64,000 bases of DNA from an uncultured Chthonomonadaceae bacterium (GCA_964519955.1 CAZFLM010000013.1:33238-97237); one strand, 5' to 3'. Shown: positions 1-64,000, counted from the first letter of the stretch. Made by a program: numbers and translations. The notes: a model not told the origin generated them from the letters alone.

Positions 1-206
1 CGGCGTCGGACATCCCACTGAGCAACGACACCACCGTCTCTCGGAAGCACGCCTCGCTGCAGCCGGGCGACGGCGGCTGGTCGGTCACCGACCTGGGTTC
101 GTCCAACGGTGTGTTCGTGAACGGCGTCAAGATCCAGGGCTCGCAGCCGCTGCGCCCCGGCGACGAGGTGCAGATCGGCAACACTCGATTCCGGTTCGAG
201 GTATAG
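1..206 (+). CDS. FHA domain protein, C-terminal fragment (gene starts upstream of window)
   Basis: Frame ending at TAG 204-206 reads ...VSRKHASLQPGDGGWSVTDLGSSNGVFVNGVKIQGSQPLRPGDEVQIGNTRFRFEV, the C-terminal half of an FHA fold. The frame is open to the window edge. Confidence 0.8.
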   Translation, partial: ASDIPLSNDTTVSRKHASLQPGDGGWSVTDLGSSNGVFVNGVKIQGSQPLRPGDEVQIGNTRFRFEV

Positions 207-209
207 GCC

Positions 210-1703
210 GTGAGATCGCGCATACTGCTAGGCCTGCTGTTCGGCGCCGCCGGTGGCTTCCTGGGGTACCTGCTTCAGGAGGTGTCGGTCCCGCACGACC
301 CCGTGCTGGACCAGACGCGCTCGCAGATGATGACCATCGGCCTGATGGTGGGCGGGCTCATCGGCATGGCGATCGGTGCGGTCGAGGGCGTTGCGGTCGG
401 GTCGCCACGCAAGCTGGCACAGGGCATGGTGCTCGGCGGCATCATCGGCGCCATCGGCGGCCTGTTCGGCATCTACCTCGGCTCGGCCGTGTATGCCATC
501 GCCCTCTTCGGCAAGGACCCGCGGTACATGGAGCAGAGCGGCAACATGCTCGACTTCGTGCACCGCGTCCTCGCCCGGGCGCTGGGCTGGACCTTCCTCG
601 GCGCTCTGCCTGGAGTGGCCGCCGGGGCCGCGACTCTCTCGCCCAAGCGCGCCACGCACGGGCTCATCGGCGGGCTCATCGGCGGGTTCCTGGGAGGCCT
701 GGTGTTCGACCTGGTGGCCAACCTGATCGCTAAGCCGGTAGCCGGGGTCTCGTCTGGGATGATCAATGGGCCGCGCGTCGTTGAAATCGGCGGCCCGGGC
801 CGCGCCATCGGCTTCACGATGATCGGAGCGCTGACGGGGCTGTTCATCGGCCTCGTCGAGGAGCTGCTGAAGCAGGGCTGGGTGCGCGTACTCGCCGGGC
901 GCAACGAGGGCAAGGACTACATCCTCTCCAAGGCGCTTACCGTCATCGGGCGCGACGAGCGGGCCGACGTGCCCGTCTACGGCGACCCGATGCTGCAGCC
1001 CCAGCACGCGGCAATCCGCGTCGAGGGCGGGCGCCACGTGCTGCTGGACGGCGGAGCGCCGCCGACGGCCGTGGTGAACGGACAGCTCACGCAGAACGGC
1101 CGTCACCTCCTGCGCGACGGCGACATGATCCAGCTCGGCCAGGTACGCCTGCTCTTCCGCGAGAAGGCCACCGCGAGCAAGATCGGGCGCCCCGCCACCG
1201 ACGTGGCGCCCGCTCCTGCCGGCGGCCTCTCCGCGATGCCATCGCACCTGTGCCCCTATTGCGGCGCGCAGAAGGATGCCCAGGGCAACTGCCTCTGCAG
1301 CGTGCCGGGAGCAGGAGCGGCCGGACCTGCCGCCGGACAGTGGACCCCGCCGGCGCCCGGCGCACCCATCAGCGTGATGCTGCCGGGCAGCACCTACGGA
1401 GCGCCAGCCGCCGCCATGGGCACCCAGTTGGTCGCGCTGGACGGGCCGTACGCCGGGCAGGTGTTCCTGCTCAAGCCGCAAGGCACCACCATCGGCCGCG
1501 ACCCGGCCCGCGATATCGCGCTGGCCGCCGACACCACGATCTCCCGCCGCCATGCCAGAATTGCCGAGGAAGGCGGACGCCACGTGGTGTACGATGAAGG
1601 GTCATCGAACGGAACCTTCGTGAACGGCGTCCGGCTCACGATGCAGCCGCTTGCCGTCGGAGATGTGGTACAGCTCGGGTCGAGTTCCTTCCGATATGAG
1701 TAG
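210..1703 (+). CDS. Membrane protein with Gly-zipper-like TM segments, two FHA domains and a Cys-cluster linker
   Basis: 497-aa ORF with a GTG start 4 nt after the preceding stop. The N-terminal ~230 aa hold repeated GxxxG-rich hydrophobic segments (GLLFGAAGGFLGYLL, GLMVGGLIGMAIGAVEG, GGIIGAIGGLFGIYLG, GLIGGLIGGFLGGLVF). These are followed by FHA 1 (VIGRDERADVPV..HAAIRVEGGRHVLLD), CPYCGAQKDAQGNCLC, and FHA 2 (TIGRD..SRRHARI..GSSNGTFVNG). Confidence 0.8.
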   Translation: MRSRILLGLLFGAAGGFLGYLLQEVSVPHDPVLDQTRSQMMTIGLMVGGLIGMAIGAVEGVAVGSPRKLAQGMVLGGIIGAIGGLFGIYLGSAVYAIALFGKDPRYMEQSGNMLDFVHRVLARALGWTFLGALPGVAAGAATLSPKRATHGLIGGLIGGFLGGLVFDLVANLIAKPVAGVSSGMINGPRVVEIGGPGRAIGFTMIGALTGLFIGLVEELLKQGWVRVLAGRNEGKDYILSKALTVIGRDERADVPVYGDPMLQPQHAAIRVEGGRHVLLDGGAPPTAVVNGQLTQNGRHLLRDGDMIQLGQVRLLFREKATASKIGRPATDVAPAPAGGLSAMPSHLCPYCGAQKDAQGNCLCSVPGAGAAGPAAGQWTPPAPGAPISVMLPGSTYGAPAAAMGTQLVALDGPYAGQVFLLKPQGTTIGRDPARDIALAADTTISRRHARIAEEGGRHVVYDEGSSNGTFVNGVRLTMQPLAVGDVVQLGSSSFRYE

Positions 1704-1887
1704 GGACGCTGCCCGTTGCGTCCCCTGACGCTGCTTGCTGCGTCCCAGTCCTCCGATAGACAGGGCCCGCCTCGCCGCCGGCCGCGTACCTATAGCACTG
1801 GTCCATCCATTCATAACCGAGGGCCGCGCACGCCACCAGACCGCACATCATCCGGCGGCGGCCCTCGATCTGCCAAGGAGCCTTTCT

Positions 1888-2268
1888 GTGCTGAGCGAGA
1901 GAACCCAACCTAACTACTCCCTGGGCGAGCCCGATCCCGCCGTGACGGCCCTCGCACGCAAAGCCGTGCCGCCGGACCAACTCGGGACCAGGCTCACGGG
2001 GATCGCGGGCCTCTACTGCGGCCACGTGTTCCCGCTGCCGGGAGAGGTGAACATGATCGGGCGAGACACGGTCTGCTCGGTCTCCCTCCACAACGACAAG
2101 ACTGCGTCCCGCATCCATGCCCGCATCGTGCTCGAGGATGCCGGCCACGTGCTCTACGATCAGGGATCGGCCAACGGGACGTTCGTCAACGGCGCCCTGG
2201 TGCGGACATGCTTGCTCGCGCCGGGCGACACGCTGCAGTGCGGCAGCACCCGCCTTCGCTACGAGTAG
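1888..2268 (+). CDS. Small single-FHA-domain protein
   Basis: This is the 3' part of ORF 1735..2268. AAGGAG at 1875-1880 lies 7 nt before the in-frame GTG at 1888. The translation MIGRDTVCSVSL..SRIHARIVLEDAGHVLYDQGSANGTFVNG matches FHA. The start is uncertain and could be as far upstream as 1735. Confidence 0.7.
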   Translation: MLSERTQPNYSLGEPDPAVTALARKAVPPDQLGTRLTGIAGLYCGHVFPLPGEVNMIGRDTVCSVSLHNDKTASRIHARIVLEDAGHVLYDQGSANGTFVNGALVRTCLLAPGDTLQCGSTRLRYE

Positions 2269-2295
2269 GACCACAATCCGGTAGGAGACAGGCAT

Positions 2296-3678
2296 ATGGA
2301 GGATCGGACCCAGCAGATCGGCCAACAGCCCATGCCGCCCGCGGGCGCCGGGGCCACACAGCAGATGAACCGGACGGTGATCGGCGGCCCGAACCTCGGA
2401 CAGACCGCGATGGGCGCGCCCGACCTGGCCCGCACGACCATGGGCGCTCCCATGCGCGCGCTCAGCCTGGAGGCGCTGCCGGGCAGCCGGCTCGCCTTCG
2501 CGCCGGAGCGCGGCCGCGAGCACCTCCTGCTCCAGGTCAAGGCGGACACCTCCGCCATCGGCCGGCGCATGCCGCTCAACGTCTGCCTCGTCATCGACCG
2601 CTCCGGGTCGATGGAGGGCGAGCCACTGGAGTACGTGAAGCGGGCCTGCGCCTACGTCGTCGACCTCCTCGAAGCCACCGACGTCCTCTCCATCGTCACG
2701 TTCGAGGAGCAGGTCGACGTCCTGATGCCCGCCCGCCGCGTGGTGAACAAGGCGCTCATCAAGGAGCATATCAACCGCATCCAGGCCGGCAACACGACGA
2801 ACCTCTACGACGGCATGCTCTCAGGCTGCATGCAGGTGGCCTCGCTGAACGCGCCCGGCTATCTGAACCGCGTGCTGCTGCTGACCGACGGCGAGCCGAC
2901 TTCAGGCATCAAGGACTTCGCGTCCATCGTCGGGCAGGTGCAGGAGCAGCGCAACCGGGGCGTTTCCATCACGGCGCTCGGGTTCGGCGCGGAGTACAAC
3001 GAGGAGCTGATGGCCGGCATCGCCCGGCGCGGCGGCGGCAACTACTACTACATCGCCCAGCCGATGCTCATCCCGGAGGTCTTCCGCAAGGAACTCGAGA
3101 CGCTGATGACCATCACGGCCAAGAACGTGCGCGTGCGCATCAACCTGCCGCGCGGCGTGCAGTGCCGCTACGTCTACGGCGTGCCGCAGCCCAAGATCGC
3201 CGCACGCACGGTCGAGTTCGAGCTGGCCGACATCGAGCGCGGCAAGGTCGTCAGCAACCTGAGCGAGCTGGAGTTCGACCGCCACGTGCCCGGCACCTAC
3301 CGGGTCGCCAAGGTGGACGTGACGTACGACGACGCCGTATCCGGCCGCACCGAGGTGCTGACCGCCGATGCCGTCATCGAGTTCGCCACCGATCGCGCGG
3401 CGGTCGAGGCCTCGAAGAACCCGACGGTGCAGAGCGAGCTGGAAGTTCACCTGGCATCGCGCAACCTCGAGAAGACGATGATGGGCATGCGCACCCAGCA
3501 ACTCACCGCGATGGGCGCCATGCAGGAGCTTCAGCGCACCCGCACCGTGCTGCAGCAGGCCGGCCGCGCGGAACAGGCCCGCGAGGTCACCCTGGCCATG
3601 GAGCAGCTCCAGCAAGGCGGCCAGGTCGAGAAGACCCTCATCGGCACGATCTACAACCTGGACAAGGGCAAGAAGTAG
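2296..3678 (+). CDS. von Willebrand factor type A (vWA) domain protein with intact MIDAS
   Basis: 460-aa ORF with AGGAGA upstream of the ATG. MIDAS-like residues are present: VIDRSGSM, GNTTNLYDG, LLLTDGEPTSG. The N-terminus is low-complexity and Thr/Gln-rich. The C-terminal tail is helical and Gln-rich. Confidence 0.85.
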   Translation: MEDRTQQIGQQPMPPAGAGATQQMNRTVIGGPNLGQTAMGAPDLARTTMGAPMRALSLEALPGSRLAFAPERGREHLLLQVKADTSAIGRRMPLNVCLVIDRSGSMEGEPLEYVKRACAYVVDLLEATDVLSIVTFEEQVDVLMPARRVVNKALIKEHINRIQAGNTTNLYDGMLSGCMQVASLNAPGYLNRVLLLTDGEPTSGIKDFASIVGQVQEQRNRGVSITALGFGAEYNEELMAGIARRGGGNYYYIAQPMLIPEVFRKELETLMTITAKNVRVRINLPRGVQCRYVYGVPQPKIAARTVEFELADIERGKVVSNLSELEFDRHVPGTYRVAKVDVTYDDAVSGRTEVLTADAVIEFATDRAAVEASKNPTVQSELEVHLASRNLEKTMMGMRTQQLTAMGAMQELQRTRTVLQQAGRAEQAREVTLAMEQLQQGGQVEKTLIGTIYNLDKGKK

Positions 3679-3776
3679 CCCGGTGTAGGCCGGTCTGGGA
3701 CCCGGTCAGACGAGGCCATGTCCCGACCTCGGATACCTGCTCACTCGAACGCGCCGGCTCTGGGAGGATTGGGCAG

Positions 3777-4640
3777 ATGTGCACGCAGGTTCGCTTGGCG
3801 GCTCTCGTCGTATCCGTGTGCATGGCTATGGGCGTGGCGCACGCGGCGGCGCCGCCCCCCGACGGGTCCTTCGCCTACAGCAAGTTCGCCAAGACGACGG
3901 GGCTCAAGATCGTGGGTAACGTTGTGGTCGTTCGCGACGTGCTCCGACTGACTCCTGACGTAGAGTGGCGGTCCGGCGCGGTCTGGTATGCGACCAGGGT
4001 GCCGGTCGCCGCGGGGTTCCGAACCACCTTCACGTTCCGGATCACGGCGGCGGACGACTCGTCTGCGGACGGTCTGGCGTTCGTCGTCCAGAACTCGGCG
4101 AGCGATGCCCTCGGCGGACAGGGAGGCAACATCGGGTACGGACAGTGCATCGAGTTGCCCAATCCGGGCGGTATCCCGAACAGCCTGGCGATCGAGTTCG
4201 ATACGTACCCGAACTCGTCCGTCAACGGCCTGTTCACGGTCGACGACCCGAACGACAACCACATCAGCGTCCACACGCGCGGGGCCGAAGCCAACGGCAG
4301 CGACGAGTTCTACTCGCTCGGGTCGGCGCCGTCGGTCGCGGACCTGAAGGATGGCAACGTGCATACGGCGACGATCACGTACACGCCGGGCACGTTGACG
4401 GTCCTGCTGGACGGCGCCAAGCTCGTCGTGCCATACCGATTCGCGGCGGGCGGCAAGTACGCGAACGGCTCGGACGCGCCGGGGCTCGTGCTCGAGGGAG
4501 GGACCGCGTGGGTCGGCATCACTTCGAGCACCGGGATCAGCCACTCGAACCATGACATCCTGAGCTGGTCGTTCGGCCCGGCTCAGGCGCCAGTCGCGCC
4601 GGGCGGTCCCAGACGACCGTCTGGCCGCAATGCCAACTAG
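3777..4640 (+). CDS. Secreted L-type (legume-like) lectin domain protein
   Basis: Only the last 287 codons of the 810-aa ORF 2208..4640 look genuine. GGGAGG precedes the ATG at 3777. A signal peptide is present (LAALVVSVCMAMGVAHAAA). The body reads RLTPDVEWRSGAVWY..FRTTFTFRI..ADGLAFVVQN..GGNIGYG..NSLAIEFDTYPN..DPNDNHISVH..WVGITSSTG, matching the L-type lectin pattern. Confidence 0.7.
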   Translation: MCTQVRLAALVVSVCMAMGVAHAAAPPPDGSFAYSKFAKTTGLKIVGNVVVVRDVLRLTPDVEWRSGAVWYATRVPVAAGFRTTFTFRITAADDSSADGLAFVVQNSASDALGGQGGNIGYGQCIELPNPGGIPNSLAIEFDTYPNSSVNGLFTVDDPNDNHISVHTRGAEANGSDEFYSLGSAPSVADLKDGNVHTATITYTPGTLTVLLDGAKLVVPYRFAAGGKYANGSDAPGLVLEGGTAWVGITSSTGISHSNHDILSWSFGPAQAPVAPGGPRRPSGRNAN

Positions 4641-4646
4641 TGGTGC

Positions 4647-4737
4647 CCAGCTCTCTAGCCTGGATGATGCACAAGTGCCGTGGTGGGATGGGCCTCCGTG
4701 CCCGTCCAGTGCCACTCATGAATGGCCAGCTCTCTAG
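4647..4737. repeat. Palindromic REP/MITE-like element, copy 1, flanked by 12-bp direct repeat CCAGCTCTCTAG
   Basis: CCAGCTCTCTAG occurs at 4647-4658 and again at 4726-4737, bracketing 67 bp that contain the core GGGATGGGCCTCCGTGCCCGTCC. The same core and flanks recur at 46505-46585 and 53968-54048, and the core alone recurs at 42025-42056. Confidence 0.65.
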
Positions 4738-4847
4738 CGGCGTGAGGGGCTCCAGGGACACGCGTCGTCCGAGGGCGCCTCGTCAACAGGTTGAACCTAT
4801 CGCAGATGATCCACCGGCAGGGCGCTCACTGCCTCGGGGGAGGATGA

Positions 4848-5840
4848 ATGACCACGGAATCGACACAGGCGCTGCCCACTGGCGGACAGATGATCCCGGC
4901 GCCGCAGCCCGCCGCGCGGCCGGATGCCACCCAGATGGGGACATCCGTACCGTGCCCCGTCTGCCGGACCGCGAACACGGGCCTGGAAACCTACTGCATG
5001 GAGTGCGGCTTCCTGCTGGCGTCCACGCCGGGCGAAGCTGCTGCGTCGCAGGAGACGCCCTCGCCCGAGCTGATCGAGACCGGCTCCGGCAGGCGGTTCG
5101 CGCTGAAGCCAGGCGCCAACATGGTGGGACGCGAGAACTGCGACGTGCTGCTGATGGACCCGACTGTCTCGCGGCGACATGCCCGCATCGACGTGGGGCC
5201 CGGCGGCGTCTCGGTGACGGACCTCGGCAGCTCCAACGGGACGCAGGTGGACGCGAAGCGCCTGGAGGCCCAGCAGCCCGCCGCAGCCGTCGAGAACGCG
5301 GCGCTGAAGTTCGGCAACACGTCGTTCACGATCGTCGGCATCACGGTGACAGCGAAGGGGTTCCTGCCCAGCGCGGCTCCCGCGCCGCCCGCAGGCGAGC
5401 CGGAGAAGCCGAAGGCCGCTCTGCCTGCAGCGCCGTCGGCCCAGCCCGGCGCCGCGGCGCCGCCTCCGCCCCCGCCGACCGCCGACGCTGCGGTGGCCTG
5501 CCTGAAGCCCACGGGCCCCGGCGGCCAGGAGATCCGCATTCCGTCCGGCCAGATCACGGTTGGCAGGCGCGCGGGCAACAGTGTGGTGCTCACGGGCGAC
5601 CCGTACGTATCCGGCCAGCACGCCGAGATCCTCGCCGATGCCACCGGCTGCTACCTGACCGACGTGGGAAGCACGAACGGCAGCGTGGTGAATGGTGAGC
5701 GGCTGGAGCCGGGCCGCAAGCAGCTCCTGCTCGACGGCGACGAGGTGAAACTCGGGCAGACGTCGTTCGTATTCGAGACACTCGAAGGGCCGCCGACCGA
5801 ATCGGCGGGTGGACCCATCCGGATGGGCGGTGGCCAATGA
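4848..5840 (+). CDS. Zinc-ribbon plus dual-FHA protein
   Basis: 330-aa ORF with GGGGGAGG upstream. It has CPVCRTANTGLETYCMECG (a Cys4 ribbon), FHA 1 (MVGRENCDVLL..SRRHARI..GSSNGTQVD), a Pro/Ala-rich linker, and FHA 2 (ITVGRRAGNSVVL..SGQHAEI..GSTNGSVVNG). Confidence 0.8.
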   Translation: MTTESTQALPTGGQMIPAPQPAARPDATQMGTSVPCPVCRTANTGLETYCMECGFLLASTPGEAAASQETPSPELIETGSGRRFALKPGANMVGRENCDVLLMDPTVSRRHARIDVGPGGVSVTDLGSSNGTQVDAKRLEAQQPAAAVENAALKFGNTSFTIVGITVTAKGFLPSAAPAPPAGEPEKPKAALPAAPSAQPGAAAPPPPPPTADAAVACLKPTGPGGQEIRIPSGQITVGRRAGNSVVLTGDPYVSGQHAEILADATGCYLTDVGSTNGSVVNGERLEPGRKQLLLDGDEVKLGQTSFVFETLEGPPTESAGGPIRMGGGQ

Positions 5841-6733
5841 GCGACGAAGCGCTGGTCGAGGCTGTCGAGGTGTCCGAGCCGCCCGCGGAGGACGAGCGGG
5901 AGATCACCGCCAAGTTCTCGCGCGACGACCTGGTGCGCGGCTGGCGGGAGCGGCAGGAGCGCAAGCCGCGCGTCGTGCCCATCGTCAAGTTCGCCGCGAA
6001 GACGGACCTCGGGCGCGTCCGCGAGAACAACGAGGACAAGTTCGACTACTACGAGCCGGAGGATCCGACGCTGCTGGCCGCTCGCGGGTGCCTCTACGCG
6101 GTGGCGGACGGCATGGGCGGGCACGCGGCTGGGCAGATCGCCAGCGAGTTGGCGCTGAAGACCGCCATCTCTGCGTATTACGATGGTGCGAACGAGAGCA
6201 TCGCCCACGCGCTGCTCGAAGCCATCCAGTGCGCCAACGACACGGTGTTCGCGGTTGCCCACATGGTGCCGGACCGCAGCGGCATGGGCACGACGCTCAC
6301 GGTGGCCGTGCTGGCGGAGGACCGCGTCTATGTCGGCCAGGTGGGCGACAGCCGGGCGTATCTCATCCGCGGCGACGAGGTCCGCCAGGTGACCCAGGAC
6401 CACTCGTGGGTAGCCGAGCAGGTGCGCATGGGCGGCCTCACCGAGGAGGACGCCGAGGTCCACCCGTGGCGCAACGTCATCACGCGGTCCATCGGCAACC
6501 AGGACACGGTGGAAGCCGACGTCTTCGTCGAGGAAGCGCAGACGGGCGACATCTGGGTATTGTGTTCAGACGGGCTTACCGGCCACGTGAAGGCCGACGA
6601 GATCCGCGCAATCGCATCCGTGCACGCACCGTCGGAGGCATGCCGGCAGCTCATCGAGTTGGCCGGAGCCCGCGGCGGGCGTGACAACATTACTGTGGCG
6701 GTGATCGCCATTCGGGGGTTTGACGGTGACTGA
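5837..6733 (+). CDS. PP2C-family Ser/Thr protein phosphatase
   Basis: 298-aa ORF. Its ATG overlaps the preceding stop (ATGA at 5837-5840). Motifs present: RENNEDKF, AVADGMGGHAAG, GMGTTL, VGDSRAYL, CSDGLT, GGRDNITV. Confidence 0.9.
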   Translation: MSDEALVEAVEVSEPPAEDEREITAKFSRDDLVRGWRERQERKPRVVPIVKFAAKTDLGRVRENNEDKFDYYEPEDPTLLAARGCLYAVADGMGGHAAGQIASELALKTAISAYYDGANESIAHALLEAIQCANDTVFAVAHMVPDRSGMGTTLTVAVLAEDRVYVGQVGDSRAYLIRGDEVRQVTQDHSWVAEQVRMGGLTEEDAEVHPWRNVITRSIGNQDTVEADVFVEEAQTGDIWVLCSDGLTGHVKADEIRAIASVHAPSEACRQLIELAGARGGRDNITVAVIAIRGFDGD

Positions 6734-7385
6734 CGAGGAACGGCAGCAGCGCGGACGGATCGTCTCGCGGTGGCTGCGGCATCATCCGGAGGAGGCCGGC
6801 CTGGAGCTGTCGCCCGCGGGTTGGGTTGACATCGCGCGGGTGGTGGCCGCCCTGGAGGAGCGAGAGCTGCCCACGAGCCGCGAGGATCTGGTCCGCCTCG
6901 CAAGGCTGGACGACAAGCCGCGCTTCGAGGTGGAGGACGACAAGATCCGCGCGCGTTACGGCCACTCGCTGCAACTGGGGCAGGAGCCGAACGCGGGAAT
7001 CCCGCCGCCGGCGCTTTACCACGGAACCTCGCGGCGACTTCTGCCGATGATACTAGCAAAAGGCCTCGGCCCGCGCGGCAAGACGTCCTACGTGCAGCTC
7101 TCGCCGAAGCCTGCCGCCGCGCGCGAGGCTGGGATGAAGCACGACAGCGAGCCCATCGTGCTGGAGATCGCCGCCCAGCGCGCCCACGAGGCGGGAGTGA
7201 AGTTCTACCCGCGCGGCAAGGGCGTCTGGCAGAGCGGCCCGGTGCCGCCGGAGTTCCTGGCCATCCGCGAGATGGTGAGCCCGGACCCAGAAGAGCGGGC
7301 TGCCAGATCGGGACCGGCCTCCGGCCAGCGGCGGCGCGTGCCACCCAAGGGTGGCTTCCTGAAGAAGACCGACCGAGACACATAG
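6720..7385 (+). CDS. kptA: RNA 2'-phosphotransferase, Tpt1/KptA family, with basic C-terminal extension
   Basis: 221-aa ORF with a TTG start that overlaps the PP2C gene by 14 nt. It aligns by eye with E. coli KptA: SRWLRHHPEE, GWVDI, KPRFEVEDDKIRARYGHS, LYHGTS, SYVQLS, PIVLEI, GVWQSGPVPPEFL. About 40 extra Arg/Pro/Lys-rich residues follow at the C-terminus. Confidence 0.85.
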   Translation: MTVTDEERQQRGRIVSRWLRHHPEEAGLELSPAGWVDIARVVAALEERELPTSREDLVRLARLDDKPRFEVEDDKIRARYGHSLQLGQEPNAGIPPPALYHGTSRRLLPMILAKGLGPRGKTSYVQLSPKPAAAREAGMKHDSEPIVLEIAAQRAHEAGVKFYPRGKGVWQSGPVPPEFLAIREMVSPDPEERAARSGPASGQRRRVPPKGGFLKKTDRDT

Positions 7386-7445
7386 GTGCGCCGCCCCATC
7401 GGTTGACCGATCGCCCGCGATAGGGCGCAAAGCCGTCGACAAGCG

Positions 7446-9533
7446 ATGAACTCGCATACTCACTACGAGATACTCGGACTGCGCGAAACCGCGACGGCCG
7501 AGGACATCAAGAAGCGCTACCACGACCTGGCGCGCCGGTTCCATCCGGACGTCGCGGGCACGGGCAACGCGACGCGTTTTCGCGCCATCCAGGATGCGTA
7601 CGCCGTCCTGTCGGACCCGGCTGCGCGCCAATCCTACGATGCAACGCTCCCAAAGGCTGGTCGTCCTGCGGCCGGCCCATCGAGCGCAACCGCCACCGCC
7701 GCGCCTCCAACGCACCCCGGTGCATCGCCGCATGAGCCGCAGGTCGACGACGTCATCGCCGGCAAGTACCGCATCCTGCGCGAGATCGCCCGCTCCAACG
7801 ATGTCGTCTACGAGGCCGTGGACCAGACGATGGGACGCCGCCTCGCGGTGAAGGAGTTGGTCCTTCCCGGCAACCTGACGGGGACAGCGCGGCGCGAGCG
7901 GATCGAACGGTTCAACCGGGAAGCCCGGGCCGCGGGCCGTCTCTCGCATCCGAACATCGTCACCGTGTACGACTATGGCGAGGACAACGGCCGGTACTTC
8001 ATCGCGATGGAGTACCTGGAGGGCGGCACGCTGCGCGACCGGATACAGGGCGGCACGAGCCTCCCGCCGGACGAGGCCATCGGCATCGCGTGCCAGGTGC
8101 TGGGCGCCCTCACCCACGCCCACGCGCACAAAGTCGTCCACCGCGACGTGAAGCCGGACAACATCCACATCCAGCCGGACGGCCAGGTGAAGCTGACGGA
8201 CTTCGGCATCGCGCGCCTCACGGAGGAAGCCTCGCTCACCGGCGACGGCCAGGTGTTCGGCACGCCGAGCTACATGTCGCCCGAGCAGATCGAGGGGCGT
8301 GGCATCGACCTGCGCTCCGACCTCTTTTCGCTGGGCGTCGTGCTCTACGAGATGCTGAGCGGGCACAAGCCGTTCACCGGCGACAGCGTCGTCAGCATCA
8401 CGTACAACATCATGCACGCCGAGCCGCCGCCGATGACCGGCATGTCGTTCGCCGTCGAGCAGGTCGTGATGCGCTCCCTGTGCAAGGACCCGCACGGCCG
8501 GTTCCAGTCCGCCGAGGAGATGCGCCGGGCGCTGCGGACGGCCGACACCACGCCCGCCCTGTTCCTCACCAGCTCGATGAACACGGGCGGCACGCTCTAC
8601 GGGCAGACGGCCGCCGTGCCGTACACCATGGGGACGCCGGGCACGATCACGGGCGGCTACGGCATGCCGAGTTCGCCGCCCGTCGGCGGGCCATTCGGCG
8701 CTCCGCAGCACCCCGCCCCGGCGCCGCAGGCCGGACCGTTCGCGACGTGGGGACAGCCGCCGGCGCCAGCCCCGCCGCCGCCACCGGGCTTCGGCAGGCA
8801 GCGCGCCCCTCGGCGCGCCGTCGGGCCCGGCACGCGCGCGTTCTTCTCCGTGCTGATGGCCAGCCTGGTCATCTCCGGCGTGGTCATCGGCTTCATGCTG
8901 CTGTTCGTGCGCTCCTACAGCCAGTACCAGACGCAGGCGGGCCAGCGCAAGCTGATGGCCACGCTGAACAGCGGCTCCGAGCGGTACAACGTCGGCGATC
9001 TCGACGGCGCCGCCTCGGCCTTCGACACCGTGCTCCGGCAGGATCGCGACGGAACCGCCGGGCGCATCGCGCGAACCAACCTCGCCATCACACTCAACAA
9101 GATGGGCAAGCTGGCCTACGAGCGGGGCGACCTGCGCCGCGCCGAGGAGTACTTCGGCAGGGCTCAGGACCTGTACGCCAATCCGAACGACGTGATGGGC
9201 GACAAGGACCAGGAGGCCCTGGATACCGCGCGCCAGAACCTGCAAGCCACCTACAACCGCCTGGGCGTGCGAGCGGACGCGTCGGGGGGCGGCGACAGCG
9301 GGCCACCGGGTCTTTCGGGTGGCGTGTCGTCGGGCGATACGGACGCCAGCCTCCGGCAGCGCATGGGCCAGGCGCAGTCCTCCCTACAGGCCGGCAACCA
9401 GGCCTATCAGCAGGGTAACATGGAGCAGGCCCGCAAGCAATGGCTCGATGCGGTCAATGCTGCTCCCGGATCTCCGGCCGCGCTCGAAGCCCAGCAGAAC
9501 CTCGACAGAACGTCCAACTCGCTCGAAGAGTAG
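7446..9533 (+). CDS. J-domain / Hanks-type Ser/Thr kinase / TM / TPR fusion protein
   Basis: 695-aa ORF. The N-terminal J domain reads YEILGLRETATAEDIKKRYHDLARRFHPDV..AYAVLSDPAARQSYD. The kinase core shows AVKEL, HRDVKPDNIHI, DFGIAR and GTPSYMSPEQ. A Pro-rich linker follows, then one TM segment (FFSVLMASLVISGVVIGFMLLFV) and a TPR-like C-terminal region. Confidence 0.85.
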   Translation: MNSHTHYEILGLRETATAEDIKKRYHDLARRFHPDVAGTGNATRFRAIQDAYAVLSDPAARQSYDATLPKAGRPAAGPSSATATAAPPTHPGASPHEPQVDDVIAGKYRILREIARSNDVVYEAVDQTMGRRLAVKELVLPGNLTGTARRERIERFNREARAAGRLSHPNIVTVYDYGEDNGRYFIAMEYLEGGTLRDRIQGGTSLPPDEAIGIACQVLGALTHAHAHKVVHRDVKPDNIHIQPDGQVKLTDFGIARLTEEASLTGDGQVFGTPSYMSPEQIEGRGIDLRSDLFSLGVVLYEMLSGHKPFTGDSVVSITYNIMHAEPPPMTGMSFAVEQVVMRSLCKDPHGRFQSAEEMRRALRTADTTPALFLTSSMNTGGTLYGQTAAVPYTMGTPGTITGGYGMPSSPPVGGPFGAPQHPAPAPQAGPFATWGQPPAPAPPPPPGFGRQRAPRRAVGPGTRAFFSVLMASLVISGVVIGFMLLFVRSYSQYQTQAGQRKLMATLNSGSERYNVGDLDGAASAFDTVLRQDRDGTAGRIARTNLAITLNKMGKLAYERGDLRRAEEYFGRAQDLYANPNDVMGDKDQEALDTARQNLQATYNRLGVRADASGGGDSGPPGLSGGVSSGDTDASLRQRMGQAQSSLQAGNQAYQQGNMEQARKQWLDAVNAAPGSPAALEAQQNLDRTSNSLEE

Positions 9534-9578
9534 GCACGCCGCTTCCACTCAGAAGTCCGCCAGGAAGGAGCCGCACCC

Positions 9579-10712
9579 GTGCGTCGACGTCCCTCCCCCA
9601 AGCCGCGCCGCGCCACCGCGCCCGCCGAGATCCCCGAGGTCCAGATCCTTCTCAAGCAGGGCGACGTCGCCGCCGCCAACTCGCTCCTGCGGATAGCGAC
9701 CGGCGACGACCGCGCGGCCGCGAAGGCAGCCCGCGCCGCCCTCTACACGCTCAGACAAGCGGGGATCGAGCCGGAGCCGGTGGAGGCGCCCGTGGAACCC
9801 GCGGAACCCGCGCCCGCGGACACCGAGCACCGCAGCTACCGTGCCTGGGCGTGCCATCCGAGCCCGCACGGCGACATCGTGGTCATCTTCGGCACACCCG
9901 TCTCTCGGGGCAGGCGCATCCAGCTCTGGACGGCGGAGGCAACCCTGTTCGGCGGGCTGGCCGATCTGACGCACGCATCGCTGACGGCGGAGGAGTTCGA
10001 TCGCCATCTGGCCGAGATGGCGCTGGACGACGAGGCGCCCCTCTACGAGACGACGGTGGAGCACGCGAAGGCGCTCGTCGTCGAGGCGAACGAGGTGGCG
10101 CGGAAGCGTGGGTCGCTGACCCCGACGGGCTACTACGAGTGGCGCGGCGACGTGGGCGAAGGCGGCTCCGGCGCGCGGCCCCGCATCTACGACCTGCTGG
10201 ATGCCGACGCCGTGGTGGCCGACCTGGGCCTGCCCCGCGATCCGGAGAGCGCGCTGGACAACAAGCGGCGGGTCACCTGGATGCTCAATCCGGACACCGT
10301 GGGACCGTGGCTCAAGCCGGTCGCGGAGGCCGTGCACAGCCCGGTGGCGATCGACGACTCCCAGCGCAAGAGGATGGCCGAGCGTGTGTTCGAGGAGGCC
10401 GCCGACGCGATCTTCGATGCAGATGCCCGCCGAGCCTGGAGGCGTATGCTCGAGGAGAGCGCCGCCGCCCTGGCCGTTCTGGGCGAGGACGAAGCCGCCC
10501 GGCAGGGCCTCTACCACGCGCTGCAGTTCGACGACCGGCCGGCGCGCGACATCCCGATGGCCATGCACCTCGTCCGCCGCACCGTGGGCGTGGTGATGAC
10601 CTATCTGCTCCGTGAGGAACGCAGGGCCCGCGGCGAGACCGTCGAGGCTGACGATGAGGCGCCACCCGAGGACGACCAGCCGGAGCCGCCGAGCCTGATC
10701 GAGCGGGCGTAG
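9579..10712 (+). CDS. Hypothetical protein (acidic, helical), last gene of the FHA/kinase array
   Basis: 377-aa ORF. GGAAGGAG lies 7 nt upstream of the GTG at 9579, which is 45 nt after the kinase stop. I recognised no domain. Composition is more protein-like than the antisense ORF 9549..10937. Confidence 0.55.
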   Translation: MRRRPSPKPRRATAPAEIPEVQILLKQGDVAAANSLLRIATGDDRAAAKAARAALYTLRQAGIEPEPVEAPVEPAEPAPADTEHRSYRAWACHPSPHGDIVVIFGTPVSRGRRIQLWTAEATLFGGLADLTHASLTAEEFDRHLAEMALDDEAPLYETTVEHAKALVVEANEVARKRGSLTPTGYYEWRGDVGEGGSGARPRIYDLLDADAVVADLGLPRDPESALDNKRRVTWMLNPDTVGPWLKPVAEAVHSPVAIDDSQRKRMAERVFEEAADAIFDADARRAWRRMLEESAAALAVLGEDEAARQGLYHALQFDDRPARDIPMAMHLVRRTVGVVMTYLLREERRARGETVEADDEAPPEDDQPEPPSLIERA

Positions 10713-10741
10713 GTCTGCCGCGACCTTCCAGGCCGGCGATA

Positions 10742-10806
10742 ACGTAACGATGCTACAAATCGGTCGGAGGATTCCGGCGCGCTGCCGTCGTACATAATCG
10801 TTACAT
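10742..10806 (+). promoter_or_regulatory. AT-richer patch with inverted repeat upstream of pntAA (candidate promoter/operator)
   Basis: ACGTAACGAT (10742-10751) and ATCGTTACAT (10797-10806) are 9/10 complementary. TACAAA and CATAAT (-10-like hexamers) lie inside this locally AT-rich stretch. The pntAA GTG is at 10830. Confidence 0.3.
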
Positions 10807-10829
10807 CCCACCCATCGGAGGGCGGCAGA

Positions 10830-12005
10830 GTGCTGGTTGGTGTTCCGGCGGAAACGTATCCTGGCGAGAAGCGGGCCGCGTTGGTTCCCGCATCCTTGGC
10901 GGCGCTGAAGAAGGCCAAGATCGACGTGGCGGTGCAAGCCGGGCTCGGTCTGGCCGCGGGCTACACGGACGCTGCCTACGCCGAAGCAGGCGCCGAGGTC
11001 GTGGCGGACCGCGCCGAGATCCTGCGCCGCTCCGACGTACTGCTGCAGGTGCGCGCGCTCGGAGCGGACGCCGACGGGCTCGCCGCCGACCTGCCGAACC
11101 TGCGCGCCGGGCGAGTCGTCATCGCCACGATGGACCCGCTCTCCGAGCCGCAGCCCGCCACCAAGGCGGCCGAGGCCGGGGTGACCGCATTCGCGCTGGA
11201 GCTGCTTCCCCGCATCACCCGCGCGCAGTCGATGGACGTGCTCTCCAGCCAGGCCAACCTCGCCGGCTACAAGGCCGTGATCATCGCGGCCGACTCGCTA
11301 GCCAAGCTCCTCCCGATGATGATGACCGCCGCCGGCACCATCGCGCCCTCGAAGGTCTTCGTCATCGGCGCGGGCGTCGCGGGGCTCCAGGCCATCGCCA
11401 CGGCCCGGCGCCTCGGCGCGGTGGTCAGCGCCTACGACGTGCGCCCCGCGGTGAAGGAGCAGGTCGAGAGCCTGGGCGGCCGGTTCGTCGAGCTGGAGAT
11501 CGAGGCCGGCGACTCGCAGACCTCGGGCGGCTACGCGAAGGCCATGGGCGAGGAGTTCTACCGCAAACAGGCCGAGCTGATGACGCGGGTGGTCGCCGAG
11601 AACGACGTGGTCATCACCACCGCCGCCATCCCGGGCCAGAAGGCGCCCACGCTCGTGACCAAGGCGATGGTCGAGGCGATGCAGCCCGGCGCCATCGTGG
11701 TGGACATCGCGGCGGAGCGCGGCGGCAACTGCGAGTTGACCGTGCCGGGCGAGACCATCGACCACAACGGCGTGACGATCGTGGGTCCGCTGAACCTGCC
11801 CTCCACGGTCCCGTTCCACGCCAGCCAGCTCTACGCCAAGAACATCGTGACGTTCCTGCTGCACCTGGTGAAGGACGGCGCGCTGAACATCGACACGGCC
11901 GACGAGATCACCCGCGACACGCTGGTGACGCAGGGCGGCCAGGTCGTGAACGCCCGGGTGCGCGAGAAGCTGGGCCTGGAGCCGCTGCCCGCACCGGGGG
12001 CCTAG
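10830..12005 (+). CDS. pntAA: NAD(P) transhydrogenase subunit alpha part 1
   Basis: 391-aa ORF with GGAGGG 7 nt upstream of the GTG. It has the alanine-dehydrogenase-like fold motifs: VIGAGVAGLQAIATARRLGA, TTAAIPGQKAP. Confidence 0.9.
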   Translation: MLVGVPAETYPGEKRAALVPASLAALKKAKIDVAVQAGLGLAAGYTDAAYAEAGAEVVADRAEILRRSDVLLQVRALGADADGLAADLPNLRAGRVVIATMDPLSEPQPATKAAEAGVTAFALELLPRITRAQSMDVLSSQANLAGYKAVIIAADSLAKLLPMMMTAAGTIAPSKVFVIGAGVAGLQAIATARRLGAVVSAYDVRPAVKEQVESLGGRFVELEIEAGDSQTSGGYAKAMGEEFYRKQAELMTRVVAENDVVITTAAIPGQKAPTLVTKAMVEAMQPGAIVVDIAAERGGNCELTVPGETIDHNGVTIVGPLNLPSTVPFHASQLYAKNIVTFLLHLVKDGALNIDTADEITRDTLVTQGGQVVNARVREKLGLEPLPAPGA

Positions 12006-12128
12006 GACCCGGCGCGCCGCGGAGGGCGCGCCCCACAGGCCGGTTGCAGCGCCGTGGGCCGATCGTAGGGCAGGGCCTCCGCACCCCGCCGGGGGCGTTC
12101 GGCGCCCAACCATAACAAGGATTGCTGG

Positions 12129-12422
12129 ATGGATTCCCTGATCGCTAGTCTCTACGTGTTCGTGTTGGCAACCTTCCTCGGCTTCGAGGTCATCCGCCGC
12201 GTGTCGCCGCTGCTGCACACGCCGCTGATGTCGCTCACGAACGCGATCTCCGCCATCAGCCTCGTCGGGTCCATCGTGATCCTCGGCGAGCAGAAGAGCA
12301 CGCTGACGATGGTCCTCGGCGCGCTGGCGGTCACCGCCTCCACCATCAACGTGGTCAGCGGCTTCCTCATCACCGACCGCATGCTCAAGATGTTCAAGAA
12401 GCGCGACCCGAAGAAGTCGTAG
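12129..12422 (+). CDS. pntAB: NAD(P) transhydrogenase subunit alpha part 2 (membrane)
   Basis: 97-aa hydrophobic ORF (LHTPLMSLTNAISAISLVGSI) lying between pntAA and pntB. Confidence 0.9.
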   Translation: MDSLIASLYVFVLATFLGFEVIRRVSPLLHTPLMSLTNAISAISLVGSIVILGEQKSTLTMVLGALAVTASTINVVSGFLITDRMLKMFKKRDPKKS

Positions 12423-12443
12423 CCCAACGGAGCCATCAACCCC

Positions 12444-13838
12444 GTGCAACAGACCTTCACCCAGATAGCCTATCTGATCGCCTCCGCTCTCTTCGTGCTC
12501 GCCCTGAAGTGGCTGAGCGCGCCGGCCACCGCTCGCAAGGGCGTATGGGCTGGCGAGATCGGCATGGTCCTCGCGATCGTCGGCACGCTCCTGCTGCCGG
12601 AGATCGTCGCGTTCCACTGGATCATCGTCACGATCCTCATCGGCACGGCCATCGGCATCCCCATCGCCATCCTGATGCCGATGACGGCCGTCCCGCAGCG
12701 GACCGCGCTGTCGCACTCGTTCGGCGGCCTGGCCGTGGGCCTCGTCGGCGCGGCGGAGTACTACCTCTGGCTCTCCGAGGGCGCCGCCTCGATCTCCCAC
12801 TTCAAGATGGGCGTCGTCTCGTTCGAGGTCATCCTGGGCTTCCTCACGTTCACCGGCTCGCTGATGGCGTTCGGCAAGCTGCAGGAGCTGCTGCCCACCC
12901 GGCCGATCACGTACAAGGGCCAGAACTTCGTCAACTTCGTGCTGTTCGGGATCGCCCTGGCGGCCGGCGTGTGGCTGACCATCGATCCCTCGCAGTCGCT
13001 GCTCTTCCCACTGCTGATCGCGCTCTCGCTGACATTCGGCGTGCTGCTGATTATCCCGATCGGCGGGGCCGACATGCCGACGGTCATCTCCCTGCTGAAC
13101 TCCTACGCCGGGCTCTCCGCCTGCGCGATGGGCTTCGTGCTGGAGAACAAGCTGCTGATCATCGCCGGCGCCCTGGACGGCTCGTCCGGGTTCATTCTCT
13201 CGGTCATCATGTGCAAGGCGATGAACCGGTCCTTCACCAACGTGCTGTTCGGCGCGTTCGGCCAGGTCCAGCAGAAGGCGATCGGCGCAAAGGAGGAGCG
13301 GACGGTCCGCAGCGCGAGCCCGGAGGAAGCCGCCGCGATCCTGGAGACCTCGCAGACCGTCGTGGTGGTGCCGGGCTACGGCATGGCGGTCGCCCAGGCC
13401 CAGCACAAGGTGCGCGAGCTGTACGACGCCCTCACGAAGCGCGGCGTGGACGTGAAGTTCGGCATCCACCCGGTCGCGGGACGCATGCCGGGCCACATGA
13501 ACGTGCTGCTGGCCGAGGCCGACATCCCCTACGACCACCTGCTCGAGATGGACGAGATCAACCCCGAGCTGCCGCACACCGACACGGTGCTCATCATCGG
13601 CGCCAACGACGTGACCAACCCGGCGGCGCGCACGGACCAGAGCAGCCCGATCTACGGCATGCCGATCATCGACGTCGACAAGGCGCGCACGGTGATGGTG
13701 ATCAAGCGGAGCATGAGTTCCGGCTTCGCGGGCATCGACAACGAGCTGTACTACATGGACCGCACCATGATGCTCTTCGGCGACGCCAAGGCGTTCGTCG
13801 GCGAGATCGTCAAGGAACTGGCGGCCAACAAGGACTGA
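12444..13838 (+). CDS. pntB: NAD(P) transhydrogenase subunit beta
   Basis: 464-aa ORF with a polytopic N-terminal half. The C-terminal dIII motifs are VVVPGYGMAVAQAQ, HPVAGRMPGHMNVLLAEA and GANDVTNPAA. Confidence 0.9.
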   Translation: MQQTFTQIAYLIASALFVLALKWLSAPATARKGVWAGEIGMVLAIVGTLLLPEIVAFHWIIVTILIGTAIGIPIAILMPMTAVPQRTALSHSFGGLAVGLVGAAEYYLWLSEGAASISHFKMGVVSFEVILGFLTFTGSLMAFGKLQELLPTRPITYKGQNFVNFVLFGIALAAGVWLTIDPSQSLLFPLLIALSLTFGVLLIIPIGGADMPTVISLLNSYAGLSACAMGFVLENKLLIIAGALDGSSGFILSVIMCKAMNRSFTNVLFGAFGQVQQKAIGAKEERTVRSASPEEAAAILETSQTVVVVPGYGMAVAQAQHKVRELYDALTKRGVDVKFGIHPVAGRMPGHMNVLLAEADIPYDHLLEMDEINPELPHTDTVLIIGANDVTNPAARTDQSSPIYGMPIIDVDKARTVMVIKRSMSSGFAGIDNELYYMDRTMMLFGDAKAFVGEIVKELAANKD

Positions 13839-13839
13839 C

Positions 13840-13931
13840 GGGACTTGGGACTTGGGGGTTGGGGCTGGCGCCCAGCCCCAAGTCCCAACCCCCAAGTCCC
13901 AAGTCCATCCCCCATCCCCCAACCCCCGCCC
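13840..13931. repeat. G-run repeat family copy A: long imperfect hairpin plus C-run tail, directly after the pntB stop
   Basis: GGGACTTGGGACTTGGGGGTTGGGGCTGG / CCAGCCCCAAGTCCCAACCCCCAAGTCCCAAGTCC form a stem of about 28 bp with one 7-nt bulge. The tail ATCCCCCATCCCCCAACCCCCGCCC follows. Confidence 0.65.
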
Positions 13932-14093
13932 TTCTGCCGTGCTCCGTGTGAAATGCTCCTCAAGCAAGCCGCGCACTCCCGAGGCGAGTGGTAGAACTAA
14001 CCACAGCTAAACAACGCTCTCTCGGGATGGCGCAGGCGCCACCTGACATAGCCGCCGACGAAGGTGGCCAGGGATAGGACAGGAGCACTTCTG

Positions 14094-14363
14094 ATGACAC
14101 AGGTAGTTGAGGTATCGACAGGAACGAGCGCATGCACGCAGGGCCGCGACGGCATCTGCGACTTGCGCAGCCTCGCGGACGACGCGTGCGAACGCTGTGC
14201 ACGGTTCGCGAGTCTGTTGGACACGGTCAATGAGCTGTACGGCGACACCGTCTGGGGCGTCACCCCCGAGGGCGTCCTGCAGGAGCTGGAGCGGCCCGCC
14301 GCCCTCCTGCTCCCCGAGCCCGGGGACCCGGGCTTCCCGCGGGAAGCGGCGCTGATCGCGTAG
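14094..14363 (+). CDS. Small hypothetical protein with four Cys
   Basis: This is the 3' part of ORF 14064..14363, with AGGAG about 8 nt before the ATG at 14094. The translation is MTQVVEVSTGTSACTQGRDGICDLRSLADDACERCARF... No family was recognised. A perfect hairpin follows the stop. Confidence 0.4.
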   Translation: MTQVVEVSTGTSACTQGRDGICDLRSLADDACERCARFASLLDTVNELYGDTVWGVTPEGVLQELERPAALLLPEPGDPGFPREAALIA

Positions 14364-14371
14364 GATTGACA

Positions 14372-14400
14372 CGGGCCGGGAGCGCGAAGCTCCCGGCCCG
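14372..14400 (+). terminator. 12-bp perfect GC hairpin after small ORF (no U-tract)
   Basis: CGGGCCGGGAGC (14372-14383) pairs with GCTCCCGGCCCG (14389-14400) across a 5-nt loop. Confidence 0.45.
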
Positions 14401-14441
14401 CGGCGTCTCTGGCGGGGCGACCCGATGCGCTACAATGGTGC

Positions 14442-15083
14442 GTGCCTCTTGGCAGACGAGAGGCCCGGAGGCGCCGCTTGCTGCAGTCACTGGACAACGC
14501 TCTCTTCGCCGTGCTGAACCAGGGCATGGGCAACCCCTTCCTCGATGCGGTCATGCCCGTCATCACCGGGCTGCACCACACCAAGTGGTTCCTCTGGGTC
14601 GTCGGGCTGTTCGCGGTGGCCGTGCTGGCCCGCGGATCGCGACGGGCGCGGGTGTGGGTGCTCTGCGCCATCGTCGCCGTCGGGCTGAGCGACCTGTTCT
14701 GCGCCCGCGTGGTGAAGCGCATCGTGCCGCGCGACCGCCCCTGCAGCATCGTCGCCGCCACGGGCGCCATGACCTACCCCGACACGCGGCTCGTCGGCAA
14801 CTGCCCGGGCTCCAAGTCGTTCCCCTCGAACCACGCGTCCAACATGATGGCGCTCGGCCTGGTCTGCTGCTGGTTCACGCGGGGCCGCAAGCGCTGGGCG
14901 TGGATGCTGCTGCCGCTGGTGGTGGGCTACAGCCGCGTGTACCTCGGCTACCACTACCCGCTGGACATGGTCGGCGGCTGGGCGGTGGGCGCGCTGGTGG
15001 GCGCCGCGGCCGTGCTGGCGCTGCGGGGCCTGGTGCGCGAGGATAAGCCAGGAACCGACCCGCCGGCCGAGGCGGCATCGTAG
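14442..15083 (+). CDS. PAP2-family phosphatase (undecaprenyl-diphosphatase-like membrane protein)
   Basis: 213-aa ORF carrying the PAP2 signature KRIVPRDRP ... PSNHASN ... SRVYLGYHYPLDMVGG. The start is uncertain: TACAAT lies only 5 nt upstream of the GTG at 14442. Confidence 0.8.
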   Translation: MPLGRREARRRRLLQSLDNALFAVLNQGMGNPFLDAVMPVITGLHHTKWFLWVVGLFAVAVLARGSRRARVWVLCAIVAVGLSDLFCARVVKRIVPRDRPCSIVAATGAMTYPDTRLVGNCPGSKSFPSNHASNMMALGLVCCWFTRGRKRWAWMLLPLVVGYSRVYLGYHYPLDMVGGWAVGALVGAAAVLALRGLVREDKPGTDPPAEAAS

Positions 15084-15111
15084 GCCGCGTCGCGCCGGGG
15101 CTGACATGGAC

Positions 15112-15141
15112 GGAGGCCGGGAGCAAACGCCCCCGGCCTCC
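15112..15141 (+). terminator. 10-bp GC hairpin downstream of PAP2 gene
   Basis: GGAGGCCGGG (15112-15121) pairs with CCCGGCCTCC (15132-15141). Confidence 0.4.
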
Positions 15142-15492
15142 TGGTGTATATGGACCGCCCTCGCGGACGGCGGCATCGCAGATAACCTGCACGGTACCTC
15201 GCCGGCCCCAATCACTACGCCCTCAAATGGCGCCCCTTCGTCGTCAGGCCGCGGCTCCCCCACCCAACCAGGCAGCCCGCCCTCAAGACCGGTAGAATAG
15301 GCCTCGCGCTATCCCGTCCAGCTCGTCAGAGTGTTCGGCGGAGTTTGCTCCATCCACCCTCCTTGCTCGAAGAGTGCTCTCCCGGAGGAAACCTCCCTCC
15401 CCATCTCAACGACACTGACATTGTTCCATCCCACGCGAGGATCCATCCCGTCACGGATACCGGTTCGTACGATGTGCCTGGCCGCCCGCGAG

Positions 15493-15816
15493 CTACTCCA
15501 TCAGGAACGACATCTGGAGCAGCTTGACGGGCTGGCCGCCCTGATCGGAGTCCGTCGCGCTGTCGAGGTAGTCCTGCATGAAGACCTGCCACCGCGTGTG
15601 GACCTCCGACTTGTCGAGGTAGGCGCAGGTGGCGTCCCAGTCGTCGCACTCCAGGTAGCCGAACTCCATGCCGTTCGGGAGAAGCCACAGGCTGTAGTTG
15701 CGCATGCCGGCAGCCTTCAGCTCGGCCAGCAGGTCGGGCCACACGTTCGCGTGGATCTTCTTGTACTCCTCGATCTTGTCCGGCTTCACCTGAAGCAGCA
15801 GGCCGATGCGTTGCAT
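15493..15816 (-). CDS. rhaM: L-rhamnose mutarotase
   Basis: These are the last 107 codons of ORF 15493..16059. GGAGGGAC lies upstream of the ATG (CAT at 15814-15816). The translation is MQRIGLLLQVKPDKIEEYKKIHANVWPDLLAELKAAGMRNYSLWLLPNGMEFGYLECDD... Confidence 0.85.
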   Translation of the reverse strand: MQRIGLLLQVKPDKIEEYKKIHANVWPDLLAELKAAGMRNYSLWLLPNGMEFGYLECDDWDATCAYLDKSEVHTRWQVFMQDYLDSATDSDQGGQPVKLLQMSFLME

Positions 15817-15998
15817 GGAAGTCCCTCCGTCGTGCGGCAGCGCGCCGCGCGGTTGCAGAATGGTGGCGCGAGGAACGGCGGAACCGGCAGGCTTCCGGCA
15901 GCGTTCCGCCGAAGTAGGCTCCGTGTCGAGCCCTCGCGCGATACACGATTCGGCTCCGGAGGCGCGAGTCCTCCGCTCGGAAGCGAAAGGAGACAACC

Positions 15999-16832
15999 AT
16001 GCGTCTTGGTGGACCGGTCTACGGAGACTGCAGCGACCCCGAACGCTGGGCTGCGGCAACCCGGGCGGCTGGCTATAGGGCCGCCTACTGCCCGGTCGAC
16101 GCCACGGCGAGCGACGACCTCGTCAAGGCCTACGCCGATGCAGCCGCGAAAGCCGATATCGTCATCGCGGAGGTCGGCGCCTGGTCGAACCCGATGAGCC
16201 CCGATGAGAAGACCCGCGCCGAGGCCGTGGCCCATTGCCAGAAGCAGCTCGACCTGGCCGATCGCATCGGCGCGCGCTGCTGCGTCAACATCGTCGGCTC
16301 GCTCGGCACGAAGTGGGACGGCCCGTGCGCCGCCGACCTCGCCCCCGAGACCTTCGACCTCGTCGTCGAGACCGTCCGCGGCATCATCGACGCCGTCAAG
16401 CCGACGCGCACGTTCTACACGCTGGAGACGATGCCCTGGATGCTGCCTGACAGCACCGACAGCTACCTGGAACTGATCGCCGCGATCGACCGCCCCGCCC
16501 TGGCGGTGCACTTCGACCCGGTGAACCTGATCAGCAGCCCGCAGTGCTTCTTCGACAACGCGGCGCTCATGCGCGACTTCGTCAGGCGGCTCGGACCGCG
16601 CATCCGCAGCGTCCACGTGAAGGACATCCTGCTGGGCCAGAACCTGACCGTCCACCTGGACGAGGTGCGCCCCGGCACCGGCGGGCTCGACCACGCGGCC
16701 CTGCTCGTGGCGCTCAGCGGCCTCCGCGCCGACCTGCCGATCATGCTGGAGCACCTGGCAACCGAGGAGGAGTACAGCCTCGCCGCCGAGCACATCCGCA
16801 AGGTCGCGGCTGAGTGCGGAGTGACCGTATGA
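15999..16832 (+). CDS. Sugar phosphate isomerase/epimerase (xylose-isomerase-like TIM barrel)
   Basis: 277-aa ORF. It matches the family pattern CVNIVGSLG, TFYTLETMPW, AVHFDPVNL, SVHVKD, PIMLEH. Confidence 0.8.
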   Translation: MRLGGPVYGDCSDPERWAAATRAAGYRAAYCPVDATASDDLVKAYADAAAKADIVIAEVGAWSNPMSPDEKTRAEAVAHCQKQLDLADRIGARCCVNIVGSLGTKWDGPCAADLAPETFDLVVETVRGIIDAVKPTRTFYTLETMPWMLPDSTDSYLELIAAIDRPALAVHFDPVNLISSPQCFFDNAALMRDFVRRLGPRIRSVHVKDILLGQNLTVHLDEVRPGTGGLDHAALLVALSGLRADLPIMLEHLATEEEYSLAAEHIRKVAAECGVTV

Positions 16833-17806
16833 CGCGCACGGAGCGCCGGGTCACGTTCACGGCCCGCGAGACCGCCGAGCTGATCGCTGCCGAGGTCACC
16901 CCGCCGCCGCTGGGTCCGCGCGAGGTGGCTGGGCAGACGCTCGTCAGCCTGGTCAGCACGGGCACGGAGCTGGAGTGGGGCTACCGCGGCGCGACGTTCC
17001 CCAGCCACCCGGGCTACGCGGCCGTCTTCCGCATCGACGAGGTGGGCGCCGAGGTCACCGGCCTCGCGCCGGGTTCGGTGGCGTTCTGCCTGGGCAACCA
17101 CGCCTCGCACCAGCGCGTGCCGGTGGACGACGCGATCCCCGTGCCAGAGGGCCTGGCGCCCGACATCGCCGCGTTCGGGCGCATCGCCTGTATCTCGATG
17201 AGCACTCTCACCACGACGACAGCCCGACCGCCTGGCCCCGTGCTCATCACCGGCCTCGGGCTCGTCGGCAACATCGCGGCGCAGGTCTTCGCGTCCGCGG
17301 CCTACGAGGTGTACGGCTACGACCCCTCGCCCATCCGGCGCTCGGCGGTCGAGGGCATCCGCGGCGTGCACGTGCTGGCGGAGGGCGCGCTCGACCCGGC
17401 CGGCCCGGTTGGCGGCTACGCGCTGGCCCTGGAATGCTCCGGGCTGGAGGGGCCGGCGCTGGAGTGCTGCCAGGCGGTGCGCCAGCGCGGCGAGGTCGTG
17501 CTGATCGGCGTGCCCTGGCGCAAGCGCAGCGACCTGCCGGCCTTCGACCTGCTCCACGCGGTGTTCCACAAGTACGCCGTGCTGCGCAGCGGGTGGGAGT
17601 GGGAGGTGCCCATCAAGGAGCAGCCGTTCCGCACCAACAGCATCCACGGCAACATCGCCACGGCCATGCGCTGGCTGCAGGAGGGCAGGCTCCGGGTCGC
17701 CGATCTCTACGAGGCGCGCCGCCCCGAGGACTGCCCGGAGGTCTACGCCACGCTGGCGAAGGGCGCCTGGCCCAAACCCGCCGCCCTGTTCGACTGGCGG
17801 ATGTAG
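16829..17806 (+). CDS. Medium-chain (zinc-type) dehydrogenase/reductase family protein
   Basis: The ATG at 16829 overlaps the preceding stop (ATGA). A Rossmann motif is present (ITGLGLVGNIAAQVF). The ORF track starts at 16814. Confidence 0.75.
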   Translation: MTRTERRVTFTARETAELIAAEVTPPPLGPREVAGQTLVSLVSTGTELEWGYRGATFPSHPGYAAVFRIDEVGAEVTGLAPGSVAFCLGNHASHQRVPVDDAIPVPEGLAPDIAAFGRIACISMSTLTTTTARPPGPVLITGLGLVGNIAAQVFASAAYEVYGYDPSPIRRSAVEGIRGVHVLAEGALDPAGPVGGYALALECSGLEGPALECCQAVRQRGEVVLIGVPWRKRSDLPAFDLLHAVFHKYAVLRSGWEWEVPIKEQPFRTNSIHGNIATAMRWLQEGRLRVADLYEARRPEDCPEVYATLAKGAWPKPAALFDWRM

Positions 17807-17816
17807 GGCGAGGGCC

Positions 17817-17884
17817 GGGACTTGGGGGTTGGGACTTGGGTGTTGGGACTTGGGGTTGGGACTTGGGGGTCGGGGATTGGGGCC
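17817..17884 (+). repeat. G-run repeat family copy B: five tandem 13-14-nt units
   Basis: The units are GGGACTTGGGGGTT GGGACTTGGGTGTT GGGACTTGGGGTT GGGACTTGGGGGTC GGGGATTGGGGCC. They begin 11 nt after the stop at 17806, with the G-rich strand on the sense strand of that gene. Confidence 0.7.
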
Positions 17885-17980
17885 GGCGGCGTGAGGCCGG
17901 CGAATGAATTCGCGCCTACCAACGGCACCAAACCCGCCTGCGCGGGTTCAACGGCAACGGCGCAGCGCAGCACGCCGTAC

Positions 17981-18015
17981 CTTCTGGCTTCTGGCTTCTG
18001 ACTTCTGACTTCTCG
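17981..18015 (+). repeat. Tandem heptamer repeat CTTCTGR x5
   Basis: CTTCTGG CTTCTGG CTTCTGA CTTCTGA CTTCTCG, located 29 nt upstream of the methyltransferase start. Confidence 0.7.
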
Positions 18016-18043
18016 CCACTCGCTACCCAGAGCGGAGGTCCCA

Positions 18044-18766
18044 TTGAGCGACTTCGAACGTGTTGCGGAGAGCTACGCGCGGTTTCGCACCATCCACCCC
18101 GGCGTGCTGGAGGCGCTCATCGTCGGGGCGGAGCTGACGGCCGAGTCGCGCGTGCTCGAGGTTGGATGCGGAACCGGCAACTACCTGCGCGCCGTCATCG
18201 CGCAGACCGGGTGCTCCGGCGAGGGGGTCGAGCCGTCACCGGCCATGCTGGAGCAGGCGCGGAGGCACCTCGGCACGTACGTGCAGGGGCGCGCGGAGGA
18301 GCTGCCGCAGACGGACGCGAGCTTCGACCTGGTGTTCACGGTCGACGTGATCCACCATGTGGCGGACCGCCCGGCCTACTTCCGCGAGGCGAGGCGCGTG
18401 CTCAAGCCCGGCGGCTCCATCTGCACGGTCACCGACTCGCCGGACATCATCCGCACGCGCAAGCCGATGGCCGAGTACTTCCCGGAGACCGTGGCGGCCA
18501 ACCTGGCGAAGTACCCGGCCATCGAGACGCTGCGCGGCGAGATGGAGGCGGCCGGCTTCCCCAGGCAGCGCGTCGAGACCGCAATGATCGAGTTTCGCCT
18601 GGCCGACGCGAGCATGTACCGCGAGCGCGTGTTCTCCGCCCTGCGCGACATCCCGGACGAGGCCTGGCGGCGCGGGCTGGAGCGGCTGGAGCGGGACCTG
18701 GTCCTCGGCCCCATCCATGCCACGTCGCGGTACACTCTCGTGTGGGCGGTGAAGCCGCGCGGCTGA
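18044..18766 (+). CDS. Class I SAM-dependent methyltransferase
   Basis: 240-aa ORF with GGAGG 5 nt before the TTG at 18044. Motif I is VLEVGCGTGNY. The post-I and motif II regions are also recognisable (FDLVFTVDVIHH, LKPGG). Confidence 0.8.
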   Translation: MSDFERVAESYARFRTIHPGVLEALIVGAELTAESRVLEVGCGTGNYLRAVIAQTGCSGEGVEPSPAMLEQARRHLGTYVQGRAEELPQTDASFDLVFTVDVIHHVADRPAYFREARRVLKPGGSICTVTDSPDIIRTRKPMAEYFPETVAANLAKYPAIETLRGEMEAAGFPRQRVETAMIEFRLADASMYRERVFSALRDIPDEAWRRGLERLERDLVLGPIHATSRYTLVWAVKPRG

Positions 18767-18768
18767 CG

Positions 18769-19239
18769 TCACGGGTTCGAGTAGTAGAACGTGCCGAGCG
18801 TCGTGATCAGCTCGTTGCCCGCCTTGTCCGCAGCCCGCAGGACCAGCGTGACGTACGCCGAGCGGTGGCTCTGCCCGGGATCGAGCGTCGTGAAGTCCAG
18901 GTCCGCCTGCCACCCTCCCGTCGTGTCGCTCTGCGCCGACATGGCGATGGACCTCCCAAGGTCGAACGTGCCGCCATACGACGCGAACAGACGGATGGTG
19001 GGTGGCTGGCTCGTACCGATCCCGCCCGCGTCAGCGAGGGTGGCGGAGACTTGCAGCACGGTGGTAGGGTGAACTACAGGCACCGTCTTGTCCGTCGGCA
19101 GCATCTGCTGCTGCTCGGTGGTACTCGTGTACAGCACGGCCCTGGTGACGGTCGGCGGCGTTGTGTCGTCCGACTTGCCAACGCCGCCGCCACAGCCATA
19201 CGCCAGTGGGGCGATCAACGGAAGAGCCAGCAAGAGCAC
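18769..19239 (-). CDS. Putative lipoprotein, hypothetical
   Basis: 156-aa ORF with a GTG start and a lipobox-like LLLALPLIAPLAYGCGG. The mature part is beta-rich. No family was recognised. Confidence 0.5.
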   Translation of the reverse strand: MLLLALPLIAPLAYGCGGGVGKSDDTTPPTVTRAVLYTSTTEQQQMLPTDKTVPVVHPTTVLQVSATLADAGGIGTSQPPTIRLFASYGGTFDLGRSIAMSAQSDTTGGWQADLDFTTLDPGQSHRSAYVTLVLRAADKAGNELITTLGTFYYSNP

Positions 19240-19356
19240 GACGGGACGTCTTGGCGCCGTCTGGTATCTCCTCTGCAGTGGTGTTGCGCTGTCCCGATCC
19301 CGATACGCTGATCATAGGTACTTTCGTCACCTTCAACCCATGCGAAACGGACCAAC

Positions 19357-20424
19357 ATGCCCGACCTTCCCCTGAACCAGATCCTGCTCGGCGACTGCGT
19401 CGAGCTGATGAACGCCCTGCCGGAGAAGTGCGTCGACCTCGTCTTCGCCGACCCGCCCTACAACATGCAGCTTCGCGGCGACCTGCTGCGCCCCAACCTG
19501 ACGGAGGTCGACGCAGTGACCGACGAATGGGACCAGTTCGGTTCCTTCGCGGATTACGACGCCTTCACGCGCGAGTGGCTCAGCGCGGCACGGCGCGTGA
19601 TGAAGGACACCGCGACGCTGTGGGTCATCGGCACCTACCACAACATCCACCGCGTCGGCGCCATCCTGATGGACCTGGGCTTCTGGATCCTGAACGACGT
19701 GGTGTGGGTGAAGGCGAACCCGATGCCGCAGATGAAGGGCGTCCGGTTCTGCAACGCCCAGGAGACGCTCATCTGGGCTAAGAAGAGCGAGAAGGCGTCC
19801 GGCTACACGTTCCGCTACCGCGACATGAAGTCAGGAAACGAGGACGTGCAGATGCGCTCCGACTGGTACATCCCGCTCTGCACCGGGCCCGAGCGCGAGA
19901 CGGTGAACGGGACCAAGGCGCACTCCACGCAGAAGCCCGAGGCGCTCCTGCACCGCGTCCTGGCCTCCACGTCGGAGCCGGGCCAGATCGTCCTGGACCC
20001 CTTCTGCGGCACGGGCACAACGGCGGCCGTGGCGAAGCGCCTGGGCCGCGACTTCATCACCATGGACCGCGACGCGGGCTACGTGGAGGTCGCGCGCAAG
20101 CGGCTCGACGCGATCGCGCCCACGCTGTTCGGCGCGGACGCGACGCTGCACATCGACGCGCCGAAGCCACGGGTCGCGTTCGCGCAGCTCGTGGAGGAGG
20201 GCAAGCTGCCGCCTGGCACGGAGCTGCGGCTGCGCAAGAAGGACGTGCGCGCCACGGTGAACGAGGATGGGACGATCACCGCCGACGGCGTGCGCGGCTC
20301 CATCCACCGCATGGGCGCTCGCTGCCTGGGCACGCCCGCCTGCAACGGCTGGGAGCATTGGCTCTACGAGGCCTCGCCCGGCGACTGGGTTGCCATCGAC
20401 GCGCTGCGGCCGTCGGCGGTGTGA
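19357..20424 (+). CDS. ccrM: CcrM-like beta-class N6-adenine DNA methyltransferase (orphan)
   Basis: 355-aa ORF that is collinear by eye with Caulobacter CcrM: GDCVELMNALPEKCVDLVFADPPYNMQLRGDLLRP, WDQFGSFADYDAFTREWL, WVIGTYHNIHRVG, GFWILNDVVWVKANPMP, MRSDWYIPLCTG, KAHSTQKPEALL, LDPFCGTGTT. It also has the CcrM-type C-terminal domain (GSIHRMGA..PACNGWEHW). Confidence 0.85.
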   Translation: MPDLPLNQILLGDCVELMNALPEKCVDLVFADPPYNMQLRGDLLRPNLTEVDAVTDEWDQFGSFADYDAFTREWLSAARRVMKDTATLWVIGTYHNIHRVGAILMDLGFWILNDVVWVKANPMPQMKGVRFCNAQETLIWAKKSEKASGYTFRYRDMKSGNEDVQMRSDWYIPLCTGPERETVNGTKAHSTQKPEALLHRVLASTSEPGQIVLDPFCGTGTTAAVAKRLGRDFITMDRDAGYVEVARKRLDAIAPTLFGADATLHIDAPKPRVAFAQLVEEGKLPPGTELRLRKKDVRATVNEDGTITADGVRGSIHRMGARCLGTPACNGWEHWLYEASPGDWVAIDALRPSAV

Positions 20425-20485
20425 GGGGGGGACGCTGCACAGGGCGCGCCGCACCGTGGGCACCACAGCCACACCCGCAAGTCAG

Positions 20486-20523
20486 CACAGGGCAATCGCA
20501 ACCCGCGTTGCGACTGCCCTGTG
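20486..20523. terminator. Bidirectional hairpin between convergent ccrM and pheA
   Basis: CACAGGGCAATCGCAAC / GTTGCGACTGCCCTGTG form a 17-bp stem with one mismatch and a 4-nt loop. Confidence 0.55.
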
Positions 20524-20562
20524 GGGTGGGGCCTCGGTGCCCCGTCGGTCGCCGCCCGGCCT

Positions 20563-21627
20563 CTACTCCGTCGCCGGATACGAGCCCAGGATCGTGACGA
20601 AGAGCGCCTGCTCGCGGAGCAGGTCGATGGCCTTCGTCACCCCGATGTCGCGCGAGTGGCCCTGCACGTCGACGTAGAACACGTACTCCCACGCGGCCAC
20701 TTTGGCCGGGCGCGACTCGATCATCGTCATGTTCACGTCGTACTTCTCGAACGCGGCCATCGCCCGGAAGAGCATGCCGGATTTGTTGTGCACCGAGAAC
20801 ATGATCGACGTCTTGTCGTGCCCCGTCGGCTCCGGCTCGTTGTAGCCCAGCACCAGGAAGCGCGTGCGGTTGCCCGGGTTGTCCTCGATGTGCTCCACCA
20901 GGATGGGCACCTCGTTCAGCTCGGCCGCCAGGAGCGGACAGACCGCCGCGGTGCCCTCCTCCTTCGCCGCCAGTTGCGCCGCCTTCGACGTGCTGGACAC
21001 CTCGATGAGTTCCGCGTGGGACATGTGGGCGCGCAGCCACTGCCGGCTCTGGGCGAGGGGCTGCGGGTGCGAGTAGACCCGGCGGACCTCCTCGATGGAG
21101 CCGCAGTTGGTCGCCACGTTGTGGACGATCGACGCGTAGACCTCGGAGACGACGCGCAGGTTCGTCGCCATGAACGTGTCGAGGGTCTCCGGCACGGCGC
21201 CCGCAAGCGAGTTCTCGACGGGCACGATGCCGTAGTCCGCCGCGCCGCGCTCCACCTGGGCGAACACGTCGGCGATGGTATCCGTTGGGACGAAGTCGGA
21301 CGAGGTGCCGAACTTGGTGACCGCGGCCTGGTGCGAGAAGGTGCCCGTGGGCCCGAGGAACGCGACGGTGAGCGGCTTCTCCAGGGCGCGCGAGGCGGAG
21401 ATGATCTCCCGGTAGATGGCGCGGATCGCCGCGGCGTCGAGCGGCCCCTGGTTCGCGTCCAGCAGGCGCTTGAAGACCGTGTGCTCCCGTTCCGGGGTAA
21501 AATAGTGCGACCGCGAGCGGGCCTTGTGCTTGCCGATCTCCTGGGCGAGTTCGGCGCGCCGGTTGAGCAGTCCGACGATCTGCTCGTCGATCCGGTCGAT
21601 CTCCTTGCGCAGGTCGCTGAGGTTCAT
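20563..21627 (-). CDS. pheA: Bifunctional chorismate mutase / prephenate dehydratase
   Basis: These are the last 354 codons of ORF 20563..22395, starting at MNLSDLRKEIDRIDEQIVGLLNRR (CAT at 25-27 of 216xx). The prephenate dehydratase region reads VAFLGPTGTFSH and an ACT domain follows. The N-terminal extension in the ORF track overlaps accD and was rejected. Confidence 0.9.
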   Translation of the reverse strand: MNLSDLRKEIDRIDEQIVGLLNRRAELAQEIGKHKARSRSHYFTPEREHTVFKRLLDANQGPLDAAAIRAIYREIISASRALEKPLTVAFLGPTGTFSHQAAVTKFGTSSDFVPTDTIADVFAQVERGAADYGIVPVENSLAGAVPETLDTFMATNLRVVSEVYASIVHNVATNCGSIEEVRRVYSHPQPLAQSRQWLRAHMSHAELIEVSSTSKAAQLAAKEEGTAAVCPLLAAELNEVPILVEHIEDNPGNRTRFLVLGYNEPEPTGHDKTSIMFSVHNKSGMLFRAMAAFEKYDVNMTMIESRPAKVAAWEYVFYVDVQGHSRDIGVTKAIDLLREQALFVTILGSYPATE

Positions 21628-21805
21628 CCGGCATCCTTTCCGGCCCATGGGGCGTCGCGTCGTTGTGGTCCGTTCAGGTTCGCCCGGGGCGAGGGCGACT
21701 CCTGCTCGGCGCGACGTTCGTCTCGAAGGCAGGACGATGCGCTCCAGCCCGCACCTCGGAGCGCGCTCAGCATCCCGCGGCGCCACGCAGGCGCCAGGAG
21801 GCAAG

Positions 21806-22645
21806 ATGTCACGTGGCGGCTGGTTCGGGCGGCGTTCGCGCTCGACTAGATCAATGGAGGCGGTACCCGAGGGCATCGCGACCAAGTGCGAGGGGTGCGA
21901 CGAGATCCTCTTCGCGCGCGACCTCGAACGGAACCTGAAGGTCTGCCCCCGCTGCAACCACCACCACCGGCTTAACGCGCGGGAGCGGCTGGACATCACC
22001 GTCGACGAGGGCTCCTTCCAGGAGATCGACGGCGACCTGCGCTCCGCCGACCCGCTGGAGTTCCCCGAGTACCCCGAGAAGCTCCACCGCGCCGCCGCCA
22101 AGTCCGGCATGACGGAGGCGGTGACGACCGGCCTGGCGACCATCGACGGCTCCCCGGTCGTCATTGGCGTGGCGGATTTCGCCTTCATGGGCGGCTCCAT
22201 GGGCTCCGTCGTCGGCGAGAAGGTCTCGCGCGCCATCGAGCGCGCCATCGAGGAGGCCCTGCCCGTCGTCATGTTCACTGCGTCGGGCGGCGCGCGCATG
22301 CAGGAGGGGCTCGTCGCGCTGCTGCAGATGGCCAAGACCTCGGCCGCCGCGGCCCGCCTGGACCGCGCACGCCTCCCATTCATCGTTGTCATCACGGACC
22401 CGACGACCGGCGGCCTATTCGCCAGCTACGCGTCGCTCGGCGACGTCATCCTGGCCGAGCCCGGCGCGGTGGTGGGCTTCGCGGGCCGGCGCGTCGCGAA
22501 CCAGGAGCTGGGCGCGAAACTGCCCGACAACTTCCAGACCAGCGAGTTCCAGCACGAGCATGGCATGATCGACCGCATCACGCCGCGCAAGGACATCCGG
22601 CCCACGCTCTCGACGCTGCTGAAGCTGCTGGCGCTGCCCGTGTAG
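21806..22645 (+). CDS. accD: Acetyl-CoA carboxylase carboxyltransferase subunit beta
   Basis: AGGAGG lies upstream of the ATG at 21806. The translation is MSRGGWFGRR... with the zinc ribbon CEGCDEILFARDLERNLKVCPRCNHH, plus GGSMG and ASGGARMQEG. Confidence 0.9.
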   Translation: MSRGGWFGRRSRSTRSMEAVPEGIATKCEGCDEILFARDLERNLKVCPRCNHHHRLNARERLDITVDEGSFQEIDGDLRSADPLEFPEYPEKLHRAAAKSGMTEAVTTGLATIDGSPVVIGVADFAFMGGSMGSVVGEKVSRAIERAIEEALPVVMFTASGGARMQEGLVALLQMAKTSAAAARLDRARLPFIVVITDPTTGGLFASYASLGDVILAEPGAVVGFAGRRVANQELGAKLPDNFQTSEFQHEHGMIDRITPRKDIRPTLSTLLKLLALPV

Positions 22646-22756
22646 CGGGGCTGGACGGGCGCGGAGGCCCGTCCTTCCAGGGCAGCCGGTGGACGGGCGC
22701 GGCGGCAACCTGAAGTGCTGAAGTGCAAGGCGTCTCGTACGGCGGAGAAGATACGA

Positions 22757-23776
22757 ATGCAGGGCGACTTCCTGGATTTCGAGAAGGACATCGAGGACCT
22801 CGAGCGGCTCATCGCGGATCTGAAGAGCCCCGAGCGCCGGGCGCAAGCCCGCGCCGAGGGCATCGACCTCGACGAGAAGATCGCGCCCCTCGACGCCGAG
22901 ATCGAGCGCATCCTGAAGCAGCGCTACCGCGACCTCTCGCCGTGGGAGAAGACGCAGATCGCCCGCCACCGGGCGCGCCCCTACTCGCTCGACTACGTGC
23001 GCCTCATCTTCGACGAGTTCGTCGAGCTGTCCGGCGACCGCGTCGGCACAAACGATGAGGCCATCGTGGGCGGCCCCGCCAGACTTGAGGGGCATCCGGT
23101 GATGGTCATCGGCCAGCAGAAGGGCCGCGACATCCGCGAGCGCCAGCGCCGGAACTTCGGCATGGCGCGCGGCGCGGGATACCGGAAGGCCCTCCGCCTC
23201 GCGCAGATGGCCGAGAAGTTCGGCCTGCCGCTCATCTCGTTTGTCGATACCGCCGGCGCCGCGGCAGACCTGGAAGCCGAGGAGCAGGGGGTGAGCGAGT
23301 CCATAGCCCACAACCTGCGCGACTTCTCCATCCTGGCCACGCCGAGCGTCTGCGTCGTGATCGGCGAAGGCGGCAGCGGCGGCGCGCTGGGGATGTCGGT
23401 CGCCGACCGCGTGCTGATGCTGGAGAACTCCGTGTACTCCGTAATCTCGCCCGAGGGCTGCGCGTCGATCCTCTGGTACGACAAGACCCGCGCGGCGGAC
23501 GCGGCCCAGGCCCTGAAGCTGACGGCGGAGAACGCGGTGCGCTTCGGCATCGTGGACGAGATCCTGCCGGAGCCCCTCGGCGGCGCCCACCGCGACCCGC
23601 TGGCCATGGCGGCCACGGTCAAGGAGGCGCTGCTGCGCCACCTCGGCGAGCTGCGCGCCGAGACCGTCGAGACCCTGGTCGACCGGCGCTACGCACGCCT
23701 ACGCCAGATCGGCGTGTTCCATGAGGCGTGGGCGGAGGCTGAGGACGAGGTAGACATCGAGGCGGAGACGGAGTAG
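22757..23776 (+). CDS. accA: Acetyl-CoA carboxylase carboxyltransferase subunit alpha
   Basis: The ATG at 22757 follows GGAGAAG. The translation is MQGDFLDFEKDIEDLE.. with FVDTAGA, IGEGGSGGAL and RDP. The ORF track starts at 22715. Confidence 0.9.
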   Translation: MQGDFLDFEKDIEDLERLIADLKSPERRAQARAEGIDLDEKIAPLDAEIERILKQRYRDLSPWEKTQIARHRARPYSLDYVRLIFDEFVELSGDRVGTNDEAIVGGPARLEGHPVMVIGQQKGRDIRERQRRNFGMARGAGYRKALRLAQMAEKFGLPLISFVDTAGAAADLEAEEQGVSESIAHNLRDFSILATPSVCVVIGEGGSGGALGMSVADRVLMLENSVYSVISPEGCASILWYDKTRAADAAQALKLTAENAVRFGIVDEILPEPLGGAHRDPLAMAATVKEALLRHLGELRAETVETLVDRRYARLRQIGVFHEAWAEAEDEVDIEAETE

Positions 23777-23802
23777 GACGACTTCTGAGGCAACTGCACG
23801 TT

Positions 23803-24276
23803 CTACGCCTGCTTGTACTCGAACTGCCCTCCATGGATCTTGAAGTCCCGGACGCGGTTGGCATACACCCCAATGTAGCCGACGCGCACCATCGCGTCCA
23901 CCTGTTCCATCAGGTCGAACAGCTCGCGATGGAGTTCTTCGCTCTCCTCATCGGTCAGGTCGGCCTGGTCGGTGAGCGCCCAGAGCGCTTCGACCCGATC
24001 GAGGATGCCGCGGTGCTTCTCGAACGCGGGAAGCGGATGGAACCTGCCGTAGTCCCAGGGCATGTCGTACCCCTGCCACTCCAGGTAGCCGACCTCCTCG
24101 CCGTCGATAATGAGCCGGGGGCTCTCCGAGGGACGAATGTGCGGCCGCCGCCAGCGTCGCGCGTCGGCGGCAAGGCCCCGGAGGAACGCGACCTCGTGCT
24201 TGAGAGGTCTCTGCTTGGCGGCCTCGGCGCGGCGCTCGCGCACCCTCGTCATCTGGCATGCCAGCCACCTCAGCAT
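23803..24276 (-). CDS. Hypothetical protein (157 aa)
   Basis: This is the 3' part of ORF 23803..24618. It starts at MLRWLACQMTRV (CAT 24274-24276), 32 nt after the upstream hydrolase stop. The acidic C-terminal half is protein-like. No family was recognised. Confidence 0.45.
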   Translation of the reverse strand: MLRWLACQMTRVRERRAEAAKQRPLKHEVAFLRGLAADARRWRRPHIRPSESPRLIIDGEEVGYLEWQGYDMPWDYGRFHPLPAFEKHRGILDRVEALWALTDQADLTDEESEELHRELFDLMEQVDAMVRVGYIGVYANRVRDFKIHGGQFEYKQA

Positions 24277-24308
24277 CGTCGGCCTCCGCTTCGGCCTGCT
24301 GCCCCCAA

Positions 24309-25964
24309 CTACCCCGGCCCCAGCCGGACCCTCGCCACCACAGGCAGCACGATCCGTGACGGGCGCCTGGCGTCCACGTACACCGTGTTGGTGGCTACCT
24401 TCGTCTCGCTGTTCGCGCGGAAGGGGGCGCCCGTGTTCGGGTTCGGGTCCCAGCCCGGCGCGTCGCTGGACGTCACCTGCACGCGCAGCCTGTGGCCCTT
24501 GTTGAACACGATGCTCGTCGACCACAGGTCGATGACGAAGCGGTACGGCTTGCCCGGCGTGAGCAGGCGCTCCTTGTCGAAGCCCTCGTGGAAGCGCGCC
24601 CGCAGGATGCCCTCGCACACGTTGTACGACCGGCCATCCGGGTACACGTCACAGAGCTTCGCCACGAAGTCCGTGTCGCGGCAGTCGCTCGACGCCCACA
24701 GCTCCACCCGCACGCGGCCTGTGACCTCGACGGGCTTCTCCAGCGTCGCGGTGCTGAACACCAGCACGTCCGGGCGCGCCTCGACGGTCTTCTGGTCCAT
24801 CGGCCCGGCGGGAATGGTGAGCTGAGGCCCGCCGAGCGTGGGGCATGGGTCGGCGGGGTCGTAGCCGAACGTCAGCGGCCTGGCGGTCGTGGTCGGTGCG
24901 GTCCACGAGAGCGAGCGGTCGGAGTTCAGGTAGAGCGGCGTGGAGGTCGATTCGGGCGGCCAGGCGTCTGCCGTGTGCCACTCGTTGCCGGGCGCGTTGG
25001 GGTCGCTCGTGTCGCCCATCGTGTAGTAGGTGACAGCGGCCTCCTTCTCGATGCCCGTGTCCTCGCCCTTCAGGTAGTGGTTGAACCAGCGGAAGGCGTC
25101 GGCCACGTTGTTGGGCGGCTGCTTCGCGTTGGGGAACTGCAGCTCGCCCGCCTTCTCCGCGAGGATGCCATGCGTCCACGGCCCCATCACCAGCTTCTGC
25201 GTGCCGCGCGCGCCCGGGCCGCCCTTCGTCTGGTACCCGGTGAAGCTGTCGATCGTCCCCTGGCAGAAGATGTCGTACCAGCCGCCGACGTGGATCGCCG
25301 GCCACTTCACCTTCTGCCACCTACCCTCGAGCGTGCGCGCCTTCCAGTACGCGTCGTACGTCGGGTGGCTCTGCCAGAGCTTGAGACCCTCCGGGCTGTG
25401 CTGGGAGACGCGCACCCAGTCCTCGATGAGCGACTTGCGCCACGCGCCGCCGGGGTAGACCATGTCCAGGTACCCGTCCGGCGCGCCGACGTGGATCTGC
25501 TGCACGGCGATATTCGGCGAGCCGGCGCCCGCGAGCAGGAGCTGCGTGATGCCGAGGGCCGAGCCGCCCATCGTGCCGATCTTCCCGTTGCACCAGGGCT
25601 GCTTCAGGATCCACTTCACGGTGTCGTAGCCATCCCAGTGGTCCGCGAACCCGTCGCCCTCGAATGCCATGCCGACGCCCTCGGACTTGGAGCGGCCGCG
25701 CGTGTCCTGGATGACGACCGCGTACCCGGCCTTGGCTGTCCCCTGCCCGATGTCCTGCCCGGCGGTCTTGTCGTAGGGCGTGCGGAGGAGCACGACAGGG
25801 CAGCGCCCGCCGCCCGACGGCAGGTACACGTCCGTAGCCAGGCGCACCCCGTCACGCATGGCGACCATCTCCGTGCGCTTCGTGGGCTGCTGGGCCGCGG
25901 CAACGAGCCAGAGCCCGAACGCTGCCACAACGGACAGCACGATCCACCTACGGATCATCGGCAC
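24309..25964 (-). CDS. CocE/NonD family hydrolase (X-Pro dipeptidyl-peptidase S15-like), secreted
   Basis: 551-aa ORF with a signal-like N-terminus. Diagnostic stretches: RDGVRLATDVYLP, VLLRTPYDK, VVIQDTRGRSKSEG, and a C-terminal beta-sandwich region. Confidence 0.85.
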   Translation of the reverse strand: MPMIRRWIVLSVVAAFGLWLVAAAQQPTKRTEMVAMRDGVRLATDVYLPSGGGRCPVVLLRTPYDKTAGQDIGQGTAKAGYAVVIQDTRGRSKSEGVGMAFEGDGFADHWDGYDTVKWILKQPWCNGKIGTMGGSALGITQLLLAGAGSPNIAVQQIHVGAPDGYLDMVYPGGAWRKSLIEDWVRVSQHSPEGLKLWQSHPTYDAYWKARTLEGRWQKVKWPAIHVGGWYDIFCQGTIDSFTGYQTKGGPGARGTQKLVMGPWTHGILAEKAGELQFPNAKQPPNNVADAFRWFNHYLKGEDTGIEKEAAVTYYTMGDTSDPNAPGNEWHTADAWPPESTSTPLYLNSDRSLSWTAPTTTARPLTFGYDPADPCPTLGGPQLTIPAGPMDQKTVEARPDVLVFSTATLEKPVEVTGRVRVELWASSDCRDTDFVAKLCDVYPDGRSYNVCEGILRARFHEGFDKERLLTPGKPYRFVIDLWSTSIVFNKGHRLRVQVTSSDAPGWDPNPNTGAPFRANSETKVATNTVYVDARRPSRIVLPVVARVRLGPG

Positions 25965-26055
25965 GCTCCTTCCGGGAGGTGTGGTGCGAAGCGGCGGGGG
26001 CGAGGGGCGCCAGCCCGATCCGCCCCGGATGGCGTACGAACGCGTCGGCGCGACC

Positions 26056-28397
<2,342 letters not shown>

Positions 28398-28560
28398 GGC
28401 TCACTGGCTCCTTCCCTGTTCGGTGGACTGCCTACTGGATGCTTCTTCCCCCAACGCCCGCCAGGTTCCTGCATGGCTGCAGGCGCACGACAAACGCATC
28501 GGGGGCGGGAACGGCTCGCGGCCGCCCCACCCCCGATGCGTACAGCGTCACGCGTCTTGG

Positions 28561-30216
28561 TTACGCGCCCTTCTCCAACGCCAGCGTCCTGGTCGGCTGG
28601 TCGGCGACCTCGGTCGGGCCGAAGTACTGGATGGGGCCTGGGAAGACGTACTGGTCGCCCAACGCCCACGCCTCACGGCCGGCGGCGAACTCGGCGAACG
28701 GCTTGCCCGCCAGGTCCACCAGCGCCTTCTTGATGACCGGCGTCGGCTTGCCCTTGCGGATCTCCATGTTCAGCATCATCGTGACCGGCGTGCCGCCCGC
28801 CACCCACTCGTCGGCGGGCTTGATGGTGTTGCGCACGTTCGCGGTGTAGCCGGTGAGGCCCGCGCGGACGAGCTGCGCCGCGGCATAGCCCAGCGAGTAG
28901 CAGTAGTCGGCGTCGAAGTTCGACGGAGCGGCGCAGCGGCCTTCGTAGCCGAAGAAGTGCGAGAGCGGCGCGAACTTGGCGTCCGTCTTGCCCTCGGCCT
29001 TCAGGTACGCGATGCGGTCCGACACGAGGTCGATGAGCAGGCGCTCGGTCTCGACCTGCGAGAGCGGCACGTTGCCATGGTTGTCGCGCTTCAGCAGCAC
29101 TTCCTGGGCGTCGACGGGCAGGGAGCCGTACACCTTGGCGCTCTGGGCGCTCAGGCGGCCGGTGACGAACTGCGCGCGCTCGGAGTGGTCGGGCAGCCCG
29201 TGGATGTAGGCCTCGTGCTCGCCGAGGATGTTGCTCAACTCGTCGATGGTGGTCTTAATGTCGGAGATGAACTCGACCAGACCCTCGGGCACGAGCAGCA
29301 CGCCGTAGTTCTTGCCGTCGGCCGCGCGCCTGGTCACCACGTCCGCGATGTAGGTGACGATCTCGTCGAGTGTGGTGCCCTTGGCGGCGACTTCCTCGGA
29401 GATGAGCGTGATATTGGGGTGCGTCTGCAGCGCGCACTCGAGCGCCACGTGGCTGGCGGCGCGGCCCATCAGGCGGACGAAGTGCCAGTACTTCACGGCG
29501 GAGGTGGCGTCGCGCTCGATGTTGCCGATCAGCTCGGAGTAGGTCTTGGCGCACGTATCGAAGCCGAACGAGGTCTCGATCTGCTCGTTCTTCATGTCGC
29601 CGTCGATGGTCTTGGGCACGCCGACGACCACGGTCTTGGAGCCCTGAGCCTTGAGGTACTCGGCCAGGACGGCAGCGTTGGTGTTCGAGTCGTCGCCGCC
29701 GATGATGACGAGGCCGTCGAGACCCAGGTCCTCGCAGTTCTTCTTGCAGGCGGCCAGATCCTCGGGCTTCTCGATCTTGTCGCGCCCGCTCATGATCATG
29801 TCGAAGCCACCGGTGTTGCGGTACGCGGCGATGAAGTCGGCGGTCAGCTCGCGGTACTTGCCCTTGATGACGCCGCCCGGGCCTTTGAGGAAGCCGTAGA
29901 GCTTGCTGTCGGCGTTGGCGGCCTTGAGCGCGTCGAAGAGCCCGGCGATGACGTTGTGGCCGCCCGGAGCCTGGCCGCCCGAGAGCACGACGCCGATGGT
30001 GAGCGGGGCGGTGCTCAGGTTGCCCGTGCCCTCGACGAGGGTGGCAACCGGCTGGCCGTAGGTGTTCGGGAACAGCTCGCGGATCTGCTCGGCATCCGTG
30101 GCGGGGGCGGTGGCCGCGCCGAGTTCGACGCAGACGCTGGAAGCGCGCAAGGCGCGCGGCAGCTTCGGCTGGTACGAAGCGCGCGCGGCCTGCAGCGCGG
30201 AAATGTCGCTACCCAT
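28561..30216 (-). CDS. pfp: Pyrophosphate-dependent 6-phosphofructokinase (long PFP type)
   Basis: The gene starts at MGSDISALQAARASYQPKLP (CAT 30214-30216). Motifs: GVVLSGGQAPGGHNV, IIGGDDSNTNAA, PKTIDGD. The ORF track extends to 30363. Confidence 0.9.
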   Translation of the reverse strand: MGSDISALQAARASYQPKLPRALRASSVCVELGAATAPATDAEQIRELFPNTYGQPVATLVEGTGNLSTAPLTIGVVLSGGQAPGGHNVIAGLFDALKAANADSKLYGFLKGPGGVIKGKYRELTADFIAAYRNTGGFDMIMSGRDKIEKPEDLAACKKNCEDLGLDGLVIIGGDDSNTNAAVLAEYLKAQGSKTVVVGVPKTIDGDMKNEQIETSFGFDTCAKTYSELIGNIERDATSAVKYWHFVRLMGRAASHVALECALQTHPNITLISEEVAAKGTTLDEIVTYIADVVTRRAADGKNYGVLLVPEGLVEFISDIKTTIDELSNILGEHEAYIHGLPDHSERAQFVTGRLSAQSAKVYGSLPVDAQEVLLKRDNHGNVPLSQVETERLLIDLVSDRIAYLKAEGKTDAKFAPLSHFFGYEGRCAAPSNFDADYCYSLGYAAAQLVRAGLTGYTANVRNTIKPADEWVAGGTPVTMMLNMEIRKGKPTPVIKKALVDLAGKPFAEFAAGREAWALGDQYVFPGPIQYFGPTEVADQPTRTLALEKGA

Positions 30217-30375
30217 GTGGCTTGTCAGTCTCCTGGAAAGTGTTCGTCCGCCCCATCGAAGCGTGGAGCGAGGGCCACGAATAGTATGGCACACCTCGCG
30301 AGAAGGGGGTTCCGGAAGTACAAGGGGAGCGCCCGAAGACGCCCCCCTCTGCAACACGGCCACGGCAAGGCGCGG

Positions 30376-31821
30376 CTAGCAGGCGTCGCCGAACTCCTTC
30401 TTGAACGCCTCCGCCAGCTTGCGGCCCCAATCGTCGATGGCTTCCATGCGGCCGAAGAAGAAGCGCAGGACCGGGGGCTCCTCGATGAAGCGCAGGCCGC
30501 CGACCAGATCGCGGTTCGCCAGCAGCCACTTCAGGCGGTCGGTGACGTACTCCATGTGGGCCATCGTGTAGACGCGGCGCGGCACGGCCAGGCGCGCGAG
30601 TTCGATGTCCGAGGGCACGTCGTTGCCGTCCTTGTCGCGGTCCATCGACACGGTGCCGCGCTCCATGCCGCGCGCGCCGGAGACCAGGTAGATGGCGGCC
30701 ACGAGCGAGCCGGCGGGGTACTGGGTCTGCGGGATGTGCGGTAGGAACTTCATCGCGTCGACGTGGCCCGCGAGGCCGCCGGGAGGCGTGACCGCCGGAA
30801 TGCCCGCGGCGACCATGCCCTCGACGAAGTACTGGATGAGGTCGGCCGAGCTGCTCGCCACCTCGTACTCCACCATCTCGCGGATGCCGACCGCCATGGC
30901 CTCGACTTCCTTCGACGACATGCCGCCGTAGGTGAGGAAGCCCTCGTACACGGGCAGCCAGGGCTTGATGCGGTTGAACAGCTCCGTGTCGTTCGTGGCG
31001 ATGAATCCGCCGCGGACGCAGGTGCTCTTGCGGCCGGAGAGGTAGAGGATGTCCGCCTGGGCAACCATCTCGCGCAGGATGTCCTCGGTCGACGCGTCGG
31101 CGTACTCGGCCTCGCGGCGCTTGATGAAGTACATGTTCTCGGAGATCAAGCTGCCGTCGAGGACCAGCGGGATGCCATGCTGGTTCGCGATGCGGCGCAC
31201 ATCCTTGAGGTTCGCCATCGAGAACGGCTGGCCGCCGATCAGGTTGGTGGTCGCCTCCATGCGGATGAAGGCGATGCGATCGGCGCCGTGCTCGTCGATG
31301 GCCTTCTGGAGCTTGTCCAGGTCCATGTTGCCCTTGAATGGCACACTGCTCGCCGTGTTGAGGGCCTCGTCCGTACACAGCTCCAGCACGGTGCCACCGG
31401 CCAGGTCGATGTGGGCCTTCGTGGTGGTGAAGTGGTAGTTGGTGATGACGTAGTCGCCGGGCTTCACGAAGACACGCGCCAGCAGGTTCTCGGCCGCGCG
31501 GCCCTGGTGGACAGGCAGCACGAGGCTGAGCCCTAGCACGTCCTTGACCGCGTCGACCAGCTTGTAGTAGCTCTCGCCGCCCGCGTACGCGTCGTCGGAC
31601 ACCATCATCGCGGCGAGCTGGTTGTCGCTCATCGCGTTGGTGCCGCTGTCCGTCAGCATGTCGATGAAGACATCGCGGGTGCGCAGCAGGAAGGTGTTGT
31701 AGCCCGCCTCTGTAATCGCAGCCAAGCGCTCATCGATGGGCGCCAAGCGTGTCTTCTGGACGATGCGTACCTTGTGCATCTCAATGGGGATTTGCTTGCC
31801 GGTTGAGAGCCGAATGTTCAC
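30376..31821 (-). CDS. Beta-eliminating lyase (tryptophanase / tyrosine phenol-lyase family)
   Basis: FLLRTRDVFIDMLTDSGTNAMSDNQLAAMM..DDAYAGGESYYKL, plus a PLP-Lys region SGRKSTCVRGGF. GGAGG lies 5 nt before the GTG at 31821. The ORF track start at 31833 is also possible. Confidence 0.85.
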   Translation of the reverse strand: MNIRLSTGKQIPIEMHKVRIVQKTRLAPIDERLAAITEAGYNTFLLRTRDVFIDMLTDSGTNAMSDNQLAAMMVSDDAYAGGESYYKLVDAVKDVLGLSLVLPVHQGRAAENLLARVFVKPGDYVITNYHFTTTKAHIDLAGGTVLELCTDEALNTASSVPFKGNMDLDKLQKAIDEHGADRIAFIRMEATTNLIGGQPFSMANLKDVRRIANQHGIPLVLDGSLISENMYFIKRREAEYADASTEDILREMVAQADILYLSGRKSTCVRGGFIATNDTELFNRIKPWLPVYEGFLTYGGMSSKEVEAMAVGIREMVEYEVASSSADLIQYFVEGMVAAGIPAVTPPGGLAGHVDAMKFLPHIPQTQYPAGSLVAAIYLVSGARGMERGTVSMDRDKDGNDVPSDIELARLAVPRRVYTMAHMEYVTDRLKWLLANRDLVGGLRFIEEPPVLRFFFGRMEAIDDWGRKLAEAFKKEFGDAC

Positions 31822-32002
31822 TCCAGCCTCCACGTCTCACGACAAAAGTAACCGGCGTTGTGCGACCGCCGGTGCAGTCCGAGTATACCGTACTCCCAGG
31901 CAGGTGACCAATGGTCCCATTGCGGGTCCTTGGCAGCCTCCCGAAGGGACTGTATAATGGGGGCGTATGGGCAGGCTGCCGCGCGATAGCCGGGAGGCAA
32001 CG

Positions 32003-32683
32003 ATGGACGCCGTCTTGGACCCGATCATCCGCTCGCCGAGGTTCTCGATGTACATGAAGATGCTGGCAGAGTACTCCGCCGACGAGGCGCAGCGCCGGGA
32101 GCGCTTCTACGACGAGATAACCGAAGACCAGAAGGCCGAGTTCATCAACGGGGAGATGACCGTGCAGTCACCTGCCAAGCACCAGCATGGAGTTGTTGCG
32201 GGGCACATCTACAAGGTCCTGGGCACGTACGCCATCGCGCAAGCGTGTGGGCACGTCGCCTGCGAGCAGGCGCTGGTCTGCCTCACCCGCAACGATTACG
32301 AACCGGACGTCTGCTTCTTCCGCAAGGAGGTCGCATCGACCATCGTGCGCGGCCAGATGCGCTACCCCGCACCCGATCTGGTCATAGAGGTGCTGTCCCC
32401 GAGCACGGAGCACATCGACCGCGGCGTGAAGTTCGAGGACTATGCGGCGCACGGGGTCACCGAGTACTGGATCGTCGACCCGGACGCCGAGACCATCGAG
32501 CAGTACCTTCTCGCGGATGGCGCCTACGGCTTGGCGCTGAAGGTGCGCGACGGAGCCTTCGACAGCGTGGCGATGCCCGGTCTCCGCTTCCCCGTCCGCG
32601 CCGCCTTCGACGACGAAGCATGCCTGGCGGCGCTGCGGGAGATCCTCTTGAGTAGCGAGGAGCGACTAGCGGGAAGCGAGTAG
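32003..32683 (+). CDS. Uma2-family (DUF820) putative endonuclease
   Basis: GGGAGG lies 6 nt before the ATG at 32003. Family pattern: EFINGEMTVQSPAKHQHG, PDVCFF, PDLVIEVLSPST, YAAHGVTEYWIVDP. Confidence 0.8.
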   Translation: MDAVLDPIIRSPRFSMYMKMLAEYSADEAQRRERFYDEITEDQKAEFINGEMTVQSPAKHQHGVVAGHIYKVLGTYAIAQACGHVACEQALVCLTRNDYEPDVCFFRKEVASTIVRGQMRYPAPDLVIEVLSPSTEHIDRGVKFEDYAAHGVTEYWIVDPDAETIEQYLLADGAYGLALKVRDGAFDSVAMPGLRFPVRAAFDDEACLAALREILLSSEERLAGSE

Positions 32684-32809
32684 AACGGCGGCTCCTGCCG
32701 GGCCGGACGCCTCGAATCTTGACCGACACCCATCGCCAAGAAGGCCCCCGCACCAACCCTCGGTGCGGGGGCCTTCTACTCGCTTCTCGCTACTCGCTTC
32801 TCGCTACTC
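32650..32809. terminator. Composite bidirectional terminator: 36-nt imperfect inverted repeat enclosing a 14-bp GC hairpin
   Basis: The outer arms are GAGTAGCGAGGAGCGACTAGCGGGAAGCGAGTAGAA (32650-32685) and TTCTACTCGCTTCTCGCTACTCGCTTCTCGCTACTC (32774-32809). The inner hairpin is AAGGCCCCCGCACC-AACCCTC-GGTGCGGGGGCCTT (32741-32775). The structure lies between convergent stops at 32683 and 32813. Confidence 0.55.
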
Positions 32810-32812
32810 CAC

Positions 32813-34138
32813 CTACAGCGAGTACCCCTTCTTGTACGTCGGCCGGATGATGTTCGAGACCTCGGGGGCGTTCTTGGCGACGAGGCGCTTGGCGTCCCAC
32901 TCGATCTTCTTGCCATCCGCCCACACGGCCAGGTTGCCGAGGAGAATCGTCTCGGTCAACGGGCCGGAGTAGTCGGGGAAGTTGGAGCACGCGGGCTCAC
33001 CGGTCTTGATCGCGCGGATGAACTCCTCGAAGTGGCCCGGCGACTCGGGGAACGCAACCGGCGTCGGATCGGCGTTGATGAAGCGCCCGCCCCCACCGTA
33101 GTCGCCCGGCGTGTAGAGCTTGTCCTTGTCGCCGATGATGAGCGAGCCGCTGTCCGAGATCTTGCCGTCGATCACCAGGTCCTCGAACTTGCCGCCGACG
33201 AACAGCTCCTTCGGGGGCAACTGGCCGCCGTCGTACCACACGAACTTGATGGGCCCGCGGTTCTTGTTCGCCGGGAACTCGAAGTTGATCACCGACCACT
33301 GCGGGAAGGCGTCCTTGTTGTGGCCGGACGTCTTCGCGACGACGGAGGTCGGGTTGCGCAGGTCGAGCGCCATGTACGGCAGGTTCACCGTGTGGCACGC
33401 CATGTCGCCGAGGGCGCCCGAGCCGAAGTCCCACCAGCCGCGCCACGCGAACGGATGATAGCCGTCGCCGTACGGACGGTCGGGGGCCACGGAGAGCCAC
33501 AGATCCCAGTGCAGGCTCTCGGGCACAGGCTTCGTGGCGGGGCGAGAGGTCTGGCCCTGCGGCCAGATCGGCCGATTCGTCCACACGTGGACCTCGGTCA
33601 CCTTGCCGAGCACGCCGGAGCGGACCAGGTACGCATTCTTGCGCATCCCGTTGTCCGAGGTGCCCTGGTTGCCCATCTGCGTGGCGACCTTCATCTGCTT
33701 GGCGATCTCGCCGAGCTTGCGCGCCTCGTAGATGGTGCGGGTCAGCGGCTTCTGGCAGAAGGCGTGCTTGCCCATCCGCATCGCGGTTGCCGCGGCGGTG
33801 GCGTGCGTGTGGTCCGGGGTGCTGACGGTGACCGCATCGATTTCCTTGCCGACGCTGTCGAGCATCTTGCGGAAGTCCGTGAACTTCTTGGCGTTCGGGT
33901 ACTTGGCCGCGGCGCGGTTCAGGGTGTTCTCGTCCACGTCGCAGATGGCCACCACGTTGCCGAGGCGAGCAGCATCGGCGGTGTCGCTGTCACCCTTGCC
34001 GCCGACACCGATGCAGGCGAAGTTGACCTGCTCGATGGGCGAGCGCGGGTTCGCGCGAGCGTCCTTGCCGACCCAGATCGCGATGCCCGAGAACGCGGCG
34101 CTCCGCAGGAAATCACGCCGGCTGCTTTCAGTGCTCAT
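32813..34138 (-). CDS. Gfo/Idh/MocA-family oxidoreductase with Tat signal
   Basis: The gene starts at MSTESSRRDFLRSAAFSGIAIWVG (CAT 34136-34138), with a twin-Arg motif. The Rossmann region reads FACIGVGGKGDSD and VVAICDVD. Confidence 0.85.
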   Translation of the reverse strand: MSTESSRRDFLRSAAFSGIAIWVGKDARANPRSPIEQVNFACIGVGGKGDSDTADAARLGNVVAICDVDENTLNRAAAKYPNAKKFTDFRKMLDSVGKEIDAVTVSTPDHTHATAAATAMRMGKHAFCQKPLTRTIYEARKLGEIAKQMKVATQMGNQGTSDNGMRKNAYLVRSGVLGKVTEVHVWTNRPIWPQGQTSRPATKPVPESLHWDLWLSVAPDRPYGDGYHPFAWRGWWDFGSGALGDMACHTVNLPYMALDLRNPTSVVAKTSGHNKDAFPQWSVINFEFPANKNRGPIKFVWYDGGQLPPKELFVGGKFEDLVIDGKISDSGSLIIGDKDKLYTPGDYGGGGRFINADPTPVAFPESPGHFEEFIRAIKTGEPACSNFPDYSGPLTETILLGNLAVWADGKKIEWDAKRLVAKNAPEVSNIIRPTYKKGYSL

Positions 34139-34301
34139 GGGACAGTCCTTTTGGGAGGAGGTCTCGGCTGCATGCGATCGGCGCCGCATGCGCCCAGAAT
34201 CGTGACCGCTCACCGGTGGTGGCGGTTCGCGTTAATGCTACCCGAATCGGGCACGCGATGCGACGCGGCGGCGAGTTGAAAGTAGCGTGGCGGGGAGCGG
34301 G

Positions 34302-35111
34302 CTAGGAGGCACAGACTGGCAGGCATGAGCTGAGCAGCTCGTTCACCTCGTCGAGGGAGAACTGCTCCGGATCGATCAGCAGATGGAGCGCCGACTCGCT
34401 CCCGTCGCGCCGGCGGCGGATGCGGTGGCGCAGTTCCGTGCCGACGACGGCGAGCCAGCCTGACAGCAGCGTGGCCCCTGCGAGAAGGGCGCCCAGACCG
34501 TCGAGGCGTAAGGGATCGGGTACCAACACGGCGATGGCCGACACGAGCGGAAGGAGCGCGCCGGCCAGGGTCAGCGCGCCGACGGCCCAGTTCCGCACGC
34601 GCTCCGACGACGTCCGGTTGTCCGTCTGCATCAGTTCGACGAGCAGGAACCCGGACTGATCCTCGCCAAGGCGGTACGAGCCGAACTCCTCCCAACGGTA
34701 CGCGGTGAAGTCCTGCCCGAGGAGCCCCTCCTCGGTGAGCCACGCCACCTGCCCGCGCGCGCGGACCGGCCGGCCGAGCATGCCCGCCGTGGTGATGGTC
34801 TTGAGCCTGGCCCGCAACGCGCCGGCGCTGGCGAGGGACCAGCGTGGCCCCGGGCTCCGCAGGACGACCATCAGCGCGAGCGCGTAGAACGCGGCGCCGC
34901 CCGCCGTGGTGACGGCGCAGTGCCACTGGAGACGCATGAGCCCCGCCGCGAGCAGCGCCAGCGTGCCGCCCGCCAGCATGCAGAGCAGGACAAACCCGAT
35001 GGCGAGCGCGGCGCCCGAGGCGTGCTGCTTCCCGCTCCCGCGCCCGGTCATCCGCGCCAGGATCACTCGTCCCTCTCGCAGCGTGCTCTGCATCTGCATC
35101 TCAGTCACCAT
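34302..35111 (-). CDS. Hypothetical membrane protein
   Basis: 269-aa ORF overlapping the upstream gene end by 11 nt. It has four hydrophobic segments flanking a soluble insert. No family was recognised. Confidence 0.5.
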   Translation of the reverse strand: MVTEMQMQSTLREGRVILARMTGRGSGKQHASGAALAIGFVLLCMLAGGTLALLAAGLMRLQWHCAVTTAGGAAFYALALMVVLRSPGPRWSLASAGALRARLKTITTAGMLGRPVRARGQVAWLTEEGLLGQDFTAYRWEEFGSYRLGEDQSGFLLVELMQTDNRTSSERVRNWAVGALTLAGALLPLVSAIAVLVPDPLRLDGLGALLAGATLLSGWLAVVGTELRHRIRRRRDGSESALHLLIDPEQFSLDEVNELLSSCLPVCAS

Positions 35112-35820
35112 CTGCCGGCTGGGCCGGCCTCAGCAGCGCCTCGCCTGGCTCACCGACCGCCTGTGCGGGCCGCATCAGCACCTGCCCCGCCGCCTCGCCG
35201 CCGCTAGCAGGCCGCAGCAGGCTGCGCATCGGCGCGGCACGCCTCTCGGCCTCGATCAGGTGATCGCAGGTCTTCTCTGCCGCCGATCTCAGCGCGGTGC
35301 CAGGCTCCGCGATCCACGCCAGGTCCACCAGGGCCGGAATCGCCGCCGGGTCATCTGTCTCTTCACAAAGACGAATCAGCTCGGTGCAGAGTTTCCGATC
35401 CGGCCATCGCATCGCGCCGAACAGCACCTTTGCCCGCTCTTCTGACAGGCCGGCCGTGTGCTCGCCGCGGATCCCCCCGGTGATCTCGCGCAGCCGGGCG
35501 ACAGCCGTCCGACTCAGCTCGCCTTCGGCAAGGAGGCCATCGCACAAGGTCGCCAGGTCCTCGGGGGCGCACTGGGCGATGGAGTCCAGGGCACGCCGCC
35601 GGAGTCGCAGCAAGTGGCTGGCCTTGCCTACGGCGGGAGCCAGCGCGAGCACAAACGCCGCGATGCGCAACCAGACGGGCGCCGCCACCAGTTGGGCGAT
35701 CTGCCAGGCAAGTGCGGGAGGAGCGATGAACAGCGCCCACGTGCTCGGCCGATCCAGCGCGCGCCGGTACTCCGCCACCGGATCGTCTGGCTCGCCCAAA
35801 GGCTGCCGGCGCAACCTCAC
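35101..35820 (-). CDS. Hypothetical membrane-anchored protein with helical-repeat C-terminal region
   Basis: 239-aa ORF with a GTG start 1 nt after the preceding small-ORF stop. It has two TM segments (WALFIAPPALAWQIAQLV, LRIAAFVLALAPAV) followed by a helical region. Confidence 0.5.
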   Translation of the reverse strand: MRLRRQPLGEPDDPVAEYRRALDRPSTWALFIAPPALAWQIAQLVAAPVWLRIAAFVLALAPAVGKASHLLRLRRRALDSIAQCAPEDLATLCDGLLAEGELSRTAVARLREITGGIRGEHTAGLSEERAKVLFGAMRWPDRKLCTELIRLCEETDDPAAIPALVDLAWIAEPGTALRSAAEKTCDHLIEAERRAAPMRSLLRPASGGEAAGQVLMRPAQAVGEPGEALLRPAQPADGD

Positions 35821-35821
35821 C

Positions 35822-35962
35822 TCACCGCTTCCCGAGGCGCGCGTCCAGGAACGCCTTCACGAAGCTGTGAGCGGCGCGCCAGAGCATGCCGGCCACCAGA
35901 CCGATGAAGGCGGCCTCCAGCCAGGGGATGTCGGGCTCGGGAACCCTCAGGGGAACGACCAC
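35822..35962 (-). CDS. Possible 46-aa single-TM peptide
   Basis: An in-frame GTG follows GAGG, downstream of the RDD stop. The translation is VVVPLRVPEPDIPWLEAAFIGLVAGMLWRAAHSFVKAFLDARLGKR. It fills the gap between two tightly packed genes. Support is weak. Confidence 0.3.
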   Translation of the reverse strand: MVVPLRVPEPDIPWLEAAFIGLVAGMLWRAAHSFVKAFLDARLGKR

Positions 35963-35973
35963 GCCTGCGCCTC

Positions 35974-36795
35974 TCAGTCGGCCTCCAGCCACTGCTCCCA
36001 GCTCCGGTTGTCGAGCACGCCGCGCTCGTTGACGTACTTGCGCTCGATAGCCTCCAGGAGGTCGGCATGGTGCCACTGGATCTCGATCGGAATGTCGATG
36101 TGCAGCTTGCGCATGAGGGGGATGGCGAGCCGCATGGCGATGTGCGCCTGAATCGGGATGTCCAGCTCGTGGCGGCGGTGCGTGAACCGGCGGATGGCCT
36201 GGAACTCCTCGCCGGTGAGCGCGTCAACGCTCGGAAGCTGGCTCACGAAGTGGGCGACGATGGGCGACGCCACGCCGCTCGAGCCTGCGAGCCGCCCGGG
36301 GTCGCGCTCCTTGATCACCAGGGTGCCCGCAGCCCAGTCGCCAAGCCGTTTGTACTCCTGGCTGAAGAAGATCGAGAGGAGCCCAATGCCGTACGGCGGC
36401 GGCAGGAAGTCGATGATGCGGACCAGGTTCCGCACGAGCGACGAGTAAGGATCGATCGGATACCCGCCGTCGCGCACGACGCGCAGCTTCGCCACCTTCT
36501 TGCCCGGCGTCTGGCCCGCCCAGCGCAGCTCGCAGAACGTGTGGTAGCCGAACATGACGACGAAGACGATGAGGATCACGACCGCGATGGCCCAGAGAGG
36601 GAGTGACGCCAGGAACGTCTGGCGGAAGACCGATGCGCCCGCGATGGCGTAGAACGATACGATGCCGACAGCCGACAGCGTGGCCACCTGGATGGCCAGA
36701 TCGATGACAGCCGCGATGAACCGCGAGCCGATGCCGGCCAGCTCGTAGGAGACCTCGATGTTCTCGGGCGTGATGAACTCGACGTAGCGACTCAT
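35974..36795 (-). CDS. RDD family membrane protein
   Basis: 273-aa ORF showing RFIAAVIDLAIQ, three TM segments, GQTPGKKVAKLRVVRDGG, and a C-terminal soluble helical domain. Confidence 0.8.
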   Translation of the reverse strand: MSRYVEFITPENIEVSYELAGIGSRFIAAVIDLAIQVATLSAVGIVSFYAIAGASVFRQTFLASLPLWAIAVVILIVFVVMFGYHTFCELRWAGQTPGKKVAKLRVVRDGGYPIDPYSSLVRNLVRIIDFLPPPYGIGLLSIFFSQEYKRLGDWAAGTLVIKERDPGRLAGSSGVASPIVAHFVSQLPSVDALTGEEFQAIRRFTHRRHELDIPIQAHIAMRLAIPLMRKLHIDIPIEIQWHHADLLEAIERKYVNERGVLDNRSWEQWLEAD

Positions 36796-36877
36796 GTTCG
36801 GGTATGTCCGCCTGGACGACGCACCGCTGCGGTGCTACAATGACTACGTTCCGCGCCAGGGCGCGGCGTCAACAACC

Positions 36878-37894
36878 ATGGATGAACGCGAATTCGTTCA
36901 GTCCCGGCAAGCCGGGTGGCGGCGCCTCACCGAGATTCTGGGGCGCATCGAGACGTCGGGCGGCTTGCGTCGCCTCTCGCGCGAGGACGTGCGCGAGCTT
37001 GGCCCGCTCTACCGCCGCGCCGCCAGCGACCTGGCCTATGCGCGCGCCCACGCCGTCACGGGCAACCTGACCGGGCACCTGAACCGGCTGGTCGCCCGCA
37101 GCTACGCCCTGCTCTACCACTCCGACACGCGAAGCTGGCGCGGCCTCCGCCAGTTCTTCACCCACGACTTCCCGCAGACCTTCCGGCGGCGGCTTCCGTT
37201 CTTCCTCACGGCCGTCGCGCTGATGCTCGCAGGGGCGCTGCTCGCCTACTGGCTGATGATGCAGTCGCGCGACAACCTGGACATCTTCGTGCCGCCGAAC
37301 CACCCCATGCGGTCGTCGGTCGACATCTGGGCGTCCGGCAAGACCACCCGGGTCATCCATGAAGGGGAATCCGCGGTCGGCGCCAGCGCGCTGATGACGA
37401 ACAACATCCGGGTGAGCATCCTCGCGTTCGCCGCCGGCATCCTGGGGTGCGTCCTCACGGCCTTCATCATGTTCGAGAACGGCGCGATGCTCGGCGCCCT
37501 GGCCGGGCTGATGACGCACGTGCATCACCACGACACGCTTTGGCCGGGCATCCTGCCCCACGGGGTCGTCGAGCTGAGCGCCACCTGCATCGCCGGAGGC
37601 GCCGGCCTGATGCTGGGCTGGGCGCTCCTCGTGCCAGGCCCCTACCGCCGCCGGGACGCCCTCGTCGCCGCCGCGCTCGACGCCATCCGCCTGGTCGTGG
37701 GCGTCTCCTTCCTGCTCATCTTCTGCGGCGTCGTGGAGGCGTTCATCTCGCCCTCCAGGCTGCCCGCGGGCTTCAAGATCGCGTTCGGCATCACCACGTT
37801 CTTCGCCCTCTACGGCTACCTCTTCCTGGCAGGCCGCGATGCGAAGGTGGTCGCCCAAACGCAACCACAGATGGACACAGACAAGCACCGATAG
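36878..37894 (+). CDS. SpoIIM-like (DUF95) membrane protein
   Basis: The gene starts at MDEREFVQSRQAGWRRL; the ORF track starts at 36794. Family pattern: NNIRVSILAFAAGILG, FENGAMLGA, LPHGVVELSATCIAGGAGLMLG. Confidence 0.75.
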   Translation: MDEREFVQSRQAGWRRLTEILGRIETSGGLRRLSREDVRELGPLYRRAASDLAYARAHAVTGNLTGHLNRLVARSYALLYHSDTRSWRGLRQFFTHDFPQTFRRRLPFFLTAVALMLAGALLAYWLMMQSRDNLDIFVPPNHPMRSSVDIWASGKTTRVIHEGESAVGASALMTNNIRVSILAFAAGILGCVLTAFIMFENGAMLGALAGLMTHVHHHDTLWPGILPHGVVELSATCIAGGAGLMLGWALLVPGPYRRRDALVAAALDAIRLVVGVSFLLIFCGVVEAFISPSRLPAGFKIAFGITTFFALYGYLFLAGRDAKVVAQTQPQMDTDKHR

Positions 37895-37993
37895 CGGCGG
37901 GATGGGCTTCTGGGGCATCGCGCCGGGGAGACGACCCTGGAGGGCGGGCCTCCGTGGCCGCCGCGCCGGCCGAGCGCTTCCAGTCGCTCTGCG

Positions 37994-39304
37994 CTACAGC
38001 AGCATCCTCTCCTTCACCTCCAGGTACCGGTTCACCAGCGCGGCCGAGAGCTGCTCTGCCGGGGTGTCCACCACCAGCACCCCGCGGTGGGACAGCTCGG
38101 CCGTGGCTCGCGCCCGGTCGTCCAGCATCTGGCGGGCGACGGCCTGCGAGTAGGCGCTGGCGGCATCGACCACAGGCGCCTCGGCCAGGCGCAGCACCTT
38201 CGTGTCCAGCAGCGTGACGCAGGCAGCCAAATGGTGCGGCTGCAGCATCGCCAGCTCCTGCATCGTCTGCCTGGACGAGTCCGGGTCCCACAGGTCGGTG
38301 AAGCACACGATGAGCGAGCGGCGGCGCCACCGTCCGCGCAGGTAGGCGAAGGCCTGGCGATAGTCCGGCTCCGCGCGGCGGGCTTCGGCGTTGTACAGCG
38401 CGTCCAGGATGCGATACACCTGAGCCCGCCCCTTGCCCGGCGCGATCCACGCCTGCACGCTGTCCGCGAACATCAGCAGGCCCACGCGGTCGTCGGTCAG
38501 CGTGGCGACGTACGCCAGGAGCAGCGCCGCGTTCACCGCGTAGTCCATCTTCGCGATGCCGTCGACCTCCGCCATCATGGTGCGGCCCACGTCGATCGCC
38601 AGGATGACGTTCTGGCTGCGCTCGACCTCGTACTGGCGGCTGGTCAGCTTGCCACGGCGAGCGCTGGCCTTCCAGTCGATGCGGCGATACTCGTCGTCCG
38701 GCTGGTAGTCGCGCAGCGACTCGAACTCGCGACCGGCACCCATCAGCCGTGCCGCGCGGATGCCCACCTGCTGCAGCCGCCCTCGGCGCGCCATCAGCGT
38801 GAACTTGGCGGTCTCGATCAGGTTCGGATACACCTTCACGGCCTGCGCCGAAGCCACGCGCCGCACCGAGCTGACGAGCCCGAGCTTGCCGCTCACTTTG
38901 AGCCAGATGTCGCCGAACTCGAAGTCGCCGCGGCTCCTCGGGGTCACGTGGTAGCTGACGGTGTGGCGGACGCCCGGGCGGAGCGTGAGCGGCGTGTCGG
39001 CGAAGTCGTGCGGCATCTCGTCCGGCGGCTCGTCACGCAGCAGAATCTTCCACGGCCAGAGACCTTCGACACGCACCTCGACATGCACCGCGTTCTCCGC
39101 GCCGAGCGAGAGCTGGGGCTCCACCTTGCGCTCCGCGGAGATGCCGTCGCGCGGCGGAAGCAGCCAGTAGTCCGCCACCGTCGCGGCGAGGACAACGCCC
39201 ACGCAGGCCAGCGTGACCATGACCGCAGCGTGCCCCAGGCCCCCCAGAAAGAGGGGCAGCGTGGCCAGAACAGCCAGAGCGAACCACCAGCGCGTGAGGG
39301 TCAT
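37994..39304 (-). CDS. DUF58 (vWA-like) domain protein
   Basis: The gene starts at MTLTRWWFALAVL and overlaps the upstream stop (ATGA at 39301-39304). The DUF58 signature is LRDYQPDDEYRRIDWKASARRGKLTSRQYEVERSQNVILAIDVGRTM. Confidence 0.85.
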   Translation of the reverse strand: MTLTRWWFALAVLATLPLFLGGLGHAAVMVTLACVGVVLAATVADYWLLPPRDGISAERKVEPQLSLGAENAVHVEVRVEGLWPWKILLRDEPPDEMPHDFADTPLTLRPGVRHTVSYHVTPRSRGDFEFGDIWLKVSGKLGLVSSVRRVASAQAVKVYPNLIETAKFTLMARRGRLQQVGIRAARLMGAGREFESLRDYQPDDEYRRIDWKASARRGKLTSRQYEVERSQNVILAIDVGRTMMAEVDGIAKMDYAVNAALLLAYVATLTDDRVGLLMFADSVQAWIAPGKGRAQVYRILDALYNAEARRAEPDYRQAFAYLRGRWRRRSLIVCFTDLWDPDSSRQTMQELAMLQPHHLAACVTLLDTKVLRLAEAPVVDAASAYSQAVARQMLDDRARATAELSHRGVLVVDTPAEQLSAALVNRYLEVKERMLL

Positions 39305-40584
39305 GGCTTCGTCGTGCTGCCCGTGGCAGTGGCAGCTCGCTCCCACTTCAGGAGCACGTCGCCCGGCCCGGCCGGTACCTGGATGGCGCGCCAGGCCGCA
39401 GCGGGTGCGCGCACCGTCCAGCCGCCCGAGACCTTCTTCGCGTCGAGGCCGCTGCCGAAAGCCACGGTCCCGGCGGAGGCTGTCACATGGAACGATCCGG
39501 CAGGTACGTAGACTCGGGAGGCATCGCCGGCCGCGAGGCGGGTCTGGAACGTGTCGGCCGCGTCGAGGAACAGCGCGAGCGCGGAGGCGTAGTCGTCGCC
39601 TCGCGTCGGGCGCTTGCCGCCGGCCGGCAGATAGTCCAGCAGATCGGTCAGAACGCGGGAGCCGTAGGTGTCGTCGGCGTAGAGCAGCAGCGCCGTGAAG
39701 TTGTCGAAAGCGTCGCGATCGGCGGCGGGCAGCGAAGCCATGTCGGGACCGCCGGCTCGCACGCGGGCGAGCAGCGGGGCGATCTGCTTGGTCCGGTACT
39801 CATCGAGATCGGCGGCGGCGCCAAACGGGAGCGGATCGGCGTCGGGAGCAGGCGTCCTCGCATCCTCGATGAGCCACTTCAGGAACATGCGCTCGCCCAG
39901 CACGCCGCTGGCCCAGCTCTCGGGCTGCGCGTAGCCGCTCGGCGACGGGAACAGGTAGTGGCCGTACTCGTGGGCGATCTCGCGGGCCCACTCCAGGCCG
40001 CTGCGTGTGGCGAACACGTTGTAGAAGTAGAGGCTGTTGCGCACCTGCTCGCCGCCGGGGTCGCCGGACCGCGTCAGCCAGACGTGTACGGCGGGGCCGC
40101 GCAGACCGCGGGCCGTGCGACCCAGTCTGGCGTTGGCGGTGGACCAGAGGCAGGCCAGCATCCGTCCGCAGCGCTTGGCGATGGGCAGCGCGTCGCGGTC
40201 CGGACCGTGGATGATGAAGCGGCGGACCATCGTGCCGTTCTCGCTGAGGTAGACATGGGCGGACGCGGCAAACTCGGCGCCGTCGCGCGGGTCCTTGGCG
40301 GGGTCCTGCTTGCGGGGCACCACGACGAGGCCCGGGGTCGCGCCGCGGATTGGCTCGCGGTCCGCCTCGATGGCGAGGGCGTCACCCGGCAGGATGCGCT
40401 CGGGCATCTCGCCGGTGCCGGCCGCGGTCGCGCCGAGCAGTGACGAAAAGAACAGTGCCGCGACGCACGCAGAGCGTCTGATAGATTGGGAGCGCGCCTT
40501 GCGGAGCGGGCTGAGGACGGCAGAGGCAAGCCGCCGGCCAGGCCGGTCCTTCGACACCAAGCATCGGGTGGCAAGCAGGATCAT
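39301..40584 (-). CDS. Secreted hypothetical protein with HExxH (HEYGH) motif, putative metallopeptidase
   Basis: I took the start at MILLATRCL (CAT 40582-40584), but it is uncertain. A signal-like CVAALFFSSLLGATAAG is present. WAREIAHEYGHYLF is the only recognisable motif. The gene is translationally coupled to DUF58. Confidence 0.5.
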   Translation of the reverse strand: MILLATRCLVSKDRPGRRLASAVLSPLRKARSQSIRRSACVAALFFSSLLGATAAGTGEMPERILPGDALAIEADREPIRGATPGLVVVPRKQDPAKDPRDGAEFAASAHVYLSENGTMVRRFIIHGPDRDALPIAKRCGRMLACLWSTANARLGRTARGLRGPAVHVWLTRSGDPGGEQVRNSLYFYNVFATRSGLEWAREIAHEYGHYLFPSPSGYAQPESWASGVLGERMFLKWLIEDARTPAPDADPLPFGAAADLDEYRTKQIAPLLARVRAGGPDMASLPAADRDAFDNFTALLLYADDTYGSRVLTDLLDYLPAGGKRPTRGDDYASALALFLDAADTFQTRLAAGDASRVYVPAGSFHVTASAGTVAFGSGLDAKKVSGGWTVRAPAAAWRAIQVPAGPGDVLLKWERAATATGSTTKP

Positions 40585-40766
40585 GGGTTCCGCCGGCACG
40601 GTGGTTGGGAAGCGCCGATGATGAGTGCGCCTCCCAGAACGTATTGGGATTATAGCAGAAGCAGAGGGCACGGAGCAGGCGGTTCGCGCGGTTGCACTGC
40701 GATCCTCGCTGTGATATACTGCTGCCAACTCCGCGCATGGGTGCGCGAGAGGAAGAAGGCACTGGC

Positions 40767-42017
40767 ATGAACTCCGGAAAACTGCTGCGCAGGCTGTGCG
40801 CGATATCCGTGGCGCTGGTCGTTCTGGCGCCCACTTCCATAACCGCCGCTCTGGCGCAGGCTCAGAAGGCCGCCGCCGCGCCCGCCGAGGACCCCGAGGT
40901 CAAGCTGGGCCGCGAGAACGCCGACGAAGCCGCGAAGGAGCTGAAGCTCGTCACAGACCCGGCGGTGGTCGACCGCGTCAACCGCATCGGCCAGGAGATC
41001 GCGGCGGTAGCCAACTCGCTAGAAGTGCAGGCGCTGTGGGGCAGCTCCACGCTCAAGAAGTTCGACTACACCTTCAAGGTCGTCGATGACAAGGATGTGA
41101 ACGCGTTCTCCTTGCCCGGCGGCTTCATCTATGTCAATCGCGGTACCCTGGACTTCGCCCAGTCCGACGATGAGTTGGCGGGCGTCCTCGCACACGAAGT
41201 CGCCCACGCCTCGCACCACCACATGATGAAGCTCATCAAGGAACAGGAGAAGCTGCAGCAGAAGCTCATCCTGCCGATGGTGGTGGCGGCCATCGTGGCT
41301 TCGCGCGGCGGCGGCGGCGATGGCCTCGCCAATGTCCTGACCGCGGGCCAGTTGTACATGGTAGCGAAACTGAACACCTACGGGGTTGAGGCCGAGAAGG
41401 ACGCCGACCAGTCCGCCGTTCACTACCTGTCCAAGACCAAGTACAAGCCTGTCGGCCTGCTCACGTTCATGGAGCGCCTCGCGCAGCAGGAAGTGCTGCG
41501 GCCGCAGGTCGAGTTAGGCATCTACCGCACCCACCCGCCGTCGCCCGAGCGCGCGCGCGCTCTCCAAGCCGAGATGGAGGATCTGGGGCTCTCGCTGAAC
41601 CGGCGCGACGTCGACGGCTCGATCGCCGCCTCGGTGTCTTCCACCACGCTGAACGGGGTGTCCGTGGCGGAGGTGCGCATGTCGAAGAGCCTGGTCGCAC
41701 GGCTTGCCGCGTCGGACGGAGCCACCGCGGAGGATCGGGGCAAGCTCCTCGCGCAGCGTCTGAACGGTCTGTTCGACGCAGGCCTCGAGATGTACGAGAT
41801 CAAGCTGAGCAACGACAAGTCGCGCGTCATCGCCCGTGGGCAGACCGTCGTCGCCTTCACCGCGGCCGACGCCGAACCTCAGCGCCAGTCGGTGGAGGCC
41901 CTCGCGAGCGCCTCGCTCGAGGTCATCCGCAACCTCATTTGGCAGGACCGCGTCAACCGGCTGCCGATGAAGGTGGGCAACCTCACCACCGCCTCGGCCG
42001 GTAACCAGTCGCCGTAG
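40767..42017 (+). CDS. M48-family zinc metallopeptidase, secreted
   Basis: The gene starts at MNSGKLLRRLCAISVALVVLAP. Motifs: NAFSLPGGFIYVNRG, GVLAHEVAHASHHH, and a downstream EKDAD. The C-terminal ~170 aa are of unknown function. Confidence 0.8.
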   Translation: MNSGKLLRRLCAISVALVVLAPTSITAALAQAQKAAAAPAEDPEVKLGRENADEAAKELKLVTDPAVVDRVNRIGQEIAAVANSLEVQALWGSSTLKKFDYTFKVVDDKDVNAFSLPGGFIYVNRGTLDFAQSDDELAGVLAHEVAHASHHHMMKLIKEQEKLQQKLILPMVVAAIVASRGGGGDGLANVLTAGQLYMVAKLNTYGVEAEKDADQSAVHYLSKTKYKPVGLLTFMERLAQQEVLRPQVELGIYRTHPPSPERARALQAEMEDLGLSLNRRDVDGSIAASVSSTTLNGVSVAEVRMSKSLVARLAASDGATAEDRGKLLAQRLNGLFDAGLEMYEIKLSNDKSRVIARGQTVVAFTAADAEPQRQSVEALASASLEVIRNLIWQDRVNRLPMKVGNLTTASAGNQSP

Positions 42018-42024
42018 GCGCCTA

Positions 42025-42056
42025 CCAGGTGGGATGGGCATCCGTGCCCGTCCTGG
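42025..42056. terminator. Short version of the GGGATGGGC..GCCCGTCC hairpin between convergent stops
   Basis: CCAGGTGGGATGGGCATCCGTGCCCGTCCTGG lies between the stops at 42017 (+) and 42064 (-). It has the same core as the 81-bp elements. Confidence 0.55.
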
Positions 42057-42063
42057 GCCCAGC

Positions 42064-43359
42064 CTATCGCGGCTTCACCACCAACGGCCTCGGCGCCGCC
42101 TCCTCCGTCTTCGCGAACCCCGCTGCCCTGAGGGCACGCTGCGTCGACGGCAGCGATGCCGTCAGCCTCCATATCAGCCCCGAACGGTGGTTCTCGATCG
42201 CCAGCAGCGCCATCCCGGCGTCGATGCCGATCGTGTCCTTGTCGAACCAGTCCCGGTCCACGTTGAACGCGTCGCAGAAGCCGTACTTCCCCCACACCCG
42301 CGTGCCGTACTTCGCCCTCATCGCCTTCGCCGTCGCAGCCGCGTGCTCGGGGTCCTCACAGATCGACGCGAGCACGGCCAGCGGCGCCACCGTGCCGTCC
42401 TCGGGCTCCGGCACCCCGTAGGCGCGGTAGCCGTCCGGCGCGTCGCAGGCGTTGAGGCCCCACCAGCCCTCGGCGTACGTCTTGCGCTTCGTCGCGTTGG
42501 CCTTGCAGAATGTCCGCTGGATCGTCGTCGCGTTCGCCGCGCTCACCGCGAAGTCGCAGCCCAGCCGATCCCGCATGCCGCGGAAGTCGTAGTACCCGTT
42601 GGGCATCTGGTTCCAGAAGAGCGGCCCGCCGCCCAGGCAGTCGAGGCCGGCGTAGCGGTACGGGAGCCGCTCCCAGTGGTCCCAGCATGCCGGGGGCAGC
42701 GGGTCGCGGCGCGCGCCGAGGCCCAGCAGGTAGAGCAGCGTCATCTCGCAGAAGCCGGACCACTCGTTCGCCAGGAACCCTGTCTCCGGCTTCCATCCGT
42801 GGCTGACGGTGAGCTTCCTGGGCTTCGCGCCGCCGTTCGTCAGCACCCACTGCCAGTCGAGGCGGTCATAGAGCGCGTTCGCCAGGTCCTCCACCTCGGT
42901 GCCGCGGAAGTAGGCGCCGCACACGAGCGCCCCCTGGACCAGCAGCGAGGTGTCGATGGTCGAGATCTCGCACTGCCACTCGCGCTTGCCGGTCCGCCCG
43001 TCGACGAAGTGGACCATCCACCCGTGGTTGTGCGCCATCGAGAGCAGGAAGCGCAGGCACTTCTCGGCGCGCTGCCGGCCCTCCGCCTTGCCGATCCAGC
43101 CCCGCTCCACGGCGATGGGCAGCGCGGCGAGCCCGTACCCCGTGGCGGCGATCGAGGCGACCGTGTACGTATCAGAGCCCGATATGGCCGCACGGTCCGA
43201 GACGAGGCCGGTCACCGGGTCGGCGCGCTCCAGAAAGAAGAGGCACTCCGCGCGCTCGACCTCGTCGAGGAATGGCGCGTCGGTCCGGACGGAGGCCGCG
43301 CAAGCCGCCGCTGCCCACCCCACAACCACCGCCGTCACCAGGTTCCGGAAGATCGCCAT
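42064..43359 (-). CDS. Putative glucoamylase-type (alpha/alpha)6 barrel protein, GH144-like
   Basis: The gene starts at MAIFRNLVTAVVVGWAAAACA (CAT 43357-43359). Diagnostic stretches: SIAATGYGLAALPIA, EISTIDTSLLVQGAL, EMTLLYLLGLG, WGLNACD, GIDAGMALLAIEN. The family call comes from pattern memory only. Confidence 0.65.
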   Translation of the reverse strand: MAIFRNLVTAVVVGWAAAACAASVRTDAPFLDEVERAECLFFLERADPVTGLVSDRAAISGSDTYTVASIAATGYGLAALPIAVERGWIGKAEGRQRAEKCLRFLLSMAHNHGWMVHFVDGRTGKREWQCEISTIDTSLLVQGALVCGAYFRGTEVEDLANALYDRLDWQWVLTNGGAKPRKLTVSHGWKPETGFLANEWSGFCEMTLLYLLGLGARRDPLPPACWDHWERLPYRYAGLDCLGGGPLFWNQMPNGYYDFRGMRDRLGCDFAVSAANATTIQRTFCKANATKRKTYAEGWWGLNACDAPDGYRAYGVPEPEDGTVAPLAVLASICEDPEHAAATAKAMRAKYGTRVWGKYGFCDAFNVDRDWFDKDTIGIDAGMALLAIENHRSGLIWRLTASLPSTQRALRAAGFAKTEEAAPRPLVVKPR

Positions 43360-43544
43360 CGAACCGCTCCTTTGCGCTCGCACTGTCGCCGCCGCTCGCC
43401 ACCGGGCAGTTCGGCGTGCGCATCGCCAGAGCCTGCTTCGGCGCCATAGCGGGTCTGCGGAAGGACTCGCGAACACGCGCGCGGAACGGCGCTGATGCCG
43501 GACATCGGCGAAGCGCCCGCTGCCCTGGGCGCGAGGAGGATCGA

Positions 43545-45812
43545 ATGCTAGCCGCTCGGATCGCCCTCACTGCCGTCGCTCTGCCGCTGGCGCTGAACTC
43601 CTGCTCCGCCCAGCCGCCTGCCGCCGCATCGAAGTGGCAGCCCGTCGGCCTGTCGGGCGGCGGCGGCATGTTCTCGCCGGCCATCAGCCCCGCCGACCCG
43701 CGCGTCATGATGGTCAACTGCGACATGAGCGCCGCTTACATCAGCGCGGACGGCGGCCTCACCTGGCGCATGATCCACTACAGCCAGCTCCGCTCGAACA
43801 CGCAGTGCCGCCCGGCGTTCCACCCCACCGACGCCAAGACCGTCTACGCAGCAAACGGGTGGGACGGGCTGAAGGTGAGCCACGACCAGGGCGTCACGTG
43901 GGCCAAGGTCGGCCAGGGGCTGCCAGGCGACCTGCGCGGCGCCATCCTCATCGACGCGCGCGACCCGAGCCGCATGCTGGCGGGGGCTGGCGAGAGCGTC
44001 TACCGCTCCGGCGACGCCGGCAAGTCGTGGAGCAAGTGCGAGGGCCCGCAGGGCGCGGTGCTGGGGCTGCACTTCGACCAGGCGAAGCGCTCTACGCTCT
44101 ATGCCGGCACCCCGCAAGGCGTCTGGCGCTCCGACGACGGCGGCGCGACGTGGGCGCGGAAGACGACCGGCATCCCAGCGGGCGGGATCACCTCATTCTC
44201 CGGCGGCTCGAACGCGAGCAGCGGGAAGGCGGCCCTCTACTGCACCGTGCCTCGCAAGGAGGCCGGAGGCGGCTGGACGGGCGGCGTCTACCGGTCGCCG
44301 GACCGCGGCGAGACGTGGCAGAACGCGAACGGGACCGGGCTGAACCTGGAGACCAAGGCGTTCGACGAGTGGGCCGAGGGGCCGGTCGCTCAGTACACCT
44401 GGGTGACCGCGAACGACGCGCGGCCCGAGACCGTGTACGTGTTCAACTCGAACACCGGCATTCCGCCGCCGCACCACTGCTCCTGCTACCGCTCGGACGA
44501 CGCCGGCCAGACGTGGCGCGCGAGCTTCCAGGCCGATCCGCGCTGGCAGCCCTCCAACGTCGAAGCAGACTACACCGTCGCGGTTGACGGCCAATACTAC
44601 CAGTCGGTCCCCCTCGGCGTAGCCATCGCGCCGAACACGCCCGATGTGCTGATGACGGTGGACGCGGGCAACTGCTTCGTCACGAGGGATGGCGGCAAGT
44701 CGTGGCAGTGTGCCCACACGCGTCGCGCTCCGGGCAGCGGCACGCAGGGCGAGGAGCCGCGCTGGGTTTGCACCGGCCTCGTCGTCACGACCACCTGGAA
44801 CTACTATGTCGACCCATTCGACCCGAAGCGCCACACGATCTGCTACACGGACATCGGCTTCGCGCGCTCGCTGGATGCCGGCAAGACGTGGTGCTGGTGG
44901 GCGCTGAAGGGCCGCGCGCCCTGGCGCAACACGTGCTACGAGCTGGCGTTCGACCCGACCGTCAAGGGGAAGCAGTGGGGCGCCTTCTCGAACGTGCACG
45001 ACATTCCGAACGACAACATCGTCTCCGGGCGGCACAACGCGCGCGGGCCGGGCGGCGTGTGCGTCAGCACGGACCACGGCGCGACGTGGCGCGTTTCGGG
45101 CGAGGGGCTGCCGGTGGCGCCCTGCACGGGCGTTGTGGTCGACCCGAAGAGCCCCGCAGGCGCCCGCACGCTGTACGCCGGCTTCTTCGGCCAGGGCGTC
45201 TACCGGTCGATGGACGACGGCAAGACGTGGGCGGCCTGCAATGAGGGGCTCGGGGCGGCGAGCAACCGCCGCGTCTGCCGCGTTGCGCTGCACCCGGACG
45301 GCACGCTCTTCGCGCTGGTGACGGCGCTGCGCCAGAACGGGCGCTTCACGGCGGACGGCGTCGGCCTCTACCGCTCGCGCGACAAGGGCGCCTCCTGGGA
45401 ACTGGTGACCCGCTCGAAGCCGCTCTGGTGGCCCAAGGACTTTGCGGTGGACCCGCGCGACAGCCGGGCCATCTACGTCGGCGCGGCGGACGCCAACCGC
45501 GAGGAGCAGGGCGGCCTCTACCGCACCACGGACGGCGGCGCGACCTGGGCTCGCCTGACGCGCCAGGGCCCCGAGCACTTCGGCGCGTACCTGCACCCGA
45601 AGCGCGCTGGCTGGATCTACGCCACGCTGACCGAGGGCGCGCCGGGCGCAGGCCTGTGGCTCAGCAAGGACAACGGCACCACATGGAAGCCCATGGCCGG
45701 CCTCCCCTTCAGCAACGCCCAGCGCGTCACCTTCGACCCCGCCGACCCCGACACCATCTACGTGACGACGTTCGGCGGCAGCGTGTGGAAGGGGCCGGCG
45801 TCGGAGGAGTGA
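43545..45812 (+). CDS. Secreted BNR/Asp-box repeat protein (double beta-propeller, GH74/sortilin-like)
   Basis: GAGGAGGA lies upstream of the ATG at 43545, followed by a lipoprotein-like signal (LALNSCSA). I counted 13 Asp-box motifs of the form S/TxDxGxT/SW (SADGGLTW, SHDQGVTW, SGDAGKSW, SDDGGATW ... SKDNGTTW). Confidence 0.75.
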   Translation: MLAARIALTAVALPLALNSCSAQPPAAASKWQPVGLSGGGGMFSPAISPADPRVMMVNCDMSAAYISADGGLTWRMIHYSQLRSNTQCRPAFHPTDAKTVYAANGWDGLKVSHDQGVTWAKVGQGLPGDLRGAILIDARDPSRMLAGAGESVYRSGDAGKSWSKCEGPQGAVLGLHFDQAKRSTLYAGTPQGVWRSDDGGATWARKTTGIPAGGITSFSGGSNASSGKAALYCTVPRKEAGGGWTGGVYRSPDRGETWQNANGTGLNLETKAFDEWAEGPVAQYTWVTANDARPETVYVFNSNTGIPPPHHCSCYRSDDAGQTWRASFQADPRWQPSNVEADYTVAVDGQYYQSVPLGVAIAPNTPDVLMTVDAGNCFVTRDGGKSWQCAHTRRAPGSGTQGEEPRWVCTGLVVTTTWNYYVDPFDPKRHTICYTDIGFARSLDAGKTWCWWALKGRAPWRNTCYELAFDPTVKGKQWGAFSNVHDIPNDNIVSGRHNARGPGGVCVSTDHGATWRVSGEGLPVAPCTGVVVDPKSPAGARTLYAGFFGQGVYRSMDDGKTWAACNEGLGAASNRRVCRVALHPDGTLFALVTALRQNGRFTADGVGLYRSRDKGASWELVTRSKPLWWPKDFAVDPRDSRAIYVGAADANREEQGGLYRTTDGGATWARLTRQGPEHFGAYLHPKRAGWIYATLTEGAPGAGLWLSKDNGTTWKPMAGLPFSNAQRVTFDPADPDTIYVTTFGGSVWKGPASEE

Positions 45813-45872
45813 GATGGGCTGGCGGCGCGGGAACGGCGGGTCTTGCGCCCTATGGGTCGCCGGAGTATGGTG
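45704..45872 (+). repeat. Direct repeat copy A = native 3' end of BNR gene plus ~60 nt downstream
   Basis: AGCAACGCCCAGCGCGTCACCTTCGACCCCGCCGACCCCGACACCATCTACGTGACGACGTTCGGCGGCAGCGTGTGGAAGGGGCCGGCGTCGGAGGAGTGAGATGGGCTGGCGGCGCGGGAACGGCGGGTCTTGCGCC... recurs with a few substitutions at 46406 and 47334. Confidence 0.8.
45843..45871 (+). promoter_or_regulatory. Sigma70-like promoter candidate for hicB/hicA cassette
   Basis: TTGCGC (45843-45848), a 17-nt spacer, then TATGGT (45866-45871). It lies within the repeated segment. Confidence 0.35.
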
Positions 45873-45913
45873 GTACTGGCATCGCGCGTCAGGCCCGGAG
45901 GACACCCAGCAGC

Positions 45914-46120
45914 ATGAATGAGCCCAACACCACGTATCGAGCCGTCATCCATCGAGAGCCCCAGGGCGGCTACTGGGGAGAGGTCCCCGAACTGCCAGGC
46001 TGCTTTTCGCAGGGCGACACACTCGACGCGATCTACAGCAACCTGACCGAGGCCGTGGCATGCCACCTGGGTGTAGACCAAGTCGGGGTGCGCATCGGCG
46101 TTCTTGAGATGGCGGCGTGA
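45914..46120 (+). CDS. hicB: HicB-family antitoxin (short, UPF0150 type)
   Basis: MNEPNTTYRAVIHREPQGGYWGEVPELPGCFSQGDTLDAIYSNLTEAVACHL. This is the in-frame tail of ORF 45428..46120. Confidence 0.75.
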   Translation: MNEPNTTYRAVIHREPQGGYWGEVPELPGCFSQGDTLDAIYSNLTEAVACHLGVDQVGVRIGVLEMAA

Positions 46121-46319
46121 AGTCCGTCACCGGGGCTCGGTTCTGCAGGGCCCTGCGCCGCAACGGGTGGTCGCGCCTGCGCACGGCGGGGAGCCACCAG
46201 ACATGGGCCAGGACCGGCTACTCCAACGTCACTGTCCCGGTGCATGCGGGGCGAGACCGCCCCAGGGTCTGTTGGCGGCGCTGCTCAGACACACCGGCCT
46301 CTCAGAGGACGATCTCTGA
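46117..46319 (+). pseudogene. hicA: HicA-family toxin interrupted by an apparent 1-nt deletion
   Basis: The GTG at 46117 overlaps the hicB stop (GTGA). Frame 1 gives MKSVTGARFCRALRRNGWSRLRTAGSHQTWARTGYSNVTVPVHAGRD. The expected C-terminus PPQGLLAALLRHTGLSEDDL* is in the -1 frame (ORF 46104..46319). The frames switch near 46255-46262. Confidence 0.6.
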
Positions 46320-46405
46320 AAGCTGGCGCTGCGAGCCCCCCCGGAACTCCTCCGACTGAGCGGCGCGCTAGGCCCCCCGGCGTGCGCCACCGCCTTCCTC
46401 CTCAC

Positions 46406-46506
46406 CAGCGCGTCACCATCGACCCGGCCGACCCCGACACCGTCTACGTGATGACGTTCGGCGGCAGCGTGTGGAGGGGGCCGGCGTCGGAGGAGTGAGA
46501 TGGGCT
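46406..46506 (+). repeat. Direct repeat copy B (gene 3'-end remnant); its downstream part resumes at 46586-46640
   Basis: CAGCGCGTCACCATCGACCCGGCCGACCCCGACACCGTCTACGTGATGACGTTCGGCGGCAGCGTGTGGAGGGGGCCGGCGTCGGAGGAGTGAGATGGGCT. After the 81-bp element it continues as CGGCGCGGGAACGGCGGGTCTTGCGCC, as in copy A. Confidence 0.8.
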
Positions 46507-46585
46507 AGCCTGGATCATGCACGAGTGCAGTGGTGGGATGGGCCTCCGTGCCCGTCCGGTGCGACTCATGAATAGGTCAGGCTAG
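46505..46585. repeat. 81-bp CTAG-bounded palindromic REP/MITE-like element, copy 2 (inserted into repeat copy B)
   Basis: CTAGCCTGGATCATGCACGAGTGCAGTGGTGGGATGGGCCTCCGTGCCCGTCCGGTGCGACTCATGAATAGGTCAGGCTAG. The terminal inverted repeat is CTAGCCTG/CAGGCTAG. The element is absent from the otherwise matching sequence in copy A (45812-45830). Confidence 0.75.
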
Positions 46586-46605
46586 CGGCGCGGGAACGGC
46601 GGGTC

Positions 46606-46634
46606 TTGCGCCACTAGCCGCCTCGGAGTATAGT
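46606..46634 (+). promoter_or_regulatory. Sigma70-like promoter candidate for second TA cassette
   Basis: TTGCGC (46606-46611), a 17-nt spacer, then TATAGT (46629-46634). It is homologous in position to 45843-45871. Confidence 0.35.
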
Positions 46635-46732
46635 GGAGTGGACGCACGCGCGAGCAGGTGGGAGTTACCTGTCGCCGAGAGGACTACACGGCCACGGGTG
46701 CCTGGCCACGATCGGAGCGCGAGGGAGCGGCC

Positions 46733-47017
46733 GTGCGTATCGTCGGAGTGGTGTGGCTCGACCAGGTGGTCGACAAGCTCGAGTCGAAGCACGGCGTGAT
46801 GGCCAACGAGGTGCTCGAGGTGCTTGAGCAGCGCCCCTGGTTCCGCTTCGTGGAGAAGGGACACCGGTCCGGTGAGGATGTGTACGCGGCGCTTGGCCAG
46901 ACGGTGGCCGGCCGCAAGCTGATCGTGTTCATCGTCTACAGACATGACGCGCAGGCTCTCATCGTGTCGGCGCGGGACATGACACATGCGGAGCGAGCCC
47001 AGTATGACCGAAGGTGA
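46733..47017 (+). CDS. BrnT/DUF497-like toxin
   Basis: The GTG at 46733 follows GAGGGA. The translation is VRIVGVVWLDQVVDKLESKHGVMANEVLEVLEQRPWF..DVYAALGQTVAGRKLIVFIVYRHDAQALIVSARDMTHAERAQY. It matches the W-D..K..KHgV..E / G..L.V / SARdmt..Er..Y pattern. Confidence 0.6.
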   Translation: MRIVGVVWLDQVVDKLESKHGVMANEVLEVLEQRPWFRFVEKGHRSGEDVYAALGQTVAGRKLIVFIVYRHDAQALIVSARDMTHAERAQYDRR

Positions 47018-47270
47018 GAGCCAGGTCTCGAAGGGGTCCAGCTACGAGGCGATAGGCGAGTACTGGGATGCACACGAACTCGCCAACGTGCTCGTGCAGA
47101 CTGAGCCTGCCGAGTTCGAGGTCGACATTCGGTGGCAGCTCCACTACGTCGCACTGGAGACGGACCTCTCCGAGCCGCTCAGATTGTGCGCCGCGCGCCA
47201 TGGCGTTTCGCCCGACGTGCTCGCCAATCAGTGGCTCAGGGAGCGCCTCGCGCAGGACTCCGCACGCTAG
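47004..47270 (+). CDS. Antitoxin (BrnA/CopG-like, C-terminal RHH-like)
   Basis: The ATG at 47004 overlaps the toxin end by 14 nt. The translation is MTEGESQVSKGSSYEAIGEYWDAHELANV..EFEVDIR..VALETDLSEPLRLCAARHGVSPDVLANQWLRERL. Confidence 0.55.
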   Translation: MTEGESQVSKGSSYEAIGEYWDAHELANVLVQTEPAEFEVDIRWQLHYVALETDLSEPLRLCAARHGVSPDVLANQWLRERLAQDSAR

Positions 47271-47333
47271 CCCGCTCATCCGGCAGCCCAATCCAAACGT
47301 GCCCCGATGCGCGCTGGGTTCAGTCCGCCGCCA

Positions 47334-47443
47334 CCCCCTGCAGCAACGCCCAGCGCGTCGCGTTCGACCCCGCCGACCCCGACACCGTCTACGTGGCGAC
47401 GTTCGGCGGCAGCGTGTGGAGAGGACCGGCGTCGGAGGAGTGA
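47334..47443 (+). repeat. Direct repeat copy C (gene 3'-end remnant)
   Basis: CCCCTGCAGCAACGCCCAGCGCGTCGCGTTCGACCCCGCCGACCCCGACACCGTCTACGTGGCGACGTTCGGCGGCAGCGTGTGGAGAGGACCGGCGTCGGAGGAGTGA. It would encode ..SNAQRVAFDPADPDTVYVATFGGSVWRGPASEE*. Confidence 0.8.
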
Positions 47444-47540
47444 GGGGGCCGGAGCGAGCCCAACACGCATGCCGCCGATCGAGTGTGGCAATTCTCCGTA
47501 CACCGTGGTATGATGCACCTGGTGAAGAAGGAGGACGGGC

Positions 47541-47837
47541 ATGGACGCTGCATCGGCCAGTTCGGCGCGGGTGGACTTCAGGACGACACGCGAGACGAAG
47601 CTGCTCATCGAGCGTGCAGCCGCGTTGCTGGGCATGACGGTGAGCGAGTACGCAAAGGCGTCGCTGGTTGCCCGCTCGAACGAGGTGATACGCCACCATA
47701 CCACCCGCACACTATCCGATCGCGACCGAGACGCCTTCCTGGAGTTGCTCGACGCGGAGACAGCGCCATCGGCTGAGTTGAGCGCCGCCGCCCGATCGTT
47801 CCACGCTTCGGAAGCCGCCGGCGAGATCGTACCGTGA
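47541..47837 (+). CDS. DUF1778 (TacA-like) RHH antitoxin
   Basis: 98-aa ORF reading VDFRTTRETKLLIERAAALLGMTVSEYAKASLVARSNEVI..LSDRDRDAFLELLD. Confidence 0.8.
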   Translation: MDAASASSARVDFRTTRETKLLIERAAALLGMTVSEYAKASLVARSNEVIRHHTTRTLSDRDRDAFLELLDAETAPSAELSAAARSFHASEAAGEIVP

Positions 47838-48349
47838 CGCCCATCCGCATCGAGCGTCTGAGCAAGGCACACGTGAGGGACGCCTTCGACTGCGGAGAGC
47901 CGTCCCTTGATCTGTTCATCCGCTCGATCGCACGGCAGCACGACGACCGCGGCCTCGGACGTACATTCGTCGCCGTCCGCGAGGGATCACCAGTCGTGCT
48001 GGGCTACTACACGCTCGCCGTCGGCAAGGTGGCGTTCGAGCATGTGCCGGAAGCACGCAAGCTGCCGCGCATCCCTATCCCGGTGGTGCTCCTGGGGCGC
48101 CTCGCTGTCGACCGCACGGCACAGGGCGCGGGCCTGGGCGAGACACTGCTGATGCACGCGCTGTGGCGAACGCTGCGGATCGCGGACCAGGCAGGCGTGT
48201 ACGCGGTCGAGGTCGACGCCGTCAGCGAGCCGGCTGTCCGCTTCTACCGACGGTATGGATTCACCCCGTTGCTGGACGATACGAGACACCTCTATCTGCC
48301 GATGAAGGTGATCCGGGCGCTCGACCTGGAGAGCCGCGTCCACGACTAG
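47834..48349 (+). CDS. GNAT-family acetyltransferase toxin (TacT/AtaT-like)
   Basis: The GTG overlaps the antitoxin stop (GTGA). Diagnostic stretches: IERLSKAHVRDAFDCGEPSLDLFI, LGYYTLAVG, VVLLGRLAVDRTAQGAGLGETLL, AVEVDAVSEPAVRFYRRYGF. Confidence 0.85.
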   Translation: MTPIRIERLSKAHVRDAFDCGEPSLDLFIRSIARQHDDRGLGRTFVAVREGSPVVLGYYTLAVGKVAFEHVPEARKLPRIPIPVVLLGRLAVDRTAQGAGLGETLLMHALWRTLRIADQAGVYAVEVDAVSEPAVRFYRRYGFTPLLDDTRHLYLPMKVIRALDLESRVHD

Positions 48350-48506
48350 GCGCCTCGACCCCAGCGCGCAGAGCGGGCGCAGGACATCGCGCATCGGCCC
48401 AGCGTGTGCGGCGGCTTGGTGCGCCCCACCCCAACGCAGGAACCCGCCCGCCGCGCATCGAACGTTCAGCCGGGGGGGCGCTTGGTCGTGACCCCGTCGA
48501 GCGCCC

Positions 48507-50498
48507 GTGCGTGCCGTGACGCCAGAGGCTGCGACTGTCACCAGATCGACCCCGCGCCGACCTTCGGCGCTGTCCCTCCGCGCCGTCTTCCTGGGCCTCA
48601 TCCTCACCGCCGTCGTCGACCTGTGGCTCCACTGGGCCGAGCTGGTGCTGGGCGGACGCGGCCACACGGCCCTCGCGGGCACCAGCATCCCCGTCGGCGC
48701 GTTCAGCGTGCTGTTCGTCGTGGTGACCATCAACCTGCTCGTTACGCGGTTCGTCAAGCCCCTCGCCTTCACCCGCGGCGAGATCCTGGTCGTCTACGTG
48801 ATGATGACCGTCTCGACCGTCATCTCCAGCTCGGGCGGGCTGCACTTCCTCATCCCAACCATCACCGCGGCGTTCTACTACGCCGACACCAGCAACCTCT
48901 GGGCCACCAAGTTCCACTCGGTCATCCCGGACTGGATCGCGCAGAAGGACAAGCACGCCCTCTACGGCTTCTACGTCGGCAACAGCAGCGTGCCCTGGGC
49001 CGCGTGGCGCATGCAGATGCTCGCCTGGGTCGTGTTCATGGTGCTTGTCGCGCTGGCGACGCTGTGCGTGGTCGCCATCCTGCGCCGGCAGTGGATCGAC
49101 CGCGAGCGGCTCGCCTTCCCCACGGTCGCGGTGCCCGTCGAGATGATCCGCGACGGGGCCGGCTTCTTCTCGAACCGGGTGCTGTGGATCGGGTTCGCCC
49201 TCCCGTTCTGCATCAACGTGATCAACACGATCCACCTGAACGTTCCGACCGTCCCCTATCTGCCAACGCGCTCCGACCAACTGCCCGACCTGCTGCAGTT
49301 CATGGACTCGCCTCCCTGGAACGCCATCGGGTCGACGCGACTGTCGCTCTATCCGTTCGTGATCGGCATCGCATATCTGCTGCCTGTCGACATGATCTTC
49401 AGTTGCTGGTTCTTCTATGCGTTCACCAAGGCGGAGGAGGTGTTCGGCTCCGCGAGCGGCATCACCGCGGGAGCGGCCGGCGGCGCGCAGAGCGTGTTCC
49501 CGTACATCGGGCACCAGGGCGCTGGGGCGTTCGCGGCCATCACCATCGCCGGGCTCTGGCTGTCGCGGGCGTACCTGGCCGAGGCGTGGCGGACGGGCTT
49601 CGGGCGTAAGGATCAGCGCGGCGGCGACTCGGACGAACCGATGTCCTACCGCGTCGCCTTCATCGGCCTGTTCCTGTGCCTGGGCGCGCTGGTCCTGTGG
49701 CTCTGGATGGCGGGGATGCGCGCGTGGGTGGCCGTCGTCGCGCTGGGGATCTCGTTCCTCTACATGATCGCCGCGGCGCGCATCCGGGCGGAGACGGGCA
49801 ACGCCTGGCTGTTCGGACCTGACGTCGACGCCTACAAGGTGATGACGACCACGTTCGGCACCTCGATCTACACGACGGCCGACCTGACCATCCTGGCTTA
49901 CCTGCGGAGCGCGATCGCGAGCTGGGACCTGCGCTGCCTGTCGATGCCGAACCAATCCGACGCCTACAAGATGGCCGACGCGCTGGACGTCAACAAGCGG
50001 CGGCTCACCCTCGCGCTCATCGTGGCGATCGTCCTAGGCATCGCGGTCTCCTTCGCCATCGCCCTGATGATCTGGTATGCGTTCGGCGCGGGCGCCAAGA
50101 CCGACACGTGGCGCACCTATATGGGCCGGCAGCCCTTCGATCAGCTCTCGGACGCGATGGGCACGCCGATCAAGGGCGACCTCAGCGGCACGTTCGCCAT
50201 CGGCGCGGGCTTCGGCATCACGGCGCTCCTGCTGTTCATGCGGTCACACTTCATCTGGTGGCCGTTCCATCCGATCGGTTACGCCATCGCCAACACGAAC
50301 ACGATGAACCAGGTGTGGCTACCCTTCTTCATCGCGTGGCTCGCGAAGGTGCTCGTGCTACACTACGGCGGCGCGCGCCTCTACCGCCGGTCGCTGCCCT
50401 TCTTCTACGGGCTGATCCTGGGCGACACGCTCTCGGGCGGCCTCACCACGGCTGTCGGGTGCTTCACCGGCGCCAACATCTACCCGACGAACTGGTAG
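48507..50498 (+). CDS. Large polytopic membrane protein, hypothetical
   Basis: 663-aa ORF with more than 12 hydrophobic segments throughout. No catalytic motif was recognised. The GTG start is uncertain. Confidence 0.65.
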   Translation: MRAVTPEAATVTRSTPRRPSALSLRAVFLGLILTAVVDLWLHWAELVLGGRGHTALAGTSIPVGAFSVLFVVVTINLLVTRFVKPLAFTRGEILVVYVMMTVSTVISSSGGLHFLIPTITAAFYYADTSNLWATKFHSVIPDWIAQKDKHALYGFYVGNSSVPWAAWRMQMLAWVVFMVLVALATLCVVAILRRQWIDRERLAFPTVAVPVEMIRDGAGFFSNRVLWIGFALPFCINVINTIHLNVPTVPYLPTRSDQLPDLLQFMDSPPWNAIGSTRLSLYPFVIGIAYLLPVDMIFSCWFFYAFTKAEEVFGSASGITAGAAGGAQSVFPYIGHQGAGAFAAITIAGLWLSRAYLAEAWRTGFGRKDQRGGDSDEPMSYRVAFIGLFLCLGALVLWLWMAGMRAWVAVVALGISFLYMIAAARIRAETGNAWLFGPDVDAYKVMTTTFGTSIYTTADLTILAYLRSAIASWDLRCLSMPNQSDAYKMADALDVNKRRLTLALIVAIVLGIAVSFAIALMIWYAFGAGAKTDTWRTYMGRQPFDQLSDAMGTPIKGDLSGTFAIGAGFGITALLLFMRSHFIWWPFHPIGYAIANTNTMNQVWLPFFIAWLAKVLVLHYGGARLYRRSLPFFYGLILGDTLSGGLTTAVGCFTGANIYPTNW

Positions 50499-50713
50499 CA
50501 GGCCCGCCTCCTGCGCTGCCCGATCGCGGGCGCGGGACTCGTCTTGCCAACCCGACAACCGACAATGGTATGGGGCACGCCGGCAGGCTCGACCGGTGGC
50601 GGCCCCCGTACGCCCACACTCCAGCTCGATGCTGACGCTCACGCTGCCATCCTGCCACATCGCTAGTTCGCGCCCCGGCCACGCGTGCCCGGATTAGGCC
50701 GGCGGCGCCCAAG

Positions 50714-53700
50714 GTGACAAGCATGCCTCCATGCGGTACCCCGGCACCCGAAGTACTGGGCCGGATTCTGCTTCTCCAGGGCGCCGTCCATGCCGAGCCC
50801 GACGACGAGCGCCTCGCGGAGATGATCACGACCGGCCTGCTGGACCTGCCCGGCGTCACCGGTGCGGCCCTGTGCCATGACGGCGCCGTGCTCGCTCAAG
50901 CAGGCGACGCGCCCAACCCATCGCAGCGGTGCCTGCTGGTCGGCCGCGTGTGCAACGAAGCCTGCGAGGCATCGGTCGAGGGGGCCGTCCGCCTGCCCCT
51001 CCGGGGTTCCCGGCGCTCCTACGGCGCGCTGTTCCTGGCAGTCGGCGACCAGCGCGCGTTCGAGCCGTATCGGCAGTTCCTGGAGAACACCGCCCACCTG
51101 GTCGCCCTGGTCATGGAGAACCGCGAGCAGTCGGAGCAGTTGATGGCCATGAACCGGAACCTCGAGCGGCAGGTTGCGGCCAGAACGGAGAGCCTGGAGA
51201 GGGAGCTGTGCGAACGGCAGCGGCTGGAGCGAGCGCTCCGACACAGCGAGCAGCGGTCTCGCGACGTCATCGAGTCGCTGAACGAGGGCGTGGTCCTGCT
51301 CAACCGTGAGTGGTGTGTCGAGACCGCGAACGCGGAGGCGGCGAGCATCCTGGGCATCACGGCGGAGGCACTGATCGCCGATCTGTCGGTGCTGGCCGAC
51401 TGGGTTGCGTACCGGGAGGATGGCACAGCCTACCTGCCGGCCGAACTCCCGTGGGCGGTGACGCTCAGCACGGGCGTCGGGATGCGGGACCAGGTCATGC
51501 ACGTCCACGCGCCCGGCGGCCGGACGACGTGGGTCAGTGTCAGCACCAACCCGCTCTTCGCCCCAGATGACCTCACGCCCGAAGCCGTTGTCGTCTCGTT
51601 CGCGGATGTCACGAAGCGCAAGCAGGCGGAAGATGCGCTCATCGCCAGCGAGAGATTCCTGCGCCAGACGCAAGAGATCGCGCGGATCGGCGGCTGGAAG
51701 GTCAACCCACACACGGACTACCTCGAGTGGACCGAAGGGGTGTACCAGATCATCGGGGTGCCGCCGGGCCGCCGGCTGGGGCTGGCGGAGGCCCTGGCCT
51801 TCTACCTGCCCAAGTACATCCCCGTGCTGCGCGAGCGGCTGGTTCGCACCCTCGAGACCGGCGAGCCGTTCGTGGAGGAGTGCGAGGTGATGACCGTATC
51901 GGGCGAGCACCTGTGGGCGGAGGTCCGAGGTCTCGCCCACGTCGTGGAGGGCCGCAACGCCTTCGTGGTGGGCACGTTCCAGGACATCACCGCGCGCAAG
52001 CGGGCCGAGGCCGCCATCACGGAGAGCGAGGCCAAGTACAGGGCACTGATCGAGAACACGCGCGACCTGATCTACAGGATGTCCTCTGACGGGCTGCTGA
52101 CCTTCGCCTCCCCAAGCTGGACCGTGCTCCTGGGCCACGACATCGAGGGCGTCGTTGGCTCCCACGTCCACGACTACGTGCACCCCGACGACATGCCAAC
52201 GTGGCGCCGGTACCTACGCGACGTCCTGACGCGGAAGCAGGAGCTGCCCGGCATCGAGTACCGGGCCCGCCACGCGGATGGGTCGTGGCGATGGCACACT
52301 TCCACGTGCACGCCGCTCTCCGACGAGGCAGGCCGGATCACGGAGTTCGTCGGGGTGGCGCACGACATCACCGAGCGCAAGCACGCCGAACTCGCGCTCG
52401 CCGAGAGCGAGCGGCAGTACCGGTTGCTGATCGAGAACACGCACGAGATCATCTACCGCCTGTCGCCGGACTACGTGTTCACCTTCGTGTCGCCGAGTTG
52501 GGCCGACCTACTGGGGCATCGAGCCGAGAGCGTGGTTGGTGTGCGCGTGCGCGAGTTGCTGCATCCGGATGACCTGGACCCCTGCCGCGAGAAGATCGTG
52601 CGTGTGATCGAGGCGGGGGAGCGGTTCGACAATATCGAGTACCGGGTCCGCCACGCGGACGGCACCTGGCGCTGGCACACGTCCAACATCGTGCCGCTCC
52701 GCAGCGGCTCAGGCAAGGTGACCGGGTTCGTCGGCATCGCGCGCGACATCACGCAGCGGCGTCAGGCGGACGAGGAGCGGCAGAAGCTGGAGCACCAGAT
52801 CCAGCAGACACAGAAGCTGGAGAGCCTGGGGGTGCTCGCGGGCGGCATCGCGCACGACTTCAACAACATCCTGATGGCGGTCCTGGGCCATGCGGACCTG
52901 GCTCTCGACGCGCTCCCGCCTCTGTCGCCCGCCATCGGCAACATCGAGCAGATCTCCACCGCCGCGCGCCGCGCGGCCGGCCTGTGCCACCAGATGCTCG
53001 CCTATGCGGGCAAGGCCACGTACAAGCTGGAGCAAGTCGACCTGTCCATCCTCGTCGGCGAGATGGCACACCTGCTCCGCACATCGGTCTCCAAGAAGGC
53101 CGTGCTCAACCTGCACCTCGATGAAGGCCTGCCGCGCGTGAAGGCAGACGCCAGTCAGATGCGCCAGGTCGCCATGAACCTGCTCTTGAACGCGGCCGAG
53201 GCGATCGGCGACGGCCACGGCCGGATCACCGTCTCGGTCGGACTGCAGCAGTGCTCCGAGGACACCCTACGCGGGATGCCTCTGCGCGAGGAGCTGCCGC
53301 CGGGGCACTATGTGTACCTCGAGGTCGTCGACAGCGGGTGTGGAATGGACGCAGCGACCCTCGACCGCATCTTCGAGCCCTTCTACTCGACGAAGTTCCG
53401 TGGGCGAGGGCTCGGCCTGGCCGCGGTCCTGGGCATCGTCCGGGCGCACGGCGGCGGATTGGCCGTGGAGAGCGAGCCGGGGAAGGGATCGACGTTCACA
53501 GTGCTGCTGCCTGCGCTGAACGCTGAGGGGGCGGCAGCCCGCGGCGAGGCGCCTCCGGCCGAACCCGACACGCAGCGCACCGGCACGGTTCTTCTCGCCG
53601 ACGACGAGGACACGGTCCGCTCCGTCACGGCGGCGATGCTGGAGCGCATCGGGTTCCGCGTCCTAACCGCATCGGACGGACGCGAGGCAGTCGAGGCCTA

Positions 53701-53971
53701 CCGAGAGAAGCGTGACGAGATCGTGTTCGTCGTGCTCGACCTGACGATGCCGAACATGGACGGCGCCGAGGCATTCGCTGCGATTCGGGCGATGGACCCC
53801 GACGTCAAGGTGGCGCTGGCGAGCGGGTACAGCGGCGAGGACATCACCTCCCGCTACCCGATGGAGGGCCTGGCGGCCGTTATCCAGAAGCCCTATACCC
53901 TCCGGGCGCTCCGCGAGGTGGTCGCCAAGCTCGTCACCGAGGGCCAGCCCCGCGACGCGTCGCCGTCCTAG
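50714..53971 (+). CDS. Hybrid sensor histidine kinase (GAF, multiple PAS, HisKA, HATPase, receiver)
   Basis: 1085-aa ORF with repeated PAS-like blocks (..YRARHADGSWRWHTS.., ..YRVRHADGTWRWHTS..). H-box is GGIAHDFNNILMAVLGHADL, N-box is LLLNAAEAI, and G-boxes are VDSGCGMD and GRGLGLAAV. The receiver region reads VLLADDEDTVR..DLTMPNMDG..K. An alternative ATG start is at 50723. Confidence 0.85.
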   Translation: MTSMPPCGTPAPEVLGRILLLQGAVHAEPDDERLAEMITTGLLDLPGVTGAALCHDGAVLAQAGDAPNPSQRCLLVGRVCNEACEASVEGAVRLPLRGSRRSYGALFLAVGDQRAFEPYRQFLENTAHLVALVMENREQSEQLMAMNRNLERQVAARTESLERELCERQRLERALRHSEQRSRDVIESLNEGVVLLNREWCVETANAEAASILGITAEALIADLSVLADWVAYREDGTAYLPAELPWAVTLSTGVGMRDQVMHVHAPGGRTTWVSVSTNPLFAPDDLTPEAVVVSFADVTKRKQAEDALIASERFLRQTQEIARIGGWKVNPHTDYLEWTEGVYQIIGVPPGRRLGLAEALAFYLPKYIPVLRERLVRTLETGEPFVEECEVMTVSGEHLWAEVRGLAHVVEGRNAFVVGTFQDITARKRAEAAITESEAKYRALIENTRDLIYRMSSDGLLTFASPSWTVLLGHDIEGVVGSHVHDYVHPDDMPTWRRYLRDVLTRKQELPGIEYRARHADGSWRWHTSTCTPLSDEAGRITEFVGVAHDITERKHAELALAESERQYRLLIENTHEIIYRLSPDYVFTFVSPSWADLLGHRAESVVGVRVRELLHPDDLDPCREKIVRVIEAGERFDNIEYRVRHADGTWRWHTSNIVPLRSGSGKVTGFVGIARDITQRRQADEERQKLEHQIQQTQKLESLGVLAGGIAHDFNNILMAVLGHADLALDALPPLSPAIGNIEQISTAARRAAGLCHQMLAYAGKATYKLEQVDLSILVGEMAHLLRTSVSKKAVLNLHLDEGLPRVKADASQMRQVAMNLLLNAAEAIGDGHGRITVSVGLQQCSEDTLRGMPLREELPPGHYVYLEVVDSGCGMDAATLDRIFEPFYSTKFRGRGLGLAAVLGIVRAHGGGLAVESEPGKGSTFTVLLPALNAEGAAARGEAPPAEPDTQRTGTVLLADDEDTVRSVTAAMLERIGFRVLTASDGREAVEAYREKRDEIVFVVLDLTMPNMDGAEAFAAIRAMDPDVKVALASGYSGEDITSRYPMEGLAAVIQKPYTLRALREVVAKLVTEGQPRDASPS

Positions 53972-54048
53972 CCTGGATCATGCACGAGTGCAGTGGTGGG
54001 ATGGGCCTCCGTGCCCGTCCGGTGCGACTCATGGATAGGTCAGGCTAA
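53968..54048. repeat. 81-bp CTAG-bounded palindromic REP/MITE-like element, copy 3
   Basis: CTAGCCTGGATCATGCACGAGTGCAGTGGTGGGATGGGCCTCCGTGCCCGTCCGGTGCGACTCATGGATAGGTCAGGCTAA. The left CTAG contains the TAG stop of the kinase gene (53969-53971). The right end contains the stop of the convergent gene (54045-54047). Confidence 0.75.
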
Positions 54049-56723
54049 CGTCCGCGCAGCGCGGCCTCCAGCTCCGACAGCCCGGCCGGGCAGACCGCGT
54101 AGTGCACGTGGCTGTCCAGCGCCGTGCCGGGCGCTACCGGGTTGCCGAACAGGTCGAGCACCTGCACCCCCGGAGCGGACGGCAGCTTGTAGGCGGCGTG
54201 GCTGGCGGCGGTCGTGATGGCCGCGACGGCGCCGCGCTGCCCCGAGAAGAGGCAGGCGTGGACGCCGTCGGACAGCGTGATGCGCTTCGCGAAGCCCAGG
54301 TCCTCCGTCAGCCACGCCAGCGCGCTGTGCGCCGCCGAGGTGGGATGCGGGTAGCCGTCCGCCGCGACGAGCGATGTCCACTCCACCGACCCGCCGAACG
54401 TGCTGAACCCGTGCATGGTGTACAGGAAGGCGTGCTTTTCGCCATTCGCGCGCCGGCTGATGACGTACCTGGCAAGCCGATCGGCGAGCCGCCAGTTGTC
54501 GTTCGTGTTCTCGTAGGGTAGCGTGCAGCGGTAGAACCCGTTCGACACGTCGCCCGATAGCGGCGCCCCCTCGCTCATCCACACCGGCTTCGGCACCCGC
54601 CCCACCTTCTCGATAATCGGCCCCATCGCCGAGCGGTACCCCTTCTCCGCCGCATCGCCCGGCATGCCCAGGAGCGACGTCTCGTAGTGGTGGTACGAGA
54701 TGGCGTCGCACGCCTCCAGGCCGCCGCCGTCCAACACATCCCTGGTCCACTTGGAGCCGGTATCCCCGACGAACGTGTTGAAGCCGACGATGGTCACGCC
54801 CGGGTCGGCCTCGTGCGCGGCCGCGTAGGCAACCTTCTGCAGGCGGGCGTAGTCGGCGGGCGCCGTCTCGCTCCGCACGAAGTGCGACAGGTAGTCGCTG
54901 CCTTGCTTCTCGTCGTACCTCCAGCTCCAGAACGACGCGCCCCACGGCTCGTTCCAGATCTCGTAGCTGTCGATCAGGCCCCGGTGGTGCGACACGATCG
55001 CGCGCACGGCGTTGGCCCAGTCCTCCATGCGCAGCGGCTCCAGGTAGCGCTCGAAGTAGCCGGTGCAGGGCTTGCCCCAGTTGCTGGCCCAGCCCGGGCT
55101 GGTGGAGAGAAGGCCCAGGATCTTCAGGTGGTGCTCGCGGTAGCGCCGCAGCTCCGTGTCGTGGAACTGCCACTTACCCTTCTCCGGCTCCAGGAACGAC
55201 CAGCCGATGTACGCGGTGCCGGCATCGTGCAGGCGCACCCAGTTGCAGCCGAACGCCTTCGCCATCGTCAGGTGCCGGTTGGTGGAGAGCGTGTGCGTAC
55301 CGAAGAACGAGTTCGGCGCGTCCTTCGCCCAGTAGCGCGGGCGGTGCAGGCGCTCGAAGACCACCTCGTTCTCCGCGCTCAGCTTCTTGCCCGCGGCGTC
55401 CTCCACCCATGCCTCCAGCCGGTACGGGCCCAGCGGGTGCCGGGCGACTGCGGCCGCGTGCAGCGTCCCACTCCGCACGAGGCCGGCCGTCAGCTTCACC
55501 GGCGGGAGCGCCTTCGCGTCGCCGTACATCGTCACAAGCCGCGCCTTGAGCACCGCGCCGGCCTTCCCGCCCACCACCGCGTAGCGAAACGCGAGCGGCT
55601 CGTCGTCGAACACGACACGGGCGGACGAGGCGCTCGACGGCGCCTGCGCAAGCGAGACCTCGACGGGCTTCTGGGGCGCGAACGGCGAGGCGGCCGCTCC
55701 GTGCTCCACCTGCAGCCCGTCGAACCAGAGCATCCCCTTCCCCTCGATCCGCAGGTGGTGCGCGCGGGCGAGCAGGATGGGCTTGAACGGGAATGCCACC
55801 CGCTGCCACTCCGCGCCGCTGAGCTTGAGCGGGATCTCGCCGCAGTAGCCGCCCTCGCCCGAGCAGACGAGCAGCCGCCCCTGCCACTCGCCGCGCACGC
55901 TCAGGCTTGCCGTGTGGGTCTCGAAGCTCCAGGGCACAGCGAATGGGGCGCTGTACACCAGCACGCCCTCGGGCGCGTCGATCTTGAGCGCGGGCACGCC
56001 GCTCGGGCCGAGCACGCGGGGGCCGGTGTCCACGCGCACCTGGTCGCCGTCCGAGTAGTCGCGGTCGATGGACCAGCCGCTCTGCAGGCCCAGCGGGAAG
56101 CGCGAGAGCTTCACCAGGTTGCCCTTGCCGGCGTCCGGATACTTCGCCTTGATCTCGTCGATCAGGTCCTGGTCCGAGAGCCGGACGAGCTTCAGCTTCT
56201 CGATGTCGAGGGTGCCGTTCCCGGAGAGGTAGATGAAGAGCCCGAGCGGCTCGGACTGGGCCGGCAGGCGGAAGTCGTAGGAGTAGGTGCGCCACGAGGC
56301 GTCCATCGCGGGGCCGGCGGTCCACGGCGAGGAGTAGGGCGGGCCCATGAACCGGATTGCCAGGCTCGCGCCGACGACGCTGCGGGCGGAGAGCGTCAGT
56401 CGGTAGTAGCCCTCGCCCTGGTCCAGGCCCGCGAGCGCGTGGACGAACTGCAGGCCGTCGCCCGAGGTCTGCCGCACGCGCGTGAAGCGCCGCCCGCCCT
56501 CGGCCATCTGCGAGTACTCGGCGACGACCTTCTCCTTCCAGCCGGAGTTGTCGCCCCATCCCTCCGGCAGCGACCCGGTGATGCGGTTGCCCTTCGCCGC
56601 GTCGACATCCGACACCTTGCTGCCGCCCGCGCCGAAGTCGGCGTCGACGAGCACCCGCGGGGCCGCGAGGGCGGCCGCAGGCAGCAGGGCGAGAGCGGCA
56701 GCAAGCCAAGAGCATCGTCGCAT
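54045..56723 (-). CDS. Secreted glycoside hydrolase (clan GH-A-like TIM barrel) with N-terminal carbohydrate-binding-like domains
   Basis: The gene starts at MRRCSWLAAALALLPAAALA (CAT 56721-56723, with GGGAGG upstream). The C-terminal half reads NWVRLHDAG, WSFLEPEKGKW, YEIWNEPW, ISYHHY. The ORF-track extension to 57035 was rejected. The exact GH family was not determined. Confidence 0.7.
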   Translation of the reverse strand: MRRCSWLAAALALLPAAALAAPRVLVDADFGAGGSKVSDVDAAKGNRITGSLPEGWGDNSGWKEKVVAEYSQMAEGGRRFTRVRQTSGDGLQFVHALAGLDQGEGYYRLTLSARSVVGASLAIRFMGPPYSSPWTAGPAMDASWRTYSYDFRLPAQSEPLGLFIYLSGNGTLDIEKLKLVRLSDQDLIDEIKAKYPDAGKGNLVKLSRFPLGLQSGWSIDRDYSDGDQVRVDTGPRVLGPSGVPALKIDAPEGVLVYSAPFAVPWSFETHTASLSVRGEWQGRLLVCSGEGGYCGEIPLKLSGAEWQRVAFPFKPILLARAHHLRIEGKGMLWFDGLQVEHGAAASPFAPQKPVEVSLAQAPSSASSARVVFDDEPLAFRYAVVGGKAGAVLKARLVTMYGDAKALPPVKLTAGLVRSGTLHAAAVARHPLGPYRLEAWVEDAAGKKLSAENEVVFERLHRPRYWAKDAPNSFFGTHTLSTNRHLTMAKAFGCNWVRLHDAGTAYIGWSFLEPEKGKWQFHDTELRRYREHHLKILGLLSTSPGWASNWGKPCTGYFERYLEPLRMEDWANAVRAIVSHHRGLIDSYEIWNEPWGASFWSWRYDEKQGSDYLSHFVRSETAPADYARLQKVAYAAAHEADPGVTIVGFNTFVGDTGSKWTRDVLDGGGLEACDAISYHHYETSLLGMPGDAAEKGYRSAMGPIIEKVGRVPKPVWMSEGAPLSGDVSNGFYRCTLPYENTNDNWRLADRLARYVISRRANGEKHAFLYTMHGFSTFGGSVEWTSLVAADGYPHPTSAAHSALAWLTEDLGFAKRITLSDGVHACLFSGQRGAVAAITTAASHAAYKLPSAPGVQVLDLFGNPVAPGTALDSHVHYAVCPAGLSELEAALRGR

Positions 56724-56908
56724 CGTAAGCCTCCCGAGGTTCGTCCCTATCGGACAAGGAGAACGCGCCGGCGCCACCGAACGGCCCTGATGGGGCAAGC
56801 GTCGCCGCCCCCACGCTCGCCCGCGCACCGGCCATTCGATAGGCGGCTGATCAGCCTGGCCGGCGGCGGCACCTAGGGCTGGAGCATCGCGTCGTCTGGG
56901 GACAGGGA

Positions 56909-58012
56909 ATGATGGGACAGAACTCCATGGGCCCCCGTGCCTTCGTGCTTGCCGCCTCATGGTCGCTGGCTCTCGCCGCCGGCCTCGCCAGCGCGGCGTC
57001 GGCGTCGGATCGCGGCGCCCCTGCCCAGAGGCCAAGAGTGATCGTCTCGTCGGACTTCCCGCCGGTCGCCGTCATCCCGATCGGCGCGGGCCAGGGCGCG
57101 GCAGAGCAGCGGAGCGATCCCGACGACGTGCAGTCGATGGTCCGCTTCCTGCTCTATGTGAACGATTTCGACGTCGAGGGGCTGATCGCCTCGTCGGGCA
57201 CCCTGGCCAATGTCGCCCGCAAGCGCAACATCCTGGACATACTCGACCTGTACGGCCAGGTGGAGCAGAACCTGAGGCGGCACGACCGGCGCTATCCCAC
57301 CGCGGCCAGGCTTCGCGCGGTCACGTGGGAGGGACGCTCGGGCACCTACGGCAAGCCTGCCGCCGACATACTGGGCGATGGCATGGACAGCGAGGCGTCG
57401 GACGCCATTATCCGCATCGTCGACCGGCCCGATCGCCGGCCGGTGTGGATCTGCGTGTGGGGAGGGCCACGGGAGGTGGCGCAGGCGATCTGGAAGGTCC
57501 GCGCCACACGCAGCCCCGCCGGGCTCGAGCGCTTCCTGGGCAAGCTGCGCCTCTACATCATCGCGAAGCAGGATGGCACAGCGCAGTGGCTGCTCGACAC
57601 GTGCCCGAGCCTGTTCGTCATCCTCTCCGAGCGCAACTACATGGGCATGTTCTGCGACGCCCCCGACGCCGATCCGCGCCTGGCTGACCTGGCCTGGATC
57701 GACGCGCACATCCGCACGGGCCGCGGGCCGCTCGGAGCCGCCTACCCGCGGAGCGGCGACGATCCGAGCAAGCCGGGGCAGAAGGAGGGGGACACGCCCT
57801 CGTTCCTGCACCTCGTGAGCGCGGTGCGCGGCCTCAACGACCCGGACAAACCGGGAGAAGGCGGCTGGGGCGGTAAGTTCGTCCGCCCGGATGCCTCACG
57901 CAACCACTGGTTCGACGACCCGGCCGGCGGCCGCACGGTATCCATGTGGCGCGCCGACGCGCAGCGTGACTTCGCCCGCCGCGCGGACTGGATGGCGCCC
58001 CCAACGCGGTAG
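56909..58012 (+). CDS. DUF1593 (nucleoside-hydrolase-like) secreted protein
   Basis: 367-aa ORF with a signal peptide. Diagnostic stretches: RVIVSSDFPP, DPDDVQSMVRFLLYVNDFDVEGLIASSG, ICVWGG. Confidence 0.7.
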   Translation: MMGQNSMGPRAFVLAASWSLALAAGLASAASASDRGAPAQRPRVIVSSDFPPVAVIPIGAGQGAAEQRSDPDDVQSMVRFLLYVNDFDVEGLIASSGTLANVARKRNILDILDLYGQVEQNLRRHDRRYPTAARLRAVTWEGRSGTYGKPAADILGDGMDSEASDAIIRIVDRPDRRPVWICVWGGPREVAQAIWKVRATRSPAGLERFLGKLRLYIIAKQDGTAQWLLDTCPSLFVILSERNYMGMFCDAPDADPRLADLAWIDAHIRTGRGPLGAAYPRSGDDPSKPGQKEGDTPSFLHLVSAVRGLNDPDKPGEGGWGGKFVRPDASRNHWFDDPAGGRTVSMWRADAQRDFARRADWMAPPTR

Positions 58013-58033
58013 ACAGCCCTGGAGACAGCCAGA

Positions 58034-59239
58034 ATGAGCAGTGCGATCCCTCGATGGACACACGCCGTGGCATGCCTGATGGCTCTCGTCGGCTCGACGG
58101 CGCCCCCCGCGCTCGCCGCGCCGGACACAGCGGCGGCAGCCTTCCGCCATGCCGACAACCTGCTGGCCCAGAACCCGGACGCGCCGCCGCTGCCCGGGCG
58201 CCCCTCGGGCGAGTTCTACGACCTGTGCGACGCGCGCGACGCCTATCTCGCTCTGGCGGCGCGGGGCAGCGATCCGGCCAGGGCGTACCGGGGCGCCGCG
58301 GAGGCCGAGAGACGCCTGGGCCACTACGACCAGGCCGCCGCCCTGCTGCGCCGCGCCATGAAGGCCGCGCCCGCCGACCATCGCGCCGAGCAGGACCTGG
58401 CCCGGCTCCAGCCCCTCCTCGACGCGCGTGCGGCCATCCGCAAGGTGCTCCCCGCCACCCGGACCATCACCCGCCTGCGCCTCTACCCGGTCGGCGGCAC
58501 GCGGTACTGGGCAGTGCTCCACGGGCGAGCGGGCGAGAAGCTCGAGGGCCTCACTCAGCCGTCTGGCATGCGCCTGTCTCTGTTCACCGCGCCACCCAGC
58601 ATCCGCCAGGTCGGCCCCGACATCCCGCTGGTTGACGCGCGCAGAGAAGGAGTGGCCCAAGACTACCGCGGCGTCGAATGTTGCGCCATCGACATGACGG
58701 GCGACGGCGTGCCCGAACTCGCGGTTCACGAACTGTCGTACGGCGGCTCGTGGAAGCCCTCGCAGATGGAGGTCTACGCCTGGCGCAACGGGCGCCTGGC
58801 CCGCATCCTCCAGGTACAGAGCAGCCTGCCCGTGTGCCTGGAGGACATCGACCACAACGGGACCTACCAGGTGCGCAACCGCTACGAGATCGGCGGCGAC
58901 ATGTGCCACGCGGAGCAACCACGCTGGTCGGACGTGTACGCCTACCGAAACGGGCGGTTCGTCATCGCCAACCGCTCCTACCCGCGGGCCTTCGCCGAGT
59001 GGCCGGACGAACTGCGCAAGAAGCTCCGCAAGTACCCAGGAGACCCCGAGATCCGCGCCTACCTGTGCCTCGCCTACGAACTGACGGGCCAGAACAAGCG
59101 GGCGACGCCGCTTCGCAAGCGAGCAGCGGCATGGTTCCGCAGCGAGCTGGCGACCGACTCGGAACAGAACCGCCTTGCGCCGGGCGTGTTCAAGGCCACC
59201 ATGCGCGAGCATCTGGCGGTCGTCAGAGGCAAGCGCTAA
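58034..59239 (+). CDS. Secreted hypothetical protein (TPR-like N-terminal part, beta-rich C-terminal part)
   Basis: 401-aa ORF with GGAGA upstream and a signal peptide (CLMALVGSTAPPALAAP). No family was recognised. Confidence 0.55.
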   Translation: MSSAIPRWTHAVACLMALVGSTAPPALAAPDTAAAAFRHADNLLAQNPDAPPLPGRPSGEFYDLCDARDAYLALAARGSDPARAYRGAAEAERRLGHYDQAAALLRRAMKAAPADHRAEQDLARLQPLLDARAAIRKVLPATRTITRLRLYPVGGTRYWAVLHGRAGEKLEGLTQPSGMRLSLFTAPPSIRQVGPDIPLVDARREGVAQDYRGVECCAIDMTGDGVPELAVHELSYGGSWKPSQMEVYAWRNGRLARILQVQSSLPVCLEDIDHNGTYQVRNRYEIGGDMCHAEQPRWSDVYAYRNGRFVIANRSYPRAFAEWPDELRKKLRKYPGDPEIRAYLCLAYELTGQNKRATPLRKRAAAWFRSELATDSEQNRLAPGVFKATMREHLAVVRGKR

Positions 59240-59307
59240 GGAAGCCGCCAACGTCGTCGTGCTGTGCCGGCGCCCACTGCCCGCGAGCCATCGGCCGGGC
59301 GCCGGCT

Positions 59308-59350
59308 CCAGCCCCCAAGTCCCAAGTCCCAGCCCCCGATCCCCGGCCCC
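59308..59350. repeat. G-run repeat family copy C (C-rich on + strand)
   Basis: CCAGCCCCCAAGTCCCAAGTCCCAGCCCCCGATCCCCGGCCCC. Its complement GGGGCCGGGGATCGGGGGCTGGGACTTGGGACTTGGGGGCTGG directly follows the stop of the - strand esterase gene. Confidence 0.65.
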
Positions 59351-60085
59351 TTACTTGCCCCCGCGCTTGTGCGAGAGGAGCCACTTGTACAGCTCGGGGT
59401 CGTCGTAGGCCTGGGTCCACGAGTCGTGGCCGGCTTCCGGGTAGATGGTGAACTTCGGGTCGCCGCCCGCCGCCTTCACCGCGTCCACCATCTCCTGGGA
59501 GCGCTGGATCGGCACGGTGGTGTCCTTGCCGCCGTGGAACACCCAGATCGGCAGCTTGGCGATCTTCGCCGCCTCCTTCGGGTCGCCGCCGCCGCAGATG
59601 GGCGCGATGGCCGCGAACAGGTTCGGGTACTTGCACGCCGTGTCCCACGTGCCGAACCCGCCCATGCTCAGGCCGGTCAGGTAGATGCGTTCCTTGTCGA
59701 CGCGGTACTTGGCGCAGATCTCGTCCAGCAGCCCCTTCACGAACTCCGGCTTCCACCCGTACTGCTTCGTCTGCGGCGAGACGAGGATGAACGGGAAGTC
59801 CGGCTGGCTCGCCACGATCTTGGGCGGCCCGTGGACCTTCACCTTCTCCACGTCGGTGCCCGTCTCACCCGCCCCGTGCAGGAAGATCATCAGCGGCCAG
59901 CGCTTCTTGCTTGTCGCGTAGTCCTGCGGCAGGTAGAGCAGGTAGTCCATCGACACGTGGACAACGACATCGCGCTCCAGCGTCTGGGCCTGCTGGGCAC
60001 CGGGTTCCTGGGCGCGGGCCGCCGGCATCAGCGCCAGCAGCGCCCCCGCCGCGATCGCCGCGCGCCAGCACGTTCGGTTCGTCAC
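59351..60085 (-). CDS. Secreted alpha/beta hydrolase (phospholipase/carboxylesterase, dienelactone-hydrolase-like)
   Basis: GGAGGA lies 5 nt before the GTG (CAC 60083-60085). A signal peptide is present (AAIAAGALLALMPAARA). Motifs: PLMIFLHGAGE, LTGLSMGGFG, FHGGKDTTVP, GHDSW. The ORF track extends to 60187. Confidence 0.8.
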   Translation of the reverse strand: MTNRTCWRAAIAAGALLALMPAARAQEPGAQQAQTLERDVVVHVSMDYLLYLPQDYATSKKRWPLMIFLHGAGETGTDVEKVKVHGPPKIVASQPDFPFILVSPQTKQYGWKPEFVKGLLDEICAKYRVDKERIYLTGLSMGGFGTWDTACKYPNLFAAIAPICGGGDPKEAAKIAKLPIWVFHGGKDTTVPIQRSQEMVDAVKAAGGDPKFTIYPEAGHDSWTQAYDDPELYKWLLSHKRGGK

Positions 60086-60209
60086 GGTTGTCCTCCAGGC
60101 ATCACGTTGCGGGCAGTAGTTCCAATCCTCACCGACCCCGAAGCGTCGGTGCGACAGCAGTATAGGGCGCGGGGCGCGGGGTGTCAAATGCGCCAGTGAA
60201 GGCCTCGCT

Positions 60210-60818
60210 CTACTCCTCGAACAGCGAGGCTACCGGGATCGTGAGGTCGGGGTAGAGACCGGAGGCGGCGGTCTGCGAGTTGGCGTAGACGCCGATCGTC
60301 TCCGGCGCCTCGCCACCCAGGCGCAGCACCTCCACCGTCTCGGCCTCGGGGCTGACGATCCAGCACTCCCGCACGCCGATGCGGCTGTAGTCGGCGAGCT
60401 TGGCCTCCCGGGCGGAGCGCGTCTCGGAGGGAGAGAGGATCTCGACGACCAACTCCGGCGCCGCGACGAGCGGACCGGGGTCGGAGCGGCTCCCGCAGCG
60501 GGCGAGCTGCTCGTTCGAGACGAACAGCACATCCGGCTGGCGCACGCGGAGTGGATCGCGCTCGATCAGGACGTCACACGGAGCGACGATGGCGCGCCCA
60601 ACGCCGGTCCGGCGGCCGAATGCGCGCAGATGCTCAGCGATCACCATCAGCACATCCTGGTGCAGCCTGGTCGGACTCGTCATGGAGATCCTCACACCGT
60701 CCACGATGTCGTACCGCTGCATCAACTCGCCCTCGGCCATGTACTCGTCCCACGTGAGCACGCAGGCAGGACGCCTGGCACGTTGCTGGGGCCTGGTTGT
60801 CGCTGCTGTCGCGGTCAT
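60210..60818 (-). CDS. Uma2-family (DUF820) putative endonuclease, second copy
   Basis: 202-aa ORF reading YDIVDGVRISMTSPTRLHQ, QPDVLFV, PELVVEILSPSE, YSRIGVRECWIVSP. Confidence 0.8.
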   Translation of the reverse strand: MTATAATTRPQQRARRPACVLTWDEYMAEGELMQRYDIVDGVRISMTSPTRLHQDVLMVIAEHLRAFGRRTGVGRAIVAPCDVLIERDPLRVRQPDVLFVSNEQLARCGSRSDPGPLVAAPELVVEILSPSETRSAREAKLADYSRIGVRECWIVSPEAETVEVLRLGGEAPETIGVYANSQTAASGLYPDLTIPVASLFEE

Positions 60819-60907
60819 GTGGTCACCTCGGGCCTGCGCCAGAACGCCGCAGGGTCACCGTCCATTATGCCGTCTTGCGATCCAAGAAGCAAGGGCACTG
60901 CGCTCGC

Positions 60908-63139
60908 TCACCGCGCGCAGCGGAACCCATGCGGCGGAACGAACCAGATGAGCGGGTTGAGGCGGTAGAGGCTCGGCTGCGCCCCGGTGCCCGGCGCCAT
61001 CTCGTAGAGCGGAACGCGCCGCCCGGTCTCGGGACGGTAGTGCAGGAGCGATCCGCCCCACGGCAGGATGCAGTCGGCGTGTAGACGCCAGGCCAGGCTG
61101 ACGGCGTCCATCGCAGTCGCGTTGCCGGCGGCCGACGAGGAGCCTGTAGCCGGGTACACGGTGTAGTTCGCCTCGCTCCCGTCGAGGGGGTCAGGCCCCC
61201 ACAGGTGCGCACCGTTCAGGAACGCGCACACCGGGAACGTATAGGCGCGCAGATCGCGCGGCGCGGTGAGTTCCTCCCGGGCCTTCATCAGCTCATGCCA
61301 TGTCATCGACCCGATCAACTGCGGATCGCCGCCGCGGGACTGGATGAGCGAGACCTTGACCTTGCGGACGAGTTGCTCCACCTCCCACAGATTGGCAACC
61401 ACGGTGAGCTGCTCCAGCGAAGGGCCGTCCGGAGCGCGCCGGTACATGCGGCCAAGCGTGTGCCCCAGCGCCGGGAAGTTGGTGCCCCACAGGTCCAGCG
61501 GGTCCTGCGTGGCCGGCGCCGGCTCGGGGGCATGGTCCATCATCACGAAGCGATCCACGGATGCGCCGGCGCCGGTGAGGCGGCCGACGACCCGGTCCCG
61601 AGCGCCGAACACCACGTCGCGCACGCCGTAGGGGCTCACATCGAAGTCGCGCGATCCCACCGGCGCCAGGTGCGTGGGGTCTTGCCATCGATCCCAGATG
61701 CCCTCGGCCTCTTCCAGGAGCGTCTTGCGCGACCACTCTGCCAGCGGAAGCGAGTCCCTCGTCACGGCCTCCAGCGGAATCCATTTGCGCACGCCTGCCG
61801 CCGCTTCCCCGCGAGCCGCGCCCAATACGGCACGGTGCTTGGCCTTCACGCGTTCCCATGTCGCCGAGTGATCGGCGATGTACCGCTGCAGCCACTCCGG
61901 CCACTCGGCGCCCGCGCGCGGCCCCAACGCAGCCAGGCACCACTCGTACACGGTGGGCAGCCGCTTCCCCTGCCACCGAGCGTACGCCGCGGCCCCCTCG
62001 TACGGCACCCCCAGCACCGGCAGGTTCGCAACGCCGGGAGGGAACGGATCGCCGTCGGGCTCCCACCCGAGCGGGAAGTAGGCTTGGCGACGGCGATCGT
62101 CCCTCGGCAGCGTGCTCCAGAACGTCAGGTAGCGCTGATTCGTCACCTGATCCCTGTCCATCCGGAAGGGAGCCACACATGCTACGCGATCCCGCTCCAT
62201 CTCCACGCGCGTGCTTGAGGCCTCTTCCGCGACGTCGAAGACGTTCTTGGCAGCCAACACCAGGTCGACCTGCTGACCGAACCAGGCCGCCGGCAGCACC
62301 ACGGGCCCGCCGGGCACGTCCACCATCTCGTCCACCGCCTCCGCCTTCGGCTTCTCCTCCTCTGAGCTTGAACCGTCCGTGTCCCTACGCACGTTCAGCC
62401 GCGCCTCGAACGGCCCCTCGGGCGTGGGAACCGGAACCACGCAGCCCGTCGCCCGGTTCAGGCTCTCGAAGGTCACGAACTCCTTCGCAGCCGCCGAGCC
62501 ACCACGGCCCAGCACCATCCCAACGGCCATCCCGTCAGGGCCTGTCACCACCGCGCCCGCCGGCACGTCCTCCACAGGCGCCGCGAAGGGCAGCATCGCC
62601 GCGGGCGACTTCGAGCGCTCCTTCGGCAACTCGCCCAACGCCGCGTGACGGTACTGCACCGGGCCGAACTTGCCTCCCTCGCCGAGGGGAGCGCACACCA
62701 CCATCAACTCGTCGCCAGGCTTCAGCGTGTCCGGAAGCAGCGTGCGGAGGGCCGGCACGTGTACGCCATGCGCCTTCACCTGAACCAGCCCGCCGTCGTA
62801 GTCCGCCGCGATCCTCGGGTTGACGGCCTTCGCCACCGCCTCGCCCGTGCCGGGGCGCAGCGTCACCGAGACGCTCAGCGTCCCCTTCCCGTCCTCCAGC
62901 ACCAGCATGCTCGACGGGAACAGCACGTAGCCATCGCAGCGGAGGACGAAGCCATTGCCGCGCCGCACCGTCTGCGTGCCGTCCTTCTGCGTGATCGTCA
63001 CTGTGACGCCGACCAGCGCCGTCTGCGCCGGCCCGACGTGCGGCCCCTTCTCGAACGCCTTCAGTGTCTCCGCGCTCTGGCAGAGGCCGGCGTGCGGCAG
63101 CACCGACAGCAGCAGGACCATACAAGCAGCACAACGCAT
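60908..63139 (-). CDS. Secreted fusion: trypsin-fold-like N-terminal domain lacking an obvious GDSG serine motif, plus FGE/SUMF1-like domain and long C-terminal region
   Basis: The gene starts at [20 protein letters not shown] (CAT 63137-63139). The N-terminal part reads [18 protein letters not shown]. The FGE-like part reads [17 protein letters not shown] and [23 protein letters not shown]. The 275-codon upstream extension in the ORF track overlaps the opposite-strand GH140-like gene and was rejected. Confidence 0.55.
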
Positions 63140-63319
63140 CGCGACGCCCTCCTTTCGGCCCCACTCTGTCCCCAACGATCCAAGGGCGCTCTTGTGACAC
63201 CACCGGCCACCGCTAACCGTCAGCTTCTGCTTCCGCGCGGGGCGGCAAACTCCTGCCCCGTCACCGCACAGGTGCCTGGGCGGTCTGTGTTGAAATACCG
63301 TGCAAAGGAGCCCACGCCC

Positions 63320-64000
63320 ATGCTGCACGCCGCCATCATCCTGGCCGCCCTGACGCAGCCGCAAGGGAGCCCGCCCGCCATGCCCACCAGAGCACCCAAG
63401 CCCGCGCCCATCCTGCGCGTCTCCGCGAACAAACGGTTCCTGCAGTACGCCAACGGGAAGCCCTTCTTCTACCTGGGCGACACCGCCTGGGAGCTGTTCC
63501 ACCGCCTGAACCGGGAGGACGCCGACAAGTACCTCACGGAGCGCGCCAGGCAGGGGTTCACGGTCATTCAGGCCGTCGTGCTGGCCGAGCACGGCTTCGA
63601 CCATCCGAACACCTACGGAGCCCTCCCGCTGCTGGACAACGATCCCACGAAGCCGAACGAAGCCTACTTCGAACACGTGGACACCATCGTCCGCAAGGCT
63701 GAGTCGCTGGGCATGTACATTGGGATGCTGCCGACGTGGGGAGACAAGTGGAACAAGAAGTGGGGTGCGGGGCCGGAGGTGTTCACCCCTGCCAACGCGC
63801 GCGCCTACGGGGAGTTCCTCGGCAGGCGTTACCGCGACCGGGCGATCATCTGGATCCTCGGCGGCGACCGTCCGATCGACAAGCCGGAGCAGCGCGCGAT
63901 CATCGACGCCATGGCCGAGGGGCTCCGGGCCGGCGACGGCGGGCGCCACCTGATGACGTTCCACCCATGCGGCCAGCGCACCTCGGCCGAGTGGTTCCAG
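63320..64000 (+). CDS. DUF4038 / GH140-like glycoside hydrolase, N-terminal part (runs off window)
   Basis: This gene is not in the ORF track because no stop falls inside the window. AAGGAG lies 9 nt before the ATG at 63320. The translation is [87 protein letters not shown]. Confidence 0.75.

Follow-up and report, generated by a model that had tools for sequence, protein, structure and literature searches.

Our analysis of a 64,000-nt stretch of DNA from an uncultured Chthonomonadaceae bacterium (GCA_964519955.1 CAZFLM010000013.1:33238-97237; henceforth the window, in which all positions are counted) uncovered an array of three unrelated type II toxin–antitoxin (TA) cassettes at the 3′ end of a BNR-repeat gene, which we lean, with no great confidence, towards explaining as serial “insertion with long target duplication”. 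This mode of insertion is documented for restriction–modification (R-M) systems of types I–IV (PMC2853133; PMC3874152); here it would have operated with TA cargo in at least two events. The TA block takes up 2.7 kb between the BNR gene and a gene for a DUF6785 membrane protein, with inserts of 0.5–1.1 kb. Its components are:

43545–45812, plus strand: intact BNR/Sortilin-Vps10-type repeat gene, the target gene (Pfam Sortilin-Vps10, 3.9e-34; BNR, 3.7e-26)
45704–45893, plus strand: copy A, the functional BNR gene end (45704–45812) and post-stop segment P (45813–45893) (blastn; local alignment against shuffles)
45914–46120, plus strand: HicB-like antitoxin, cassette 1 (Pfam HicB_lk_antitox, 3.8e-09)
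46117–46319, plus strand: HicA toxin pseudogene, cassette 1, with a frameshift near 46257 (Pfam HicA_toxin on the repaired reading)
46405–46658, plus strand: copy B, a displaced gene end with stop (46405–46498), then P′ (46499–46508 and 46586–46658) (blastn; local alignment)
46509–46581: MITE-like hairpin element of 73 nt, with CTAG at 46505–46508 and 46582–46585 (repeat copies; fold)
46733–47017, plus strand: BrnT toxin, cassette 2 (Pfam BrnT_toxin, 1.3e-09)
47004–47270, plus strand: BrnA-type (CopG-like) antitoxin, cassette 2 (homology to a PF12441 member)
47335–47444, plus strand: displaced gene end, copy C (blastn against A, 92.7% over 110 nt)
47541–47837, plus strand: TacA/DUF1778 antitoxin, cassette 3 (Pfam TacA1, 2.7e-15)
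47834–48349, plus strand: GNAT (TacT-type) acetyltransferase toxin, cassette 3 (Pfam Acetyltransf_7, _1 and _10)
48350–48506: distal flank, without a fourth gene-end copy (local alignment)
48507–50498, plus strand: DUF6785/DUF6784 membrane protein (Pfam DUF6785, 1.6e-151)

The target gene and its displaced ends

The BNR protein (755 aa from the Met chosen by gene callers; the longest ORF begins at 43272) is identical to the database protein P0001 and has orthologs with 51–78% identity in Armatimonadota, Planctomycetota and Verrucomicrobiota. The three direct copies of the gene's 3′ end that an initial sequence-only reading had reported are indeed present, at 92–95% identity by blastn for the pairs that include A: A/C over 110 nt (45704–45813 vs 47335–47444, 92.7%), A/B over 102 nt (45719–45820 vs 46405–46506, 95.1%) and B/C over 95 nt (91.6%). 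The final ~95 nt of the gene are common to all of them (the stop codon in copy A being TGA at 45810–45812), and all align with the single gene end of a relative, L003, described below. Their core, the exact 23-mer GACGTTCGGCGGCAGCGTGTGGA, occurs three times in the 64-kb window and never in 100 shuffles, and the gene-end repeat is unique to these three places within the window. Counted from the final base of the stop codon, the A/B repeat extends from −94 to +81 and the A/C repeat from −109 to +1, the homology of copy C ending a few bases past the stop; on its other side, a gapless extension of C against A reaches 47327 (118 nt, 91%). The variant sites are mutually incompatible: some group A with B, others A with C and yet others B with C.

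Copies A and B also share sequence past the stop, as had been noticed, over ~80 nt (45825–45893 vs 46588–46658) and not the ~60 nt first given; the local alignment of P with P′ scores 37, against a mean of 12 and a maximum of 22 for shuffles. The full A/B repeat is thereby ~175 nt, that is, the gene tail with ~80 nt beyond the stop. The TTGCGC-17-TATGGT/TATAGT motif that had been taken as promoter-like in this segment failed a promoter scan, in which the sole passing site (47485–47514) lies upstream of TacA.

We regard it as most improbable that B and C represent paralog remnants or decayed BNR genes, or that strain variants were assembled into a chimeric array, even though BNR-family 3′ fragments do occur as pseudogene remnants in L184 and L185–188. 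Such remnants would have homology reaching far upstream; that to the gene spans only ~100–118 nt and ends beside the cassette genes, at 46405 and ~47327–47335 (84 and 64 nt past the preceding cassette stops), which leaves no room for more of a gene and argues against paralogs, and the sharing of non-coding post-stop sequence by A and B tells against them too. As to a chimera, independent Logan assemblies from five sequencing runs reproduce both A–HicBA–B and BrnTA–C–TacAT–DUF6785, and six contigs from four of these runs are 100% identical to the window and include the junctions of the HicA flank with B and of the BrnA flank with C. An assembly artefact was rejected on account of this recurrence, and since A, B and C differ from one another, the copies were not collapsed or duplicated by the assembler.

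The toxin–antitoxin cassettes

A different type II TA pair follows each gene end, in agreement with the sequence-only reading: HicBA after A, BrnTA after B and TacAT after C (by Pfam, with BrnA recognized by homology). All three consist of adjacent small genes fitting toxin and antitoxin family models, and the roles of toxin and antitoxin are predicted on that ground. The same HicB protein is called on four independent Logan contigs. The accompanying ORF as it stands (46117–46359) covers only positions 3–43 of the 58 in the HicA_toxin model, and a one-frame repair extends the match to positions 3–58 (E 3.6e-11); the frameshifted sequence is identical in L001. Because HicA is frameshifted, the HicBA module is probably inactive. 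For BrnT, 119 homologs were found, the best with 66–68% identity. The ORF at 47004–47270 has no direct Pfam match, and is 45% identical (E 2e-29) to L170:4272–4535, the partner of a BrnT homolog, which matches CopG_antitoxin (PF12441) at 4.1e-11.

The description of the cassettes as stacked between the copies holds for HicBA and BrnTA. It does not extend to TacAT, since there is no copy beyond it: by local alignment, 48350–48506 scores 11 against the tail plus P, below the shuffle mean of 14.1. The cassettes have a GC3 of 0.80–0.84 vs 0.88–0.96 in the neighboring genes, and this lower value suggests that they are of foreign origin.

An empty site and strain variation

In L003, the only syntenic relative found, the BNR gene (78% aa identity) is followed after 124 bp by the gene for DUF6785 (88% aa identity), and the same M48 peptidase and glucoamylase genes lie upstream. 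This is the empty site envisaged at the outset, with DUF6785 directly downstream of BNR, and its syntenic flanks without a TA block bear out insertion at the BNR 3′ end. The accompanying proposal that each event regenerates the gene end stands for two events, which left a displaced copy with the BNR gene whole, and finds no support in the third cassette, beyond which no repeat lies. The comparison with L003 is interspecific and its intergenic DNA is not alignable with the window (48350–48506 has no significant similarity to it); because this relative is too distant, we infer the exact pre-insertion boundaries from the repeats alone.

A contig from the fifth sequencing run (L167) represents a related strain with 97.2% identity and covers only BNR–A–HicB. 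Its divergence is mosaic, with mismatches clustering at 44722–44893 and 45269–45491, and the A–P–HicB stretch has 1 mismatch in 711 positions vs ~3% divergence overall. This mosaic shows that recombination is frequent in the population. Further, this strain has the B-type TATAGT in its P, a sign of possible exchange between copies. Both observations would suit a scenario in which homologous recombination between strains stacked single-cassette alleles in the manner of Neisseria-type minimal mobile elements, with crossovers in BNR and in a non-allelic tail copy; transformation can likewise create duplications by interchromatid pairing of repeats (PMC3784515). However, the alternative junctions that this implies, with BNR directly before BrnTA or TacAT, are absent among the Logan contigs retrieved, and the origin of the first tail duplication would be left unexplained. 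Hence, we consider it rather improbable that such recombination built the array.

Parallel cases in other contigs

In a Brocadiia MAG (L034), a type II R-M system is inserted at the end of the orthologous BNR gene: PADLOC matches to REase_II (1e-53) and MTase_II (2e-85) are enclosed by repeats of 77 nt that extend across the stop codon, with boundaries at about −50 and about +25. The Pfam-scanned ORFs of this 12.8-kb contig include no recombinase, and three upstream ORFs have no Pfam match. In a contig from another metagenome (L170), the 5′ end of a single beta-helix gene is present in three copies, with HigBA and BrnTA stacked in between, and every repeat contains it; HigBA is bracketed by ~930-nt repeats, and BrnTA together with one more gene by repeats of ~254–300 nt. 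This is a serial case in mirror image, with TA cargo. A duplicated tail is seen in only 1 of ~137 other orthologous loci having at least 1 kb downstream. Finally, L181 contains an orphan tail of 35 aa whose left boundary is similar and which is distant from all BNR genes.

Searches for recombinases and recombination sites

The window was originally described as having no visible integrase, transposase or attC-like structure, and our searches concur: Pfam detects no such enzyme in its ~50 ORFs (~10 of which have no Pfam match of any kind), and no attC-like fold was found. The IntI integrase, attI site and attC hairpins of an integron are thus absent from the window. Moreover, the 3′ flanks of the cassettes fold no better than shuffles (z −0.3, −0.7 and +1.9) and have no common motif.

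These results bear on the possibility that the cassettes are non-autonomous site-specific elements, wherein the BNR tail would hold an att site, attP would carry a copy of the gene end, and a recombinase encoded elsewhere would act in trans to integrate them in tandem, comparable to CIME/ICE accretion or satellites at tRNA genes. Several features are in keeping with it: the same ~95 nt, together with the stop codon, fall within every gene-end repeat of the window and of L034; one place was hit by insertion more than once; the tail found alone in L181 looks as if carried along; and tails differing at incompatible sites would fit donor-derived attP copies. Nevertheless, we deem this account unlikely. 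There is no recombinase in or beside the elements, either in the 64 kb or among the L034 ORFs scanned, and common att boundaries are lacking: the left ones are at −94, −109 and about −50 (L034), the right ones at +81, +1 and about +25. No terminal copy lies past TacAT, the BNR tail has no excess synonymous conservation across 148 orthologs that would mark a recombination site, duplicated tails are rare among the other loci, and no viral contig carrying the tail, a candidate attP, was found. The initial characterization of the insertions as site-specific, akin to those at tRNA genes or integron att sites, is accordingly not supported, and the anatomy fits insertion with long target duplication instead (PMC2853133).

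A model of serial insertion

Under insertion with long target duplication, foreign DNA would join the chromosome such that 110–175 nt of target, including the BNR stop, come to bracket the insert; BNR is kept whole by the upstream copy, the downstream one is a dead fragment, and no recombinase is required in cis. The molecular step could consist of joining at two positions that are staggered and perhaps located on sister chromatids, or of a RecA-mediated single crossover of a circularized fragment already carrying a copy of the gene end. The repeats would span the gene end because of selection: only duplications including the stop codon (or the start and promoter) spare the function of the neighbor. 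The array could then have formed as follows: TacAT would have arrived beside the gene end with no visible duplication; a unit of P leader, BrnTA and flank would have inserted with a ~110-nt duplication, creating copy C; HicBA and its flank would have inserted just past P with a ~175-nt duplication of tail and P, creating copy B and giving both cassettes P; and lastly a MITE would have landed in the second P and HicA would have suffered its frameshift.

In favor of this model, the repeats far exceed the target duplications of transposons in length, and their boundaries are not the same from event to event. The empty site in L003, the lack of an integrase or transposase, the unstructured cassette ends, the uniqueness of the repeats in the window and the GC3 of the cassettes all speak for it, and by analogy so do L034, as a classic example at the end of the ortholog in a different phylum, and L170, as a serial TA case. 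Against it, two independent events over the same ~95 nt (and likewise those in L170) show a stronger site preference than would be expected of a random process, no duplication whatsoever accompanies the third cassette, and the empty site is interspecific, whereas the class is defined by intraspecific comparisons. A repeat divergence of 5–8% implies old events if the copies began identical, yet A–P–HicB is nearly invariant against a ~3% divergent strain; simple duplication also accounts less well for the incompatible variant sites than gene conversion or tails derived from a donor would.

A more speculative proposal, to which we give little credence, is that the gene ends serve as portable homology arms of a recombinase-free cassette system: a TA or R-M module would loop out between copies, travel as a circle or fragment with one copy, and re-enter an orthologous gene end by a single homologous crossover. 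If true, the gene would be regenerated and cassettes stacked into an integron-like array from host homology alone, which would account for insertions at the BNR end in two phyla, for the tail that stands alone in L181, for the incompatible A/B/C variants and for the mirror-image array in L170.

Relationship to known systems

The class, insertion with long target duplication of R-M systems (Nobusato et al. 2000 Gene 259:99; Furuta, Abe & Kobayashi 2010, PMC2853133), is delineated in the 2010 work by an empty site, a lack of mobility genes and repeats of >30 bp. L003 provides the empty site, albeit from another species; repeats of >30 bp, each aligning with a single target, occur for A/B (~175 nt) and A/C (110 nt) and not for the third cassette; and the inserts are well within the <20 kb without mobility genes specified in that work. 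The R and M cargo of the 2010 definition is found in L034 and not in the window, which has HicBA, BrnTA and TacAT; because its cargo is not R-M, the window locus is a variant of the class and not a member as originally defined. Like the R-M cases, it is a compact, selfish or addictive unit that carries neither transposase nor integrase, is missing from a relative and is bracketed by direct repeats of one target sequence, tens to hundreds of bp in length; the repeat of some published cases overlaps a gene 3′ end, L034 being a plain example. It departs from them in its type II TA cargo, in two events nested at one site that have part of the duplicated target in common, and in the interspecific nature of the empty site.

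Integrative elements (ICEs, IMEs and CIMEs) accrete in tandem at the 3′ ends of tRNA or protein genes, where the gene end is regenerated and displaced partial copies separate the inserts, some non-autonomous members having no integrase. Unlike these arrays, the window has no nearby integrase, no boundaries common to its events, no terminal attR-like copy and only small inserts. The gene cassettes of integrons, which include TA cassettes in chromosomal integrons, are similarly short, unrelated, promoter-dependent and in one orientation, often being TA pairs; in the window, however, the separators are copies of a host gene end in place of the integron's own apparatus. Arrays of orphan C-terminal toxin and immunity genes occur downstream of rhs or cdiA genes, and here too 3′ fragments of the upstream gene are repeated and interleaved with small gene pairs. 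Their fragments encode new, variable toxin tips able to replace the main gene end, whereas those of the window are near-identical conserved ends and the toxins belong to separate TA genes. Minimal mobile elements bear variable cargo, often R-M or TA, between a conserved gene pair and are exchanged by homologous recombination with no mobility genes. The window shares this arrangement, but minimal mobile elements replace one another and have no duplicated gene ends, and alternative alleles were not seen at our locus. The concept of Neisseria minimal mobile elements is cited in PMC3082526.

Implications for the spread of chromosomal modules

How chromosomal TA and R-M modules spread outside plasmids, phages and transposons is a long-standing loose end. 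A 2013 review from the group that described the class ascribes this mode of insertion only to R-M systems (PMC3874152); relative to such descriptions, what is new is that the window locus and L170 display the same footprint with TA cargo, serially at one site. For this reason, we argue for a cargo-independent mechanism. Indeed, the proposed link of R-M insertion to DNA breaks made by restriction enzymes would not fit RNase or acetyltransferase toxins. The locus offers a compact three-junction system for studying circles, excision and recA dependence, and duplicated gene ends could be a search signature for recently acquired defense or addiction cassettes in metagenomes.

A MITE-like element in the second post-stop segment

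The alignment of copy B is interrupted by a 77-nt gap, which corresponds to the hairpin-forming 73-nt dispersed repeat and its CTAG target duplication; the element entered P′ after the A/B duplication. Logan contigs end inside it. Its fold has a z-score of −2.9, and the window contains two further copies, at 4655–4737 (82%) and 53968–54050 (98%).

Copies of the gene end and the cassettes between them

The 3′ end of the Sortilin-Vps10/BNR-repeat gene is present in three direct copies, as the sequence-only reading had proposed and as our reading of 44000-49500 and alignment of the three segments bear out. Copy A is the functional end of the gene; B and C are displaced, and a different toxin–antitoxin (TA) cassette comes after each copy:

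43545..45812 (+): BNR gene, with copy A at its 3′ end
after A: HicBA cassette
after B: BrnTA cassette
after C: TacAT cassette

In blastn searches of the window with the last 130 nt of the BNR gene, 45704-45813 aligns with 47335-47444 (A/C; 110 nt, 92.7%) and 45719-45820 with 46405-46506 (A/B; 102 nt, 95.1%); blastn likewise aligns B with C over 95 nt at 91.6%. The 64-kb window holds three occurrences of an exact 23-nt core, against none in 100 dinucleotide-preserving shuffles, and a whole-window search returned the gene-end copies and one small dispersed element as the only substantial repeats. Beyond the stop codon, A and B have a further segment, P, in common; it had been put at about 60 nt, and the sharing holds, with a length nearer 80 nt (45825-45893 versus 46588-46658; local alignment score 37, against a mean of 12 and a maximum of 22 in shuffles). 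The homology of A and C runs out a few bases past the stop codon. The promoter-like motif read in P (TTGCGC-17nt-TATGGT/TATAGT) does not survive a simple sigma-70 scan, in which the only passing site lies upstream of TacA. Local alignment 3′ of TacT yielded no degraded fourth copy resembling the gene end, the 3′ flanks of the three cassettes hold no common motif, and these flanks, in which no hairpins were found, fold no better than shuffled sequence.

Pfam confirms the identities given to the cassette genes (HicB, HicA, BrnT, TacA/DUF1778 and the GNAT toxin) and recovers the target gene as Sortilin-Vps10/BNR and the gene downstream of the array as a DUF6785/DUF6784 membrane protein. The partner of BrnT is without a direct family match; the gene paired with the closest BrnT homologue does match CopG_antitoxin, and the two partners share 45% identity (E 2e-29). 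We found no near-identical copies of BrnTA elsewhere, the best homologue being only 66-68% identical. HicB is intact and HicA (46117-46319) is frameshifted near 46257: the unrepaired ORF covers positions 3-43 of the 58 of the HicA model, with the remainder in another frame, and L001, assembled independently, has the identical sequence here. What remains of the HicBA cassette is probably a relic with the antitoxin alone.

The alignment of P in B with that in A is interrupted by a 77-nt gap, which consists of a 73-nt element and a duplicated CTAG:

46509-46581: 73-nt dispersed element in copy B, with CTAG at 46505-08 and 46582-85
4655-4737: further copy of the element
53968-54050: further copy of the element, overlapping the TAG stop of a PAS/histidine-kinase gene

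The element has imperfect terminal inverted repeats, its predicted fold is a long hairpin (z -2.9), and every copy starts at CTAG. It matches no Rfam family, and the window has no visible transposase; it looks like a MITE with a CTAG (YTAR-type) target duplication. Its arrival in B came after the A/B duplication.

An assembly artefact is ruled out as the source of the array, as four separate sequencing runs yielded six Logan contigs with 100% identity to the window. BNR-A-HicBA-B is covered by three of them (L001, L168, L169) and BrnTA-C-TacAT-DUF6785 by two (L165, L166); those that end in the post-stop region of B end inside the dispersed 73-nt repeat. Nor are B and C remnants of paralogous BNR genes, a reading under which their homology should extend far upstream: it starts only 84 and 64 nt past the stop codons of the preceding cassettes, and B has non-coding post-stop sequence in common with A as well.

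An empty site in a relative and similar duplications elsewhere

The TA block is an insertion relative to a syntenic relative, the contig L003, where the BNR gene is followed by 124 bp and then by the DUF6785 gene, the empty site for which a search had been suggested. L003 is the closest orthologue with context (BNR 78% and DUF6785 88% identical at the amino acid level), it has the upstream M48 peptidase and glucoamylase genes in common with the window, and it is the only one among 160 orthologous BNR loci to keep the synteny. Its intergenic region, compared in order to place the insertion points, gives no significant alignment with P, with the BrnT and TacA leaders or with the distal flank; this DNA has diverged too far to be aligned.

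We scanned these 160 loci (80 genome and 80 metagenome contigs, 137 of the 160 having 1 kb or more of downstream sequence) for another occurrence of their own last 130 nt. A single locus, L034 (= L111), was positive; hence, the BNR end is not a general hotspot. This locus and two others reached through the BrnT and tail-peptide searches are:

L034, JBAZOJ010000085.1 (Candidatus Brocadiia MAG, Planctomycetota), 10429-12607: restriction–modification (R-M) insertion at the 3′ end of the orthologous BNR gene
L170, ENA ERZ25039515 contig_88306, 648-6750: source of the closest BrnT homologue (66% identity)
L181, JBEEQD010008036.1 (Phycisphaerae MAG), 6733-6837: orphan 35-codon BNR tail

In L034 a 77-nt direct repeat across the BNR stop codon (10429-10505 and 12536-12607, 88%) brackets a 2-kb insert coding for a Dam-family methyltransferase (10680-11597) and a type II restriction endonuclease (11552-12322), which match Pfam/TIGR dam and PADLOC MTase_II (2e-85) and REase_II (1e-53). 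The Pfam scan of ORFs on this contig brought up no recombinase, three of the six upstream ORFs being without a Pfam match. In L170, what recurs, in three direct copies, is a beta-helix gene's 5′ end (from about -20 to +290, counting from the ATG): copies 1 and 2, which sit within a repeat of ~930 nt, enclose HigB/HigA and an AF2212-like gene, and a BrnT/BrnA pair with an fn3/BACON gene lies between copy 2 and the intact beta-helix gene. The L170 array is a mirror image of that in the window.

Searched against proteins, the tail peptide gave 11 short matches. Among the four that we looked up, L183 is truncated by the start of its contig, L184 and L185-188 are pseudogene fragments at the ends of contigs, and L181 is a true orphan tail. 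The L181 tail adjoins a 169-aa ORF matching no family; the 6.7 kb upstream of the tail and the 5.4 kb downstream contain no BNR gene. It could be either what gene loss left behind or a tail brought along by a moved cassette. As a baseline, about 17 loci in 2.6 Mb of retrieved loci have direct repeats (50 nt or longer, 85% identity or higher, spacing 0.3-5 kb). Most of those inspected look REP/MITE-like or IS-derived, as judged from ORF translations only, and gene-end duplications around addiction modules are seen in the window, L034 and L170 only.

Two further loci have repeats of other kinds. In the metagenome contig L090 a whole BNR orthologue lies between 252-nt direct repeats (3247-3498 and 5930-6181, 99% identity), which by eye apparently encode the C-terminal part of a transposase; it may be the BNR gene itself that was moved or captured there. 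In L014 a 26-27-nt sequence starting just past the BNR stop codon recurs at 3529-3554, 3590-3616 and 3713-3739 (spacing 61 and 123 nt), up to the contig end; this could be a REP-like or CRISPR-like array.

Mode of insertion

The footprint in the window comprises two long direct duplications, nested and both running across the BNR stop codon, and no mobility genes or structured ends were found. In a published class of events, "insertion with long target duplication", an insert of less than 20 kb that lacks mobile-element genes is flanked by repeats exceeding 30 bp and has a corresponding empty site. Such events are on record for R-M systems of types I-IV in many phyla, with the mechanism described as unknown (PMC2853133), and a 2013 review from the Kobayashi group ascribes this mode to R-M systems only (PMC3874152). 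The footprint agrees with this class in structure, its repeats being unique within the 64-kb window, and differs from it in cargo, which is TA rather than R-M. By the tests of membership, the array falls outside both integrons and classical att-site elements; a Xer/dif-type module was dropped, with no dif-like sequence visible by eye, and an rhs/cdi orphan array was rejected as a family assignment. We infer that the events in the window are insertions with long target duplication. A full-text literature search turned up no report of TA cassettes inserted by this mode or stacked between gene-end copies; on this reading, an unexplained mode of insertion also takes up cargo that does not break DNA and can be repeated at a single site.

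Under this proposal, TacAT would have arrived first beside the BNR gene end, followed by insertion of P-BrnTA with a duplication of ~110 nt and then of HicBA after P with a duplication of ~175 nt, whereby each of these two cassettes would get a copy of P. The MITE would have inserted last, with HicA gaining its frameshift; these two lesions make up the later decay of the array. The joining step could be a staggered or interchromatid joining, and transformation-driven interchromatid pairing is known to create duplications (PMC3784515); alternatively, a circular fragment with one tail copy might integrate by a single homologous crossover.

That the duplicated segments include a gene end is explained by selection; two events at the same ~95 nt are not fully explained by it. 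This coincidence is the main point in favor of a recombinase acting in trans. The repeat boundaries, though, differ between the events, which goes against the earlier claim of site-specific insertion. The tail has no excess of synonymous-site conservation: among 148 orthologues its same-codon fraction is 0.49-0.56, the mean being 0.50. Hence, nothing points to a conserved recombination site within the tail, and in viral contigs no candidate attP corresponding to the tail was found, the sole match to the tail pattern not being a BNR gene end.

The same coincidence is also the main point for a second rival, the stacking of cassettes by homologous recombination between strains. Variant sites among A, B and C display all three mutually incompatible patterns (A=B, A=C and B=C), and some states specific to B or C are those of L003; these patterns fit gene conversion or donor-derived tails better than clean duplication followed by drift. 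A seventh Logan contig, from a fifth run (L167), is a 97.2% relative with BNR-A-HicB, whose differences from window 44609-46202 lie in two dense patches (44722-44893 and 45269-45491). Its last 711 nt (tail-P-HicB) have one difference, G to A at 45869, which is the state found in P of copy B. Such a mosaic is typical of frequent homologous recombination; from the clustered differences and the B-type base, recombination is active at the BNR-TA locus.

Other genes of the window

The Pfam scan of the window covered about 50 ORFs picked by third-position GC, about ten of them without a Pfam match. In keeping with what had been read from the sequence, no integrase or transposase is among them; they include housekeeping, signaling and glycoside-hydrolase genes, an orphan-type DNA methylase and two Uma2-family genes. 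Scans for tRNA genes and Rfam families found none in the window, and the closest homologues carry names from Armatimonadota/Chthonomonadales. The N6/N4 DNA methylase, which has a RAMA domain (19357-20424), and the two Uma2-family "putative restriction endonuclease" genes (31967-32683 and 60210-60818) are scattered, and none adjoins the TA array. One further cluster stands out:

210-9533: three FHA-domain proteins, a VWA protein, a PP2C phosphatase, a Tpt1/KptA RNA 2′-phosphotransferase and a DnaJ-Ser/Thr kinase-TPR protein

This cluster looks like a signaling module unrelated to the TA array.
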